Positions 1 through 64,000 of a DNA stretch of 64,000 nt are shown here, piece by piece. The stretch's first letter is position 1. Each line of letters begins with the position of its first letter. The DNA comes from Candidatus Parcubacteria bacterium (lineage in GTDB: Bacteria; Patescibacteriota; Minisyncoccia; SURF-38): assembly GCA_003599335.1 (NCBI GenBank), contig QZJN01000014.1, positions 1,432-65,431 of the forward strand, written 5' to 3'. The notes under the pieces are model-generated. The model was not told the DNA's origin and ran no database searches. It worked only from the letters and a program-made list of their open reading frames with translations. Made by a program: the position numbers and the translations under genes.

Positions 1-182
1 ATCGGTCTGAATATGAATCGTAAGATTCCTCCCAAAATATCATTCGCGATAGTCAGAGCTAATGCTGCTATTCCAAGATCCAACAAGGTTCCCTCAAACA
101 TGAAGCCGGGAATAAAACTATTTGCTATATAAATACCGCCGGCATTAAGCAGAATACGTAAAATGAACTTCAAAATAAACAT
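1..182 (-). CDS. Phage-holin-like (YvlD/DUF360-type) membrane protein, runs off the window edge
   Basis: Hand translation from ATG at 182: MFILKFILRILLNAGGIYIANSFIPGFMFEGTLLDLGIAALALTIANDILGGILRFIFRP; hydrophobic and resembles the YvlD family. Confidence 0.6.
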   Translation of the reverse strand, partial: MFILKFILRILLNAGGIYIANSFIPGFMFEGTLLDLGIAALALTIANDILGGILRFIFRP

Positions 183-351
183 CGCTTTTTTGCTTAATGA
201 AATTTGAGTATATCAGTTCTTTTTGTTTTGGTCAACCTTGGAATTTCGTCTGCGTTTAAGATTTTGCAGGAGAAAAACGCTTCTCCCGGAAATTTTAGGA
301 CGGAGACGTTTTTTGTTTTCCCTTTGCTTCAGACTTTTTGTGATTTTTTCC

Positions 352-1665
352 TCAAGATCGTTTTGTTCCATTTTTAAGTAAAGCCTTTGATCTAAGAGAT
401 TTATGATAGGTTATCGAAAAACGGTGCACTTCATCTTTTATTTTTACTATAAAATTTTGGACTCTTTCTGGCAAATCGTTTAAGGGGATAGGTTTTGCTT
501 TGTGGCTTAAGAAAACGTTTTTTAATCCTTTGGCAAAAGCAATTATCGGTACCGATATTTTTCTGTTGCTTAAAACGGCCCTAGCCGCATTAAGCTGGGC
601 CATGCCCCCATCAACAAACAATAAATCTGGCAGCTGCCATTCTTGATGAGAAAGTCTACGCTCAAGCATTTCTTTCATCATGGCAACATCGTTTTGTCCG
701 TTTATAGTCCTAATTTTAAATTTTCTGTATTGGTTTTTATCTGTATCTGCGTCTTTAAAAACAACCATTGTTCCAACTGCGAGGGTTCCGGAAATATTTG
801 AGATATCATAAGCCTCAATTCGTTCTGGCTCTTTTGAAAGGCCGAGGGTTTTTTTGGCTTGTTCAAGCGTTACGGCTCTTTCAATAAATTCATTTTTAAA
901 ATTCACATGTTTGTGTTCAAGGATATTGTCGAGGCTGCGGGTTATTTTACGAATCTCAATTGCTCTTTCAAAATCCTCCTCTTTTGCGGCTTTTAACATT
1001 TGTTTTTTTAAATCGCGCATTAAACTTTTTTTGTTTCCAGACAAAACCGATTTTAGATAAAAGATCGATTCAAGATAACGCTTTCTAGAGCTGGAGTTAT
1101 TTAAGTATTTGTATCTGCCGGCCAAAACCCTTGGCTTCAGGCAGCAAACTCCGAAACACAATTTAAGATGATAATTAAAACAAAGCTTGTCGTGTTTGGA
1201 TTTGCAAGTGCAAAAGGCGAGGGTCTTGCGGAGATTTCTTAAAATTATTTTTAAGGCACTGCCTTCGGTGAACGGGCCTATAAACGATGCTTTATCGTGG
1301 AATTTTTTCAATTTAAGCTGATGCGTCAGAAAAACTCTCGGGTACTTTTCTTTTGTAAAACCGACGAAAAAATAATTCTTATCGTCTCTGAACAAAACAT
1401 TATATTTTGGCTGAAAGCTTTTTATAAGTTTTGCTTCTAAAATCAAGGCTTCCGGCTCGGAGTCTGTCTTATGAAAGCTAAGCTTTGTAGCTTCTTTTAT
1501 TAGCTCTTTTATCTTCGCTGGCACACTCTTGGAAAAATAACTCGAAACCCTATTTTTTATATTATTTGCTTTCCCGACATAAAGAGTTTTGGCGCCATGT
1601 TTAAAAATATATACACCGGTCGTTGTCGGGAGTTTTGAAACTTTAGCTTTTTTTGCTGTTAACAT
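352..1665 (-). CDS. uvrC: Excinuclease ABC subunit C (lacks the C-terminal HhH domain)
   Basis: GIY-YIG N-terminus (GVYIF..LYVGKA), UVR coil (EDFERAIEIR), RNase H-like domain (RIEAYDISN, PDLLFVDGG, DEVHRFSI). Confidence 0.92.
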   Translation of the reverse strand: MLTAKKAKVSKLPTTTGVYIFKHGAKTLYVGKANNIKNRVSSYFSKSVPAKIKELIKEATKLSFHKTDSEPEALILEAKLIKSFQPKYNVLFRDDKNYFFVGFTKEKYPRVFLTHQLKLKKFHDKASFIGPFTEGSALKIILRNLRKTLAFCTCKSKHDKLCFNYHLKLCFGVCCLKPRVLAGRYKYLNNSSSRKRYLESIFYLKSVLSGNKKSLMRDLKKQMLKAAKEEDFERAIEIRKITRSLDNILEHKHVNFKNEFIERAVTLEQAKKTLGLSKEPERIEAYDISNISGTLAVGTMVVFKDADTDKNQYRKFKIRTINGQNDVAMMKEMLERRLSHQEWQLPDLLFVDGGMAQLNAARAVLSNRKISVPIIAFAKGLKNVFLSHKAKPIPLNDLPERVQNFIVKIKDEVHRFSITYHKSLRSKALLKNGTKRS

Positions 1666-1779
1666 AACGTTTAATGGCTTCCTTAGCCTTTAGATTGGCA
1701 GGATCATTATATGATTTTGTTTGAAGAAATGGCAAAGCCTTGAAGTTTGGTTGTTTTAGGCATATACTATGTGGAATTT

Positions 1780-4623
1780 ATGTCGGCTCAAAATCAAGGC
1801 AAAAAAAATAAAAGCGAGGAAATGATAGTTGTTAGGGGGGCCCGCGTTCATAACCTTAAGAATGTAAATGTAACCATACCCCGAAATAAGTTGGTGGTTA
1901 TAACTGGCATTTCAGGTTCGGGGAAATCATCACTGGCTTTTGATACGATTTATGCAGAAGGGCAGCGTCGCTATGTGGAGTCTTTATCGGCTTACGCAAG
2001 GCAGTTTCTGGGGGTTATGGATAAGCCCGACGTTGATAGTATCGAAGGTTTGAGCCCGGCGATTGCCATTGATCAAAAATCCGTTTCGAGAAATCCTCGT
2101 TCAACTGTAGGAACCATAACCGAAATTTACGATTATTTAAGGCTTTTATTCGCGCGTATAGGCAAGCCGCATTGTCCGCAATGTTCCCGGTCGGTAGTTT
2201 CTCAAAATGTTACCCAAATTACCGATAGGATTTTGGATCTGCCAAAAAATTCAAGCATCGTGGTTCTTGGCCCAATTATTAAAGGAGTAAAAGGAATTCA
2301 CAAAAGCGTTTTGGAAACCATAAGTCGGGCCGGCTATATCCGTGTCAGGGTTGATGGCGAGATTTATACAATTGAAGAAGCCTTAAAGTTGGAACTTGGC
2401 AGATACAAGATTCATTATATTGAAGCCGTTGTCGATAGATTTGCTTTAAATCAAGAAATTGATAGAGCTCGCATTGCAGAGTCTGTTGAAACTGCAATTA
2501 AACTTGGAGAGGGGACAATGATTGTTCAACTCGGCTCCCCCGAAAAAGAAAAGAAAGATCTTTTGTTTTCGGAAAAGCTTACTTGTTTGAATTGTGGTAT
2601 CTCAATTTCCGAGATTGAACCAAGAACTTTTTCTTTCAATTCTCCTCACGGCGCCTGTTCTTCCTGTACCGGTCTTGGAAAAAAACTTGAAGTTGATCCG
2701 GGCCTTATTATTCCAAACCCAAAATTAACAATAGGCGAGGGAGCGATTCGTCCCTGGGCGGCAGCCTCTCATCGTGTGGGGCGGCAAGGTTGGTTCTGGT
2801 GGAAACTTGAAGAGCTTTCTTCCCACTATGGTTTTTCGGTTGATGTTTCTTGGAATTCGTTGCCGGCCAAAATCCAAAAAGTTATTTTATATGGAGCCGA
2901 TGATGAGAGTGTTGATTTTGAGGGTGTTATACCGAATCTTGAGCGGCGCTGGAAAGAAACAGATTCTGAATGGACTCGTTCTGAAATAGAAAAATATATG
3001 AATATAAAGGTATGTCCGGTTTGTAATGGTTCTCGCTTGAAACCGGAAGCTCTGGGCGTAAAGGTTTTGAACAAAAACATAGCTCAAGTTACGGCCGAAA
3101 CTATTACTAAAAATCAGGAATTTTTCAAAGAGTTGCTTGATAAAGGGATTTTAAAGGCTTCAGAGTCCAAAATAGCGTCGCCAATAATCAAGGAAATTAT
3201 TTCCAGGCTTAGTTTTTTGGTTGACGTTGGGCTGGAATATCTCACTTTAGATAGGGAATCCGAGACTTTAGCCGGGGGAGAAGCGCAGCGCATAAGGCTT
3301 GCAACTCAAATCGGGTCTCAATTGGTCGGGGTTACATATATATTGGATGAACCTTCTATAGGTCTTCATTCCAGAGATAATGGCCGTCTTTTGCAATCTT
3401 TAAAACAGCTTAAAGATTTGGGCAATACTGTCATAGTTGTTGAACACGACGAGCAAACAATGATGGAGTCTGATTGGTTGATTGATGTTGGCCCTCAAGC
3501 TGGAAGGCATGGAGGAGAGATTGTGGCAGAAGGAACTCCGCAGGAAGTTTTGAAAGGAAAAAGTTTAACGGCACTTTACCTTTCTGGAAAAGCAAAGATT
3601 GAAGTTCCCAAAACAACTCGTAAGGGGAATGGAAATTTTCTTATTATTAAGGGAGCTTCAGAGCACAATCTTAAAAATATTGACGTTAAAATTCCTCTTG
3701 GTTGTTTTGTTTGTCTTTCAGGAGTTTCTGGTTCTGGTAAAAGCACTTTAATGGACGATATTTTAGTAAAAGCGCTTTACAAATATTTTTATAATTCTAA
3801 ACAAGAACCAGGCGCTCACAAAATTATTTCCGGCAAGGAATTTATTGATAAAGTTGTTTATGTTGATCAATCTCCAATAGGGCGTACTCCTCGTTCTAAT
3901 CCGGCGACTTACACGGGTGTGTTTGGTTTTGTAAGAAGTCTTTTTGCTTCAACGCAGGAGGCAAAAGTTCGTGGCTATGGCCCCGGAAGGTTTTCTTTCA
4001 ATGTTAAAGGGGGAAGATGCGAAGCTTGTGAGGGGCAAGGTCTTAAAAAAATAGAAATGCATTTTCTTCCGGATGTTTATGTTGAATGTGAAGAATGCCA
4101 CGGCACCCGTTTTAACCGCGAGGCTTTGGAAATAAAATATCAAGGTAAAAGCATTGCCGATGTTTTAAGTATGAGCATCGAGGAAGCTTTGAAATTTTTT
4201 AAAGACGTTCCGGCAATAAAGCAAAAATTGGCGACACTAAACGAAGTCGGGCTTTCGTATATGCAACTTGGTCAGCCGGCACCGACATTATCAGGAGGCG
4301 AGGCCCAGAGAGTTAAGCTCGCAACGGAACTTTCTCGGCGCGGCACAGGGCAGACTTTATATATTTTAGATGAACCGACAACCGGTTTGCATTTCGACGA
4401 TGTTAAAAAGCTGCTCTCGGTTCTGCAGAAGCTGGTTGATAAAGGTAATACAATTTTAGTTATTGAACACAACCTAGATGTTTTGAAATCAGCCGATTGG
4501 GTTATTGATTTGGGGCCAGAAGGAGGAGAGGGTGGCGGTCAGATTATCGCTGAAGGCACCCCAAGAGAGATCGCCAAGGTTAAAAAATCATATACCGGTC
4601 AATTTTTAGCCAAACTTTTTTAG
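1780..4623 (+). CDS. uvrA: Excinuclease ABC subunit A
   Basis: GARVHNLKN, Walker A motifs GISGSGKSS and GVSGSGKST, Zn fingers, LSGGEAQR signature; ATG at 1780 preferred to TTG at 1747. Confidence 0.97.
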
Positions 4624-4652
4624 GAAAATTAAGGAAGCAATTTTATGCGATG

Positions 4653-4688
4653 CTTAAAGGCTCTGACGGTGACGTCAGAGCCTTTAAG
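4653..4688. terminator. 16-bp perfect inverted repeat after uvrA
   Basis: CTTAAAGGCTCTGACG-gtga-CGTCAGAGCCTTTAAG. Confidence 0.65.
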
Positions 4689-4784
4689 TGTGGACAAGTT
4701 AGATATTCACAGAGAAATAAAATCTAAAAAATTTTACTATATAAATAGAACCCTTCGGGTTCAATTCAAGTAGGAGGTGCCAAA

Positions 4785-5261
4785 TTGGCATCCGTAGCCC
4801 AGGCTGTTCTACCACCGGTTTTTCCACTTGCAAGGCAAAGGGTTGAGGCTTTCGCCTCCCATAGGGGGTGTTGCCGTCAACGTCCAGAAGTTCTCCCAAT
4901 GACTGAAGCCGCCATGCTGGTGGAAGAGGGAATTTGCCTGGCGCTCGATCAACTGCTTGAGCTGGGCCTTATTCTTCCTTTCAAACATCTTGATCCTGAT
5001 CATCCGTATAAGGATTTTGATGTTCCCCTGGCATGTTGTCCGTTTGTGATGCGAATCAACGGCACGAGTTCCACTCAGGCCGCGACGCGCCATATTCGGC
5101 ACCATCCGGGCCGGTATCTGCGTCAGGTTGTCATCAACCCCGCAAATGAGGAGATGATTTTTCTCCTCAAATCACGCCCCCGCAGGGCCTTGCAGGATTC
5201 TTTCCGTCTCCTGTACAGAGCAATCCGGAGGCACCGCATCAACAGCCACGGCAGTCCATGA
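4785..5261 (+). CDS. Hypothetical basic protein, GC-rich, SD-led
   Basis: AGGAGGTG at 4772-4779 before the TTG start; hairpin 5247-5278 spans the stop; no recognisable domain. Confidence 0.5.
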   Translation: MASVAQAVLPPVFPLARQRVEAFASHRGCCRQRPEVLPMTEAAMLVEEGICLALDQLLELGLILPFKHLDPDHPYKDFDVPLACCPFVMRINGTSSTQAATRHIRHHPGRYLRQVVINPANEEMIFLLKSRPRRALQDSFRLLYRAIRRHRINSHGSP

Positions 5262-5385
5262 AAGTTCGGACTGCCGTGAATTTTTACAAAAAACAAAGAT
5301 TAAATAATATTTTAATAATTACGTCAATAGAAAAATTTAGCTTGTTTTCTTATTTTTATATTATCTAAGCTCTAAATTCCCCAAG

Positions 5386-5429
5386 TTATCCCCAAAACCC
5401 TTTGACATAGTTTTTTAATTTGCTAAATT
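5386..5429 (+). promoter_or_regulatory. Sigma70 promoter of the putative large ncRNA, with upstream DnaA-box-like 9-mer
   Basis: TTGACA 5402-5407, extended -10 TGcTAAATT 5421-5429; TTATCCCCA 5386-5394. Confidence 0.7.
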
Positions 5430-5435
5430 AGCTTC

Positions 5436-5950
5436 ACGTTCTCTGGATCGTTAAACACGTACTTGGATGGCCCTTAAACAAGGTCACCCACCTCGATAAA
5501 TGTCCAAACCATCCCTTAAACAAGGATATAAGGGCAATCTAACGGCTCAATAACGGTATAAGACCTACTGACACTCCCAAGTCCTCAAAAGGGACTGAAG
5601 GAATCGGCGGGAATAAAACCGCAGTTGACTCGTTAGAGTCGCAACAATAATCGGGGTAGCGCTCCGGGTAGACACCGTCTTACCAACGGCGTTGACTCGA
5701 AGCAAGGTAAAAAAGGAAGGATGCGAGGGGCAACTCTTGCATATGGGTACGTTTTGACCCGTGCGACGTCAAGCGAGACGTCACAATGATTGGAAGCTAA
5801 TAACTTCCAATGGTAAAACTGCCGCAAGGTAGTAACAATACCCGTAGGCCTTAAAACCTACGCATAAGCCAGCTGGCAACCCGCAAGGTTAGGGGAAACC
5901 CAACCAGCTTCGGCGAAGGGCCTTACCTTCCGACAACCATCCAGAGAACT
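5436..5950 (+). ncRNA. Putative large structured noncoding RNA (~510 nt), class unassigned
   Basis: 5' GTTCTCTGGAT (5438-5448) is exactly complementary to 3' ATCCAGAGAAC (5939-5949); more than 10 hairpins including GCAA/GAAA tetraloops; own promoter and terminator; no credible ORF. Confidence 0.8.
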
Positions 5951-5962
5951 CGTTCTCATCCC

Positions 5963-6000
5963 GGGGCGGCCGTCAACTGACGATCGCCCCTTTCTTTTTT
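5963..6000 (+). terminator. Intrinsic terminator ending the ncRNA transcript
   Basis: GGGGCGGCCGTC-aact-GACGATCGCCCC followed by TTTCTTTTTT. Confidence 0.8.
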
Positions 6001-6015
6001 CTAAACACAGAGCCC

Positions 6016-6075
6016 TTGACATGGGTTTTTTATTTTTGCTAATTTGTATTAGCAATCATAATTAAAGAGTGCTAA
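6016..6075 (+). promoter_or_regulatory. groESL promoter with CIRCE (HrcA operator)
   Basis: TTGACA 6016-6021, TGcTAATTT ~6037-6045; TTAGCAATC-N9-GAGTGCTAA at 6049-6075, one mismatch to the CIRCE consensus TTAGCACTC-N9-GAGTGCTAA. Confidence 0.88.
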
Positions 6076-6079
6076 AAAT

Positions 6080-6388
6080 ATGAAATTTAATCCAATCAAC
6101 GACCATATAGTTATAGAGCCAATCAAAGAAGAACAAAAAACAAAAACAGGCATTGTTTTGCCGGATACAGCCGAAAAAGAAAAGCCAGAGCAGGGGCGTG
6201 TTGTGGCTGTTGGTCCGGGCAAGCTAACGGATTCCGGCAATAGATTGCCGATGAGTCTTAAGGTCGGAGATATTGTTTTATTTACCAAATACGGACCAAA
6301 CGAAATAAAAGTTAAAGATGCATCTGGTAAAGAGGTTGAATATTTAATCGCCAAAGAAGACGATATCCTCGCCGTTATTGAAAAATAA
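6080..6388 (+). CDS. groES: Co-chaperonin GroES
   Basis: PINDHIVI, TKTGIVLPDTAEKEKP, GRVVAVGPG, EDDILAV. Confidence 0.97.
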   Translation: MKFNPINDHIVIEPIKEEQKTKTGIVLPDTAEKEKPEQGRVVAVGPGKLTDSGNRLPMSLKVGDIVLFTKYGPNEIKVKDASGKEVEYLIAKEDDILAVIEK

Positions 6389-6428
6389 AAACACTAAATC
6401 CTAATAACTAATTTCTAAATACTAAACC

Positions 6429-8054
6429 ATGGCAGCAAAACAAATACTTTTTAACGAAAATGCCCGCGCGGCTTTAAAAAAGGGAATTGATAAACTGGCC
6501 GAATCGGTAAGAATGACTCTTGGTCCCCGCGGCAGGGCGGCGGTTATTGAACGAGGTTTCGGTGCTCCCCAGGTTACTTTTGACGGGGTTACCGTTGCCA
6601 AAGAAATTGAACTTGAAGATAAATACGAAAATCTTGGAGCTGAATTTTTAAAACAAGCGGCAGATAAAACAAACGATTCCGTTGGTGATGGCACAAGCAC
6701 CTCGGTTGTTTTGGCTCATGCAATGATAGAAGAAGGCGAAAAAGCGGTTCGCGAAAAAGGTTTCAACGTAATTCATCTTTCGGAAGAATTGCAAAAAGCC
6801 GCCGAACACATTGTTAAACAGCTTGAAAAACAAAAAGAAGCCATTAACGACAATAAAAAAATAGAAGAAGTTGCAACATTGTCGGCCAAGGATGCAAATA
6901 TAGGCAAGCTTATTGCCGAGGTCTTTGGCAAGGTTGGCAGAGATGGAGTCGTTACTGTTGAAGATTCAAATACAATAGGAAGTTCTCACGAGATAGTTGA
7001 AGGTTTGCAGTTTGATAGAGGCTTTGTTTCTCAATATATGGTTACCAACACAGAAAGAATGGAAGCGGTTTTGGAAGATCCATATATTTTGGTAACAGAT
7101 GAAAAAATATCGGCGGTAAACGATATACTTCATCTTTTGGAAAAAATAGTTCAATCGGGCAAAAAAGAGTTGGTAATAGTTGCCGAAGAAGTTGAAGGCG
7201 AAGCCCTCGCGACTTTGATACTCAACAAATTAAGAGGGATATTTAATGTCTTGGCCGTTAAAGCTCCCGGCTTTGGCGATAGACGCAAAGAAATGCTTGA
7301 AGATATTGCGACCGTCACCGGTGCCCAGTTTGTATCAAAAGATTTGGGCAAAAAGCTCGATAGCGTTGGTTTGTCGGATCTTGGCCATGCCCATCGTGTC
7401 GTTGCTGACAAGGATAATACAACCATTGTCGGCGGTAAGGGGGATAAAAAAGCAATTGATACCCGCGTTGCCCAGATAAAAGCCCAGCTCAAAAAGACAG
7501 AATCTGAATTTGATAAAGAAAAGCTTCAGGAAAGGCTTGGTAAATTATCCGGTGGGGTTGCGGTTATTAAAGTCGGAGCGCCAACGGAATCTGCCCAAAA
7601 AGAGTTAAAACAACGCGTTGAAGATGCGGTTGCCGCAACAAGAGCCGCAATGGAAGAAGGAATTGTGCCTGGAGGCGGGATTGCCCTATTTAACGCAGCT
7701 TTAGAAGGGGCGGCCGCAAGCAAATCAGATGCGGCAACGTCCATTTTGTTGCGCACGATGGAGGCTCCTTTGCGAGCTATTATAACCAATAGCGGCGAAA
7801 ATTCCGATCAGATAATTGAACAATTAAAAAAAGAAAAAGGCGGCAATATTTGGCTTGGTTTTAACTCAATAACCAACAAACTTGGCAATCTTAAAGACGC
7901 CGGCATTATAGATCCTCTCAAGGTTACCAAAACAGCTTTTACAAACGCGGTTTCTGTTGCGAGCACATATCTTACGATCGGCGCGGCTGTTGCCGAGTTG
8001 CCAAAGAAAGAAGAAAAAGAAAATTCTGGGCATTCGCATATGCCAGAGTACTAA
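6429..8054 (+). CDS. groEL: Chaperonin GroEL
   Basis: TLGPRGR, DGVTVAKEI, GDGTST, KAPGFGDRRK, EGIVPGGG. Confidence 0.98.
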   Translation: MAAKQILFNENARAALKKGIDKLAESVRMTLGPRGRAAVIERGFGAPQVTFDGVTVAKEIELEDKYENLGAEFLKQAADKTNDSVGDGTSTSVVLAHAMIEEGEKAVREKGFNVIHLSEELQKAAEHIVKQLEKQKEAINDNKKIEEVATLSAKDANIGKLIAEVFGKVGRDGVVTVEDSNTIGSSHEIVEGLQFDRGFVSQYMVTNTERMEAVLEDPYILVTDEKISAVNDILHLLEKIVQSGKKELVIVAEEVEGEALATLILNKLRGIFNVLAVKAPGFGDRRKEMLEDIATVTGAQFVSKDLGKKLDSVGLSDLGHAHRVVADKDNTTIVGGKGDKKAIDTRVAQIKAQLKKTESEFDKEKLQERLGKLSGGVAVIKVGAPTESAQKELKQRVEDAVAATRAAMEEGIVPGGGIALFNAALEGAAASKSDAATSILLRTMEAPLRAIITNSGENSDQIIEQLKKEKGGNIWLGFNSITNKLGNLKDAGIIDPLKVTKTAFTNAVSVASTYLTIGAAVAELPKKEEKENSGHSHMPEY

Positions 8055-8091
8055 TTAAAAATCTGTAAATATAACTGAACAATAAATCAAC

Positions 8092-8124
8092 AATATGTCC
8101 CCCGAAATTTTCGAGGGACATATT
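8092..8124 (+). terminator. Hairpin terminator after groEL
   Basis: AATATGTCCC-ccgaaattttcga-GGGACATATT. Confidence 0.6.
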
Positions 8125-8159
8125 CGTTTTGGCTTTGCAAAATGTTATTTTTAGAAGTA

Positions 8160-8333
8160 ATGATTGAAATCTTGGAACAAAACCAAAACGAATATTATCG
8201 TTGCCCGGAATGCATGCACGTTTATGAATTGAAAGAAATGGCCAGGGGTTGTGAAAAATGGTGCCGTAATCATAAGGGTTGTAATCTGGAAATCATTTCC
8301 GAATCAGTAGAGCTTGGTCAAATAAAGATTTAA
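8160..8333 (+). CDS. Small Cys-rich, probably Zn-binding protein
   Basis: YRCPECMHVY..GCEKWCRNHKGCNLEI. Confidence 0.6.
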   Translation: MIEILEQNQNEYYRCPECMHVYELKEMARGCEKWCRNHKGCNLEIISESVELGQIKI

Positions 8334-8386
8334 CTTGACTCATTATCTAAACGGAGCTAAAACTCAAATTGAAAGGGAGGTGCTCT

Positions 8387-8683
8387 TTGTTTTCATTGGA
8401 GTCTTTAGAAGACGCATTGGCGAAGCGATTCGCCGCCGACACCGAAGAAAAGAACGCGAGGGCAATCTTTGAACTTGGCAGAGTCTGGCTTGAAGCATCG
8501 CATGAAGATGTTGTTGCTTTGGCAGATATGATGATAAGGGTTGGCGAAGATGAGGATTTTGTAGAAGCCTATCCTTTTTTATCATATATTGTTTTCTCGC
8601 TGCCAAGTTTTCCAAACAGAAAAGACGTTATAACTTTTCTGTGGAACCTACGTCAGAGATTTGCCCGTTTCGCCATCAATTAG
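8387..8683 (+). CDS. Small hypothetical protein, probable paralog of 8780-9049
   Basis: TTGACT(8335)-17-TAAAAC promoter, SD AAGGGAGG, TTG start at 8387, hairpin 8681-8714. Confidence 0.65.
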   Translation: MFSLESLEDALAKRFAADTEEKNARAIFELGRVWLEASHEDVVALADMMIRVGEDEDFVEAYPFLSYIVFSLPSFPNRKDVITFLWNLRQRFARFAIN

Positions 8684-8779
8684 CCCGTCTGTTTTTGTAA
8701 AAACCGGCGGGCTAAACTTTTTATTGACACTAAATTAATATTCATATATAAAGCTTTGTAGCTCCAACGGAGGGATCAA

Positions 8780-9049
8780 ATGCCTGAAGACAACGAGTTG
8801 TTGTTGGTGAATCTCGAAGAAGCTTTGGGCAAAAACGGAACATGCCCGGATTTTTTCAAGATGGCAACGGATGAAGACATTGAGTATTTTGTCTGTTCCA
8901 TCTTGGGCCTTCAAGAAATCGGAGACTTGGAAGAAGAATGCCCTCGGATCTCTGATTTTTTGGAAGATAACCTCGATGGTCCGATCAACGAAAAAAATCT
9001 CCGTGGTTTCTTTTTCACAATTCGCTCAAAAGCCAACGGGGTCAATTGA
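8780..9049 (+). CDS. Small acidic hypothetical protein
   Basis: TTGACA(8724)-17-TATAAA promoter, SD GGAGGG, hairpin 9053-9082. Confidence 0.7.
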   Translation: MPEDNELLLVNLEEALGKNGTCPDFFKMATDEDIEYFVCSILGLQEIGDLEEECPRISDFLEDNLDGPINEKNLRGFFFTIRSKANGVN

Positions 9050-9147
9050 GAGAGCCTGCCTTTGTAATCTTCGTGGCAGGCTTTATCTTTTGAAAATTTT
9101 TTCAAATTGCGATATACTTAAACAGCTTAATTATTGATTAAATAAAC

Positions 9148-9714
9148 ATGTTTTTAACAACACCAATCGGGATTTTAATAATAGTTATAGCTGTTATTTT
9201 AATCTGGTTTATAGGAACTTATAACTCTTTGATTCGTCGTCGCAACAGAGTTGAAGAATCTTGGTCCGATATAGAAGTTCAGCTTAAACGCCGATATGAT
9301 TTAATTCCCAATCTTTTGGAAACCGTTAAGGGTTATGCCAAACATGAAAAACAGGTCTTTGAAAACGTTACTTCGGCTCGTGCCGCGGCCATGGGCGCAA
9401 AAACAATAGGGGAGCATAGCAAAACAGAAAATATGCTTTCTTCTGCTTTAAAAACTCTATTTGCCGTTTCTGAAAATTATCCTCAACTTAGAGCTTCCGA
9501 GAATTTCAAAAGTCTTCAGGATGAATTAACCGATACCGAAAATAAAATCCAGGCCGCCAGAAGATTTTTTAATTCCACCGTTCTTTCTCTTAACACTTCA
9601 ATTCAGACATTCCCAACCAATATTATCGCCGGAATGTTTGGTTTTAAGACTGAGGAATTTTTTGACATCGATGAAAAAGGCCCGGAAGGCCAGCCGGTGA
9701 ATGTAAAGTTCTAA
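9148..9714 (+). CDS. lemA: LemA family protein
   Basis: N-terminal [34 protein letters not shown]. Confidence 0.95.
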
Positions 9715-9723
9715 AAACTTTTG

Positions 9724-10626
9724 ATGGCTAACTTATACGAATATAAGGATTCCAATATCCGTAAGACTTGGTTGCTTTTTACTTTTTTTCTGATTTTTAT
9801 TATTGCTCTTGGTTTTATTATAAGTCGGGCAATGGGCACAAACGCTGTTTTGATAGTCGCTGTTGTTTTTAGTTCTTCTATGAGTATTATCTCTTATTGG
9901 TATTCGGATAAAATAGTTTTAAGGCTTGCCGGCGCGAGAGAAATTAAAAAACAAGATGCCCCCGAGCTTTATAGGATTATTGAAAATTTAAGCATCACGG
10001 CAGGCTTACCAACTCCGAAAGTTTTTATCATTCAGGATGCTGCACCAAATGCATTTGCGACCGGTAGAGACGCGGAGCATGCCGTTGTTGCCGTTACGAC
10101 AGGCTTACTCGATGTTTTGGAAAAGCCTGAATTAGAAGGAGTTATTGGCCACGAACTTTCCCATATAGGAAATCGTGATATGTTAATTTCAACCGTGGTG
10201 GTTGTTTTGGTTGGTTTTGTCGCTTTATTATCTGATTTTTTCTTAAGATCTTTGTGGTTTCGCGGTTTTGGAGGACGGAGCGACCGCTCGCAAGTTGGTG
10301 GAATTTTTTTGCTTATTGGAATTATTTTAGCGATTTTGTCTCCATTAATAGCAACTCTGATTCAGCTTGCCATATCACGCCGGAGAGAATTTTTGGCAGA
10401 CACATCGAGCGCTTTATTGACTAGATACCCGGAGGGTTTAATATCTGCTTTACGCAAGATTGATAGAAGTCCTCATCAGCTACGAAGAGCCTCAAGTGCA
10501 ACGGCTCATATGTATATAGCCAATCCGTTTAAAGGAGGAGATGCGCTGCACGGTCTTCATAAATTGTTTCTGACGCATCCGCCGGTTGAAGAACGGGTCA
10601 AATCATTGCAGGGATTAAAAATTTAA
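9724..10626 (+). CDS. htpX: Zn metalloprotease HtpX (M48)
   Basis: PNAFATGR, HELSH, ISRRREFLAD, THPPVEER. Confidence 0.95.
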   Translation: MANLYEYKDSNIRKTWLLFTFFLIFIIALGFIISRAMGTNAVLIVAVVFSSSMSIISYWYSDKIVLRLAGAREIKKQDAPELYRIIENLSITAGLPTPKVFIIQDAAPNAFATGRDAEHAVVAVTTGLLDVLEKPELEGVIGHELSHIGNRDMLISTVVVVLVGFVALLSDFFLRSLWFRGFGGRSDRSQVGGIFLLIGIILAILSPLIATLIQLAISRRREFLADTSSALLTRYPEGLISALRKIDRSPHQLRRASSATAHMYIANPFKGGDALHGLHKLFLTHPPVEERVKSLQGLKI

Positions 10627-10627
10627 A

Positions 10628-10717
10628 GGAAGGGTCGCATAGTGGTCTAGTGCGCTCGCTTGGAAAGCGAGTAAGGGGTTACTCCCTTCGCGAGTTCGAA
10701 TCTCGCCCCTTCCGCCA
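10628..10717 (+). tRNA. tRNA-Ser (anticodon GGA), CCA encoded
   Basis: Acceptor GGAAGGG/CCCTTCC, anticodon arm CTCGC-TTGGAAA-GCGAG, long variable arm, T-loop GTTCGAATC. Confidence 0.96.
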
Positions 10718-10725
10718 AAAAAGAT

Positions 10726-11124
10726 ATGATCAAGTATTTTATCTCTTATATAGGGGCGCTTGTCTCTCTTTTTGTTCTCGATGGCCTTTGGCTGAAAGTT
10801 ATTGCTAAGGATTTTTATCAAAAAAATCTTGGGTTTCTTTTTTCTTCTCAGATAAATTGGCTGCCAATTCTTATTTTCTATCCGCTTTATGCTCTTGGTA
10901 TTTTCTTTTTTGTCTTAAAGCCTTCTTTTGAGGGAGTTTCTTTATGGCAGGTTTTTATGAGGGGAGCTTTTTTTGGTCTTATCGCTTACGCGGCATACGA
11001 TCTGACAAATCATGCAACTATTAAAGACTGGCCGGCCCTGGTTACATTTGTTGATATGGGTTGGGGTGCTTTAATCACCGCTATTGCAAGCGTGGTCGCA
11101 ATTTTATTGGCGGGGTTGCTTTAG
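10726..11124 (+). CDS. DUF2177 family membrane protein
   Basis: LDGLWL, YAAYDLTNHAT..W, VDMGWG. Confidence 0.85.
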   Translation: MIKYFISYIGALVSLFVLDGLWLKVIAKDFYQKNLGFLFSSQINWLPILIFYPLYALGIFFFVLKPSFEGVSLWQVFMRGAFFGLIAYAAYDLTNHATIKDWPALVTFVDMGWGALITAIASVVAILLAGLL

Positions 11125-11414
11125 TGGGCAGTTTCACACGATTCAATTTATGGGAGGGGATATACTGGATATTTTTGGCCGCTTTGGCCATCTTTCTTTT
11201 TCATTGGAGCAAGGTTCCTGAAAAATATAAGAGAATTTTATTGGCGGCCTCAATCACACTTTTTCTTTTTGGCATTTCCGATTTTGTGGAAATAAAAACA
11301 ATGGGCTTTTGGGAGTCTGGTCTGTGGTGGCTTTTGGCTTGGAAAGCGGTTTGTCTCGTTGCTTTATTTGTCATAACCATTTGGTTTTTCAAGGCGTGGC
11401 TAAAGCGGCCATAA
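11124..11414 (+). CDS. Small 3-TM hypothetical membrane protein
   Basis: GTG at 11124 overlaps the upstream stop; FNLWEG..FGISDFVE..WWLLAWKAVC. Confidence 0.65.
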   Translation: MGSFTRFNLWEGIYWIFLAALAIFLFHWSKVPEKYKRILLAASITLFLFGISDFVEIKTMGFWESGLWWLLAWKAVCLVALFVITIWFFKAWLKRP

Positions 11415-11475
11415 ATTTAGTTAGTTAAAATCTATTTATAAGTCAATGCATTAAAGTTGTCAGCGGTAGCCCGTC

Positions 11476-11513
11476 AGCCATTGCCGGTTAATATCTATTA
11501 ACCGGCAATGGCT
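11476..11513. repeat. Palindrome A1, core GCCGGTTAA-N6-TTAACCGGC
   Basis: AGCCATTGCCGGTTAATA-tc-TATTAACCGGCAATGGCT. Confidence 0.9.
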
Positions 11514-11566
11514 TTTATGGTAGATTAAAGATACTTTAAGAAGTTAAAAGGTATTAGATTTGTTTT

Positions 11567-11773
11567 ATGAAAAAGCGGTTTATATCTTCTATGGAGTTGG
11601 CAAAGCTTATTGGCATAAGCCATGTCGCGGCATATAAGAAAATTTTGCGAGGCGAAATTAAGGCAGAAAAAGTTGGAAGAAATTTTATAATACCCGTTCG
11701 TGAGTTGCCCTTTAAAGTTTCGGTTAGACGAAACAACAAAATCCAATGGCGCATACTCCAACATCCGCAGTAA
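11567..11773 (+). CDS. Small helix-turn-helix (excisionase/HTH_17-like) DNA-binding protein
   Basis: FISSMELAKLIGISHVAAYKKILRGEIKAEKVGRNFII. Confidence 0.8.
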   Translation: MKKRFISSMELAKLIGISHVAAYKKILRGEIKAEKVGRNFIIPVRELPFKVSVRRNNKIQWRILQHPQ

Positions 11774-11825
11774 AGTTACGCCTTATTTAAACCTTTTAGG
11801 TCTTTACTTGATTTGATCCCTATTC

Positions 11826-11863
11826 CTAAATCGCCGGTTAATAACTGTTAACCGGCGATTTAG
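11826..11863. repeat. Palindrome A2, core GCCGGTTAA-N6-TTAACCGGC
   Basis: CTAAATCGCCGGTTAA-taactg-TTAACCGGCGATTTAG. Confidence 0.9.
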
Positions 11864-11960
11864 CTGTCTGCTATTGCTTGCTATATTTATATTTTGCATT
11901 GAAAGTTAGTTTAGTCGTTGACTTTTGAGGAAACGCCAATATATACTGCCTTCAAAACAC

Positions 11961-14576
11961 ATGCCCGCAAATTGGAAAATATTTGCCGGAGGGGCTATGG
12001 TGATAACTCTATTTTTAATTTTTTCTCACGGCGTTTCCGCTCAAACGCTTGGTTGGGTAAAGGAAAGCACTAACGCAGCTCCCTTTGCCGAATTTCTTCA
12101 CGAGATGGTCTACGATGCTGCCCGTCAAGAGGTTATCTTATTTGGAGGCGTATATAACCCATCTTTTAATTTGTTTCCGTTGCTGGACCATACGGTAGCT
12201 TGGAACGGCACAACCTGGGTTTCAAAAACTCCTTCGGTGAGTCCTCCTCCTCGAATAGAGCACGGGATGGCCTACGATGGCGCCCGTCAAGAAGTTATTT
12301 TATTTGGAGGGGGCACTGCTCCAGGCTTGTTTATAAACCGCACCCCACTCAACGACACTTGGATTTGGGATGGGGCAACATGGCAACAAAAATTCCCAAG
12401 TAATAGCCCTACTCCTCGGAGTAATTTTGGCATGGCTTACGATGCAGAGCGCAATGAAACGATTTTGTTTGGAGGACAAGATCCTGCTCCAACTCTAACA
12501 TGCTGTCTCCAAGATGACACTTGGGCCTGGAACGGAACAGATTGGTTCCAAAAGTCTCCAACCTTAAGTCCGTCCAGGCGTTCTCATCACCAGATGGTCT
12601 ACGACTCTGCCAGAAAACAAATTATTCTGTTTGGCGGCATCGATGCCAGTGGCCAACTTCTCAATGATATTTGGGTTTGGGATGGTACAAATTGGGAATT
12701 GAAATCTTCAACCACAAGCCCTTCGTTAAGGACTAATTTTGCAATGACGTTTGATGAGTCCTTGCAGAAAGTCGTTTTGTACGGTGGGCAAGGAACGGCA
12801 GGAAGTTTAGATGATACATGGGTATGGGACGGTAATGATTGGGCTCAACTTTCTGTCTCAAGCAAGCCGCCACCGCAACGGCTCCACGATATGGTTTATG
12901 ATGCTTCACGCAAGGAAATAGTTATGTACGGAGGAGATGGCGCTCTTCGCGAAACTTGGACACTGCCGACCGGTTCTCAAAAACGCCCGGTCATCCTAAT
13001 CCCGGGGATATTAGGAAGTTGGGAGAAAGACGGCGAACTGGCGCTTGATCCAATTTTGCACACCTACGACAATTTATGGGAGGCTCTAAAGTTAGCCGGT
13101 TATGAAGAAGATAAAGACTTATTTGCTTTTCCTTATAATTGGAGATCTTCGAATAACCTTACAAGTTTATCTCTTAAACAAAAGATTGAGGACGTAAAGA
13201 ATATCTGCCAATGTCTAAAAGTGGACATTGTTGGGCATAGTATGGGCGGATTGCTTGCGCGATCATATATTTAGGGCGGAGATTATCAAAGTGACGTTGA
13301 AAAGTTAATTTTTCTTGGGGTGCCACACCTTGGTTCGCCAAGAGCTTATTTAGCATGGGAAGCTGGAGAGTTTGGAACCGGTCCATTTAATTTTATTAGG
13401 GAAAATCTACTAACCCTAGAAGCTATAAGTGGTGGTTATGGAAGCCTTTTTAATTATGTTAAAAATTTGCCAATTTTATCAATTCAAGAACTCTTGCCAA
13501 TTTATGACTACCTGCGCGAAGATAGTACTCTTCAACTAAGGCAATATCCAAATAATTATCCACGCAATATCTTCCTTGAAATCTTAAACGAGCAATTATT
13601 AGTTGATAGGCTGGATGGTCTAGATGTAACAAATATTATCGCCGATGCTGGGCAACAAAGCACCATTAAGTCATTTAGGATAGTAAATCAACAATTTTTG
13701 GACGGTAAATGGGAGCATGGTTATCCAGAAAATTATGGCGTGCCATTTACAGATCAAGGTTTAGAGGTTGGCCCAGGAGATAATACGGTTCCAGAAGATA
13801 GTAACTCAAACTTTTCTAATGCAGAAGAAATTATTATACAAAGTGACCACGACGGTATAGTTACCGATGCCCAGAAAGCTATTATTAAGGAACTGACTGG
13901 TGTCGAGCCAACGCAGGAAGTGCGACTCAATTTCTTTCAAAAGTATCTTATGATACGAATTTTTTCACCGGCTGATTTTGTGGTTATAGCCCCAGACGGT
14001 AAAAGGCTTGGTAAGGATTTTGCATCAGGTCAAGTTTTAGAAGAGATATCGAGTGCTTTTTACAGCGGATTTAATACAAACGTTGAGTTTGCGGTTATTC
14101 CAGATCCTATTGATGGGCAATATCAGATTGAGTTGCAGGGAACCGGAGATGGCTCTTATAGATTAGTTACAAGTTATATTGATGAGCAAACTGATATTGA
14201 TAATGAATTTTACGGCGCCATCAGCACAATTCAGGAACTTGAATTTATTTTTGATTATAATTCCCAAAATCAAAATCCCGTAAGCGAGTTAGAAATCATT
14301 TACTCGTTGAATGATTTTAGAGATGATATTGAAAAAGCATATCAGTTGGGATGGATAAGTAAAGAAAGCGTAAGGGGTCAGTTCATTCATCAGGCAGATA
14401 GTTTAGATAAGAAATTGGGAATTATAATTGAGCCTCATGCTCGTGCAAACGTTATTGGTAACTCACTTAATGTCATTAAAAACATCGCTAATGCACATCT
14501 TAAGAGCAGTTCAATAAATCAGCTAGCTTATGATATGATAATAAGTAGCATTGATTACTTACTAAATAATTTATGA
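11961..14576 (+). pseudogene. Secreted Kelch-like beta-propeller plus alpha/beta-hydrolase (PGAP1/LCAT-like lipase), interrupted by one in-frame TAG at 13272-13274
   Basis: Six MxYDxxRxxxILFGG..DTWxWDG-like repeats; PVILIPGILGS, YNWR, GHSMGG; frame continues past the TAG as GGDYQSDVEKLIFLGVPHLGSP into ORF 13320-14576. Confidence 0.75.
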
Positions 14577-14950
14577 ATTATCTCAAAAACAAATGGATAA
14601 TTTTAACCTTGAGCATTGTTTTATCTTTTATCGCCGCTAAATTTATTGGGCAGATATATTTCAAAACTTTTAATTCAATAACAGGAGGGCTAGGACCTCA
14701 ACCTTCTTGTCCTGAATGTATAACCGGCTTTCTGTTAAGTTATCTTTTTTTTGTTAGTCTGCTTTTAAACTTACTTCTTTTCGGACAAATAAAAAAATTT
14801 TGGATTATTTCGCTACTCCCGATTCTTATAATCTTACTTAATCCACCCTACGAAGAATTGATAGCCGGGATAATCTTAGTAGTTGTGGGTTTTCTATTAG
14901 CGCAGTTGATTTTGTGGGTTAGGCGAATAGTAAAAGGATATAATCACTAA
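14573..14950 (+). CDS. Small 4-TM membrane protein coupled to the lipase gene
   Basis: ATGA overlap with the upstream stop; hydrophobic, with a CPEC loop. Confidence 0.7.
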   Translation: MNYLKNKWIILTLSIVLSFIAAKFIGQIYFKTFNSITGGLGPQPSCPECITGFLLSYLFFVSLLLNLLLFGQIKKFWIISLLPILIILLNPPYEELIAGIILVVVGFLLAQLILWVRRIVKGYNH

Positions 14951-14959
14951 ATTTTAAAT

Positions 14960-16075
14960 ATGAAATATTTTGTTTTAATTATTATTGTTGGGTTTTTTGC
15001 CCCCACGGCAATGGCTCAGGTGAATTATTATTCAACAGATGCGGTGCTTAAAGTTGAAGCCGTGCCTGTTGAATCGGAAACGGTTTCTTACGACAAGATA
15101 AGCGCTGTTGTAGGTAAAGCCTTTGTGCTTGATGGCACGAAAAGCGTTGATGAAGGCGCCGTTAGGAGTTTCCAATGGAGGCAAGTGAGCGGACCTTTTA
15201 AATTTACAACCCAAGATGGCGCAATTGTGTCTTTTACGCCAAATATTGCCGGGACATATGTTTTTGAGTTGGTTGTCACGGATAATACGGGATTAAGCTC
15301 AATTGCGAGAAAAACAACGGTCGTTGTTGCAAGCCCGGAAAGCATATTCCAGCCAAACGAAACAAATATGGATTTTCTCAAAGCTCCAGCCAAACTTATT
15401 GAGGGCGATCCTGACAGGCCTATTATTCAGGGAGCTGTGCCGAATCAAACAAAAGAATCTGGCGAAAAAGGAGGAACAGAAGATATTAATATCGGAGTTG
15501 GCGAATTGCAGGAAGGAGAGGATTTGGATCTTGAATTGAAAAATCCCGTGAGCATAAAAGCCGTTGAGGTGCGCGGATGGGATCCGCAACAAAAACAAGA
15601 TTTTTTGGGGACTGTTAAGGAATTTGCCGAAGTTAAATCCGAGCAAGACCTTGAAAATTTTGCCAAAGGAGCGCTGATTGAAGATGAAAATTTGGATAAT
15701 ATCGCAATAGGAGAAGAGGGTGTGCAGATTGCCTATAAAATGCCAGCCAAGTTTTTGGGAGTTTTTAACGTTTCTATAAAACTTGACGGTGAAGTTGATG
15801 ATGAAGGCCAAGTGAAAATAAAATATCCCTGGTATGGGTTTTTATTCCGCAAGCAAGTGAAGGCTTCCGATGTTCAGGCAGAGGCTGAAAAAGCTGTTTC
15901 TGGTATTAAACAAACAATACAAACCCAAGTGAAATTAGCCGACAGCGAGGGCGACCTTGCAAGCCTTGAGCTTCAGGCAAAAATTCAGCAGCTTGCCCAA
16001 ACTTTTCAAACATTGAGCAACATAATGAAAACAAAACACGACACGGCGATGAATGCAATTAGAAATATCCGTTAA
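14960..16075 (+). CDS. Secreted PKD/Ig-like domain protein with a mosaic of injection-system-like peptides
   Basis: Signal peptide; LDGTKS..FQWRQVSGP..GTYVFELVVTD (PKD-like); peptides FQPNETNMDFL, EGDPDRPII, GEKGGTEDINIGVGELQE, VEVRGWDP. Confidence 0.75.
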   Translation: MKYFVLIIIVGFFAPTAMAQVNYYSTDAVLKVEAVPVESETVSYDKISAVVGKAFVLDGTKSVDEGAVRSFQWRQVSGPFKFTTQDGAIVSFTPNIAGTYVFELVVTDNTGLSSIARKTTVVVASPESIFQPNETNMDFLKAPAKLIEGDPDRPIIQGAVPNQTKESGEKGGTEDINIGVGELQEGEDLDLELKNPVSIKAVEVRGWDPQQKQDFLGTVKEFAEVKSEQDLENFAKGALIEDENLDNIAIGEEGVQIAYKMPAKFLGVFNVSIKLDGEVDDEGQVKIKYPWYGFLFRKQVKASDVQAEAEKAVSGIKQTIQTQVKLADSEGDLASLELQAKIQQLAQTFQTLSNIMKTKHDTAMNAIRNIR

Positions 16076-16084
16076 AACCAAAAA

Positions 16085-16120
16085 CAACATTCCAACATTC
16101 TGCAGAATGTTGGAATGTTG
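16085..16120. repeat. 36-bp perfect palindrome B1
   Basis: CAACATTCCAACATTCTG|CAGAATGTTGGAATGTTG. Confidence 0.95.
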
Positions 16121-16144
16121 TGGGGAGTGTGATATACAGGAGGT

Positions 16145-16411
16145 ATGAAAACGGCTAAACAGTTGGAGAGATATTGTAAAGGCGCGGCAAACCACCGGCG
16201 CATCGCGATCTTATCTGTTGTTGAAAAAGAGAGCGGGATTACGCTTGAGGAAATTGCGGAGCGGCTGAGCGCCAACCTTAAAACTATCTCTCAGCATACC
16301 CGATCGTTGGTTCAGGCGGGGCTTTTGAGTAAAAAGTATCAAGGGCGCGCAGTGACTCATCAACTCTCGCCCTACGGAAGGGCTTTTGTCAGATTTCTAA
16401 AATCATTCTAA
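16145..16411 (+). CDS. ArsR/MarR-like winged-helix transcriptional regulator
   Basis: SD AGGAGG; ANHRRIAIL..ITLEEIAERLSANLKTISQHTRSLVQAGLL. Confidence 0.85.
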   Translation: MKTAKQLERYCKGAANHRRIAILSVVEKESGITLEEIAERLSANLKTISQHTRSLVQAGLLSKKYQGRAVTHQLSPYGRAFVRFLKSF

Positions 16412-16435
16412 CATTCTGCAGAATGTTAGAATGAT
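16402..16435. repeat. 34-bp perfect palindrome B2, overlapping the stop codon of the wHTH gene
   Basis: ATCATTCTAACATTCTG|CAGAATGTTAGAATGAT. Confidence 0.95.
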
Positions 16436-16529
16436 GTGGGGGTGGGGTGTGTGGGAGTTGGGGTGTGTGAGGGGATGGGCGCGAAGGTGTGTGGAGGTGT
16501 GAGAGAGTGGGTTGGTGGTGAAGGTTTGA
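16436..16529 (+). other. G/T-rich low-complexity tract, potential G-quadruplex
   Basis: Seven runs of three or more G and only two C in ~90 nt. Confidence 0.6.
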
Positions 16530-16567
16530 TTTTGATTGTGCAAAAGGCGTACAATACGGACATTGAA

Positions 16568-16584
16568 ATACTTATTTAAATACG
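16568..16584 (+). repeat. 17-bp direct repeat, left copy
   Basis: ATACTTATTTAAATACG, identical at 20666-20682. Confidence 0.8.
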
Positions 16585-16615
16585 TATTTAACAAATGATT
16601 TATTACTTATAATGT

Positions 16616-16789
16616 ATGCGAAGAAAATTGAAGGAGAAAAATATACGAAAACTCGCCCGGATGGGCAACCGGAGTCTAGGATTAACCTTGCCGGTGGAGA
16701 TGGTTAATAAGCTAGGTTGGCGTGAAAAGCAGAAGGTGCTTTTGAGAATGAAAGGTAAACAGATAATCGTTAAAGATTGGAAGGGATAA
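16616..16789 (+). CDS. AbrB/MazE/SpoVT-family DNA-binding protein (57 aa, not in the ORF track)
   Basis: Hand translation MRRKLKEKNIRKLARMGNRSLGLTLPVEMVNKLGWREKQKVLLRMKGKQIIVKDWKG. Confidence 0.8.
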   Translation: MRRKLKEKNIRKLARMGNRSLGLTLPVEMVNKLGWREKQKVLLRMKGKQIIVKDWKG

Positions 16790-16792
16790 CTC

Positions 16793-17485
16793 ATGATTAC
16801 AAAAATCAAAAAATCTAATGACGCGACAGCTTATCTAAAAACTTCTGTTAATAAAATATTAAATTATTTACGGAAGATAGTTAGTAATAAAAAATTTAAT
16901 TATAGAACTTTCGGCACTAGTATAGAAGAACATCTTACCGATATTTTGGTTAAGTTATTTACGGAGGGTGGTTTTATAGAAAATAATAAAGATTACGTTG
17001 TTGCGCTCAATAAAAATTATTTCCCAGATTTTGAATTAAAAACCACGCCTCCACTTGCTATTGAGTTTAAATCTGGTAATAAGAGTCAGTATAGAAAGGA
17101 GAAGTGGGTTGTTGTTAAAAACAGCGAGAACGATATGGGAACATTAAATGAATGGCCACAAAAAATTAAGAAATTTGGCGGGGATAACATTTATTATATT
17201 TTCGTTATTTATAATTTTAATGATCAAACTGAAGAGGTTTTAAATGTTGAAATAGCTCCATTCTACCAATTTATAGGATTGAATAAGGGAAAGGTGCTTA
17301 AATATAGAGAGAAAGATGGCAACTTGAGGCCAAAAGATTTTGAATCTAATTCTCCTATAAAGACCTTAAAACAATTTGAAGATTTATTGAATAAAACTGT
17401 AATTTATAGATCTAAACGAGTAATCAAAAAACACCGTTCGATTATTAAAAAAGTTGCTCAAACTTCTAAAAAAGAGTTGGGCTAA
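16793..17485 (+). CDS. Putative type II restriction endonuclease (PD-(D/E)xK)
   Basis: YFPDFEL..AIEFKSG motif; very AT-rich; convergent with and overlapping a DNA MTase. Confidence 0.7.
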   Translation: MITKIKKSNDATAYLKTSVNKILNYLRKIVSNKKFNYRTFGTSIEEHLTDILVKLFTEGGFIENNKDYVVALNKNYFPDFELKTTPPLAIEFKSGNKSQYRKEKWVVVKNSENDMGTLNEWPQKIKKFGGDNIYYIFVIYNFNDQTEEVLNVEIAPFYQFIGLNKGKVLKYREKDGNLRPKDFESNSPIKTLKQFEDLLNKTVIYRSKRVIKKHRSIIKKVAQTSKKELG

Positions 17486-19028
17486 CTAATTTTTTATTTT
17501 GTTTTTTATTGTAGTTGAATTTAGGGTTGTCTATAGGATAAATGCCCTCATCTTCGGATATAGTTAAGTTCCTTAAATACTTTGAGGCAGTTTCGGGAGT
17601 ATTGCCGTTATATTTATAACCATTACTTGAACGATAATTTACTTTATCAAGTTTATTTGCGACGATTTTTTTATATTTTGGATCTATATCAATACCAATA
17701 TAATTTCGTCCGAGGCGTTTTGCGGCAAGCGCAGTTGTCCCTGCTCCAATGAATGGATCTAACACTACATCCCTTTCATCTGTAGTCATGAGTATCAATC
17801 GTTCCAATAAAGGTTCTGGGAGTTGGCATGGATGAGCGTCTCTCCGAGCGTTATGCCGAATGCGGTGTATATCTGCCCACACATCGCTTAAAAGTGTTCC
17901 ATGAGGGTGTATTTGGTTTTTCTTCCCCCCATAATCTTTAATCATTTCTCCGCAGATCCTGCATTTTTTGTGAGGTGATCTTAATTCATGAAATTTAAAT
18001 CCTTTCTGAGTTTTTGTATAAAATAAGATGCCATAATGTGCGGGTAATAGCGTTTTTCCAAGAGGCGTGCTCATTGAATCCCAAGCAATCCAGTGTTTAA
18101 ACACAGCAATTTTGTTAAGATGGTTAGCATAGTAGGTCAACCATTTTGGTATATTATGAATAAAGATTGAGCCTGTTGGTTTAGTTATTCTAACCATTTC
18201 GGTTAGCCACAACTCACACCATTTTATATAATCATCAGTTGTTTTTTTGTCTTTATAATTTCCATACTTTTTATTTAAGTTGAATGGCGGGTCTGCAAAT
18301 GTCATATCCACCGAGTTATCAGGGATCTTTTTCATTTCACTAATAGAATCTCCGCACAGGATTTCGTTCAGAGGAAGTTTTTTGTATTGTTTAATATCGT
18401 GTTTAATTTCTGGCAAAATGATAGGAGTTGTAAATTCATCTCGGATAACATCAATGACTATCCCTTGGATAGAAATATCCTTATCTTTTTTTATGATGAT
18501 TGGCTCCATGCTTTTGTTTGCCGGTTGTAATCTGATATGGCCGCGCTCTTTATAGAATTTCTTTAGGGTTGCTTCCTGATTGTCTATGAGGGCGACAACT
18601 TTTTGGCCGTTTTCGGCTGTGGCTTGATGTTTTACTAAAATAATATCTCCATCATTAATATTTTCATCAACCATGCTATTGCCAATCACTTTTAAAGCGT
18701 AAATCTCTCCGGAAGAGGGGAGTTTGTTTTTTGGCACGGCAATAGTTTCTTTTTCTTGAACCGCCTCTATGGGTTCGCCAGCCGCGATAGTGCCAAGGAG
18801 TGGAATTTTAACCATCGACTCCGTTTCAGTAATATCTATTGCCCTGTGTTGATTCCAGCCTCGTTTTAAATATCCCTTTGCTTGTAGCTTTGATATATGT
18901 TCATGAATATTTGAGGGGGAGGATAAACCGAAGTGGTCGGCTATCTCTTCAAGAGAGGGAGCGTACTGGTGCTTTTTTATGTATTTTTGGACGTAGTCCA
19001 AAACTTGTTTCTGACGTTTGGTAAGCAT
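17466..19028 (-). CDS. lexA: LexA repressor fused to an N4/N6 (beta-class) DNA methyltransferase
   Basis: LTKRQKQVLDY..APSLEEIA wHTH; IAAGEP cleavage site; GNSM and TLKKF catalytic residues; then FADPPFN and LDPFIGAGTT motifs; ATG at 19028. Confidence 0.9.
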   Translation of the reverse strand: MLTKRQKQVLDYVQKYIKKHQYAPSLEEIADHFGLSSPSNIHEHISKLQAKGYLKRGWNQHRAIDITETESMVKIPLLGTIAAGEPIEAVQEKETIAVPKNKLPSSGEIYALKVIGNSMVDENINDGDIILVKHQATAENGQKVVALIDNQEATLKKFYKERGHIRLQPANKSMEPIIIKKDKDISIQGIVIDVIRDEFTTPIILPEIKHDIKQYKKLPLNEILCGDSISEMKKIPDNSVDMTFADPPFNLNKKYGNYKDKKTTDDYIKWCELWLTEMVRITKPTGSIFIHNIPKWLTYYANHLNKIAVFKHWIAWDSMSTPLGKTLLPAHYGILFYTKTQKGFKFHELRSPHKKCRICGEMIKDYGGKKNQIHPHGTLLSDVWADIHRIRHNARRDAHPCQLPEPLLERLILMTTDERDVVLDPFIGAGTTALAAKRLGRNYIGIDIDPKYKKIVANKLDKVNYRSSNGYKYNGNTPETASKYLRNLTISEDEGIYPIDNPKFNYNKKQNKKLVSPTLF

Positions 19029-19049
19029 GCTTTTATTATAACTTAACAC

Positions 19050-19076
19050 CCGAAAGAAAACCGAAAGTTATCCACA
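19050..19076 (-). promoter_or_regulatory. Putative LexA box (TTCGG-N6-TTCGG on the minus strand) next to a perfect DnaA box
   Basis: Plus strand CCGAA-agaaaa-CCGAA at 19050-19065, directly upstream of the lexA fusion; TTATCCACA at 19068-19076. Confidence 0.65.
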
Positions 19077-19283
19077 CAAGAAATCATTGTTTGGCGTGCT
19101 GAAAAGTAGTATAATATAGGTAATTAAATAATGGTTAAAAGGGGCGCTCGCCCCGACTGAGGACCTACGAAGTAGATTTAAAGCCGGGGCAACCCCGGCT
19201 TGTTTATTACACGGTAAACCCTAGGTAATTAAAAGTGTTAGGCAGTTTATTTATAAGGCGAGATTGGTTTTAAAATAATCATC

Positions 19284-20621
19284 GTGGCCACACAAAATCC
19301 ATTCGAAATATTAAGGGAGCTAAGGGGTATAGAATGGCCAACCAAGACTGGCTGGGTTATTTATTCTTTTGCAATTTTTCTTTTATCCTGGTTGATCATT
19401 ATGCTTCTTAAGCAAATCGGTATTGCATTGGGACCGTTGTTGGTGGGATGGATTTTGGGTGGCTTGCAGGTTGCCCATTTTATCGCGTGGGTTATGAAGA
19501 GAAATTTTTTTTATGATCCAGATGTTTTAACAATTGCTTTTGCGGTCGCCACAGAAGAAGCTTCACGCAGCTATTATAAAGAAATAAAGAAAAAGTTTCG
19601 AGAACAAATTACTGCTCATAAGCTGCAAGATGATATAAAAGTAAAAGAATTGCCAACCGATGTTAACTTTACTGATGCAAAATCAGCCGAGGCCTTTATT
19701 TTAAAAAGAGGAATAAGGCTTCTGGTGTGGGGTAATACAACAGAAGGAAATGTTGTAAATATTCCATTTTCTCAATTTAATATTCAAATATCCTATCAAT
19801 ACAGAGCTCTTAGTAAAGTAAGACAGGAAGAGTTTAAAAAAGACATTAGAACTGCAATCCAACGAAGAATGTGGGGAGTTCGTCAGTCAGAATCCTTTTT
19901 ACATCTCGCCGTTGTTTCTGGAAATATCCTGGAAATTAGTTTATATACACTTGGGGCATGCCTTGCGACAATACCGCGAGTAGATTATTTGTTAAGGTCT
20001 ATAGATATATTTGAAAACCTCCAGAATTTGCTTAAAGAGCGTAAACAAGATCTAAATTTTCCCAACCTCCAAGCTGTTAAACAAAAAACACGTTCTTTAC
20101 TTCGTGACGCCTATACCTTTTTAGTATCTTACTACATGGACTCTAAAGATTTAGATGGGGCAACTAGATATGCTGGTAAGGCGATAGAAATTGACGAGAA
20201 TAATTTTATTGCTCATCAAAACATGGCCAGACTCCAATGGGTTAAAGGCAATAAGGATCAGGCAAGCTTTCATACAAAAAGAGCATGGCATATTAGGCCT
20301 GGACATCCACTCCCAAGATTTAACAAGGCTTTTTTTCTTATTATTAATAGAAATTATGAACAGGCTTTAAAGCAGTACAAAAAAATTCGATATGTAGGAG
20401 ATACTAGTATAGTCGATGTTATAGAGTTTTTAGAAAGCGAATTTGATAAAGCTAAAGATAATTTGGGTCTTTTATTTATACCTGGATGGTTAAATATCCA
20501 GTATGCTGATCAAGTTAGGGGAGTTGCGCAACTCGAAAAGTTTCTAAAACTAGCAAACAATGATTCTATATATTCAGTGCTTATAGCAGAAGCCAGTAAG
20601 ATTCTTTCTTCTAGAAACTAG
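19284..20621 (+). CDS. Membrane-anchored TPR-repeat protein
   Basis: Two N-terminal TM helices; C-terminal TPR-like helices (ATRYAGKAIEIDENNFIAHQNMA); AT-rich. Confidence 0.7.
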   Translation: MATQNPFEILRELRGIEWPTKTGWVIYSFAIFLLSWLIIMLLKQIGIALGPLLVGWILGGLQVAHFIAWVMKRNFFYDPDVLTIAFAVATEEASRSYYKEIKKKFREQITAHKLQDDIKVKELPTDVNFTDAKSAEAFILKRGIRLLVWGNTTEGNVVNIPFSQFNIQISYQYRALSKVRQEEFKKDIRTAIQRRMWGVRQSESFLHLAVVSGNILEISLYTLGACLATIPRVDYLLRSIDIFENLQNLLKERKQDLNFPNLQAVKQKTRSLLRDAYTFLVSYYMDSKDLDGATRYAGKAIEIDENNFIAHQNMARLQWVKGNKDQASFHTKRAWHIRPGHPLPRFNKAFFLIINRNYEQALKQYKKIRYVGDTSIVDVIEFLESEFDKAKDNLGLLFIPGWLNIQYADQVRGVAQLEKFLKLANNDSIYSVLIAEASKILSSRN

Positions 20622-20665
20622 AATTTTCTAATCGGCTCGCACGAAGTGCGAGCTGTTTTAGTTTG

Positions 20666-20682
20666 ATACTTATTTAAATACG
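20666..20682 (+). repeat. 17-bp direct repeat, right copy
   Basis: ATACTTATTTAAATACG, identical at 16568-16584. Confidence 0.8.
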
Positions 20683-20798
20683 GGTTTCCCGCAACCTTTC
20701 AATGAGATTAGGATAGCCGTTTATTTGTTTTACAGCGCTTGAGGTTTCATAACGGTTCGACAAGCTCACCATAAAATGGTTTAATGCCTTATTGTTTT

Positions 20799-22007
20799 AT
20801 GACTCCACACGCTCAACAGGCGGGATTTTCAGGGCTTGGCATTGCGCCGGCATTTTTGGATATACTTGTAAAATTGAATTTTAAAGAACCAACGCCCATT
20901 CAGCGCCAAGCTATACCGGTTGCCCTTGAAGGGAAAGACGTTGTCGGTATTGCGCAAACGGGAACGGGCAAAACTCTTGCTTTTGGCATTCCGATGATTC
21001 AGCGGCTGCATCAGATAAAAGGCAGGGGGCTTGTTATTTTGCCCACGCGCGAGCTTGCGATGCAGGTTGACGAATCGTTGCAAAAAATCGGCAAAAGTTT
21101 GGGCCTTCGCACCGCCGTTGTTATTGGGGGAGCGTCTATGCATTTACAAATCCAATCGTTAAAGCGAAATCCGCATATTATTATTGCAACGCCAGGCAGA
21201 TTGAACGATCATTTGGAGCAAAAAACGGTTGTGCTTCACGATGTCCGTGTCGTGGTGCTTGATGAGGCAGACAGAATGCTTGATATGGGATTTGCTCCGC
21301 AAATCAAACGGATTTTGCATACCGTGCCCAGGGAACGGCAAACCATGCTTTTTTCAGCAACAATGCCGCCTGAAATTATGAAATTGGCAACCGCGCATAT
21401 GAAATTGCCCATTCGAATTGAAGTTGCCCCGCAAGGCACAATGGCGGATAAAGTAACGCAGGAAATTTTTGTTATTGCGAAGGATTCAAAAAACCGCTTG
21501 GTGGAAAAATTGTTATCCCAATATCCAGGCACGACGCTTATATTTACCCGCACGAAATACGGGGCGCGAAAGCTTATGAAAGCAATTCATTATATGGGGC
21601 ATTCTGCCGCAGAGCTTCATTCCAACAGATCGTTATTTCAACGAAAGGAAGCGCTTGAGGGATTTAAATCGGGTAAATACCGCGTGTTGGTGGCAACCGA
21701 TATTGCAGCTAGAGGCATTGATGTTTCGGGCATTGAGCTTGTGATTAATTACGATTTGCCGACAAATTCCCAAGATTATGTGCATCGCATTGGGCGAACA
21801 GCCAGGGCCGGCGCAGGAGGGCACGCGATTTCTTTTGCAACGCCCGATCAGCGAAGAGAGTTGGAAGATATTGAACGGATGATAAAACAGCGTATTAGCA
21901 TTTCAAAGCTTCCCGAATTGCCGCCAGATCGAATGCCCCGATATCAATCGCGCCCACACGGAGTTCAACAGGCGCGTCCAGCACGCAGATTTCACAGATG
22001 GAGATAG
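20799..22007 (+). CDS. DEAD-box RNA helicase (RhlE-like)
   Basis: Q motif PTPIQ, AQTGTGKT, PTRELA, DEAD, SAT, ARGID, HRIGRTAR. Confidence 0.95.
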   Translation: MTPHAQQAGFSGLGIAPAFLDILVKLNFKEPTPIQRQAIPVALEGKDVVGIAQTGTGKTLAFGIPMIQRLHQIKGRGLVILPTRELAMQVDESLQKIGKSLGLRTAVVIGGASMHLQIQSLKRNPHIIIATPGRLNDHLEQKTVVLHDVRVVVLDEADRMLDMGFAPQIKRILHTVPRERQTMLFSATMPPEIMKLATAHMKLPIRIEVAPQGTMADKVTQEIFVIAKDSKNRLVEKLLSQYPGTTLIFTRTKYGARKLMKAIHYMGHSAAELHSNRSLFQRKEALEGFKSGKYRVLVATDIAARGIDVSGIELVINYDLPTNSQDYVHRIGRTARAGAGGHAISFATPDQRRELEDIERMIKQRISISKLPELPPDRMPRYQSRPHGVQQARPARRFHRWR

Positions 22008-22140
22008 GGAGTGGCGAGTAGCACAGCTTATAGTATTTGGTAATTTTATTTTTGAATAAAAAACCGGGGTGTGAGTTTGGGTTGCACACCCCGGGGGCGT
22101 CGCTGCGGTTGGGGGCCGCTAGTTGACGGGGGGGAACTGA

Positions 22141-22893
22141 TTAGATTTTCCACCACGGTTGGGAGATACAGATAAAGAATACCGCGAGGGAAAGGAGGAG
22201 GAAATAGACAGCAGTCCAGAACCAGCGTTGTTTGGTTGTCATGGCGAGGCGATGCTTACTCCCGAGGTGCTCGTCTTCATGGGCGTTTTTGCGAAGCCCA
22301 TAAACAACAAGCAATCCGGGTACTGCGAAGGTTTGCGCGCTGGCAAAGACCGCAATGCCAAAGATTGCAACGGCTACAACGGTGAGCGCGTGAGCAACCG
22401 GCATATCTTGATGTTCCGGGATGCTGTCGAAGAGCGCTTTGGCAAACAGATGCCCGTCGGTTTCCCACAGGGGGAGCAGACAAAAAAGCATCAGCGCGCC
22501 GTTGAAGTTGACGATCTTGGAAAGCTCCTCATTCGTTAACAGCCCGGATTGATTAAGAATGGTGCTTGCGCAGACGATTAGGGCGTTGCCGATGAGGCCG
22601 ACGAGAGCAATTCCCGAATAACGACTCCAGTGCACTTGATAGATTTTTTGGATTTCCGTTTTGAACGGCACCGTTATGCCTCCAAGTGGATGAACTAGGG
22701 CATAACTTTTCATGCCGACGGATTCAAAAGCGAGAAGGTGAAATAGCTCATGAATACCGATGGCAAGGGTGATGGTTGTGGCCATGAACCCGGGGTTGTC
22801 GCTTTTAAGCAAAGATCCCAGGAACCAAAAAAGATGCCAAGTTACAAGACCGCTTCCTCCAAGGAGGAATAGGCCGAGAGCAGTCTTTTTCAT
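22141..22893 (-). CDS. Site-2 (M50) intramembrane metalloprotease-like protein
   Basis: HELFH in a TM helix, LLPLWETDG (variant of NxxPxxPLDG); SD AAGGAGG; TTGACA/TATAAT promoter at ~22977-22950 on the minus strand. Confidence 0.7.
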   Translation of the reverse strand: MKKTALGLFLLGGSGLVTWHLFWFLGSLLKSDNPGFMATTITLAIGIHELFHLLAFESVGMKSYALVHPLGGITVPFKTEIQKIYQVHWSRYSGIALVGLIGNALIVCASTILNQSGLLTNEELSKIVNFNGALMLFCLLPLWETDGHLFAKALFDSIPEHQDMPVAHALTVVAVAIFGIAVFASAQTFAVPGLLVVYGLRKNAHEDEHLGSKHRLAMTTKQRWFWTAVYFLLLSLAVFFICISQPWWKI

Positions 22894-23032
22894 TAGCTTT
22901 CCTCCTTGTTGGTGTAGAGTGCACGGAAGCTTTTAACTCCCGATGACAATATTATAGCATTTTAATTTTACTTGTCAAGTTTAGATAATTGTTTTCGATT
23001 GATTTTTAAGATAAAATTTTAAAGCAAAGCAA

Positions 23033-23539
23033 ATGGAATATATTGATATTATTAATGAAAAAGATGAAGTTGTTGGCAGGGCGAGTAAAGACGAAATTTA
23101 TGAAAAATTACTGCCTCATAGGATTGTTCATATATTGATATTCAACAAAAAAGGAGAATTGGCTTTGCAGTTGCGGAGCGCCAAAAAATCTTTTTGCCCG
23201 TTGCATTGGAGCACGGCTGTTGGCGGACATGTGCAGGCCGGGGAGGCATATGAACAAGGGGCGCAGAGGGAATGCAGGGAAGAAATTGGAGTTTCTGTGC
23301 CGATGAAATTTTTTGCGAAAGACTGGTATTTTGACGAAGTTCGCGAGCTTAAAAAATTACTTTGCACTTTTACTGCTATTTTTGACGGAGAGATAAAAAT
23401 TGAACCTGAAGAAGTTGAGAGGATTGATTATTTTCCTTTGGCAAGGGTTTATGAGATGATGGAAAAAGGAGAGAAATTTCACCCCGAACTTTTATTTTTA
23501 TTGAACAAACACTCAAAACAATTAACCAAATTAATATGA
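23033..23539 (+). CDS. NUDIX hydrolase (IDI type 1-like)
   Basis: LPHRIVHILIFN, GGHVQAGEAYEQGAQRECREEIG Nudix box. Confidence 0.88.
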   Translation: MEYIDIINEKDEVVGRASKDEIYEKLLPHRIVHILIFNKKGELALQLRSAKKSFCPLHWSTAVGGHVQAGEAYEQGAQRECREEIGVSVPMKFFAKDWYFDEVRELKKLLCTFTAIFDGEIKIEPEEVERIDYFPLARVYEMMEKGEKFHPELLFLLNKHSKQLTKLI

Positions 23540-23937
23540 AAGGATACAAAGGATATATTGCCAATATTGAGGAGGAAACAAAAAAGAACAAATATTTTCG
23601 CCAAGTGCTTTATACCGGGCCAAACAGCCAGTTGGTTTTGATGAGCTTAAGACCCGGAGAGGAGATTGGCGAGGAGGTGCACGAGCTTGATCAGTTTATC
23701 AGGGTTGAGCAGGGAGAGGGCAAGGTTGTTTTAAACGGAGCCGAAAATGAATTCAAAGAGGACTTTGCTGTTGTTATACCCCAAGGCACGAGGCACAATG
23801 TTATAAATATAGGCTCGGTTGATATGAAGCTTTATACGATTTATTCGCCGCCGGAACACATGGACGGCACGATTCATAAGGCAAAAGCCGATGCTTTAAA
23901 AAGTGAGGAGCATTTTGACGGGAAAACGACTGAATAA
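23536..23937 (+). CDS. Cupin domain protein
   Basis: QLVLMSL.PGEEIGEEVH..DQFIRVEQG, KLYTIYSPPEH. Confidence 0.9.
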   Translation: MKGYKGYIANIEEETKKNKYFRQVLYTGPNSQLVLMSLRPGEEIGEEVHELDQFIRVEQGEGKVVLNGAENEFKEDFAVVIPQGTRHNVINIGSVDMKLYTIYSPPEHMDGTIHKAKADALKSEEHFDGKTTE

Positions 23938-24014
23938 TAGAGATAAAATTGAATAAGTCTTTCTAAAGGGCTAAACTATAAGAAACCTTTAATCATTAAT
24001 TTTTTTAATAATTT

Positions 24015-24434
24015 ATGGTTCCTATTAATTTTTGGGCGGTTTTAGGAGCGGCAATTGCTTCCATGGTTGTCGGGATGCTTTGGTATGGACCTTTGTTTGG
24101 AAAGCAGTGGATGGCGATGATGGGAATAACTAAAGAAAGCATGCAGACAATGAAGATGACTCCCAAATCGGCGATGACCGGAGGGTTTGTTGCCTCTTTG
24201 GTTATGAGCTATGTTTTGGCCCACTCGTTGGTTTTTGCCGAGGCTTATCTTGGAACAAGCGGAGTTTCGGCCGGGCTTTCGACGGGATTTTGGAATTGGC
24301 TTGGATTTGTTGCGCCCGTTACTTTAGGAGTTGTGCTTTGGGAGGGGAAGCCCTGGAAGCTTTGGTTTTTGAACGGGAGTTATTATCTTGTTTCGCTTTT
24401 GGTGATGGGAGTTATTTTGGCTGTCTGGAAATAA
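24015..24434 (+). CDS. DUF1761 family membrane protein
   Basis: INFWAVL..GMLWYGPLFGKQWM, WLGFVAP. Confidence 0.85.
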   Translation: MVPINFWAVLGAAIASMVVGMLWYGPLFGKQWMAMMGITKESMQTMKMTPKSAMTGGFVASLVMSYVLAHSLVFAEAYLGTSGVSAGLSTGFWNWLGFVAPVTLGVVLWEGKPWKLWFLNGSYYLVSLLVMGVILAVWK

Positions 24435-24451
24435 ATTTTTTTATAAGTTAG

Positions 24452-25468
24452 ATGCTGATTTTTTTCTTAGCCGCTTTTTTGGCCGGACTTTACAGCGTTG
24501 TTAAGGGCGCCTCTATTGTTGTTGGTAATTCGGCGGCACTGGCTCGGCATTTTGGAGTTTCCAATTTGATTATCGGACTTTCGGTTGTTGCTTTTGGCAC
24601 AAGCATTCCGGAGCTAACGATAAATATTTTCTCAAGGGTTGATATTTCTTCGATTGGCATTGGCAATGCCATCGGCGCTTCTATCGCCAATATGGCATTT
24701 ATAATCGGTCTTGCTTCGATAATGGCGCCCGTGCATGTTAATGTTCACGCCATTCGTAAACAACTACCCCTGGTCGTTGTTGGAATATCGCTTTTGATTT
24801 TGGTTGTTGGGGATGTTTTTGGAGGCTCGGGAGAGATAACTTTTATTTCAAGAAATGAAGGAATTATATTGCTGATATTTTTTGGATTTTTCATATACAA
24901 TCTTTTTTATCAGGCGATTAAAGAACATAAGGTTTTTGAGGATCACAAGGAAACGGCCATAAGAGAAACGGCTCAAACAATTGTTAAAAGAGTTGCTTCT
25001 CACGATGAATCGGAAAAGAAACAGATTTTTCATTACGTTGGTTTTCTTGTTTTGGGGCTTGCAATGATGATTGTCGGGGCTTATTTCGTTGTTGAAGGGG
25101 GAAAAATAATTGCTCTTACCATGGGGCTTTCCGAGACTTTTATAGGGCTTTTATTTGTTTCTTTAGCAACGACGACTCCCGAGCTTGCTACGGCATTGGC
25201 GGCGGTTAAGCAGGGGCAGCCGGACATTGCAGTTGGCAATGCTATTGGCAGCAGCCTATTTAATTTATTGGCAATTGTCGGTATTGCTGCTATTATTACG
25301 CCGGTTGGATTTGAGGCTCGTCTTATTTTTGACATGCTGGTTTTGCTTGGTTTTGTACTTCATTTTTTTACGGTTGCCGAAACCGGCAGAAAAATAACAA
25401 GAAAGGAGGGCATAACCCTCGTTTTCTTTTACATACTTTACGCGGTGATAATATCCGTGAGGGGATAA
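24452..25468 (+). CDS. Ca2+/Na+ antiporter (YrbG family)
   Basis: Duplicated alpha repeats GTSIPEL / ATTTPEL and GNAIG. Confidence 0.9.
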   Translation: MLIFFLAAFLAGLYSVVKGASIVVGNSAALARHFGVSNLIIGLSVVAFGTSIPELTINIFSRVDISSIGIGNAIGASIANMAFIIGLASIMAPVHVNVHAIRKQLPLVVVGISLLILVVGDVFGGSGEITFISRNEGIILLIFFGFFIYNLFYQAIKEHKVFEDHKETAIRETAQTIVKRVASHDESEKKQIFHYVGFLVLGLAMMIVGAYFVVEGGKIIALTMGLSETFIGLLFVSLATTTPELATALAAVKQGQPDIAVGNAIGSSLFNLLAIVGIAAIITPVGFEARLIFDMLVLLGFVLHFFTVAETGRKITRKEGITLVFFYILYAVIISVRG

Positions 25469-25489
25469 AAATTATTTAGAAATTTTATT

Positions 25490-27256
25490 GTGTCTGATCA
25501 GGTACAAGATATTAAAAACAGGCTTGATATTGTCGAAATTATAAAGGGATATCTGCGTCTCGAAAAATCAGGCATTAATTTTAAGGGGCTTTGTCCTTTT
25601 CATAACGAAAAGACTCCTTCATTTTTCGTTTCTCCTTCAAGGCAGATGTGGCATTGTTTTGGTTGTTCCAGGGGAGGAGACATGTTTGCTTTTATTCAGG
25701 AAATTGAGCACGTTGAATTTGCCGATGCTTTAAAGATGCTTGCCGATAAGGCCGGTGTCGAACTGAAGCATGAAGACAAGAAATTAAAAAGCCAACGTCA
25801 GAAGCTTTATGATGCCCTGGAATTAAGTGCGAAGTTTTTTGAGAGGCAGCTTGAAGGTAATAAATCGGTTCTCGAGTATCTTAAAAATAGAGGCCTGAAA
25901 GAAGAAACTTTATCTGAATTTCGGGTCGGTTTTTCGCCTTCGCAATGGGATAGTCTTTTTAAATTTCTGAGAACAAAAGGATTTTCCGACAGAGAAATTG
26001 CTCAAGCCGGCCTGACTGTAAGTAATGCAAATGATTCAACTAGATATTACGATAGGTTTCGCGGAAGAATAATGTTTCCGATTTTCGATATTTCCGGCAG
26101 AGTTATCGGTTTTGGCGGGAGAGTTTTTGAACAAGGAAATCCGGGAAAAGAACAGGGGCCAAAATACGTTAATACGCCGGCAACGCTGGTATATGACAAA
26201 GGGAGGATGCTTTATGGCTTGGATAAAACAAAGATGGAAATAAGAGAGAAAAACGCGGCTGTTTTAGTTGAGGGTTATATGGATTTACTGATGTCTTGGC
26301 AAAGCGGAGTTAAAAACGTTGTCGCTTCTTCGGGAACTGCTTTAACACCAATGCAACTTGATATCTTAAAGAGATTTTCAAACGTTATAAACATTGCTTT
26401 TGATGCCGATGCGGCGGGTCAGAGCGCAACCAAGCGTAGCATTGATCTGGCTATGTTGAAGGGTTTTGAAGTAAAAGTTATAGAGGTTGGCGAGGGGGTT
26501 AAGGATCCTGCGGAGTTGGCGCAAAAATCTCAAGAAGCCTGGCAAAAGGCTGTTTTGAAAGCCAGACCAATTATGGAATTTTATTTTGAGGCCACCTTGA
26601 AGAAATCTAACCCGAATGTAGTTGAGAATAAAAAAATTATAGCAGGGGAACTTTTACCGGAGATAAACAAACTTCAAAATTCTATTGAAAAAGCTCATTG
26701 GATTGCCGAATTGGCCTCGCATCTTAAAATAAAAGAATCTGTTCTGGAAGAAGAAATGAAAAGATCTCCCATTGAGACAATCAGCGAGGAAGCTGCGCAG
26801 GCTTTTGGCGAGCCGCTTAAAAGAACAAGGGGAGAGCTTCTCTTGGAAAGGCTTTTGTATCTTTTGGCTTCAAATCCACAGGCCAAAGAGTCCGTTGATT
26901 CAATTGAACTTGGGGGGCTTGCCAAAACAGAGCTTGGGGGTTTATTTTCAAAGATCAGAGAAAACAACGACTTTTCGGAAGATGATAAAGCAAGGCTTGA
27001 TTATATAGTTTTTAAAAATGAGGTTTTTGATAAGCCGCAGGAGCCCGAAAGAGAGATTAAATTTTGTCTTGATGGTCTTAACACCATTGTTTTAAAGGAA
27101 GAACTTAACAGGCTTGGTTGGGAGATTAAAGAGGCGGAAAAAAAACAAGAAGTAAAAGAGGTTGCCAGACTGGTGGGGGAATTTAAACAAAAATCAAAAA
27201 AATTGGGAGAAATTTATGGCTCAAACCAAATTAAAGGCCAAGAAAAAACAAGCTAA
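25490..27256 (+). CDS. dnaG: DNA primase
   Basis: [15 protein letters not shown] Zn finger, [22 protein letters not shown] and DADAAG. Confidence 0.97.
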
Positions 27257-28484
27257 AAAAGTTTCGGCAAAAAAGCACGGCAAGAAGGCCTCTTCAAAGA
27301 GGCTTAGTTTAGCTGAACGAATAAGGGCTTATCGCAAAGGGAGAAAAGCGCCAAAGACCAAGGTTATAAAAACAAAGCCCAAAAAAGAAGAAAAACTCTC
27401 TCCCAAGGAACTTCGCAAAAACTTTGAAAAGGGAATGAAGGAGCTTTTGGAGAGAGGTCGCCAGAGGGGATTTGTTACCGATGTTGAGATACTTAAATTT
27501 TTGCCAAATGTTGAGCAAGATATAACTTTTCTTGAAGAATTTTATTCAAGGCTTGAAGAGGCAAACATAAAAGTTGTCCAGTCCAAAGGGCTTATTCAGG
27601 AAACGGAAAAGCAAGAGGCTCAAAGGGCCAGGGTTTTGGAGGATTCGGAAAGTATGGTGCCCGATTCCGTGCAGATGTATTTGCGTGAAATTGGAAAAGT
27701 TGCGCTGCTTAAAGCTCAAGAAGAAAAAGACTTGGCTAAAAGAATTGCCCAGGGAGATGAAGAAGCAAGACAAAAACTAACCCAGGCCAATTTGAGGCTT
27801 GTTGTTTCTATTGCCAAGCAATACGTTGGGAGGAGCCCTCATTTGAGCCTTTTGGATTTGATTCAAGAGGGAAATATCGGTTTGTTTAAAGCGGTTGAAA
27901 AATTTGATTACAAAAAGGGATTTAAGTTTTCAACTTATGCCACTTGGTGGATACGCCAAGCCATCACCCGCGCTTTGGCCGACCAAGCGCGCACCATACG
28001 CATTCCGGTGCATATGGTTGAAACCATAAGCAAATATTCCCAAGCCAAAAGAAAATTAGCACAAGATCTGGGCCGGGAACCATTGCCGGAAGAGATTGCT
28101 TCGGAAATGGGAGTTGAGGTTGAAAAGATACGACATATTCAAAAGATTTCTCAAGAGACGGTTTCTTTGGAAGCGCCGGTTGGCGAGGGAGATGAAGATT
28201 CTACCCTGGGAGAATTTGTTGAAGACGAAAAAGAACTTTTGCCATCTCAAATTGCAGCCAGAAGATTATTGGCCGATCAGATTAAGGGAGTGTTGATTGA
28301 TTTAACGCCAAGAGAACAAAAGATATTAAGAATGAGATTTGGATTGGATGATGGCATTACTCATACACTTGAGGAAGTCGGTAAGGAATTTGGCGTTACC
28401 CGTGAGAGAATCCGTCAGATTGAAGCCAAGGCGCTTGAAAAAATACGTCAGCACAGGCATTTGAGAAAATTGGAAGGATATTAG
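27216..28484 (+). CDS. rpoD: Primary sigma factor with a Lys-rich N-terminal extension
   Basis: [45 protein letters not shown]. Confidence 0.97.
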
Positions 28485-28516
28485 GCCAGTATTTATTATT
28501 TTGTATTTACTATATA

Positions 28517-28552
28517 AAACTCCCCAGTTATTGCATAATAACTGGGGAGTTT
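28517..28552. terminator. Bidirectional terminator between convergent genes
   Basis: AAACTCCCCAGTTATT-gcat-AATAACTGGGGAGTTT. Confidence 0.8.
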
Positions 28553-28582
28553 AGGATTTTAATTACGTAATAAGGTGTGTAA

Positions 28583-29800
28583 TTATTTCGGTAAAACAAT
28601 ATATATCATTCCGCCTTTGTCATCGGAGACGAATAGTCTATCTTTACTATCAAACTTCAAATCAACCGGGCGGCTTATGGCGCGACCATCTTGAAGCCAT
28701 CCGGAAATAAAATCAATTGGAGTTTCGTTTTTTGGTCGATTATTTTCAATTTCGTATCGTACAACTTTATAGCCAACAGGCGCAGAGCTGTTCCAGGAAC
28801 CATGCCAAGCGACAAGCAAATCGCCGGCCAAATCGGTTGGCCAGCTTTGCGGCACGAATGTTAAGCCAAGAGGAGCAATGTGGGCAGGCATATCAACCAA
28901 GCTTGGCTTCTCGAAAGGCTCCATGCACGGGTTTCGGATATAAGTATTTTTATCAAATTGCGTGTCGTAAACATTTTTGCCATAGCAAATCGGCCAGCCG
29001 TAATTTCCGCCATCTTGAATTATATTTATTTCATCTGGCGGCAAGTTGTCTCCGAGCCAATCGCGGCCCATATCGGTTGCCCAGAATTCTTTACTTGTTG
29101 GATGCCAGACAAAAAAGACCGAATTGCGCAGACCCTTGGCATAAATTCTAGCACCTGAACCATCGGGGTTGGCCTGCATAATAGTTGCCCTTCGTTCATC
29201 GCGTTCAATACAAACATTACAGGTTGATCCTATGGAGATATAAAGTTTGTTGTCAGGCCCAAAACCGACCGTGCGCGTGAAATGGCCCCCGCCCGAGGGC
29301 AGGCTTAATATCTTTTGGTAATTTGAGAGTTTTAGATTGTCGGCGTCATATTCATAGCGGCCTAGTTCTCCGGTTCTTGCTATATATAAATACCAAGGGC
29401 ATTCTTGGCAACCAGGTTCCTGCCAAAAGGCAAGGCCATGAGGCTGGAGCATATTGGCCGCAAGGAGCACAGTCTCATCCGCCCGATTGTCATTATTTTT
29501 ATCTGGCAAGGCAACGACGGCGCCTTTGCCAGTTAGGCTTACGACGAGGGTCCCTTTTGGATCAAGGGCTATTACCCTTGGGCCATCAAGTCCTTGGGCA
29601 AAAAGACCAATTTTTAGGTTTGGATCCAAAGATAAAGGAAAATTTGGCAGTAAAAGGTTTTCGGAGATCTGAAAAGCCTTATCTGTTTGTGGCGGAGGAA
29701 ATATAATTGGTTTCAAGCCTTGCAAAACCTTTTCAGCCAAAAACCAACCGCCTAAAAGTAAAATTGCTATTGCTATTACCCAAATAAAACCCTTGTTCAT
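28583..29800 (-). CDS. PQQ-dependent sugar (glucose/sorbosone) dehydrogenase family protein
   Basis: GGHFTR, SIGSTCNVC, GLRNSV, DMGRD..PDEIN, NYGWP, HGSWN. Confidence 0.88.
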   Translation of the reverse strand: MNKGFIWVIAIAILLLGGWFLAEKVLQGLKPIIFPPPQTDKAFQISENLLLPNFPLSLDPNLKIGLFAQGLDGPRVIALDPKGTLVVSLTGKGAVVALPDKNNDNRADETVLLAANMLQPHGLAFWQEPGCQECPWYLYIARTGELGRYEYDADNLKLSNYQKILSLPSGGGHFTRTVGFGPDNKLYISIGSTCNVCIERDERRATIMQANPDGSGARIYAKGLRNSVFFVWHPTSKEFWATDMGRDWLGDNLPPDEINIIQDGGNYGWPICYGKNVYDTQFDKNTYIRNPCMEPFEKPSLVDMPAHIAPLGLTFVPQSWPTDLAGDLLVAWHGSWNSSAPVGYKVVRYEIENNRPKNETPIDFISGWLQDGRAISRPVDLKFDSKDRLFVSDDKGGMIYIVLPK

Positions 29801-30216
29801 TTTACGAACAAAAATATGCTTGTAAATAAGATAAGATAATTAATAACGGCGGAAAAAATACACCAAGAACAGAAGTTTTTAAGGACGCTGAACTGAATTA
29901 CCAGAAGATAACTTGAGGCTATGGCTGCTATTATTGCTATGAAAAGGACGGCCTCTGGGATTTTTGGGAAGTCTGACCCGGAAAGTTGCCAGGCGCTCAG
30001 GCTTATTAAAGCCAGATAAAATAATGTTCCGACAATTTCATTTTTTACTCCAAGGGTTTTACCCCACTGAGAGCCAACGACAGCTTCGCAATCTTGACCA
30101 AAAAGGCATGTCATCGGCCTTTGGTTTTTTATTTTTTGACGATATTGCCAATAAAGATAAGAAGCGTTAACGGCGCCTACTATGCTTAAAATCAAGATTG
30201 AAATATAATAAGTCAT
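29797..30216 (-). CDS. Vitamin K epoxide reductase (VKOR) family protein
   Basis: C..C loop (TCLFGQDCEAVVGSQW) and FCSWC. Confidence 0.85.
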   Translation of the reverse strand: MTYYISILILSIVGAVNASYLYWQYRQKIKNQRPMTCLFGQDCEAVVGSQWGKTLGVKNEIVGTLFYLALISLSAWQLSGSDFPKIPEAVLFIAIIAAIASSYLLVIQFSVLKNFCSWCIFSAVINYLILFTSIFLFVK

Positions 30217-30246
30217 ACGACCTTAGTGTAAGTTTTATTTCTTGAT

Positions 30247-30765
30247 ATGGCAAATATAAAAATTTGTTTTAAGAGGAGAGCTTTTTCGGGATTTACCATT
30301 ATTGAATTGATTGTAGTTATAGCGATTCTCGGCATTTTGGCCGCTATTATTATTCCAAGGTTAAGAGAAGCTCGGCTTGAAGCCCAGAAAGCCCAAGCAA
30401 TTTTAATGCTTAGTCAGATTCAACGAGCCATAGGATTTCTTGAAACAGATTCCGATCAATGGCCCGGGCATGTGGCGCCGGGAACAATTCAAAGCGGAGC
30501 AAGCGGTAATGAAATGTGGAATTTGAATGGGGATGAAGCGGGGCTGGTTTTGAGCGATGGGGCTTTTCCAAATTGGAAAGGACCCTATATTTCAAGCATA
30601 CCAAGAGACCCGTGGGGAAATCATTATTTTTTTGATACTGACTATGACATTGATCCTGGAGCGGGCCAGACTTGGGCTTCGGTTGTTGGTTCGTTTGGGC
30701 CAAATGGACAAGGACAAAACGTTTACGATAGCGATAATATAATTGTTGTATTTGCAGTAGAATAA
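30247..30765 (+). CDS. Type IV pilin / GspG-like pseudopilin
   Basis: Prepilin cleavage motif G|FTIIELIVVIAILGILAA; WKGPYI..PRDPWG. Confidence 0.9.
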   Translation: MANIKICFKRRAFSGFTIIELIVVIAILGILAAIIIPRLREARLEAQKAQAILMLSQIQRAIGFLETDSDQWPGHVAPGTIQSGASGNEMWNLNGDEAGLVLSDGAFPNWKGPYISSIPRDPWGNHYFFDTDYDIDPGAGQTWASVVGSFGPNGQGQNVYDSDNIIVVFAVE

Positions 30766-30767
30766 CG

Positions 30768-30797
30768 AAAACACCCGCCTGCAAGGCGGGTGTTTTT
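30768..30797. terminator. Bidirectional terminator
   Basis: AAAACACCCGCCT-gca-AGGCGGGTGTTTT. Confidence 0.8.
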
Positions 30798-30799
30798 GC

Positions 30800-31084
30800 T
30801 TAAGAAACATCTCGATGGGTTTCGTACATAAATGAGGCGTCTGGGTTGTGAGTTTTCAAAAGCTCTATTATTTTGCGAAAGATTTCGTTTGAATTGACCT
30901 CGTCCCTGTTTGAAATCCAGGAATTAATTTCCCACATTATTTTCTCGGCTATTTTTTCGGATTGTTCTTTGTTAAGGTGAGCGTTTAAACAGGCCGAATA
31001 GACAGAAGCATAGACTTTCTTTTCATCAAAAGGTTCCTTGTGGCCCTGACGTTTTACTATATGAGCAACTTCCATATCAGCCAA
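30800..31084 (-). CDS. Stand-alone ATP-cone domain protein
   Basis: IVKRQGHKEPFDEKKV. Confidence 0.8.
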   Translation of the reverse strand: MADMEVAHIVKRQGHKEPFDEKKVYASVYSACLNAHLNKEQSEKIAEKIMWEINSWISNRDEVNSNEIFRKIIELLKTHNPDASFMYETHRDVS

Positions 31085-31787
31085 AATTAATGGTGCCGTT
31101 GGCTATTAGTATTAAAAGCCAGGCCAGAGCAATAAGCAAGAGGCCGGTTGCTAGCCTCATTGTTCCTCTATTTGCTTGTTTCCACATCTTTATATCTTGC
31201 AGTTTTTTACCAGCAGCGACCATAAAGAGAATTATTATCAATGGCGATACAAATATAATGTTATAAAATACAAGCAGCATGAAGGCCGTAAAATCGAAGT
31301 ATTGGGAAAGGACAGTGATTATTGCAAGATAAGGAGCGCCGGTGCAGGGGAGTTCAACAGCCGAAACAAAAGCCCCCAAAAACGCAACTCCCCAAACGGT
31401 TGTTTTTGAAGCAAAGCCATGAAGCATTTTGGCAAATACGGGCGGGATCATTAAAGAAAAACCTTCCCCATACCAAAAGTAATCTTTTATTTCGATTAGG
31501 CCGGCGATAACTATCAAGACAGCGACTCCAATTGAAAGATATTCGGTTACCGCAAGGGGAATTTGAGAAAGGAAGTAAACAAGTCCAAGCCCGGCCGCAA
31601 GATAAACGGCAAGGATCGAGAGTATATAAACAGTCCCCAAAAACAGCATTCTTCGAATTGATTGCCCGCCAGCCAAAACAACCGAAAGCATCAAAATCAA
31701 AACGCCGATCGCGCATGGATTGATTGAGTCAATCGCCGCCGTTAAAAAAACTGTCAGTATTGTCGGTAATGAGGATTCAATTCCCAT
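31077..31787 (-). CDS. CcdA/DsbD-like transmembrane electron transporter (copy 1)
   Basis: DSINPCA and ELPCTGAPY Cys pair, multiple TM. Confidence 0.85.
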   Translation of the reverse strand: MGIESSLPTILTVFLTAAIDSINPCAIGVLILMLSVVLAGGQSIRRMLFLGTVYILSILAVYLAAGLGLVYFLSQIPLAVTEYLSIGVAVLIVIAGLIEIKDYFWYGEGFSLMIPPVFAKMLHGFASKTTVWGVAFLGAFVSAVELPCTGAPYLAIITVLSQYFDFTAFMLLVFYNIIFVSPLIIILFMVAAGKKLQDIKMWKQANRGTMRLATGLLLIALAWLLILIANGTINFG

Positions 31788-31789
31788 GG

Positions 31790-32635
31790 TTATTGATCCA
31801 TTTTTAGATCGCCTTTATCTAACTCAAGTTTATAGAAATTACAGATTTTATCTGTTTTATCTTTCTGTTTTGTATCAAATTCAAAAATTATACAATCTCC
31901 AGGAGGAATTCGGGCATACGGAGACAAGACGTATTCAGAAAAATTATCAATTTTTTTCTGAGTAACTAGGCCATCTCTTATTTGATAAACAAAAACATTC
32001 AAATTTGCAGGTTCGTTATTTGGGCACAAGTCTCCATTTCTTAAAATTTTCATCCCATCGTTTGTGGGTAAGAAGATTTCAACGAGATTCAATTTGCCTC
32101 CAATAACTTCAAAGAATTCGGCCAAATTTACATTGTGGGGTTCGAGGACAACTCCTTCAACATGAATTCTATTGTCGTTGTGTTCGTGTAAGACAGGCGT
32201 GCCGATGCGATTGGATAAACCCCGCGGATCTATAAGATTTATTTCTTCGTCGCAGGAAAAAATACGAAAATCGGCATGCCAATGAACAGGCCCCTTGCTT
32301 GATGATTTTGAGTTTAGATAAACAGTTGAGCCGGCCAGATAAAGCGTTGCAATTGAAGCCGAGAGAGCTATAAAAATAAAAGCGGTTTTCTTAAAGCCCT
32401 CGTTTTGGGATTTGTTTAGAAGGGCAATAATAACAAAAAAGGCGATTATAAGACTTGCATATAGAATTATTTTCCAAGAATTATCGGTGATTATTTCATC
32501 AAGGCGAGGACCATCTTCATGAGCAAGGGAAACAAAGGGCATTATCAAAACCAAAACAGCTATCCATGCGGACAGTGTTTTGGGCAATATTTTTTTTGTT
32601 GCAGGAATAGGTTTCTTAAACAAGATTTTTAGCAA
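31790..32635 (-). CDS. Membrane protein with a His-rich putative metal-binding extracellular domain (start uncertain)
   Basis: TM helices, then HWHADF..LHEH..IHVEG and several Cys. Confidence 0.65.
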   Translation of the reverse strand: MLKILFKKPIPATKKILPKTLSAWIAVLVLIMPFVSLAHEDGPRLDEIITDNSWKIILYASLIIAFFVIIALLNKSQNEGFKKTAFIFIALSASIATLYLAGSTVYLNSKSSSKGPVHWHADFRIFSCDEEINLIDPRGLSNRIGTPVLHEHNDNRIHVEGVVLEPHNVNLAEFFEVIGGKLNLVEIFLPTNDGMKILRNGDLCPNNEPANLNVFVYQIRDGLVTQKKIDNFSEYVLSPYARIPPGDCIIFEFDTKQKDKTDKICNFYKLELDKGDLKMDQ

Positions 32636-32808
32636 AATTCGCAGACGTTGTCTTTCTTTTGCTTGTGTTCTCCTTTAGACGGATCACCGCAGCATTTTTC
32701 GCAGCAAAAAGTACTTCCCTCAAGCATAAAATGTCCTTCTGATTTCTTTTTGTTTTTTCCGCACTTTGCGCAAGTATAAGTTTCTTGTCCCTGTGTTTTT
32801 TGTTCCAT
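32629..32808 (-). CDS. 59-aa Cys-rich, metallothionein-like protein (not in the ORF track)
   Basis: Hand translation MEQKTQGQETYTCAKCGKNKKKSEGHFMLEGSTFCCEKCCGDPSKGEHKQKKDNVCEFC. Confidence 0.7.
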   Translation of the reverse strand: MEQKTQGQETYTCAKCGKNKKKSEGHFMLEGSTFCCEKCCGDPSKGEHKQKKDNVCEFC

Positions 32809-32874
32809 TATTTTTTAGCTAATTATTAATTCAATATTGATTATAGCAATTACCATGGCTGTTGGGCAAACAAT

Positions 32875-35481
32875 TTATGTGGAGTTTTTTCTGAATCGCC
32901 ATTTAATTATTTCAATTATAATAACCTTTAAAAGGCTCAAACCTATCACCGCGAGCAGGCTCATTAGGGGTAGGGGGGCTGTTTTAAGGAGTGTATTTAA
33001 GGCCGGATGGTATATTGCTCCAAATACCATGAGTAAACCAAAGGCGACTGCGGCCAAAACGAAAGGGTTGTTGAATAATTTTGTTTTAGTGATTGGCTGG
33101 CGTAGGGATTTTATTGAAAATATGTAAAAGAGGATATTGATGCTCAAAACGGCAAAGATAAAGGTTTGCACATTGATCGTTGGTATATTTGTGAAAAAAT
33201 GTAGATACATGAATACTCCTCCTAAAATTAAGTCGGATATGATTCCGGCTATAAAAATCATCAACCAACCCTCTTTGTCTATAATCGGTTCGGAACGTTT
33301 TATTGGTTGTCGTTTCATTATGTCCGATTCTCCTTTTTCAAAGGCCAAAGAAAGGCTTGGTAGGGCGTCTTGGACAAGATTGGCCCATAATATTTGGGTT
33401 GCTGTAATTGGTAGGGGAGTTTTAAAGATGAGGGCAAGAAAAGAAAGAATCAGTTCCGTGAAAGAGGTTATCAATAAAAGTATTGTCACTTTTCTGATAT
33501 TATCAAAGGCTATTCTTCCGTGTTCTATGGCTGAAATTATAGTCGAAAAACTGTTGTCTAAAAGCACCAAGTCGGCGGCTTCTTTTGTTACATCTGTTGC
33601 CGATCCTACGGCGACTCCGATATCTGCCGCCCTTAAAGCCGGAGCGTCATTAATGCCATCGCCGGTCATGGCTACAGAGGCACCGTTTGCCTGCCAGGCC
33701 TGAATAATTCTCATTTTATGTTTGGGATTTACTCTTGCGAATATCTCTATACCTTTGATTTTTTGTTTTAAGTCTTCATCGGATAAGGCATCCAAGTCTT
33801 TTGCTTCCATAATAGATTCTGGGTTTCCGTTCAGGCCGAGCTCTTTACCGATTGCCTCGGCTGTTAAACGATGATCTCCGGTAACCATAACAACTCCAAG
33901 GCCGGCTTCTTTTGTTATTTTTATTGTTTCTTTAACATCTTCGCGTATTGGATCTCGGATTGCGGCAAGGCCTATAAAGGTTAAGTCTTTTATATAATCG
34001 TAAGGCTGCTCTTGGGATTCTAATATTTTTGGATCAGCCTGAATTTTTGCATGGGCGCATCCAATGACCCGATATCCGCTTTTTGCTAAAGATTCATAAA
34101 GATTTTCAAGTTCTGTTTTTTTATCCTCGGTTAAATTTAATACCCCGTTTTGATGCCAAGCACTTGAAGACAGGCCGAGCAAAATTTCCGGAGCCCCGCT
34201 TACAAAAACTTCGGTCGATTTTTTATCCTCACCCAAATTGAAAGAAGCCAGGTATTTTTTGGTCGGATCAAAAGGCAAAAAATTTATTCTTGGAGATTTT
34301 TCAAGCAATTCTTCAAGGCTACCTCCTTTGTTTACAAAAAATTCCATTTTTGCTTTATCGGTCGCATCGCCTTTTATTTGCCATTCATTATCGTGGCGTT
34401 CGGCGACGGCTTCGTTGGCCAGGGCGAGGATTTTCATGGCAAGTTCATCGGCATCATCGGTAAAGAGTTTTTCAAGCTTCATAATGCCTTCCGTAAGAGT
34501 GCCTGTTTTATCGGAACAAATTACGGTTGCCGAGCCGAGGGTTTCGGCCGCTAAAATATGTTTTACAAGACCCTTCTTTTTAAGGATGTGTTGCGAAGAG
34601 ACCGCCAAAACAACCGATAATGCGGCCGGCAGGCCCTCGGGGATGGCTGCAACAGCTACGGCAACGGCCAAGGTGAACATTTCGACAATATCTCTTGATT
34701 CAAGCAACCCGGAAACAAAAATCAAAAAAGCGGCTATACCAACAAAGGCCGTTAGGACCTTGCCGAGTCCAGCTATGCGTTGCTGGAGCGGGGTGATAAC
34801 CTCTTCGGCTTTTTGGGTTAGGTTTGCGATTTGACCAACCTCGGTTTTTGCTCCGGTTGATGTAACAATAACAATGGTTTCGCCCTCCTCAACGGTTGTT
34901 CCCATGAAGACCATATTGTTCTGATCGGCCAAAGGAGTTTCTTTTTCCGTGACGCCAACGATTTTTTTTACTGGAGTTGATTCTCCGGTGAGTATGGCCT
35001 CATTCATCCTTAAATGGCGCGTTTGGAATATTCTTCCATCGGCCGGAGCCTTCATTCCCGGTTTCAGGATGATTATATCTCCGGGCACAACCTCTTCAGC
35101 ATCAACCTCAAATGTTTTTTTATCTCTTATTATTCTGGCTTGAACTTTTACAATTTGACGCAGTTTTTCAAAAATATTTCCCGAACGATATTCCTGATAA
35201 AAACCGACCAAAGTGTTTACTATAACTGCCGCCAAAATAACACTTGTATCCGTGTATTCTTTGAGCCAAGCCGTCATACCGGCCGCCGCAAGCAATATTA
35301 TTACGAGCGGACTGTTAAATTGTTTCAAGAATAAAAGCCACCAAGGAATTTTTTTGCCCTGGGGCAGGGCATTCCGTCCGTATTTTAGAAGCCTTTCTTT
35401 TGCTTCTTTTTGAGTCAGACCGGTTTTGGGGTCTGTGTTGAGCTGTTTGATTGTTTCCTCAAGAGTAATATCGTGCCACAT
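32875..35481 (-). CDS. P-type (P2, Ca2+/cation) transporting ATPase
   Basis: LTGES, IPEGL, DKTGTLT, TGDH, GDGINDAP. Confidence 0.95.
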   Translation of the reverse strand: MWHDITLEETIKQLNTDPKTGLTQKEAKERLLKYGRNALPQGKKIPWWLLFLKQFNSPLVIILLAAAGMTAWLKEYTDTSVILAAVIVNTLVGFYQEYRSGNIFEKLRQIVKVQARIIRDKKTFEVDAEEVVPGDIIILKPGMKAPADGRIFQTRHLRMNEAILTGESTPVKKIVGVTEKETPLADQNNMVFMGTTVEEGETIVIVTSTGAKTEVGQIANLTQKAEEVITPLQQRIAGLGKVLTAFVGIAAFLIFVSGLLESRDIVEMFTLAVAVAVAAIPEGLPAALSVVLAVSSQHILKKKGLVKHILAAETLGSATVICSDKTGTLTEGIMKLEKLFTDDADELAMKILALANEAVAERHDNEWQIKGDATDKAKMEFFVNKGGSLEELLEKSPRINFLPFDPTKKYLASFNLGEDKKSTEVFVSGAPEILLGLSSSAWHQNGVLNLTEDKKTELENLYESLAKSGYRVIGCAHAKIQADPKILESQEQPYDYIKDLTFIGLAAIRDPIREDVKETIKITKEAGLGVVMVTGDHRLTAEAIGKELGLNGNPESIMEAKDLDALSDEDLKQKIKGIEIFARVNPKHKMRIIQAWQANGASVAMTGDGINDAPALRAADIGVAVGSATDVTKEAADLVLLDNSFSTIISAIEHGRIAFDNIRKVTILLLITSFTELILSFLALIFKTPLPITATQILWANLVQDALPSLSLAFEKGESDIMKRQPIKRSEPIIDKEGWLMIFIAGIISDLILGGVFMYLHFFTNIPTINVQTFIFAVLSINILFYIFSIKSLRQPITKTKLFNNPFVLAAVAFGLLMVFGAIYHPALNTLLKTAPLPLMSLLAVIGLSLLKVIIIEIIKWRFRKNST

Positions 35482-35632
35482 TCTGATTAGGAGTTAGGGT
35501 TTAGGAGATAGTATAAATTCACTTGAACTAATTATATCATAAAAACGCTTTTAATTCGGTTTGTTTTTCTATTGACAAAAGACTATTTCTATGATAGCTT
35601 AATAGCAGCACGCTCTGAGAAAGGAGACGCTT

Positions 35633-35929
35633 GTGATTGAGCAAAGTCTCGTGAACACCGTGGCGGACAAGGCCGAAGAATTTATCGGTCAAGGTATGAA
35701 AGAATCTGTGGCAATCTACAGGGCCATGGGTTATCGTTTCAACGATCAGCGCCGTCGTAAGCTGCTTTTCTGGAAAGTGAGCAGTGAACTTCGGCGACGC
35801 AAGCAAGAACGAGAAGGCAAGCGGCCAACAAAGCCCCTGGCCAAGTCTGAAAAGCGTCGTCTGGCACGGCTTGCCGCAGAGGCAGCTTCGGTCCAGGCTC
35901 TCCATCCACCGCCCGAATCTTCTTTGTAG
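35633..35929 (+). CDS. Small basic hypothetical protein, SD-led
   Basis: TTGACA(35572)-17-TAGCTT promoter, AAAGGAG SD, Arg/Lys-rich C-terminal half, GC-rich. Confidence 0.6.
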   Translation: MIEQSLVNTVADKAEEFIGQGMKESVAIYRAMGYRFNDQRRRKLLFWKVSSELRRRKQEREGKRPTKPLAKSEKRRLARLAAEAASVQALHPPPESSL

Positions 35930-35995
35930 TTTCAAGGAGATTCGGGCGGCTTGTTTTTGATCTTAAGATATTAGAGAAAATCAGAAGGAGGAAAG

Positions 35996-36244
35996 ATGTT
36001 TGAAAAGCCAATTTCGGCTCGTATCAAAAACCCACAGGATTTTCCCTGCGCCGAAATTGAGGTGTGGGGAGAGATCTTATATCCGGAAGGGACAAAGTTT
36101 TTCGTTTGCGTTTTTCCGGTTGGTGTATTCTACGGAACGCCAAATTACGCCGGGCGTTTCGTAGACGGTCCTTGCAAGGAGAGATATTTCATTTGTTTGC
36201 CGGCGGAGGCCGTTGAGTTTGTTGTCGGAGTTCCAGCTTCTTAG
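35996..36244 (+). CDS. Small hypothetical protein, SD-led
   Basis: AAGGAGG SD before ATG at 35996; hairpin after the stop. Confidence 0.6.
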   Translation: MFEKPISARIKNPQDFPCAEIEVWGEILYPEGTKFFVCVFPVGVFYGTPNYAGRFVDGPCKERYFICLPAEAVEFVVGVPAS

Positions 36245-36285
36245 CCCGGTTTGGGTAGTTGTTTATACCAGACCGGGCTCGTTTT

Positions 36286-36738
36286 TTATCCAAGCCACTT
36301 CGGAAAATTATTAAATTTTTGAGACAATTTTCCGTCCAGGCCCCAAATTCTACCGGCTTGCAGCGAGGCAAGAAGTGTCAGGACAAGAGAGTAAATAATA
36401 TGCTCATCCACCAAGTAAGAGTGCGTTCCAACTTTTGGGAATTCCAGAATCGGAATATAGTAAAGTAACATTAGGATTATTCCCAAAACCGAACTTAATC
36501 TTACAAAGATGCCAAATATCAAGGAAGTGCCAAGCAGCGTCAACCCCCACTCGTTGACAAAATTTATAAACGGCAAGACATCCGGGCTTGCCAGCCATTG
36601 ATATAAGCCAGGAAGTGTTTTTGCGCTGTTTAGATAACCGACCGCGCTCCAGGCTGGATTTATTACTTTTGTAATCCCGGCATAGAAAAACAACCAGCCC
36701 AAGGCGACCCTTAATAAGACCAGGAATTTTTGAGACAT
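36286..36738 (-). CDS. DoxX family membrane protein
   Basis: LLRVALGWLFFYAGITK, VDEHIIY, GRIWGLD. Confidence 0.85.
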   Translation of the reverse strand: MSQKFLVLLRVALGWLFFYAGITKVINPAWSAVGYLNSAKTLPGLYQWLASPDVLPFINFVNEWGLTLLGTSLIFGIFVRLSSVLGIILMLLYYIPILEFPKVGTHSYLVDEHIIYSLVLTLLASLQAGRIWGLDGKLSQKFNNFPKWLG

Positions 36739-36754
36739 TTTTAGAAGTTAATAA

Positions 36755-37474
36755 TTAGAATATCGGATTTAAGGAATAAATCATGTATAGTCCCAGGGCT
36801 ATCAGAAATATTCCAACACCTAAGCGCATAATACCCCTGTGTTCCTTGCGCCAAGTTTCAAGTCTATCTGAGGATGTTCCGAAATAAGCAATTCCGATTA
36901 TGATAAATAAAGGCAAAACAAAAACAAAATTATAAAGCAGCAAAAGCGGTACGGCTGAAGTATAGGCTCCTTTGGACAAAAGACCAAGAATTGCAAGATA
37001 AGGCGCTCCGGTGCAGGGGAGTTCGACAAGCACAACAAGGATGCCCAGTAGGGCGGTGGTTAGAATAAGCAACGCCGGATGACGTTTCTCCATTGCCTCT
37101 ATTTTGCTCGTGTAATATTTTATTCTCTCGGCTCCCCCGGGTATCATTTGCAAGGAAAAACCCTTTCCGTACCAGAAATAGTCTTTTATTTCGAAAAAGC
37201 CAGCCGCGATTGCAATGAGCGCCGCAATCCAGTAAAAAGTCGAGGCTATACCTACGTCAACCGTTATCTTCAGTATTCCAAAGCCGATGAGAAGATAGGT
37301 TATATAGACAACCAACGAGTATAGGAGGCCTCCAAGGACCATTCTCTTTCCGCTTTTGAATACGCGGGTCATGAATGCGATTAAGAATATCAAAACCCCG
37401 AAGACGCAGGGGTTGATACTATCGATGAGGGCTGCCGTTATGACCAGTCCTATTGTTAAACCTTCGGGAAACAT
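36755..37474 (-). CDS. CcdA/DsbD-like protein (copy 2)
   Basis: DSINPCV, ELPCTGAPY. Confidence 0.85.
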   Translation of the reverse strand: MFPEGLTIGLVITAALIDSINPCVFGVLIFLIAFMTRVFKSGKRMVLGGLLYSLVVYITYLLIGFGILKITVDVGIASTFYWIAALIAIAAGFFEIKDYFWYGKGFSLQMIPGGAERIKYYTSKIEAMEKRHPALLILTTALLGILVVLVELPCTGAPYLAILGLLSKGAYTSAVPLLLLYNFVFVLPLFIIIGIAYFGTSSDRLETWRKEHRGIMRLGVGIFLIALGLYMIYSLNPIF

Positions 37475-38283
37475 TATAGTGGACAGTTAGCGAAATCCGC
37501 TAAGTTATTTAATTGTTGCAATCCTTCCAACCTTTTGGTTTCTTCTCCTTCCGGTTCCAAAATGAAAGTCGGCGTTTTGTTAACATTTTTATCCAGACAT
37601 AACTGAGGATTTCCGCCAGGACCTTCCGGGTGGCATTCCACAGAATTTAACTGCAAATATGCCGGCCCAAGGAGTTTTTCCTGACGTTTGCAATTGCTGC
37701 ATTTTACGGATTTGTAATAGACGACTCCTTTTTGGTTTAAGCACTGGACAAATTCGGAGTAGTCGGCTTTTGTCGATGTACCGGTTTGAGCAAAGTAGGT
37801 TATCGCCGATAAAAGCAAGCCTCCTATTATAAGAGGTGCTATTAATCTTGCGGTCGGGCGTTCGGGCATTGATACCCCGGTAATTATGAGTATTCCTATC
37901 ATCAAGATTTTGGAAGATTCGCAAAGGATGCAAAAAGCCTTTATGACAAATAACTCCAACGAGGAAAGATAAAGAGACGGAATCAGAACCAACAGGGTGA
38001 CGACAAACATTTTTTGAAATACAGCCTCGCTTTTGTCTTTGAGAACCCAAAATAAGATTAGGAAAAAATACCCAAGGCCGAGTAAAGATACGGGAATCCC
38101 GAAAATCTCCGAATAAATACTTGTTGTTACGACATCGCAAGAAACGGTTTCGGATATATCGCAAAAAGACCGAGTCTCTGCAAAATGAATGTATGTGAGG
38201 TATGCCATAATAGCGATACCCCCCAATGCAAGAACGGAAATTATTATGCGCCGGACCGATAATCCCAATATATTTTTATCCAT
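37474..38283 (-). CDS. VKOR fused to a thioredoxin-like domain
   Basis: CDISETVSCDVV, FCILC; C-terminal CSNCKRQ..VEC..C..PTF. Confidence 0.85.
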   Translation of the reverse strand: MDKNILGLSVRRIIISVLALGGIAIMAYLTYIHFAETRSFCDISETVSCDVVTTSIYSEIFGIPVSLLGLGYFFLILFWVLKDKSEAVFQKMFVVTLLVLIPSLYLSSLELFVIKAFCILCESSKILMIGILIITGVSMPERPTARLIAPLIIGGLLLSAITYFAQTGTSTKADYSEFVQCLNQKGVVYYKSVKCSNCKRQEKLLGPAYLQLNSVECHPEGPGGNPQLCLDKNVNKTPTFILEPEGEETKRLEGLQQLNNLADFANCPL

Positions 38284-38292
38284 TTATTATTT

Positions 38293-38709
38293 TTATTTCC
38301 AGAGTTCTTTAAACGATTTTGGCCAACCGATATAAAGCAGGATTGCTAATGGCGCGCCCCAATTTGCCCATCTTTCTATAAAATCCCAGATGGGTTCACC
38401 GGCGATGGGTCTTAATAAAGCCGTCCAGAATCCCCAGAAAGTCATCCATAAAAGTGCAACGCGGACCGGCTTTATCAGAATCAATACAGCAAGGGCAATA
38501 TCCATAATGCCAATAAGTGGCATGATGGTCATTGCCGTGTCTGGGGAGAGGTTGACAGCTTCAAAGTATTTTATCCAGCTTTGTTTTTGCTGTAATGCAA
38601 AAATGCCATGGCCAAAAAATTCTCCGGCTACCGCAATTCTTAAGACCCACAACATCAATCTTCCTTTTGCATTTTGATCGGATTGATAAGAGATATTTTG
38701 AGTTTCCAT
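38293..38709 (-). CDS. DoxX-like membrane protein
   Basis: LRIAVAGEFFGHG, WDFIERWANWGAPL. Confidence 0.65.
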   Translation of the reverse strand: METQNISYQSDQNAKGRLMLWVLRIAVAGEFFGHGIFALQQKQSWIKYFEAVNLSPDTAMTIMPLIGIMDIALAVLILIKPVRVALLWMTFWGFWTALLRPIAGEPIWDFIERWANWGAPLAILLYIGWPKSFKELWK

Positions 38710-38752
38710 ACGTTCTAATTATAACAATAATTATAGATTACGACCTTGTGTA

Positions 38753-39952
38753 TTAATTTTGATAAATACGAATTAATTCACCAAATTTTAAGAGCCTTTC
38801 TCTGACCGGCGCCCCAATTTTAACTCCATCGGCACCGCAGGCTTTTGCCAGTTGTATTATAAAAACATCGTCTGTTTCTCCGGAACGATGTGAAATTATA
38901 ACTTTTAAATTATTTGATCGGGCGGCTTTAATTGCCAGTATTGTTTCGGTTATTGTTCCAATCTGATTCGGTTTTATAATTACCCCATTAATAAGGCCCT
39001 TCTCGGCCGACTCGCGGATTGTTTTTGGGTTTGTTGTTGTTAGATCGTCTCCAATAATTAAAGCATCCGGCATTCTCAGACGCAGTTTCCTGAAAGCTTC
39101 AAAATCGGTTTCAGCAAACGGATCTTCCAACGAGAAGAGGAGATTAATTTTAGAAAAGTATTCCTGGTATATCTTTACCAAATCTTCGGCGGATAATTTT
39201 TTACCTCCGAGTTTATAGTAATTTTGTTGGTAGAAATTGTTTGCGGCAACATCAAGTCCAAGTTTCATTTTATCCTCAAATCCCAATGCCACAATGAGAT
39301 GTTCCAGTATTTTGAGAGGCTGAAAATCGTCATTAAAATTTGTAGAAAAACCACCCTCGTCACCAAGCGGCAATTCATCAAGTTGACCGGACTTTTTCAG
39401 TTCATTGCCCAGGGCGTTATAAATAGTTTTTAGATTTTCAATACTTTCTTTAAGATTTGTGTTTGTCTCGGTGACCACTAAATATTCTTGGATAGAAAGG
39501 TTATTTTTTGCATGAGCACCCCCGTTTATTAAATTTGAAAAAATCAGGGGAGAATTTTCTTTATTATTTTCTTTAAAAAACTCATCTCTCAAAAACTGCC
39601 ATAATTCTTGTTTGTATTCCGCCGCCATGGCTCTGGCTCCGGCAATTGATATGCCAAGAATAAAGTTGCCCCCCAACTTTTCTTTTTTAGGAGTATTATC
39701 TGTTTTTAGAAGGAAAGCGTCGAGTTCTTCCGTAGAATTAAAATTTTTGCCGATTAACTCTTGCTTAACATTTTCTAGTGATTTTTTTACTCGATCCGGA
39801 GAAAAAACAGAAGCCTCGTTTGCACCCCGGCTTTTTCCGGAAGGTATTTGGGCGCAAAAATTTTTATCGTCATCACTTAAAAGGCAAACTTCGATAGTTG
39901 GCTCCGATCTTGAATCGAGTATTTCTTTTACAAATATGTTCTTAAACCTCAT
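38753..39952 (-). CDS. eno: Enolase (divergent, short)
   Basis: EILDSR, NGGAHA, GDEGGF, EDPF, IGDDL, IKPNQIG, SHRSGET. Confidence 0.9.
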   Translation of the reverse strand: MRFKNIFVKEILDSRSEPTIEVCLLSDDDKNFCAQIPSGKSRGANEASVFSPDRVKKSLENVKQELIGKNFNSTEELDAFLLKTDNTPKKEKLGGNFILGISIAGARAMAAEYKQELWQFLRDEFFKENNKENSPLIFSNLINGGAHAKNNLSIQEYLVVTETNTNLKESIENLKTIYNALGNELKKSGQLDELPLGDEGGFSTNFNDDFQPLKILEHLIVALGFEDKMKLGLDVAANNFYQQNYYKLGGKKLSAEDLVKIYQEYFSKINLLFSLEDPFAETDFEAFRKLRLRMPDALIIGDDLTTTNPKTIRESAEKGLINGVIIKPNQIGTITETILAIKAARSNNLKVIISHRSGETDDVFIIQLAKACGADGVKIGAPVRERLLKFGELIRIYQN

Positions 39953-39959
39953 GATTTTT

Positions 39960-41363
39960 TCAGCCCAATTTGTCGACTATTAGATAGATTGCGAAAAATA
40001 TATAAAAAACAGAAGTGAACGCCATTAATAAATTCATAATCCACCCCGGTCTCAATTGCGGCGGCAGGCGTCGATTGTTTATATATATGATCATTGGGGT
40101 ATAGATGGCCATGGTTATGCCTCCAAGAGCCGCGCTGATAGTAAGCAAAGTCAGGGGTTGCTTGAAGGGGATTAGGGTCGCGCTAATAATAACAAGCCCG
40201 ACGATAAGGGCGTAATAAAGCTGGCTTAAAGAGAAGCGTTTTGTCCAAGAGAGGTATTTTTGGAAAGGACCGACGTGAGAATTAACAAAAATAATATCGC
40301 TGACAATGCGAGTAAAAGCATCAATCACCGTCCACATTACGGAAAAAAGCATTAAGAAGGCCATGATGAGAAAAAGGTTAAAACCGAATTCTCCCCATTT
40401 GTCGCCGAAAATATATGCCTGAACAACGGCGACATTTAATCCTTCTGGGACCAAACCACGGGGGACAAGCACCGCGTGGGCATTGATGCTTAGGAGGAGA
40501 AGGGTAACAAATCCCAAAAACCAAAATATTAACCCCTGGTCGATTTTCATAAAGAGCATCCATCTTTTCCACCTTGAGAGATTTGTTTGGGTTGGTTCAA
40601 AGGTGTAGCCGGTTGAAGCGACGGCCTCCGGCCTTGCCGTAATGGGGTTTATGATGCGCCCAATATATTTACCCATGCCGGCCTGTTTATCTCGATACCA
40701 TAAAGATACACAGGTATTAAGAAGGCCTCCGGCCCCGGCAAAAACAATTGCTCCAAGTAAAACATCAATATCGATTCCCTCCGGTAGCCAGCCAAAATTC
40801 AAAACGCCTTTTAAAGCCGTAAAGATTTGCTGAGGAGATAAAGTCAGAAAACTTATTATAACAAGAAGAACGAAAAATGAAGGAACTGTTATTTTTAAAG
40901 ATTTTTCAAGAACAACGTAGGCAACCTTACCGCTGAAGGTTAGAACCAACACAAGACCCAGGCTTGCCCAAGCCCAGGCGAGATAGCTTCCGAAGCCAAA
41001 AAGTTCTTTTAAGGTTGTTCCCATAGCTGCTGCCCAACCCGGCCAAATGTAGAGTATTACCGCCGAAAGAAGCCACAATGGAGCAAACCATTTAAAGACT
41101 CTTGCCGAGGAAGTAAAAAAACTTTCTCCAGTGGCTAGTTCGTGTCTGGCTACTTCGTGATTGATGAACCATTGCAGGGTTATTCCCAAGAAGGCCGCCC
41201 ACAGAAGCCCGAGGCCATATTTGGTAATGAGGTGCGGCCACATAATTAACTCTCCGGTTCCGATTGCTAGTCCCATTACTACTATTCCGACACCGATTGC
41301 ATTTTTCCAGGAAGGTGCTTCGGGTAATTCCCTTATTTCAAGTGGTGGATATTGATCAGTCAT
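39960..41363 (-). CDS. Nramp/YcsG-like APC-superfamily transporter
   Basis: GLAIGTGELIMWP, RHELATGES, about 11 TM. Confidence 0.75.
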   Translation of the reverse strand: MTDQYPPLEIRELPEAPSWKNAIGVGIVVMGLAIGTGELIMWPHLITKYGLGLLWAAFLGITLQWFINHEVARHELATGESFFTSSARVFKWFAPLWLLSAVILYIWPGWAAAMGTTLKELFGFGSYLAWAWASLGLVLVLTFSGKVAYVVLEKSLKITVPSFFVLLVIISFLTLSPQQIFTALKGVLNFGWLPEGIDIDVLLGAIVFAGAGGLLNTCVSLWYRDKQAGMGKYIGRIINPITARPEAVASTGYTFEPTQTNLSRWKRWMLFMKIDQGLIFWFLGFVTLLLLSINAHAVLVPRGLVPEGLNVAVVQAYIFGDKWGEFGFNLFLIMAFLMLFSVMWTVIDAFTRIVSDIIFVNSHVGPFQKYLSWTKRFSLSQLYYALIVGLVIISATLIPFKQPLTLLTISAALGGITMAIYTPMIIYINNRRLPPQLRPGWIMNLLMAFTSVFYIFFAIYLIVDKLG

Positions 41364-42366
41364 TGTTAGCTATATTTGATGGTTTCTTGTCGATAAAAGC
41401 TGTTATATTTTTTATTGTTGTGTCTAAAATTCTCTCGAGCGCTTCTTTAGTATTAAAAGCGTTGTGGGGAGTAATTAAGACATTTGGCATTTTCATTAGA
41501 ACGTGATTTTCAAGCACGGCTTTCAGTTTTCGATGATGCTGGTGTTTATCTTTTAAAAACGTCATTTCGTCTTTTGTTTCTCCTTCTTCTTCCAAAACAT
41601 CAAGCCCGGCTCCAGCCAAAACCTTTGTTTCAAGGGCTTCTATAAGCGCATCGGTTTCAACAATTCCACCCCTCGCTGTGTTAATTAGGTAGGCGCCGCG
41701 CTTTATTAATTTCATATTTTTTTTATTCAACAAGTGACGAGTTTTTTCGTTGTAGGGCGTATGGATAGAAATGATATCTGAATTTTTGAGCAATTCTTCA
41801 AGATTGAGATATTTAAAACCCATTGATTTTGCAGTTTCTGCGTTTGGAAATAAATCAAATGCCAGAATATTCATTGAAAATCCATGGGCAATTTTTATCA
41901 TTTCTTTGCCGATTCTTCCTGTCCCAATAATGCCGATAGCTTTGTCTTTTAAGTCCATCCCCCGCAGATCATTCAAAGCGAATGAATTAAATTCTTTGAC
42001 CCGATCAATTGCCTCGTAAAGTTTTCTGGTCAAATTAAGGATTAGACCAAACGTGAATTCGGCAACTGTGTTATCGCCATATCCCGGAACATATCCGACA
42101 AGAATATTTCTTTTCTTACACTCAATAAGATCTATATGATCAAAGCCGGTGGATCGTGTTGTGACAAACTTTAAGTTTGGCAAGAATTCAATAACCCCCT
42201 TGTTTACTTGGGAATTTACGAAAATGCATATAATCTCAAAATCATTTCTTTTGGGGAGATTTGTTGCGAGAAGTTTTTCCTTGCTTAAAAAAAGATCATG
42301 CCCTGGGAAGGCTTTTTTGATTAATTCTTCTTCCCAACCCTCTAACTCGAAAAAGGCAATTTTCAT
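41356..42366 (-). CDS. D-isomer-specific 2-hydroxyacid dehydrogenase (D-LDH-like)
   Basis: RSTGFDHID, GTGRIG, NTARG, GLDVLEEE, TPHNAF. Confidence 0.92.
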   Translation of the reverse strand: MKIAFFELEGWEEELIKKAFPGHDLFLSKEKLLATNLPKRNDFEIICIFVNSQVNKGVIEFLPNLKFVTTRSTGFDHIDLIECKKRNILVGYVPGYGDNTVAEFTFGLILNLTRKLYEAIDRVKEFNSFALNDLRGMDLKDKAIGIIGTGRIGKEMIKIAHGFSMNILAFDLFPNAETAKSMGFKYLNLEELLKNSDIISIHTPYNEKTRHLLNKKNMKLIKRGAYLINTARGGIVETDALIEALETKVLAGAGLDVLEEEGETKDEMTFLKDKHQHHRKLKAVLENHVLMKMPNVLITPHNAFNTKEALERILDTTIKNITAFIDKKPSNIANND

Positions 42367-42367
42367 G

Positions 42368-44773
42368 TTAGTTTTTATTTTTTTCTTGTTTGGATACAGC
42401 GACAATTGTTTTTACTATACTATCGGGGTTTAGAGAAATACTCTGAATTTTATTTTTGACTAAAAATTTTGCAAATTCTGGATAATCCGACGGCGCCTGG
42501 CCGCAAATACCGATATATTTTTTCTTTTGTTTAGATTTCTCTATTATTTTGGCAATCAATTTTTTAACCGAATCATCATTTTCATTGGCGATGTGAGTTA
42601 CGATGCCAGAATCTCTATCAAGTCCCAAGGTTAATTGGGTTAAGTCGTTTGAGCCGATGGACATACCGTCAAATATTTTTAAGAACTCATCAGCCAAGAT
42701 AATATTTGAGGGTATTTCACACATTACGTAAACCTTGAGAGTTTTATCTTTTTTTCTATCAAGGCCATGCTTTTTCATTATTTCAAGAACCATTTTTCCT
42801 TCCCCCGGTGTTCTGCAGAAGGGAATCATGGGCACTATGTTCTTTAGTCCCATTTTATTCCTCGCCTTTTTAAGGGCTAAACATTCAAGACCAAAAGCTT
42901 CTTTAAATTTGGGGTCATAATATCTGGAAGCTCCTCGCCAACCGAGCATGGGATTTTCTTCGTTTGGCTCATACAATTCTCCGCCAATAAGTTTGCGGTA
43001 TTCGTTGGTTTTAAAGTCTGAAAAGCGAATAATAACTTCATTTGGCCAAAATGCCGCTCCAATTTTTGCTATTCCCTCGGCGAGTTCATCAATATAATAA
43101 CTGGTTTTGTTTTTATATCCGGTAGTCAGTTCGTCGATCTGTTTTTTAAGACCGCTAGATTTTATTTTTTTGTAGTTAATAAGAGCATTGGGATGGATTT
43201 TTATGTGGGATGCGATTATAAATTCTACTCTCCCAAGTCCGACTCCACTTGTCGGCAAAAAGTGATTTTTGAAGGCTTCGTCAGGAGAGCCGATGTTTAC
43301 CATTATTTTTGTTTTTGTTTTCGGTATTTTGTCGAGGCGATGTTCGATGATTTGAAATGGTAATTTGCCTTTGTAAACGAAACCGGTTTCTCCGGATGAG
43401 CAGTCTATGGTTATTTGTTCCCCGTTTTTGAGCTTTCTTGTCGCATTTGATGTTCCGACAATGCAGGGGATGCCAAGCTCTCTGGAGACGATCGCCGCGT
43501 GGCTTGTGCGACCGCCCTTATCCGTGACAATGGCCGAGGCTATTTTCATAATCGGTTCCCAATCGGGGTCTGTTATTTCGGTAACCAAAACCTCATTCTT
43601 TTTGAACAGACTTAGCGCTTTTGAATTTTTTATTATTTTGGCTTTGCCGGCTGAAATTTTGGTGCCGACAGCGGCGCCGGAGCATAAGTCAACCCCTTTT
43701 CTTTTGAGGCGATATTCTCGGTAGATGTTTTTATCGGCAAGCGAATGGACGGTTTCTGGTCTAGCTTGAACTATAAATAATTTTTTAGAGCGTCCGTCTT
43801 TTGCCCATTCGATATCCATCGGCTGGTAATGGCCGGTTTTTTTAGAGAAATAATCTTCAATTTTAATACACCAGGAAGCAAGTTTTAAAATTTCATCCTC
43901 GGAAAGGCAGAGGGATGTTTTTTCGGAGACCGATGCGGAAACTTTTTTTGTTCCGTGCTTACCGTATATAAGTTTAGTTGCCTTTGAGCCCAAGTCTTTT
44001 GCTATAATTGATTTAAAACCATGCTTAAGAGTTGGTTTAAAGACGATAAATTCATCAGGAGTAACTTTACCCTGAACTATCATTTCGCCAAGACCCCATG
44101 AGCCGTTGATTATAACAACATTGTCAAAGCCGGTCTCGGTGTCCAGTGTAAAGGCGACGCCGCTTGAGCCAAGATCGGAACGAACCATTTTTTGAATTGC
44201 TACGGATAGAGAAATATCAAAGTGAGAAAAACCCTTATCAACCCGATAGGAAATTGCTCTGTCGGTAAATAAGGAAGCGAAACATTTTTTGACTGAAATT
44301 AAAACTTCATTTATGCCGACAACATTAAGGTATGTCTCTTGTTGTCCTGCAAATGAAGCTCCCGGCAGATCTTCGGCCGTTGCCGAAGAGCGGACGGCAA
44401 CATCTGGTTTATTAAAATAAATTTTACCGAGCCTTTCGTAAGCTTCGGTTATAGCCTTTATCAGTTCTGGCGGGAGGGGAGATTGTAATATAAGTTGTCT
44501 CACGGCTTTACCCTTCATTTGTAAAGCTTTTATATTTTTGGTGTTCAATCCGGAAAGCAGCGTTCTTATTTTTGTATCAAGTTCAGATTTTTTTAGGAAA
44601 TAACGATATGCCCCGGCCGTTATTGCAAAGCCGTTGGGCACCGAAATTCCAAGCGGCGTGAGATTCGAGTGCATTTCGCCAAGTGAAGCATTTTTACCGC
44701 CGACCAAAGACACGTCGTTTATATTTATTTCTTTGAACCAGAGTATGAAAGCGTCTTTTTTGGAAATTTTCAT
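42368..44773 (-). CDS. ppsA: Phosphoenolpyruvate synthase (pyruvate, water dikinase)
   Basis: GGKNASLGEM, VRSSATAEDL, TSHAAIVSRE, SIGSNDLTQ, GICGQAPSD. Confidence 0.96.
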   Translation of the reverse strand: MKISKKDAFILWFKEININDVSLVGGKNASLGEMHSNLTPLGISVPNGFAITAGAYRYFLKKSELDTKIRTLLSGLNTKNIKALQMKGKAVRQLILQSPLPPELIKAITEAYERLGKIYFNKPDVAVRSSATAEDLPGASFAGQQETYLNVVGINEVLISVKKCFASLFTDRAISYRVDKGFSHFDISLSVAIQKMVRSDLGSSGVAFTLDTETGFDNVVIINGSWGLGEMIVQGKVTPDEFIVFKPTLKHGFKSIIAKDLGSKATKLIYGKHGTKKVSASVSEKTSLCLSEDEILKLASWCIKIEDYFSKKTGHYQPMDIEWAKDGRSKKLFIVQARPETVHSLADKNIYREYRLKRKGVDLCSGAAVGTKISAGKAKIIKNSKALSLFKKNEVLVTEITDPDWEPIMKIASAIVTDKGGRTSHAAIVSRELGIPCIVGTSNATRKLKNGEQITIDCSSGETGFVYKGKLPFQIIEHRLDKIPKTKTKIMVNIGSPDEAFKNHFLPTSGVGLGRVEFIIASHIKIHPNALINYKKIKSSGLKKQIDELTTGYKNKTSYYIDELAEGIAKIGAAFWPNEVIIRFSDFKTNEYRKLIGGELYEPNEENPMLGWRGASRYYDPKFKEAFGLECLALKKARNKMGLKNIVPMIPFCRTPGEGKMVLEIMKKHGLDRKKDKTLKVYVMCEIPSNIILADEFLKIFDGMSIGSNDLTQLTLGLDRDSGIVTHIANENDDSVKKLIAKIIEKSKQKKKYIGICGQAPSDYPEFAKFLVKNKIQSISLNPDSIVKTIVAVSKQEKNKN

Positions 44774-44789
44774 TTTCTTTTTTTAATAG

Positions 44790-46073
44790 TTATTCTTTTA
44801 GGGCCACAATAAGGTCTGAAACATTAGAACCAGTATCGTCCGTAGAAACGTAATCTTTTGTTTTTTCGAAAAAACCATAGGAATCGTTATTTTCCAAATA
44901 TGCCTTTATATCAAGATTCATCGCGAGAGCTTTTTTCTTTGTTTCCATATCACATATTGCGCCCGCAAAATCGGTATTATCCTTTCCATCGGAAGCAAAT
45001 GGCAACAACGCGAGACCTTCTTTGATTTTCTGAAGGGCAGAAAGGCCAAGTTCAAGGCTTCTTCCTCCTTTACCTGGTTTTTTTATGGTTACCGTTGTTT
45101 CTCCCCCGTATAAAAGGGCGGTCTTTGATTGTTTCGATTCAAGTTGTTCAATAATAGAAATTCCGACGTCCTTGGCCTCACCGCTTAAACAACTCGTGCA
45201 GATTATTGGCTTGAAGTTTAGTTTTTCTGCCTCTTTTGCCATTGCGTCAAGGGCTATTTTATTTGAAGCGGTCAGGATATTCTTTACTTTTGTAAAATAT
45301 TTTTCTTCTTTTGGAGTTTCGAATAATTGAATTTCCGCAAGAGAGCATTTATTTTTGATTTCGTAATCCTTTATTATTTTTTCTGCCTGGTTTACGGTTG
45401 TCGTGTCTTTTATTGTTGGCCCCGAGGCTACGAATTCAAGATTGTCGCCCGGCACATCGGAAAAAATCAAAGAGATTACATTTGCCGGGTAAGCATATTT
45501 TGCCAAATATCCTCCTCTGGCAAGAGAAATGTGTTTGCGTATTAAATTTATTTTTTGGATATCGGCGCCCGAATCAAAGAGGCAGCGCAGGATATTTGCT
45601 TCATCATAGCAGGTCATATCTTTTGGCTGACACAGGAGCGTTGAGCCTCCTCCGGAGATCATAAAAATTACTAAATCATTTTCATTCAAACCGTTAAGGA
45701 GGTTTATGATCTCTTTAGTGGCGTCAATATTGCGTTGGGTGGGGAAGGGGTGATCTCCGGTGATTACCCGGATTTTTTTAAGAGAGCCGGAGTTAGTATC
45801 AACGACAATCCCGTCATGGATCTTTTCGCCGAGTATCTTTTCGAGCGCCGCGGCGGCTTCTAAAGAACATTTACCAATGCCTACGATAAGGATGCGTTCA
45901 AGGTCGGCTAATCGATATTGATCTGATCTTATATATAGAATATTTTTTTCCAAGCGAATTAGTTGGTTTATAATTTTTTCTGTGTCAACGGATTGAAGCC
46001 CAGCCTCGGCTATTTTTAGGGCCGCAGCTCTAAGGGGTGTCTTAGAGAGTTCTTTATAATTTTTGATCTTCAT
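44790..46073 (-). CDS. Glycerate 2-kinase (DUF4147/MOFRL family)
   Basis: GIGK, HPFP, ISGGGS, SDVPGD..ASGPT, GGETTV, GKGGR, SDGKD, TGSNVSD. Confidence 0.9.
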   Translation of the reverse strand: MKIKNYKELSKTPLRAAALKIAEAGLQSVDTEKIINQLIRLEKNILYIRSDQYRLADLERILIVGIGKCSLEAAAALEKILGEKIHDGIVVDTNSGSLKKIRVITGDHPFPTQRNIDATKEIINLLNGLNENDLVIFMISGGGSTLLCQPKDMTCYDEANILRCLFDSGADIQKINLIRKHISLARGGYLAKYAYPANVISLIFSDVPGDNLEFVASGPTIKDTTTVNQAEKIIKDYEIKNKCSLAEIQLFETPKEEKYFTKVKNILTASNKIALDAMAKEAEKLNFKPIICTSCLSGEAKDVGISIIEQLESKQSKTALLYGGETTVTIKKPGKGGRSLELGLSALQKIKEGLALLPFASDGKDNTDFAGAICDMETKKKALAMNLDIKAYLENNDSYGFFEKTKDYVSTDDTGSNVSDLIVALKE

Positions 46074-46096
46074 TTATCTGTGGCTTTATTTTTTTA

Positions 46097-46276
46097 TTAA
46101 TCATCAAGAGATGTATCTGGTGCATATTTTTCCGGTTCTTTGTCGAAGTGAGTTTTGCAACCTCTGGAACAAAAGTAATATTTTTCGCCGTTGTATTCGC
46201 TTGTTTCTTCGGTGTTTTCAAAGGGTATTTCCATCCCGCAGACGACATCAAATATTTTTGTCGTTTTTTGGTCCAT
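46097..46276 (-). CDS. YHS-domain protein (59 aa, not in the ORF track)
   Basis: Hand translation ..DVVCGMEI..SEYNGEKYYFCSRGCKTHFDKEPEKY. Confidence 0.85.
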   Translation of the reverse strand: MDQKTTKIFDVVCGMEIPFENTEETSEYNGEKYYFCSRGCKTHFDKEPEKYAPDTSLDD

Positions 46277-46302
46277 AAATTAAGTATAACTTATTTTAAA
46301 AT

Positions 46303-46662
46303 TTAAGGCTGCGAAAGTTCACAGCCGCTTTCTTGTGATAATTTTTTAAGCCCCTGTTCTCCTACAAGCTTGCGCCCGTCTTGTAAGATCCATGTTGGAT
46401 AGCCCTCAATTCCTTTTTGAATGCAAAGTTGAGGTTGTGCCGGGCATTCGACATAAGGGACAAATTTGAACGAGTTGCCAAAGAGTCTTTTTTCATTTTG
46501 ACAATGAGGGCACCATTTAGCCCCATACATAGTTACATTTTTTTCTTTCAGACATTGGGCAAAACCATCGAGGGTGCCTTTAACAGGAGGAGTTTTAAAC
46601 AAAAAATATAACCCAATTATCGCAATAATAACTAATCCAGCAATTAGGTAATCTCTTTTCAT
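46303..46662 (-). CDS. Membrane-anchored thioredoxin/glutaredoxin-like protein
   Basis: MYGAKWCPHCQ, YVEC, GYPTW. Confidence 0.85.
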   Translation of the reverse strand: MKRDYLIAGLVIIAIIGLYFLFKTPPVKGTLDGFAQCLKEKNVTMYGAKWCPHCQNEKRLFGNSFKFVPYVECPAQPQLCIQKGIEGYPTWILQDGRKLVGEQGLKKLSQESGCELSQP

Positions 46663-46663
46663 A

Positions 46664-47143
46664 TTAACAACAGTTTTTTAATTTCTTTTTTAGCTCTTCG
46701 ATTCTCTGTAAATCTTTAGAGGCATTCAGTTCTTTATTAATCAACGTTGTCGGCCTTATGAAAATCAGGTATAGAGCAACAGCAAGAAGAGCAATTTCCA
46801 ATATTAAAGCTTTCCAGCCCATATTTAGTAATAGGATATAAGTCAGAATGATTCCTGGAAGAATAAATAATATTTTCCATAAGAGAGGGTTTGAGTTTGC
46901 CCAATGCCAAGATTTCTCGCTCTGATAGGCTATGCCAACGACAGTCCCTCCCATAAGAAGAGCTGTCAATAAAGAGAATTCATTTTTACCGACGATTCCA
47001 AGCAACGATCCTGCCGTGAGCAAAACCCATGTTCCACTTACGCCAGCGCATACCGGACATATTTTGAAAGCCGTAGCTTTATTGGTAAGCCAAACAATAA
47101 AGGTGATTATAAGGATTGATAGGGTTGTTAGAATAACGTTCAT
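46664..47143 (-). CDS. Hypothetical membrane protein with CPVC and a C-terminal CC
   Basis: ICPVCAGV, LMGGTVVGIAY, ends KNCC. Confidence 0.7.
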   Translation of the reverse strand: MNVILTTLSILIITFIVWLTNKATAFKICPVCAGVSGTWVLLTAGSLLGIVGKNEFSLLTALLMGGTVVGIAYQSEKSWHWANSNPLLWKILFILPGIILTYILLLNMGWKALILEIALLAVALYLIFIRPTTLINKELNASKDLQRIEELKKKLKNCC

Positions 47144-47149
47144 ATTTAG

Positions 47150-47929
47150 TCAGAGGATAAAAATCATTATTCCCAATATAATCATCGCTAATCCGCTGCC
47201 CAATCTCATAAATTTGCGTTCCGAGTCGCGCCAGGCCTGGATTTTTTCAACCAAATTTTTGTTGCTTGCTATCAGTAAAATGACAACAAGAGGCAAGACA
47301 AAAATAAGGTTATAAAGAATCAGATAAACAAGACCTTTTATATAAGTTGCCGAATCGTGGAGAAGCCCAAGTACCAAAAGATAAGGTCCACCGGTGCAGG
47401 GGAATTCGCAAAGTCCCACAAAACCCCCAAGTAAAAAGGCTGTCGGGATTGAACCGCTTTCGACCAAGAGAGCGATTTTACTGTGCGCCGATTGGGGAAT
47501 TTTCAGTTTTATTGGAAACTTCGGGAAAAATTCGTTTATCACATTTATGGCGCCAAGAATAACCAGGAGTACCGCTGCTGTTTTTGCCATAAAATTCGGG
47601 GTATTGAAGAAGTGCAAAGCCTGTAAAATTCCGAGCCCTATAAGAATGTAAACAACAAATAACCCAAATATATAAGCACTTCCAATCAGAAGAATTTTAG
47701 AGCGATATTTTCCCAAACTGAAAAGGAAAGCTATTGTTAAAATCAAAACCGAAAAAGCGCAAGGATTAATGCTGTCTATCAGGGCCGCAACAACAACCAG
47801 CGGTAAAAGCCAAGCTCCCTGATTGCTTATATTCCATAAAGTTTGCGTGCCAATGTTACCTCCCCTGAAAAATATCACAATGCCAAAGAGGCTGATTGCA
47901 ACAATTGATAGAAGAATGAGTTTTTTCAT
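47150..47929 (-). CDS. CcdA/DsbD-like protein (copy 3)
   Basis: DSINPCAF, EFPCTGGPY. Confidence 0.85.
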   Translation of the reverse strand: MKKLILLSIVAISLFGIVIFFRGGNIGTQTLWNISNQGAWLLPLVVVAALIDSINPCAFSVLILTIAFLFSLGKYRSKILLIGSAYIFGLFVVYILIGLGILQALHFFNTPNFMAKTAAVLLVILGAINVINEFFPKFPIKLKIPQSAHSKIALLVESGSIPTAFLLGGFVGLCEFPCTGGPYLLVLGLLHDSATYIKGLVYLILYNLIFVLPLVVILLIASNKNLVEKIQAWRDSERKFMRLGSGLAMIILGIMIFIL

Positions 47930-47934
47930 AATTT

Positions 47935-48426
47935 TTAGGGGGTTACGGTCGCCGTAAAATTTAGGGTTAGGGGTTTGCCGGAATTATTTTCTATATAGAC
48001 GGTTCTTTCGACTTTGCCTATGCCAGCCGGGCCATGAGCCGCCGGATCAAAAACAACTTCAACTTCAGCCATCATTCCTGGGGAGAGTTCTTCGTTAATG
48101 CTTGGTATAAGGCCGTGTCCTGGCATTCCAAATGGGCCAAGTTTTTTTGAATCATTCAGCAACGTTGCGGTGGTGCACATGCAGGACGTATATATTTTTT
48201 TGATGGTCAGGGGTTCAGTTCCGGAATTTGTTATTTTATAACGATGAGAAACATTTCCTTTTGCCATTGATATTTTTCCGAAATCAAACATCGCCTCATT
48301 ATTTATTAGCGCAGAAACTTGATTTATTGACGAGTCTTCATTATTTTTGCCGCCAGCTATCACAAAAATAATAATAAACGCAAGAAATATTCCCAAGATT
48401 GTAAATAAAATTGTTTTTGTTTCCAT
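47935..48426 (-). CDS. DUF1573-like Ig-fold protein
   Basis: FDFGKI..ITNSG.EPLTI..TSCMCT, FDPAAHGP. Confidence 0.8.
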   Translation of the reverse strand: METKTILFTILGIFLAFIIIFVIAGGKNNEDSSINQVSALINNEAMFDFGKISMAKGNVSHRYKITNSGTEPLTIKKIYTSCMCTTATLLNDSKKLGPFGMPGHGLIPSINEELSPGMMAEVEVVFDPAAHGPAGIGKVERTVYIENNSGKPLTLNFTATVTP

Positions 48427-48498
48427 ATAATTTAGAGAAATTAAAAAACCGCCCCTTGATAAAGATTTCCGGCAAACCCTAAGGTTTGTCTAGGAAAT

Positions 48499-48918
48499 CT
48501 AAACTATTTGGACGGCTGGATCTCTTTTTTCAAGAAGTGAAAGCCAACGAGAGAAGGTTTCTTTTATAAGCCCTTTTTCTCTTTGGATTTCATTTTTTGA
48601 TTCGATCTTAGAAACAATACTAAAAATAGCGTCTATCTCCCTCTGTAATAGGGCAAAGGCAATCACGGTCAAAAAGCCCATCAGTAAGGTCAAAAAATTG
48701 GCAGAGGTTAAAAGCTGGGAAAAGCCCTTAAAGACTCCCGCGTGAAAAGTGGCAAAAGCGAGGGGATTAACTTCTTTCTCGCATCTTGCTTTTCCGCTCA
48801 TAGCGGCAAAACAATCAGAGTGATCATCGATGCCAACATGAATCATACCCAGAAAGCCAAAGAGGCTTAAAAGGCCAAAGCTTGCGCAAACTATTAAAGC
48901 GATAATTTTTTTCTTCAT
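48499..48918 (-). CDS. Hypothetical membrane protein
   Basis: Two TM, H..C..C..H, C-terminal WLSLLEKRDP. Confidence 0.65.
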   Translation of the reverse strand: MKKKIIALIVCASFGLLSLFGFLGMIHVGIDDHSDCFAAMSGKARCEKEVNPLAFATFHAGVFKGFSQLLTSANFLTLLMGFLTVIAFALLQREIDAIFSIVSKIESKNEIQREKGLIKETFSRWLSLLEKRDPAVQIV

Positions 48919-48940
48919 CCTAATTTTAAAGATAGCACAT

Positions 48941-50182
48941 CTATTCGTATCGTAAAGCCTCTATTGGACTTTTCAGAGAAGCTTTACGCGCCGGGTAAAG
49001 CCCGAAAACAAGCCCTATTACTGCCGCAACCACAAGACCAACAATCGCCGCAGAAATTGGGAAAGAAAATAACCAGGCAAGACCGGCAAATTGTGTAAGA
49101 GCAATAGATGTGAGAAAGGCGAGGGCGCCACCGACAATAATTCCGATAATGCCCCCGATGCCCGTGAGGATAACAGCTTCAAGTAAAAATTGTATAAGAA
49201 TATCTTTATTTGTCGCACCAAGAGCCTTGCGCAAACCTATTTCTCTTGTTCTTTCTGTTACGGAAACAAGCATTATATTCATTATCCCAACACCGCCGAC
49301 CAAAAGAGATATTGCAGCCACCGACGCCAAAAACAAAGTGAGAACATTGGTTACCGTTTCAACAGTTTCCAGTGCGTCGGTTTGAGTTTCAATAAAAAAA
49401 TCGTCTTTACTCGGGTCGGTAATATTATGCGAATTTCTTAAGGTTATTTTGATATCTTCGACTGTTTGTGGCACATTTTCTTCGCTGTTAGCCTCTACCA
49501 CTATCCTGTGAAAATATTTAATTCCGAAAATAAATTGTTGTGCCGTGGTATAGGGCATCATTGCCGCTTCATCAAAATTAAAGAAAGCAAATTGACCTTT
49601 TGGAGGTAGAACTCCTATAACCCTAAGGTTTCTGCCTTTTACTCTTATTTTTTCATTTATTGCATCGTTTCTGCCAAAAAGTTCATCCTTGACTTTTGAT
49701 CCCAGAACAACAACGTCGGCATAGCTTTTTGTTTCATCTTCGGTAAAAGATCTGCCAAATTCTGGGTTTAAATCATAAATTTTAGTGAAAAGCTCGGTTA
49801 CGCCAAAGATTGTAGGACGATAGGTTTCGCTGCCGTAAGCAGCAGATTCGCTGCCAAAAACGATCGGCATTATTTTTGCAAGATGGGGAACGTTACTTTT
49901 TTTCTTTAGTTCCTCAAGATCTTTTTCTTTCAGAGAATCGGTGAATGTTGAAAGAATATCTGTCGGTCCTTGGGGCTGACGGCCGGGGATTATCGCGATT
50001 GTTTTCGTCCCAATACTTTGGATTTCTCCCAATATAAGATTTTGAGCTCCTCTGCCTAAAGAGACAACCAAAATTATCGCGGCGATGCCGATGACTATCC
50101 CCAGAATAGTAAGCGCAGATCTTGTTTTGTGAGTTCCAAGACCACTTAAGGCGGTTTTAAAATTATAATTAAGCGATACCAT
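48941..50182 (-). CDS. MacB/FtsX-family ABC permease
   Basis: RSALTILGIVIG, GGVGIMNIMLVSVTERTREIGLRKALGA, PIEALRYE. Confidence 0.93.
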   Translation of the reverse strand: MVSLNYNFKTALSGLGTHKTRSALTILGIVIGIAAIILVVSLGRGAQNLILGEIQSIGTKTIAIIPGRQPQGPTDILSTFTDSLKEKDLEELKKKSNVPHLAKIMPIVFGSESAAYGSETYRPTIFGVTELFTKIYDLNPEFGRSFTEDETKSYADVVVLGSKVKDELFGRNDAINEKIRVKGRNLRVIGVLPPKGQFAFFNFDEAAMMPYTTAQQFIFGIKYFHRIVVEANSEENVPQTVEDIKITLRNSHNITDPSKDDFFIETQTDALETVETVTNVLTLFLASVAAISLLVGGVGIMNIMLVSVTERTREIGLRKALGATNKDILIQFLLEAVILTGIGGIIGIIVGGALAFLTSIALTQFAGLAWLFSFPISAAIVGLVVAAVIGLVFGLYPARKASLKSPIEALRYE

Positions 50183-50901
50183 TATTTAACAAAATTATCT
50201 TTTGCCGAGTGCCTCTTTGGCACATCGATTATTTTTGAAATTTTTCCGTCCAAAAGCTGTATTATTTTTTCGGCATGTTCGGCTGTGTATGTCTCGTGGG
50301 TGATTAAAATTATTGTATGGCCACCCCTAATATTTAACTCTTGAAGTATTTCCATGATCGCTTTGCCGGATTTTGAATCAAGGTTTCCAGTAGGTTCATC
50401 GGCAAAAATGACCTGCGGATTGTTTATGAGGGCTCTGGCAATGGCGACTCTTTGTTTTTCTCCTCCGGAAAGTTGTGAAGAAAGATGATTGATTCTATGG
50501 GAAAGGCCAACGGCATCGATTGCGGAAATGGCTTTTTGTTTCCAAGTTTTTCCCGGAAATTTAGAATATAATAATGGCAGCATTACATTATCCAAGACCG
50601 TAGTCTTAGGTAAAAGATTGAACGATTGAAAAACAAAGCCAATTTTTTCGTTTCTGACAACGGCTATTTCTTCTTCGGAATAATCATTGGAGTTTTTCCC
50701 GTTAAATTTGTATTCGCCACCCGTGGGCTTATCAAGAAAGCCAAGTATGTGAAGCAGGGTTGATTTTCCAGATCCCGAAGGACCCATGATTGCCACAAAA
50801 TTACCCTTGTCTATTGAGAAAGAAACCCCATCTAAAGCTGGGGTTGCAACATCGTCGTTGTAATAAGTTTTTTGCAGGTTTTTAACCTCTATAAGCCCCA
50901 T
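50182..50901 (-). CDS. ABC transporter ATP-binding protein (MacB/LolD type)
   Basis: [26 protein letters not shown]. Confidence 0.95.
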   Translation of the reverse strand: MGLIEVKNLQKTYYNDDVATPALDGVSFSIDKGNFVAIMGPSGSGKSTLLHILGFLDKPTGGEYKFNGKNSNDYSEEEIAVVRNEKIGFVFQSFNLLPKTTVLDNVMLPLLYSKFPGKTWKQKAISAIDAVGLSHRINHLSSQLSGGEKQRVAIARALINNPQVIFADEPTGNLDSKSGKAIMEILQELNIRGGHTIILITHETYTAEHAEKIIQLLDGKISKIIDVPKRHSAKDNFVK

Positions 50902-50905
50902 AAAT

Positions 50906-52360
50906 TTACGGAGTTAAAAGTCGGTCGCCTTCGTTAACCCCGCTTAAAATTTCAATATTACCATCGGAACCTCTTAACCCGGTTTCAACCATAACTTCAG
51001 AAACTGATCCGTCTTGACCGATTATTTTTGCAACCCTATTGCCGTTTTTGGTGATTATAAGGCGTTGCGGCGCCAAGAGGACACCATCTTTTTTCTGGGT
51101 GAGGATATCAATGTTGGCCGTCATGCCGGATTTTATTCTTTCATTTTCAGAGACAAAATTTAAAGTTGTCTTATAAGTGGCAACCCCCTCAATAATCGTT
51201 TCCGCCGGTTCTATAAAGGAAACAACAGCTTCAAAAACAACTTCGTTTCCGAAGGCATCAAGCGTTACCAGGGCGGTGTCTCCAATTTTTACTTTTGCTA
51301 TGTCAACTTCGGTGATATTTGATTCAATTTCAAACCCGGTTTTCGATATGACAGTTGCAACTTTTTGATTGACCGAAACTGTTTCGCCAATTTTTATGTC
51401 AACGGTTGTTACCAATCCATTAATTGGGGAACGGAGAACAACATTTGTCAGCTGGGTTTTTACAAGGTTGATGTCGGCTTCGATTTGTCTTATCTGGGCC
51501 TGCTGGGAATTTATTTTTGCATCCTGGAGATTTATCAATCGAAGTTGGGAATCAAGTTTTTCGTTAACGCTATTTAGATTTGTTCTTGCCGTTGAAACGC
51601 TGGTTTGATAGCTGTTTTTAGTTGTGCCCGATAAATCGGCTGCATAATTTATGGCATCAAAGACATTTTGAAGAAAGGACTGAATTTTGGAAACGTTATT
51701 CAAAGAATCGCCGATTAGAGTTAGGATTTGGGCTTCTGGCGAAGTGGGGGACAGAGAATAAACATTTATCCGCCAGACCGGCAAAAGCTCTGCCATTTCC
51801 AGTCTGCCGGCAACGGCATCTATCCTTGCCTGGGTGTTTAGGGTGGTAAATGTAAGCTGGGGAGAGGTATTATCGTTTGTAAAAACATCGTCTGTTTTTT
51901 GCTTAACAGCCTCATCGGCTCTTATGTAAACTTCTTCAATTGTCGATACCGCAGAGCGATAAGCATTAGTTTTTTCAAGTTTTAACTCTTCAAGTTTTGC
52001 TTTGGTGACTTCAAGAGCGGCTTCCTTTTGATTGAGTTGGGCTCTTAATTCTTTATCGTCCAAAGTTATCAGTATTTGACCCGGGGAAACGTTATCTCCA
52101 ACTTTGGCAAGAACTTGAGATACTTTTCCGCTTTCTTTGAAAGACAACTCAATATTATCGGCGGCCTTAGTTTTTCCGGTTACACTTACTTCTTGAACAA
52201 TGGTGCCCTTTTTAACCAGAAAAGCTTCTTCGCCATTTTCCGATCTGCCGAAAAAATAAAAAGCCGATATGCTTATCACGATCACGACAATTATAATCCA
52301 AAGGGTTTTTCTTTTCAGGTTAATAAATCCATTTTTCATATCGCTTAGCAAGTCTAACAT
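50906..52360 (-). CDS. MacA/HlyD-type periplasmic adaptor (start may be 52339)
   Basis: N-terminal TM, lipoyl half-motifs (VKVG-like, LRSPING), long coiled coil, SGMTA. Confidence 0.88.
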   Translation of the reverse strand: MLDLLSDMKNGFINLKRKTLWIIIVVIVISISAFYFFGRSENGEEAFLVKKGTIVQEVSVTGKTKAADNIELSFKESGKVSQVLAKVGDNVSPGQILITLDDKELRAQLNQKEAALEVTKAKLEELKLEKTNAYRSAVSTIEEVYIRADEAVKQKTDDVFTNDNTSPQLTFTTLNTQARIDAVAGRLEMAELLPVWRINVYSLSPTSPEAQILTLIGDSLNNVSKIQSFLQNVFDAINYAADLSGTTKNSYQTSVSTARTNLNSVNEKLDSQLRLINLQDAKINSQQAQIRQIEADINLVKTQLTNVVLRSPINGLVTTVDIKIGETVSVNQKVATVISKTGFEIESNITEVDIAKVKIGDTALVTLDAFGNEVVFEAVVSFIEPAETIIEGVATYKTTLNFVSENERIKSGMTANIDILTQKKDGVLLAPQRLIITKNGNRVAKIIGQDGSVSEVMVETGLRGSDGNIEILSGVNEGDRLLTP

Positions 52361-52382
52361 TTTTTCGGAATATTTGGTAGGG

Positions 52383-52417
52383 AAACAACAAAACCCCTTT
52401 AAGGGGTTTTGTTGTTT
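52383..52417. terminator. Palindromic terminator
   Basis: AAACAACAAAACCCCTT-t-AAGGGGTTTTGTTGTTT. Confidence 0.75.
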
Positions 52418-52426
52418 TGGTTGATT

Positions 52427-52819
52427 TTATTTTTTAACCAGGCCAGAAAGCGAATAACGCCCGGGACCAATCAGGGCCACGGCCAAAGCCGTAAGCAAAA
52501 GAGTTAATGCGAATTCGTATCCGCCGATGCCGGTGAAGCCGTTCTTGAAATGAACCAAATATATTGCAAAAAACATATCAATTGCAATCAGAACGCCGGC
52601 AATATCCGTGAGTATGCCAAGAAGCATTGCGAGGCCACCAACAAATTCAACCGCAGTAACGACATATGCCCAAAATGAGGCAAGGCCCAAGGTTGCAAAA
52701 AAAGCGACGGTGCCTTCAATGTTTTGTATTTTCTGCCAACCGTGAACAATGAAAACGGCAGCAAGAGCAATTCTTATGAATAAAATTCCAAGGTTGGGAT
52801 TTTTTAATTTATTAAGCAT
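52427..52819 (-). CDS. DoxX family protein
   Basis: RIALAAVFIVHGWQK, EFVGG, GGYEF, GPGRYSL. Confidence 0.9.
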   Translation of the reverse strand: MLNKLKNPNLGILFIRIALAAVFIVHGWQKIQNIEGTVAFFATLGLASFWAYVVTAVEFVGGLAMLLGILTDIAGVLIAIDMFFAIYLVHFKNGFTGIGGYEFALTLLLTALAVALIGPGRYSLSGLVKK

Positions 52820-52888
52820 ATCTTAAAAGTTAAGGTTTTAGAATTATAGATTAATTTTAAATATTTTCCCCGGCTTTAGCAAATATCT

Positions 52889-53821
52889 TTATAAAACGAT
52901 TATTTGAGAAACCGCCAAATAATGATTTATAAGAAGAGCCGAAGCAATAATTATAAGCATGATTACGCCGTTGGTTATTAAGCGGGGATATTGTATTTCT
53001 ATTTTGATAAATATTTTAAGTGCCAATGCCAGAAATATAATTGTGGCGAGTGTCAGGAACGCAAGGTTGGTGGTTGCTCTTGGGGAGGTTGCCGCTTTTT
53101 CAACCACGGCGAGGGTTATTTCTGGTAAGTTTTTTTGTTCTAAACTCTGGGCAGCCACGATTGGTTCCTGTGGTTCTTCGGTTAAGACAAATGTTTCTGA
53201 TTCATTGATGGCGGGCTCTTTTTCCTGGGCAAAAGCCTGAGGTAAAGAAGCTAAGAGGCTTGATGGTCTTCCCAAAAACTGAACTACAAAAATTGTTTCC
53301 CTGCCATTATAGTTTCCTTTTGCTGTCGCGATTCCTATTTCGGTAAAGCCATTATTTAAAATGTTGGCTCTGTGTGAGGGTGAATCTATCCATGCCTTTG
53401 TAACATCGGCAGAGTCGATAAAATTAACGGCGAGATTTTCTCCGGCAGCTCCAAAGCGATAACCGACAACTTCAAGCCAGTGCCAAGGAGTTAATCCGTC
53501 TGGTGTGTTGTGAGAGAAATACCCTCTTGAAGCCATATCTTCGGCTTTCAGTTTGGCAGCCTGTTCAAGTAGGGGATTTGTTTTTAAAGAAGATAAGTTT
53601 GCTGTTTCCCTGGTCTCATTTGTTTGTCGGACTAAGGCGTCTGGTAAAATTGCTGAAAGAAAATTAGTCCCTGGAAATATATAAAGAGTTGTGTATAAAA
53701 ATAGAATTTCAATTAACAATGTAAAACTTAAGACGGCGATAGTGGCCTCATAACGAAGTATGTGAGGCTGGTGGTCATTTTCTTTGTGTGGAATAAAATA
53801 TTTTTTAAGCCACTTTCTCAT
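52889..53821 (-). CDS. CAP (SCP) domain membrane protein
   Basis: KAEDMASRGYFSH, AGENLA, WIDSPSHRANIL. Confidence 0.9.
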   Translation of the reverse strand: MRKWLKKYFIPHKENDHQPHILRYEATIAVLSFTLLIEILFLYTTLYIFPGTNFLSAILPDALVRQTNETRETANLSSLKTNPLLEQAAKLKAEDMASRGYFSHNTPDGLTPWHWLEVVGYRFGAAGENLAVNFIDSADVTKAWIDSPSHRANILNNGFTEIGIATAKGNYNGRETIFVVQFLGRPSSLLASLPQAFAQEKEPAINESETFVLTEEPQEPIVAAQSLEQKNLPEITLAVVEKAATSPRATTNLAFLTLATIIFLALALKIFIKIEIQYPRLITNGVIMLIIIASALLINHYLAVSQIIVL

Positions 53822-53850
53822 AGATTTAATTATAACATAAATTTAAGAAA

Positions 53851-53880
53851 AAAACAACCCCGATTAATCGGGGTTGTTTT
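53851..53880. terminator. Perfect 30-bp palindromic terminator
   Basis: AAAACAACCCCGATT|AATCGGGGTTGTTTT. Confidence 0.75.
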
Positions 53881-53891
53881 CGAAGGCCATT

Positions 53892-56207
53892 TTAGGGCAA
53901 TTGCGGGAAAGGGAGATTTAGTTGAGGGCAAAGCAAAGAGTTGATTTTCCAAGTTGTTGTTTTATAAACATAGCCTGTTGGAGTCTGTGCGCTGGCTAAG
54001 CCGTAAGGAACCCATGGAGCTAAAACATCTTGCCAGTGTTTTAGTTGGAATTTTTTAATAGCCTCAAAGGTTAATTGTCCGAAGATTCCGGTTATTGGAA
54101 GATTTGTTTCTCCATTTTCATTTAAAAATTGCTGGAGTTTTATAATTTCTTCCTGATTGTTATTTTTTCCCAAGCCGATATAACTTAATAAGTAAATTCC
54201 ACAGGACACCGTTTCTCCCAAAACCTGTCCTTGTTGATTTTGATTTTCACCAGAGCCCCCACCAGAATTTTGGGAAAGGAGGATTCCACCGCCACCGCTT
54301 GAAATTATTGTCAGAGTCGGGCCGCCACCATTGCCATTGTCGTTTCCGTTTCCGCCATTATTATCGGTGTTGTTTTGTTCATTATTTTCGTTGTTCTTTT
54401 CATTTTCGTTATTGTTACTTTCTTCATTGTTGTTTCCGTTTCCATTTTCTTCTTCATCTTCGGTGTCTCCATTTTCGTCATTATCTTCATTTTCTTCTTC
54501 GTTGTCGTTATTATCGTTCTCCTCTTCCTCATTGTTCTCTTCATCGTCATTTTCATTATCGTTATTACCTCCGTTTTCTTCTTGCTCGTCATTTTCGTCC
54601 CCATTCTGATCGTCGTTGTTATCTTCGTTTTCATCATTGTCTTCATTTTCATCTCCCTCATCTTCATTATTTTCCTCTTCTTCGTGATTGTCGTTTTCGT
54701 CTTGATGCTCGTCTTCTTCGGGTTCTTCATTTATGCAATTGAGACCCTTCAATGCGTCTAAATCATAACCGTCTGCGGTTGGTTCAAATTGACTTGGATG
54801 GCTTGCATCCGTAAGCCTGAAAAATCTTGCCCACGGTAACGAACCAAGATCTATGGAGCCATCTTTTGTTATTGTTCCGAGTGAATGCCAGCTTGCATTA
54901 TCCTTGCTAGCTTCTATAGAAATATGTTCGTCCGGATACGATGTTCCTCCGGTTACTTCAAAAACATGTATATCATCGCCGCCTTGGTTCAAAACAAATT
55001 TATTGAAAGCCAGCGTGAGATCCCCCCCAAAGCCCAGACTAAAGAAAGTTCCGTTCTGAACTGGATTATCAAAAGGCGCTCCAGAGCTCTCGGGCGCTCC
55101 CAAGGCATCGTGAGGATCAGAGCGATCGGGTAAGACCGAAGAACCGTCTTTTCTCAAACCCTGATTGTTATTAAGCCAATCAGCCGCAAAACAAGCTTCG
55201 GGTTGGGGTTCCGGTTCCGGTTCATGCTCTATATCGTCATTTTTAAGCACACAAAGTTTATGATCCCCGGATTCAAGTGTTACTTGTCCGTGGTCGTTGC
55301 AGTCTTCAAAAAATCCTAAAAATTCGTAACCTTCAAGCTGATTTTCCGAAACGGTATAAGTTCCTGGTTCAAGAGTATAAGTTTCAGGGTGTTCTACGGG
55401 TTCGCTATTTAGAAAAATTTCAAAATCCTGGGTTTGAGCATGACCTCCGTCGTCGTTAATTACGATTTTTACTATTCTAAGTTTTGCTGGCTCCTGCTCT
55501 TCTTCGTGGTCTCCGTTTTCTTCATCATCGTTGTTTTCCTCTTCATTATTATCTTCTTCGTTACTTTCTTCATTTTCGTTGTTTATCGGATCGCCGGTTA
55601 TAAGAATATCATCAAGTTCGAATTGGTCAGCGGCAGAAGCGTTGAGTATTGCGTTAAAAGAAAATTGTACGCTTGGTTGGTTATCATAAGCGGATGATAA
55701 GTTAAAAGTTGCCAGAGTCCATCCATTCGTAAACGTATTTGTGTGGTCGGCGAGGTCTATTAGGTTTGGTCCTAAATCCCAAGCTTTTACTAAAACATGA
55801 TCTTCGCTTTCAAGCTTTTGGTTTTGATCAATCTTGTACCAGTAACTAATTGTTATATTTTCGTATCCTGTTGTTGAAAAAACCTTAATTAGTTGGCCAA
55901 AACCGGGGATCAGAGATGCCGGTCCGTTGACTCTGGCTTTTTTTAAACCCGAATGAGTGTCGCCTCCGCTGACTAACCATTTTGTTCCGGCGCTGTCCCA
56001 ATTACTAAAGTTTCCGGATTCAAATCCGTCCAAAAATATCGTTATGCTTGAAAAAACAGGCAATGGGCTTAATACCCAACCAATTAAAGAAATTATTGCC
56101 AAAATGGATCCTCCTTTTTGAAGCACTTTATTTATAAATCGTTTCTGCATATATCTTTTGATTTTAGTATTACTCCATTGATACAACTTTTTATCAAGGT
56201 TTGTCAA
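53892..56207 (-). CDS. Large secreted surface protein with D/E/N-rich linkers and a C-terminal peptidoglycan-binding-like domain (start uncertain)
   Basis: Signal/TM, DGFESG domain, KIVINDDGG Ig-like repeat, FSLGFGG domain, long acidic tract, KLQQFLN..TGIFGQLTFEAIKKFQ. Confidence 0.8.
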   Translation of the reverse strand: MTNLDKKLYQWSNTKIKRYMQKRFINKVLQKGGSILAIISLIGWVLSPLPVFSSITIFLDGFESGNFSNWDSAGTKWLVSGGDTHSGLKKARVNGPASLIPGFGQLIKVFSTTGYENITISYWYKIDQNQKLESEDHVLVKAWDLGPNLIDLADHTNTFTNGWTLATFNLSSAYDNQPSVQFSFNAILNASAADQFELDDILITGDPINNENEESNEEDNNEEENNDDEENGDHEEEQEPAKLRIVKIVINDDGGHAQTQDFEIFLNSEPVEHPETYTLEPGTYTVSENQLEGYEFLGFFEDCNDHGQVTLESGDHKLCVLKNDDIEHEPEPEPQPEACFAADWLNNNQGLRKDGSSVLPDRSDPHDALGAPESSGAPFDNPVQNGTFFSLGFGGDLTLAFNKFVLNQGGDDIHVFEVTGGTSYPDEHISIEASKDNASWHSLGTITKDGSIDLGSLPWARFFRLTDASHPSQFEPTADGYDLDALKGLNCINEEPEEDEHQDENDNHEEEENNEDEGDENEDNDENEDNNDDQNGDENDEQEENGGNNDNENDDEENNEEEENDNNDNEEENEDNDENGDTEDEEENGNGNNNEESNNNENEKNNENNEQNNTDNNGGNGNDNGNGGGPTLTIISSGGGGILLSQNSGGGSGENQNQQGQVLGETVSCGIYLLSYIGLGKNNNQEEIIKLQQFLNENGETNLPITGIFGQLTFEAIKKFQLKHWQDVLAPWVPYGLASAQTPTGYVYKTTTWKINSLLCPQLNLPFPQLP

Positions 56208-56256
56208 GTTAGATTACGGCTACCGGGTTTCATATAAAAAATCAAGCAATAAAGGC

Positions 56257-57252
56257 TTAAAAAAGAAGAGCGGCTGCGACAGAAAAGTAAATCAATAAAC
56301 TTAAAATATCCTGCAGTATCGTCGCAAAGGGGCCGGAGCCCAAAGCCGGATCTTTACCGGCGCGATTAAAAAGCCAGGGAATAAATATTGCCAAAACAAC
56401 GGCCAGTATTACATTTATAAACATTGCCAAGGCGACTATAAGGGCAACAGAGGCAGTTTTGAAAACCAATATGGTGTATAAGGCGATAAGGATGCTTACC
56501 ACAAAGCCGATTATCATGCTTATTCCGATTTCGCGGGCCAGGTATTTTTTTGTATTTATTTTTTCCAAAGCAACAGCCCTGATATAAATAGTTTGTGTCT
56601 GGGCGCCAACAGCCGCACTCATATAAACTATAACCGGTATAAAAAAGGCGAGAGTTAATTCTTGCTGAAGAGTTGTTTCAAAAAGTTGAGCTATTGAGGT
56701 TGCAAGCATTCCTCCAATCAGGCCGATAACAAGCCAGGGTAGGCGGAGTTTTATGAGCGTTCCGATTTTTGCTTTAAAGATATCAATAAAAGATTCGCTG
56801 ATGTGTATGCCCCCAAAGTGCAGCAAATCTTCAATATGTTCTTCGTGTAATATTGCCAGAATATCTTTTGGAGTAAGCGCACCGACAAAGATTCCGTTTT
56901 TATCAACCACAGGCAAACTCATCACATTATTGGCAATGGCAATTTTTATAGCGTTTTCCTGATGCGTGTGAGGATGAACAAAGGGAAAATTTTTATTCAT
57001 TACATCTCCGATTTTGGTTGTTGTTGCGTCGTGAATTTCAAGAAGGTTTGACAGGCTTACAACTCCGGCCAATTTTCGTTCTTTTGTTAGGACATAAACA
57101 AAACTCATATCTTCAAAGATCTTGGCTTTTGAACGGAGCAATGCCCGCGCATCTTCCACGGTTGTTGTTGTCTCAACAACAGGAACAGCACCAACTAGGT
57201 GTTTTGATACGGCTTTATGTTGTGGTTCCTGAATTTTTTCTTGCTCTGGCAT
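56257..57252 (-). CDS. mgtE: Magnesium transporter MgtE (CBS pair plus TM domain)
   Basis: CBS domains, RLPWL, GAQT, DPALGSGPFATILQD. Confidence 0.9.
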   Translation of the reverse strand: MPEQEKIQEPQHKAVSKHLVGAVPVVETTTTVEDARALLRSKAKIFEDMSFVYVLTKERKLAGVVSLSNLLEIHDATTTKIGDVMNKNFPFVHPHTHQENAIKIAIANNVMSLPVVDKNGIFVGALTPKDILAILHEEHIEDLLHFGGIHISESFIDIFKAKIGTLIKLRLPWLVIGLIGGMLATSIAQLFETTLQQELTLAFFIPVIVYMSAAVGAQTQTIYIRAVALEKINTKKYLAREIGISMIIGFVVSILIALYTILVFKTASVALIVALAMFINVILAVVLAIFIPWLFNRAGKDPALGSGPFATILQDILSLLIYFSVAAALLF

Positions 57253-57297
57253 AACACTCCAATCTTATCAATTTGGCGACTAATTACATATGTGCAA

Positions 57298-57332
57298 AAA
57301 CCAAAACCCGCATATTATGCGGGTTTTGGTTT
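57298..57332. terminator. Palindromic terminator
   Basis: AAACCAAAACCCGCATA-t-TATGCGGGTTTTGGTTT. Confidence 0.75.
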
Positions 57333-57351
57333 GTGTTTATAAGTACTACTT

Positions 57352-58170
57352 TTAGTATAAAGCGTTCATGCCGGCGATATCTCCACCTTCAGGAGTTCGT
57401 TTATTTGTTTCTCCGAAATCGGCATAGCCAAACATTGTTTCATTGGAGCAGCTTGAAGTGTAAAGGTCTGCCAATCCAACAGAATGTCCAAGTTCATGAG
57501 TTGCGATATTTTCAAAATCCATCTTGTTAGATTCTCCGGAAGAAGACCATTCATAAGCGGTGTTATAAATTTGATCCCATTCAAGCAATTCCCTTGTTTG
57601 GATGGGGCCGCTGAAAAATCCCCAAATGTAAGTAACCGCAATGGCATTGCCTTCGGAAAGTTCGGCAAAATAAACTTCGTTTACATCGTTCATGGTTGCA
57701 AAGCCTAAAGATAAATCAGCGGATGTTAAGGCCCCGTTGCCTAAAATATCTATAGAAAAATTATTTCCAACATTTCCATCAGCCGCATCTTCCCATTTTT
57801 CAATATCAAAACTTAGATTATTTAAGATAAAGCTTGAAGATAAACCGCTTGGATTTGAGGCGTTTACAACCCAATCTTCTGTTGTTTTCCATTTCGCTCC
57901 CTTAGATAAAAAGCCATAGCAGTTTGTGCCAGATGGTTTGTTTGGCTTTACTCCTCCTCTTGCGGGATTTTTCTTATAATGCACAATTGCGTATCCTTGA
58001 GCTTTTTTCCCCGCACGCGCATCTTGAGCTTCGCCTATATAAAATATATTATCGGCAACCAGTTTTGCTCCGGCAGGAACAACAGGAAGTTGTTGGGGCT
58101 TTGCTCCAACAGGCGCGGCTAAAAATACAAGACCAATTATTATTGATGCGAATAAAGTTTTATTTAACAT
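57352..58170 (-). CDS. Secreted matrixin-like (M10) Zn metalloprotease
   Basis: Signal peptide; HELGHSVGLAD, Met-turn ETMFG, GDIAGMNALY. Confidence 0.85.
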   Translation of the reverse strand: MLNKTLFASIIIGLVFLAAPVGAKPQQLPVVPAGAKLVADNIFYIGEAQDARAGKKAQGYAIVHYKKNPARGGVKPNKPSGTNCYGFLSKGAKWKTTEDWVVNASNPSGLSSSFILNNLSFDIEKWEDAADGNVGNNFSIDILGNGALTSADLSLGFATMNDVNEVYFAELSEGNAIAVTYIWGFFSGPIQTRELLEWDQIYNTAYEWSSSGESNKMDFENIATHELGHSVGLADLYTSSCSNETMFGYADFGETNKRTPEGGDIAGMNALY

Positions 58171-58233
58171 AATTTTATAAATTTACTTTTTTATAACAAT
58201 ACCACATCATATTAAGCTTTGGCAAGACAGAGA

Positions 58234-58443
58234 TTAAAGGGCTTTTTTCTTATTAAACCAAGCTTTAATTTTATCTTTAAAAATAGTTTCCAAACCTAAA
58301 AGTTCAAGACCGATAATAATAAGCCAGCCAAAAGGGGTCAGGGGGGTTAGTATCGAAACAACGCCAAGTACAATAAGGATTGTTCCTCCAATGGCCCGTA
58401 ATCTTCTTGCTGTTTTTGTTTCTATTTTTTTGTCTAAGTCCAT
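58234..58443 (-). CDS. Small membrane protein (PGPGW-like)
   Basis: GVVSILTPLTPFGWLIIIGLELLG. Confidence 0.65.
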   Translation of the reverse strand: MDLDKKIETKTARRLRAIGGTILIVLGVVSILTPLTPFGWLIIIGLELLGLETIFKDKIKAWFNKKKAL

Positions 58444-58459
58444 TTCAAGCGTTGTCCTT

Positions 58460-59404
58460 TTATTTTTTAAAACAAAAACCGCTTATATCGCAAGTAAAAT
58501 TTTCAGCCGGAGATGCATAAAGTATTAAAGTCCCCATCGCGTCTAAGATCGGATACATGGTTGGATTTTCATACACCGTTTCTGTAGTAATGGCGTCATT
58601 GTTTGTGATAACTAATTTGGGTTCTGACCAAACACCAATTTTTATAAGATTTTCAAGTGAGTCATATTCAGGGACAAAATCTTTTGTCGGTAAATCATTA
58701 ATAAGGGCTTTTAGGCCAAGGCCATATTTGTGAAGGTGGGCTCCGCCAATTATAAGCTCAACAGGCTCTTTTGGCTTAAAAGAAATACCGCTTTTTTTAG
58801 TGAATTCGGTTTGTTTCGGCGGTACGGTAAATTGCCAGTTTCCATTGCAGCCAGCGGCATTTATTACAATCGGCTCTAATTCTTTAAGACTTGAATCTAC
58901 TGATTTATATTTCAAATTAATACCGGCGATAACATCAGCGTAATCAATTTTACCGGGGTTGTGAAACATTATTTGTAATATCAGGTTGTCCGATTTATTA
59001 AGTTTCAGGCCGTATTCTTTAGGGAAGGAAAGGGCTGTAAGCTCGCCGCCAAAAGCAAAAAAAGTCTTCGGCAGCTTTGGGCAGATAAAATCCTTATCGT
59101 TGGCATCGATCAAAATTCCGTGATGGATTATTTCTGATGGCGCTCCGTTTATTATCGGTTCAAAGCCGGTAATAAAAATATCTTCTTTTATTTCAATTGG
59201 GGTATTTATAAAAATCGCATGCTCAACAGGATCGGCGCCACCGGGATGTTCATGGCTTAATATGGCCGTAGGGGTAATCGCAAAAGAAAGAGTTTCGTCT
59301 TTTTGGCTTGTTTTTTCAGGGTCCAATCCGTAGATTAAAAAATAAGTTAAAAGAGTTAGAAAGATTATTACTAATGAAATTACAATTGCCAATCTTGTCT
59401 TCAT
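58460..59404 (-). CDS. Membrane-anchored copper type II (PHM/DBH-like) monooxygenase-fold protein
   Basis: IIHHGIL, MFHNP, GAHLHKYG, YENPT..DAMG match the spacing of CuH/CuM ligands. Confidence 0.6.
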   Translation of the reverse strand: MKTRLAIVISLVIIFLTLLTYFLIYGLDPEKTSQKDETLSFAITPTAILSHEHPGGADPVEHAIFINTPIEIKEDIFITGFEPIINGAPSEIIHHGILIDANDKDFICPKLPKTFFAFGGELTALSFPKEYGLKLNKSDNLILQIMFHNPGKIDYADVIAGINLKYKSVDSSLKELEPIVINAAGCNGNWQFTVPPKQTEFTKKSGISFKPKEPVELIIGGAHLHKYGLGLKALINDLPTKDFVPEYDSLENLIKIGVWSEPKLVITNNDAITTETVYENPTMYPILDAMGTLILYASPAENFTCDISGFCFKK

Positions 59405-59485
59405 GGGATAATACTATTTGTTTAACAAACTTTGGTTTAAAAAACCACCCCGTTTTGGGCGGGGTGGTTTTGAAGATGTATCTAA

Positions 59486-59695
59486 TTACATCGTCGCTCC
59501 TTTATTGCATTCTTTGCAAAGTTTCTTGTGCATCGCCAATTCATACACAGCCGAGAGACCAACCAGAACATATATCACGCGGGAAACCATCGAGCCCATA
59601 CCGCCAAACCAGGCGCTGATATCCCAACCGAAAAGCCCGACCAAAAGCCAGTTTAAACCTCCAATCACCAAAAGTAAAAATGTAACTTTATGCAT
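59486..59695 (-). CDS. DUF378 family protein
   Basis: LLVIGGLNWLLVGLF, RVIYVLVGLSA. Confidence 0.9.
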   Translation of the reverse strand: MHKVTFLLLVIGGLNWLLVGLFGWDISAWFGGMGSMVSRVIYVLVGLSAVYELAMHKKLCKECNKGATM

Positions 59696-59779
59696 ATGAG
59701 TCCCTATTAAATAACGAGACCTTTATTCCTATTATATGCCGCCCCCAAAAATTGGAAATGAGGTTATCAACAAATCTAT

Positions 59780-60520
59780 CTAAAAATCAAGTAATTTTGT
59801 AGCAAACATCAGCAAAACCCCAAAAAGAAAAACTCCAAAAGATTTAATTGATTTTTTTAAATCTTCCTCTTTTCTGATTTCTGGTATTAGATCGGAGGTT
59901 GAAATGTATATAAAACTCCCGGCCGCAAAAGCCAAAAGATACGGCAACGCGCTTTCAAGTTCCGTTGCCAAAAAATATCCGGCCACGCCTCCCAAGATTG
60001 CCGTTAGGGCAACCATAAAATTTGCCCATAAAGCTTTGTATTTACTAAAACCGGAATACAAAAGTACTCCATAATCGCTTATCTCTTGTGGTATTTCATG
60101 AAGCGCGACAGCAAGACTCGTGGCTAAGCCCAGTTTTATGTCAACCAAAAAAGCCGCCGCGATAATAACTCCATCTATAAAATTATGTATTGCGTCTCCG
60201 GCAAGATTGAGATATCCAAAAGCATGAATGTCACAATGTCCTTTATGGCAATGATGCCAATGCAAAACTTTTTCTATAAAAAAGAAAAGGATAAATGATA
60301 AAAGGGTTATCGTAAAAACGGCAGAACCGCTAAGGCCTTCAAGGGCTTCCGGCATCAGATGCAAAAATGCTCCTCCGAGCAATGCTCCCGCCGAAAGAGC
60401 GACTAAAAAAATAAGTATTTTTGACAGCCGTTCTTCCTGTAGCCTTAGGGTAAAGATTCCGATAAGAGAACCAAGGCTAACAATAAAAGTGGCCAGTAAA
60501 ATTATAAATAAAATTCCCAT
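59780..60520 (-). CDS. ZIP family metal transporter
   Basis: HWHHCH loop, DAIHNFIDG, HEIPQEISD. Confidence 0.93.
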   Translation of the reverse strand: MGILFIILLATFIVSLGSLIGIFTLRLQEERLSKILIFLVALSAGALLGGAFLHLMPEALEGLSGSAVFTITLLSFILFFFIEKVLHWHHCHKGHCDIHAFGYLNLAGDAIHNFIDGVIIAAAFLVDIKLGLATSLAVALHEIPQEISDYGVLLYSGFSKYKALWANFMVALTAILGGVAGYFLATELESALPYLLAFAAGSFIYISTSDLIPEIRKEEDLKKSIKSFGVFLFGVLLMFATKLLDF

Positions 60521-60606
60521 CAGATTAATTTTAATTATTTATAAGGCTTTTGTCTATATAAATGCTAAAGCCGTAGGCGATGTTTTGCCCACGGCTTCAT
60601 TTTGGT

Positions 60607-60867
60607 TCAGGAAACACGAACAAGGTTTTTCCGGTTCGTGCGAAGCGAATGGCGGTTTTTGTGCCGGCCATAAGCGATACGTCTGGAGCAATTTTTGAGG
60701 GATAAACCCTGGGGTAGTAGAATCGTGCATAGCCCCATTGGGCTGATTCGGTCAACCTGACAGACAATTTCGGCGTTATGGTTTGTAACGGCGCGGCGGA
60801 GAGCCGTTTTGGAGGCCGAACTTGGTTTGATTATTACAAAGCAGCCCTTCCTGATTTGGCGCGGCAT
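60607..60867 (-). CDS. Small basic hypothetical protein, SD-led
   Basis: AAGGAGG SD upstream, hairpin ~60567-60597 downstream, GC-rich. Confidence 0.5.
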   Translation of the reverse strand: MPRQIRKGCFVIIKPSSASKTALRRAVTNHNAEIVCQVDRISPMGLCTILLPQGLSLKNCSRRIAYGRHKNRHSLRTNRKNLVRVS

Positions 60868-60969
60868 GTTGCCCCTCCTTTTGGGGTTCTTTTGGTATTT
60901 TATACAAAAAATGGCAAAAAAGAAAAGATCAATGTATCCGGGGATTTTATAAGACTCTATAATATAGAT

Positions 60970-61905
60970 ATGAATAAATTAATCGTAATTTTGGCTGTTT
61001 GTGCAAGCCTGCTGGGGGCGGCTTTATGGAGGGTTTCTCATAAGAAAGAGAGTTCTGTTTCACGGCCAAAAATTCAAGAAATTCAGGAAGAAAAAATCCT
61101 AAGCGAGCCAGAAATAAGTTTCAGCTCTTTATCTTTGGAACAGGCAGATACTCTTGTTATTAAAGTTTTTTCTTCCGAAAAACCATCGACTATTTTTAAT
61201 GACAAAAGAATTGATTTTTTTGAAACAGCTTCAAATAGTTGGGTTGGTATTTTTGGCATAGACGCAAAAGCAAAGGCGAGAATAGAGAATATAATTATAA
61301 GCTTTGAAGGCGATAAAGATGTTCAAAATGAATTTGTAATTATAAAAAAAGACTGGCCAAGGACACAATTGTATATAAATCCCGAGCTTACTAAGCAAGG
61401 TTATACGCCTCAATCCATAAGCCAAAATTTATTTCAAAACGAAGATGCAATTATTGGAATTGCCGTTTCAGATTACAAAGATTTCCCATATTTTTCAGGA
61501 AGCTTTGAGGACCCGCTGGATAAACGGGTAATTGTTGGGGCTTTTGGTAATGTAAGGGTGAGTCAGGGTGTGGCCTTGCAGCATCTTGGTGTTGATCTTG
61601 AAGGTAAAATGGGGGACAGGGTGTATGCCATAAACGATGGGGTTATAACTTTAAGCAGATCGGACCTACCAAATTATGGGACAACGGTTGTGATAAATCA
61701 CGGACTTGGAATTTTTTCTTTATATTTGCACTTAAGTGAGATAAAAGTCGCCCTGGGTCAGAAAGTAAAAAGAGGGGATGTTATAGGTCTTGTTGGTAGT
61801 ACGGGATATTCACTTGAGCCGCATTTGCATTTATCTTTGAGGGTTCGCGGTGCAAGCGTAGACCCTCTCAAGTTCATAGAAACCGTCAATCAAATTTATA
61901 AATAA
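60970..61905 (+). CDS. M23 family peptidoglycan endopeptidase
   Basis: N-terminal TM from ATG 60970; HLGVD, YLHL, GSTGYSLEPHLH. Confidence 0.9.
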   Translation: MNKLIVILAVCASLLGAALWRVSHKKESSVSRPKIQEIQEEKILSEPEISFSSLSLEQADTLVIKVFSSEKPSTIFNDKRIDFFETASNSWVGIFGIDAKAKARIENIIISFEGDKDVQNEFVIIKKDWPRTQLYINPELTKQGYTPQSISQNLFQNEDAIIGIAVSDYKDFPYFSGSFEDPLDKRVIVGAFGNVRVSQGVALQHLGVDLEGKMGDRVYAINDGVITLSRSDLPNYGTTVVINHGLGIFSLYLHLSEIKVALGQKVKRGDVIGLVGSTGYSLEPHLHLSLRVRGASVDPLKFIETVNQIYK

Positions 61906-61979
61906 TTAAAAAAAGGCCAGGCGCGGGGTCCGTCTAGCCTTTCTGGTTACGAGGGTGAACTTTGGGATTGGCCGTTGAG

Positions 61980-62210
61980 CTACTCCAGGATTTCCAGGCT
62001 GAAGCGTTTTTTGATCTTCATGCCTGCCGCGCCAAGGATGGTGCGGATGGCTTTGGCGGTCCGGCCCTGGCGGCCGATAACCTTGCCAAGATCATCCGGA
62101 TGGGTGCGCAGCTCAAGAACCGTTGTTTGATCGCCCTCCACGGCTTTCACCTGAACATCTTCGGGTTTGTCCACGAGGGCTTTGGCAATCGCTTCAACGA
62201 GCTCTTTCAT
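61980..62210 (-). CDS. khpA: KH-domain RNA-binding protein KhpA
   Basis: [34 protein letters not shown]; SD GGAGGTG; TTGACA at 62260-62255 on the minus strand. Confidence 0.92.
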
Positions 62211-62281
62211 AAAGAGCACCTCCTCAATATCTATATAAAATATATAACTTATTTTGTCAAATATATTGTTGTCTTATAAAA

Positions 62282-62315
62282 AACAAAAAATCCCCCAATT
62301 GGGGGATTTTTTGTT
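62282..62315. terminator. Perfect palindromic terminator
   Basis: AACAAAAAATCCCCCAA|TTGGGGGATTTTTTGTT. Confidence 0.75.
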
Positions 62316-62324
62316 GGAATGATT

Positions 62325-62645
62325 TTAGTAGCGATTTCTGCCGCCGCCAAAACTTCTCCTTGGACCGCGATTAAACGAATCGTTACGAGGCCTAGATTCC
62401 AGAGGGCGAGCTTCATTGACGGTAATTTTTCTACCATCAAGCTCTTTGCCATTGAACATTTCAATAGCTTTTGCGGCCTCTTCATCAGAGGGCATCTCAA
62501 CAAAACCAAAACCTTTAGAGCGGCCGGTCATTTTATCCATTATAATCGTTACCGATTCAATGGCTCCGGCTTCTGCAAACATTTCTTTCAATGTGCTCTC
62601 GTTGGTGTCGTAAGACAGTCCGCCGACATATAACTTTTTTGCCAT
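62325..62645 (-). CDS. RRM (RNP-1) RNA-binding protein
   Basis: KLYVGGL (RNP2), KGFGFVEM (RNP1), VNEARP, R/G-rich tail. Confidence 0.93.
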   Translation of the reverse strand: MAKKLYVGGLSYDTNESTLKEMFAEAGAIESVTIIMDKMTGRSKGFGFVEMPSDEEAAKAIEMFNGKELDGRKITVNEARPLESRPRNDSFNRGPRRSFGGGRNRY

Positions 62646-62891
62646 ATATTTTTTTAAATTAATTAACGTAAGCCGACCAATATTTAACATCCTTTTGGCT
62701 TACGTAAAGTAAGACGAGGGGATATAAAACTTACCTTACTATAGTATCATTTTTTAATTAAAAGTCAAGCCTGGGGGCTATGATTTCTTTTTTCGTAGCG
62801 GTTGGAGTTCTGGAGGGGTAGATTTAAGGCTTTAACATTGACAAAATCGTAATTTTATGTATAACTAATATCGCACCAAAGGAGGTGCACC

Positions 62892-63467
62892 ATGTCAGAA
62901 AGTCCGAAAGTCAAAGCTGTAGCTGTGGCAGTTGTAGTGATGTTGGCGGCGTGTGCTAGCGCGTCGTCAGCTTTCGCCCAAGACCGGCAGCTCTTCGAGC
63001 TCCGGCCGATTGAGAGGAAGTGGGAAGAGCCAAGGGAGGAAAAAGACCGCAAGGTCGATTTCCTTTTCAAGGCGTCCCGCGTCTATCTCGCGGCTGGAAC
63101 CGGACTGGATGCTGTAACTACAGTCCGGGTGCTGAATCACCCTTCTATGGCGTACAGGGCCGATGGTTCCGCTCTGGGACGTTCATATGGTGTGGAGACC
63201 GGCTGGGCGCGCGCTCTTGGTAAGAGAAACACGGGTGCCGTTGTTGCGGCAAACGTTGGTCTCAACCTTGGCGTTGATCTGCTTAGTCGGAAACTGTACC
63301 GAAAGGGAGGGCGTTGGCGATACTTGGCGATTGGGCTGAATTTGTGGAAAGCCACAGACAGCCTGAAGGCCGGTATTCACAACATCAACTACCACTCCAA
63401 CGGCTTTGACCGGAGGATGAGGGAGGCGACTGGCTACCAGGGGACTATTGTCTGGTCCTCTAAGTAG
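62892..63467 (+). CDS. Secreted/membrane hypothetical protein, GC-rich, SD-led
   Basis: TTGACA 62838 promoter, AAGGAGGTG SD, signal peptide (..SAFA|QD). Confidence 0.7.
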   Translation: MSESPKVKAVAVAVVVMLAACASASSAFAQDRQLFELRPIERKWEEPREEKDRKVDFLFKASRVYLAAGTGLDAVTTVRVLNHPSMAYRADGSALGRSYGVETGWARALGKRNTGAVVAANVGLNLGVDLLSRKLYRKGGRWRYLAIGLNLWKATDSLKAGIHNINYHSNGFDRRMREATGYQGTIVWSSK

Positions 63468-63601
63468 TCTGGAGCTGGCCGGCGGCCGCATGCATTTCGC
63501 GGCCACCGGCCACTCCCCAAAAATAAAGTATTTTCGTTCTTTTTCTGGTTTTATCCACATACTCTCTTGACATTTGATTCAGGCTTTGATAGGTTGAAAG
63601 T

Positions 63602-63730
63602 GGAACCAATTTCCGGGGTTCTCACAGCAAAGCAGCTCTGACATGGGGCAAACTTTGGTGCCTGTGGGCACCCCAACACCAGCGGGGTCAGCGTGTACGC
63701 CTAGCAGCGTTCGCCCTGACCCCTTTTTCT
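63602..63730 (+). ncRNA. Candidate small structured RNA (~125 nt)
   Basis: TTATCCACA 63551, TTGACA(63567)-17-TAGGTT promoter; hairpins GGAACC/GGTTCT and GGTGCC-tgtg-GGCACC; terminator GGGGTCAG..CTGACCCC-TTTTT. Confidence 0.5.
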
Positions 63731-63843
63731 TTTCTAAAATTACATCAAAAAAGCGAGGTCATAAGCCTCGTTATTTTCTTTTATAAAAACAGAAAAGCCC
63801 CGCACAGATGAAAAGCTTATGAGCTTTTCTGCGTGGGGGCAGA

Positions 63844-64000
63844 TCATTGATTCGTTTCAAACCATTCCCGGAAGCTGGTGAATGCCTCCGATGATTTTGG
63901 GCCGAGTTTCTGTTCATCCGGGAGACGCTTTGCTTCCTCGGTTGTAATGCCAAGTTCCTCGGCGATTGCCAGGCCGACCCCTTTGGCCTTTTCGGAAAAC
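63844..64000 (-). CDS. C-terminus of a hypothetical protein that starts beyond the window
   Basis: Open frame ..FSEKAKGVGLAIAEELGITTEEAKRLPDEQKLGPKSSEAFTSFREWFETNQ* on the minus strand. Confidence 0.45.
   Translation of the reverse strand, partial: FSEKAKGVGLAIAEELGITTEEAKRLPDEQKLGPKSSEAFTSFREWFETNQ

Follow-up and report, generated by a model that had tools for sequence, protein, structure and literature searches.

The RNA gene analyzed here lies between uvrA and an orphan ORF on one side and the groES-groEL pair on the other, with the start of groES 130 nt downstream on the same strand. The host genome comprises 690,606 bases in 14 contigs and is 100% complete, and its closest relatives among the genomes compared belong to the same class at nearest. 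In the window, by which we mean the whole 64,000-nt stretch of DNA that was analyzed, the sole tRNA is found at position 10628, and the tRNA closest to the RNA gene is 4.7 kb away. No prophage was seen at the locus: the Pfam hits of 60 window proteins include no phage structural, integrase, transposase or reverse transcriptase family, and the retron test for an adjacent reverse transcriptase gene likewise found no such family in the window. The genome carries its RNase P RNA on another contig (C14:102254-102602, 88 bits) and its tmRNA on contig C14 (ARAGORN), and it encodes HrcA. The features of the RNA gene and its flanks are collected in Table 1.

Table 1. The RNA gene and its flanking signals (positions in the window)
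Feature	Position	Strand	Evidence and remarks
Sigma-70-type promoter, extended -10	5402-5429	+	promoter scan, 10/12 matches; predicted start ~5436
RNA body	5436-5949	+	strong fold, single copy; transcript predicted to run to ~5998
P1 closing helix, 11 bp	5438-5448 / 5939-5949	+	pair probability 0.98
Three 5' hairpins with a common 7-nt loop word at 5451, 5474 and 5516	5449-5527	+	5449-5459, 5468-5486, 5511-5527
Branched long arm (variable 5' domain) ending in hairpin 5580-5596	5490-5657	+	helix probabilities 0.59-0.99
Interrupted hairpin between the domains	5661-5703	+	p 0.86-0.91
Conserved 3' core	5708-5931	+	multi-helix junction, A-rich linkers; RNA-library contigs and covariation test
Hairpin A, GNRA loop	5721-5742	+	X4: one base inserted per strand adds a pair
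Hairpin B	5743-5762	+	invariant where covered; provides one loop of the candidate kiss (5751-5757)
Hairpin C	5765-5782	+	5766/5781 and 5767/5780 changed on both sides in X4; G-U in X1, X2a, X3
Hairpin D	5789-5811	+	p 0.99; variable loop; pair at 5793 broken in X2b
Hairpin E, GNRA loop	5818-5833	+	X2b: two bases inserted per strand, all pairs kept
Hairpin F	5843-5862	+	5844/5861 changed on both sides in 5/5 contigs; provides the second loop of the candidate kiss (5851-5857)
GAAA-capped subdomain, two competing folds	5868-5914	+	among variants only 5871 differs
Intrinsic terminator hairpin and U tract	5963-6000	+	hairpin 5963-5990 with U tract, z -4.84; not called by scan
groES promoter (probable)	6012-6046	+	imperfect direct repeat of the RNA's promoter; not called by promoter scan
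Inverted repeat ahead of groES, presumably CIRCE-like	6049-6075	+	sequence reading

The orphan ORF directly upstream of the RNA (4785-5261, +) has a GC content of about 53% and a length of 120 to 158 codons, is followed by a strong hairpin (5247-5278), and yielded no homolog of similar length, no family and only Atlas matches under 0.9. Behind uvrA lies a perfect hairpin of 14 pairs (4655-4686, z -7.1), probably a terminator. Elsewhere in the window, three short ORFs between groEL and lemA (8142-9049) have no Pfam family at the cutoff; a Kelch-repeat and LCAT-like hydrolase appears to be split over ORFs 11925-13274 and 13320-14576 (+), just past its nucleophile motif, a possible frameshift or pseudogene; and a 527-aa ORF at 17469-19049 (-) combines a LexA DNA-binding domain, an S24 peptidase and an N6/N4 DNA methylase.

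The original prediction, made from the sequence alone, had proposed a large noncoding RNA with its own promoter and terminator, and all 15 sequence stretches checked at its coordinates read as described. The promoter is called by the scan, and the RNase P RNA gene of the genome is preceded by the same promoter type. The terminator hairpin folds and carries a U tract, although a consensus scan does not call it. The GC content of the RNA is indeed elevated (about 0.49, compared with 0.41 for the contig), and the region holds no credible ORF, the longest stop-free runs being 50 codons on the + strand and 74 codons on the - strand. Transcription of the RNA is only indirectly supported; contigs from RNA libraries, on which part of our analysis draws, give neither strand nor expression level, and such libraries can contain DNA.

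When the promoter segment 5398-5430 was compared with 235 genomic TTGACA sites, the best other match was the site ahead of groES (score 18, the next being 14), and the RNA gene is bracketed by these two imperfect direct repeats, 5398-5430 and 6012-6046. The closeness of the two sites suggests a local duplication that accompanied the arrival of the RNA gene. All 29 relatives examined, of 233 with a groES match, lack similar sequence upstream of groES, and in four of those 29, uvrA and groES are no more than 1.5 kb apart, with other genes in the interval. The RNA gene looks inserted ahead of groES. The relatives L060 (356-1330) and L071 (386-1378) carry a nucleotidyltransferase-like gene of 324 to 330 aa between uvrA and groES. 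A replacement of hrcA by the RNA was considered and dropped, since the genes between uvrA and groES in the four relatives include nucleotidyltransferase-like ORFs (two of the four) and not HrcA.

On the + strand, the RNA folds at -209.8 kcal/mol, compared with -160.2 +/- 6.3 kcal/mol in 100 dinucleotide shuffles (z -7.84), and its two halves taken separately reach z -4.88 and -3.77. The - strand folds comparably (z -7.75), so that folding energy does not fix the strand; the assignment to the + strand rests on the promoter, the terminator, the GNRA loops and the variants described below. In the same genome, 24 of 306 GC-matched segments of 516 nt fold at least as well, which makes the energy by itself unremarkable here, and a separate draw of 345 genome segments gave a mean of -164 with a standard deviation of 18. 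Given the folding of the - strand and these 24 equally good segments, single-sequence folding could not settle the case. Stretches that fold equally well or better are located at C9 ~34700-35330, C1 ~2480-3000, C5 ~20060-20750, C14 ~44670-46140, C11 ~30660-31360 and C8 ~11830-12500.

The predicted fold retains the pairing of the first 11 nt with the last that had been proposed originally, and it revises several of the interior helices. A 3' domain closed by 5704-5710/5923-5929 gives way to one closed by the likelier helix 5715-5720/5926-5931 (p 0.78), and two contigs diverge just upstream of 5708. The hairpin 5627-5640 is outcompeted by the long arm, in which 5538-5551 pairs with 5624-5637 (p 0.96 to 0.99). 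The junction 5871-5909 competes with an alternative fold and is kept as one of two candidates. In the 5' domain, the first of the three hairpins, 5449-5459, is weak (p 0.38); the cluster of three identical loop words is the only one of its kind in the genome, and a 7-mer of any sequence occurred three times within 100 nt in 17 of 2000 shuffles. The original prediction had noticed neither these repeated loops nor the candidate kissing loop described below.

A search of Rfam 15 with the whole region and with each half returned nothing at the gathering score and only weak matches at E <=10, in agreement with the possible novelty that had been proposed. The GOLLD model (RF02032, threshold 150 bits) has no match at the locus at E <=10, and its best score in the genome, 11.6 bits, lies on another contig. 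No match was obtained with ROOL (RF03087, threshold 99.1 bits), a result carried by the locus search, as the genome-wide model search was silent in control genomes too. The same silence of the controls applies to the genome-wide search with OLE (RF01071, threshold 50 bits), which also gave no match, and oapA is not among the neighbors of the RNA (uvrA, the orphan ORF and groES). At the locus, there is no match to RNase P RNA (RF00010), no tmRNA found by ARAGORN, no catalytic-core model match to group I or group II introns, permuted group II included, no ribozyme or intron model matching at E <=10, and no match to small-ribozyme models on either strand. The RNA was thus rightly held to be distinct from RNase P RNA, tmRNA and group II introns, and the genome's RNase P RNA and tmRNA lie elsewhere. 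We found no description of such an RNA in the literature, in a search that covered mainly open-access papers. It may be an unnamed candidate in the supplements or databases of PMC8040213, of PMC5737381 or of a preprint with 5.14 million intergenic clusters (bioRxiv 10.64898/2026.10.21.760802), which would lower its novelty.

BLAST with the whole RNA matched none of 60 relatives; among 400 genomes of the class, 17 had matches of 18 to 32 nt (E <=0.05), none of which extended under nhmmer, and the four such loci that were inspected look protein-coding. The 3' core alone gave short chance matches in 2 of 400 genomes of the phylum and nothing in 105 genomes of one order. Single-sequence covariance models, which are weak and were run on overlapping genome samples, found nothing in 150 class and 150 phylum genomes (R1) or in 150 class genomes (R2). 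Scans with exact patterns, which miss distant relatives, gave no true match among 10 in metagenomes, none at all and then five false ones in genomes of all species, and 12, 0, 0, 3, 0, 25, 11 and 0 matches, none of them true, in eight scans of viral contigs; BLAST against phages and plasmids found no match. These DNA searches may omit records very near the genome of the window. The earlier idea of a gene retained in a reduced genome finds no support here in the sense of an ancient, widespread gene, as no other searched genome has the RNA and the gene looks inserted before groES.

Relatives of the RNA were obtained from RNA libraries. Five runs were found in a run index. Four of them contain 7 to 12% of the sampled words (the share in the fifth, X5, is 0.00), and these four are all RNA libraries from soil or sediment, contributed by three studies. 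When the four (X1 to X4) were aligned at a likeness of at least 80%, seven pieces resulted, of which five fall on 5708-5931 and two, 37 nt each and from unrelated contigs, on groES. The five core contigs are 161 to 237 nt long with a depth of 3 to 5; four share 95 to 99% and one 90 to 95% likeness with the window, and together they represent three distinct variants (one common to X1, X2a and X3; one in X2b; one in X4). No contig at this likeness covered the 5' domain, the promoter or the terminator, and groES itself drew only the two unrelated 37-nt pieces; such absence of cover proves nothing. We tabulated 14 substituted positions and five indels, and X1, X3 and X4 each carry one additional difference without a placed position.

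The pair 5844/5861 differs on both sides in all five contigs, which counts as one event because only the window sequence differs. The pairs 5766/5781 and 5767/5780 are G-U in X1, X2a and X3 and are changed on both sides in X4. Hairpin A is lengthened in X4 by one base on each strand, and hairpin E in X2b by two bases on each strand in addition to a change from G-U to A-U, with all pairs valid in both as we read the alignment. In total, there are three both-sided pair changes and two stem-lengthening paired indels, compared with at most two broken pairs: 5793 in hairpin D (X2b) and, in three contigs, 5871, which would break the end pair of the 5871/5909 helix. In a permutation test, the three both-sided pairs of X4 were reached in none of 100,000 random placements, and the joint P value was 0.014 for X1 and 0.020 for X2b; the test used eight helices from the predicted fold that were chosen after the contigs had been seen, and it omitted the stems 5812/5841 and 5871/5909, position 5821 and the indels.

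The 3' core is under selection for base pairing. This selection acts on the + strand, as the original prediction had argued from the GNRA loops and G-U pairs: the changes of X1 break no pair on the + strand and two of three on the - strand, so that the changes creating G-U pairs fit the + strand only. The homologs with covarying stems for which that prediction had called thus exist in the 3' core, as five RNA-library contigs, and their conservation is not codon-like, since frame-breaking indels of one and two bases in two of the five contigs leave no conserved reading frame. In X1 and X4, which come from two studies, the first base is the same, 11 nt before 5708, and the 11 diverged letters are identical; the five contigs all stop between 5901 and 5931 without a loose end. 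As contigs cannot show RNA ends, the shared start is a weak hint only.

Several tertiary contacts can be proposed from complementarity. The loop of hairpin B (5751-5757) could form seven pairs with the loop of hairpin F (5851-5857), making this a candidate kissing loop; the sole variant change in either loop, at 5852 in three of the five contigs, would turn a G-U into a G-C pair, and the loop of hairpin B also matches 5585-5590 over six pairs. The segment 5469-5475 is complementary to 5916-5922 over 7 bp, crossing 5715-5720/5926-5931, and is a possible long-range pseudoknot of a length that chance supplies: besides P1, five 7-bp complements were found in the RNA, and several are expected by chance in 516 nt. 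A possible palindromic loop of 4 nt (5871-5874) is no longer palindromic in three of the five contigs.

Taken together, we consider it highly probable that the locus encodes a real, conserved structured RNA. The Rfam negatives, the covarying homologs and the non-codon-like changes support the proposal of a large multidomain noncoding RNA outside Rfam, and the gene looks like an undescribed large structured RNA that fits no family; its 3' half is supported independently by covariation, and its mechanism is proposed by analogy. Bacterial RNAs of large size and intricate fold are uncommon and often show unusual biochemistry (PMC5737381).

As to function, our leading reading, to which we would give a little less than an even chance, is a new class similar to GOLLD and ROOL, in which a conserved 3' core and a variable 5' domain form a self-assembling structural scaffold. 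We favor it because the conserved 3' and variable 5' regions, the candidate kissing loops and the lack of an evident protein partner make up the GOLLD pattern. In this scenario, the housekeeping-type promoter would yield one abundant transcript of about 515 to 560 nt, with P1 holding its two ends together. The 3' core would pack through its A-rich linkers, its GNRA loops and the kiss between 5751-5757 and 5851-5857, formed within one chain or between chains to give a stable dimer or cage, and the faster-changing 5' domain would present its three identical loops as repeated docking sites. The RNA would serve a structural purpose, to bind or sequester a partner, rather than coding or cis-regulation of groESL. 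The loop change in hairpin F, which improves the kiss in three of five contigs, fits such a scaffold, as does the finding of partial matches only in RNA runs (four of four) when the DNA pattern scans gave no true copy; presence in RNA runs and absence from DNA collections are what rare cells making an abundant RNA should leave. The kiss, however, rests on one change, and oligomer formation does not follow from size: in PMC12286853, raiA stays monomeric, and HEARO is disordered when its protein is absent.

Instead of assembling with itself, the RNA might act through proteins, as a decoy or as the scaffold of a ribonucleoprotein, with the 5' loops as protein sites and a 3' core that folds only with its partner. 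We regard this as improbable on balance, though deserving of weight. CsrB-type sponges provide a comparison for repeated protein-binding loops, and the three identical loops, unique in the genome, would suit such binding. They belong, however, to the region that lacks conservation at 80%. The orphan ORF directly upstream on the same strand could encode a partner, but it has no relatives or family, so no conserved partner can be named. OLE, for its part, binds at least six proteins (PMC12286853).

Sequence identity of at least 95% that extends from the stems into the linkers, and recurs in three studies, would also suit a new large ribozyme or self-processing RNA with a catalytic 3' core, the pseudoknot 5469-5475/5916-5922 and a cut near 5697. 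RNase P RNA combines a nested closing helix with crossing long-range helices, and the 7-bp complement needed for a comparable topology does exist here, albeit at a length expected by chance. The shared start of X1 and X4 could mark the cut, but it may equally be an assembly break or a reverse transcription stop, and no ribozyme or intron model matches at E <=10; we hold this explanation to be rather unlikely. Slightly less likely again is a passenger, that is, a mobile or RNA-replicating element (a satellite, a viroid-like RNA or a phage RNA gene) copied in at the groES promoter, with the contigs representing the free element. The two similar promoters bracketing the gene, its absence upstream of groES in all 29 relatives, four of which have uvrA within 1.5 kb of groES, the homologs confined to RNA runs and the good folding of both strands all speak for it. 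Such an element is harder to reconcile with a single copy, the lack of small-ribozyme matches on either strand, eight viral scans and a phage and plasmid BLAST without a true match, changes that fit the + strand only, and a promoter and terminator that bracket the RNA exactly. A bolder formulation, which we still consider unlikely, is that of a new catalytic or self-processing class (or a captured, autonomously propagating RNA) whose core of about 230 nt is near-invariant across soils and sediments, is cut or starts near 5697, and was missed by genome surveys as abundant RNA and rare DNA.

A cis-acting groESL leader, acting as a riboswitch, thermosensor or attenuator, is very improbable. The RNA does lie on the same strand shortly upstream of groES, and the best weak Rfam match, c-di-GMP-I at 5802-5884 (23.4 bits, E 0.011 to 0.03), might be read as a divergent aptamer. 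That score is under the 35-bit cutoff, and the alignment unpairs hairpin F, whose pair 5844/5861 covaries in all five contigs, which disfavors the aptamer. The RNA is followed by a terminator, groES has its own promoter-like site and a presumed CIRCE-like repeat, with HrcA encoded in the genome, and no such leader occurs in the 29 relatives. Equally hard to credit, and already largely refuted, is a spacer rich in GC whose folding is accidental, or a set of hairpins acting as DNA: the 24 of 306 segments that fold as well and the lack of a DNA homolog are outweighed by both-sided changes, G-U intermediates, paired indels and at least 95% identity to sequences from three unrelated studies.

The self-assembling scaffold reading bears on a question left open by PMC12286853, in which three bacterial RNAs were recently revealed as protein-free dimers and cages: how widely large natural RNAs form cages. 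A further class, unrelated in sequence and under strong selection, would allow a direct test, and the compact 230-nt core is suited to probing and cryo-EM. More generally, such RNA classes can show in RNA data while missing from sampled genomes.

Among named large RNAs, RNase P RNA shares with the present RNA the ends paired in a closing helix, the promoter type and possibly the crossing long-range helices, but it has no match at the locus and its own copy on another contig. Circularly permuted group II ribozymes are likewise free-standing large RNAs of obscure role; as described in PMC8637638, they measure about 900 nt and carry D5 and D6 at the 5' end, and no group II match was found here. 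OLE is of similar size, and a possible protein scaffold and a possible palindromic loop are further points of likeness, whereas the model match and an OapA-like neighbor (Pfam) are missing and the hosts differ. ROOL resembles our RNA in size (mean 581 nt), ornate fold and orphan function, but highly conserved bases are few in ROOL and its halves are intertwined (PMC5737381, PMC12286853), unlike the near-invariant 3' half found here. The RNA is a member of neither GOLLD nor ROOL. From GOLLD, it differs in length (about 515 nt compared with often more than 800), in giving no model match and in lacking a prophage or adjacent tRNA; GOLLD and ROOL often occur in prophages near tRNAs (PMC12286853, PMC5737381). 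In PMC12286853, GOLLD is conserved in its 3' region and variable in its 5' region, and kissing loops and A-minor contacts are the bridges of GOLLD, ROOL and OLE. Our RNA, with contigs at a likeness of at least 80% on 5708-5931 only and three variants only, shares that division, and it is like GOLLD in being large, apparently protein-free and multijunction, with A-rich linkers and a candidate kissing loop.
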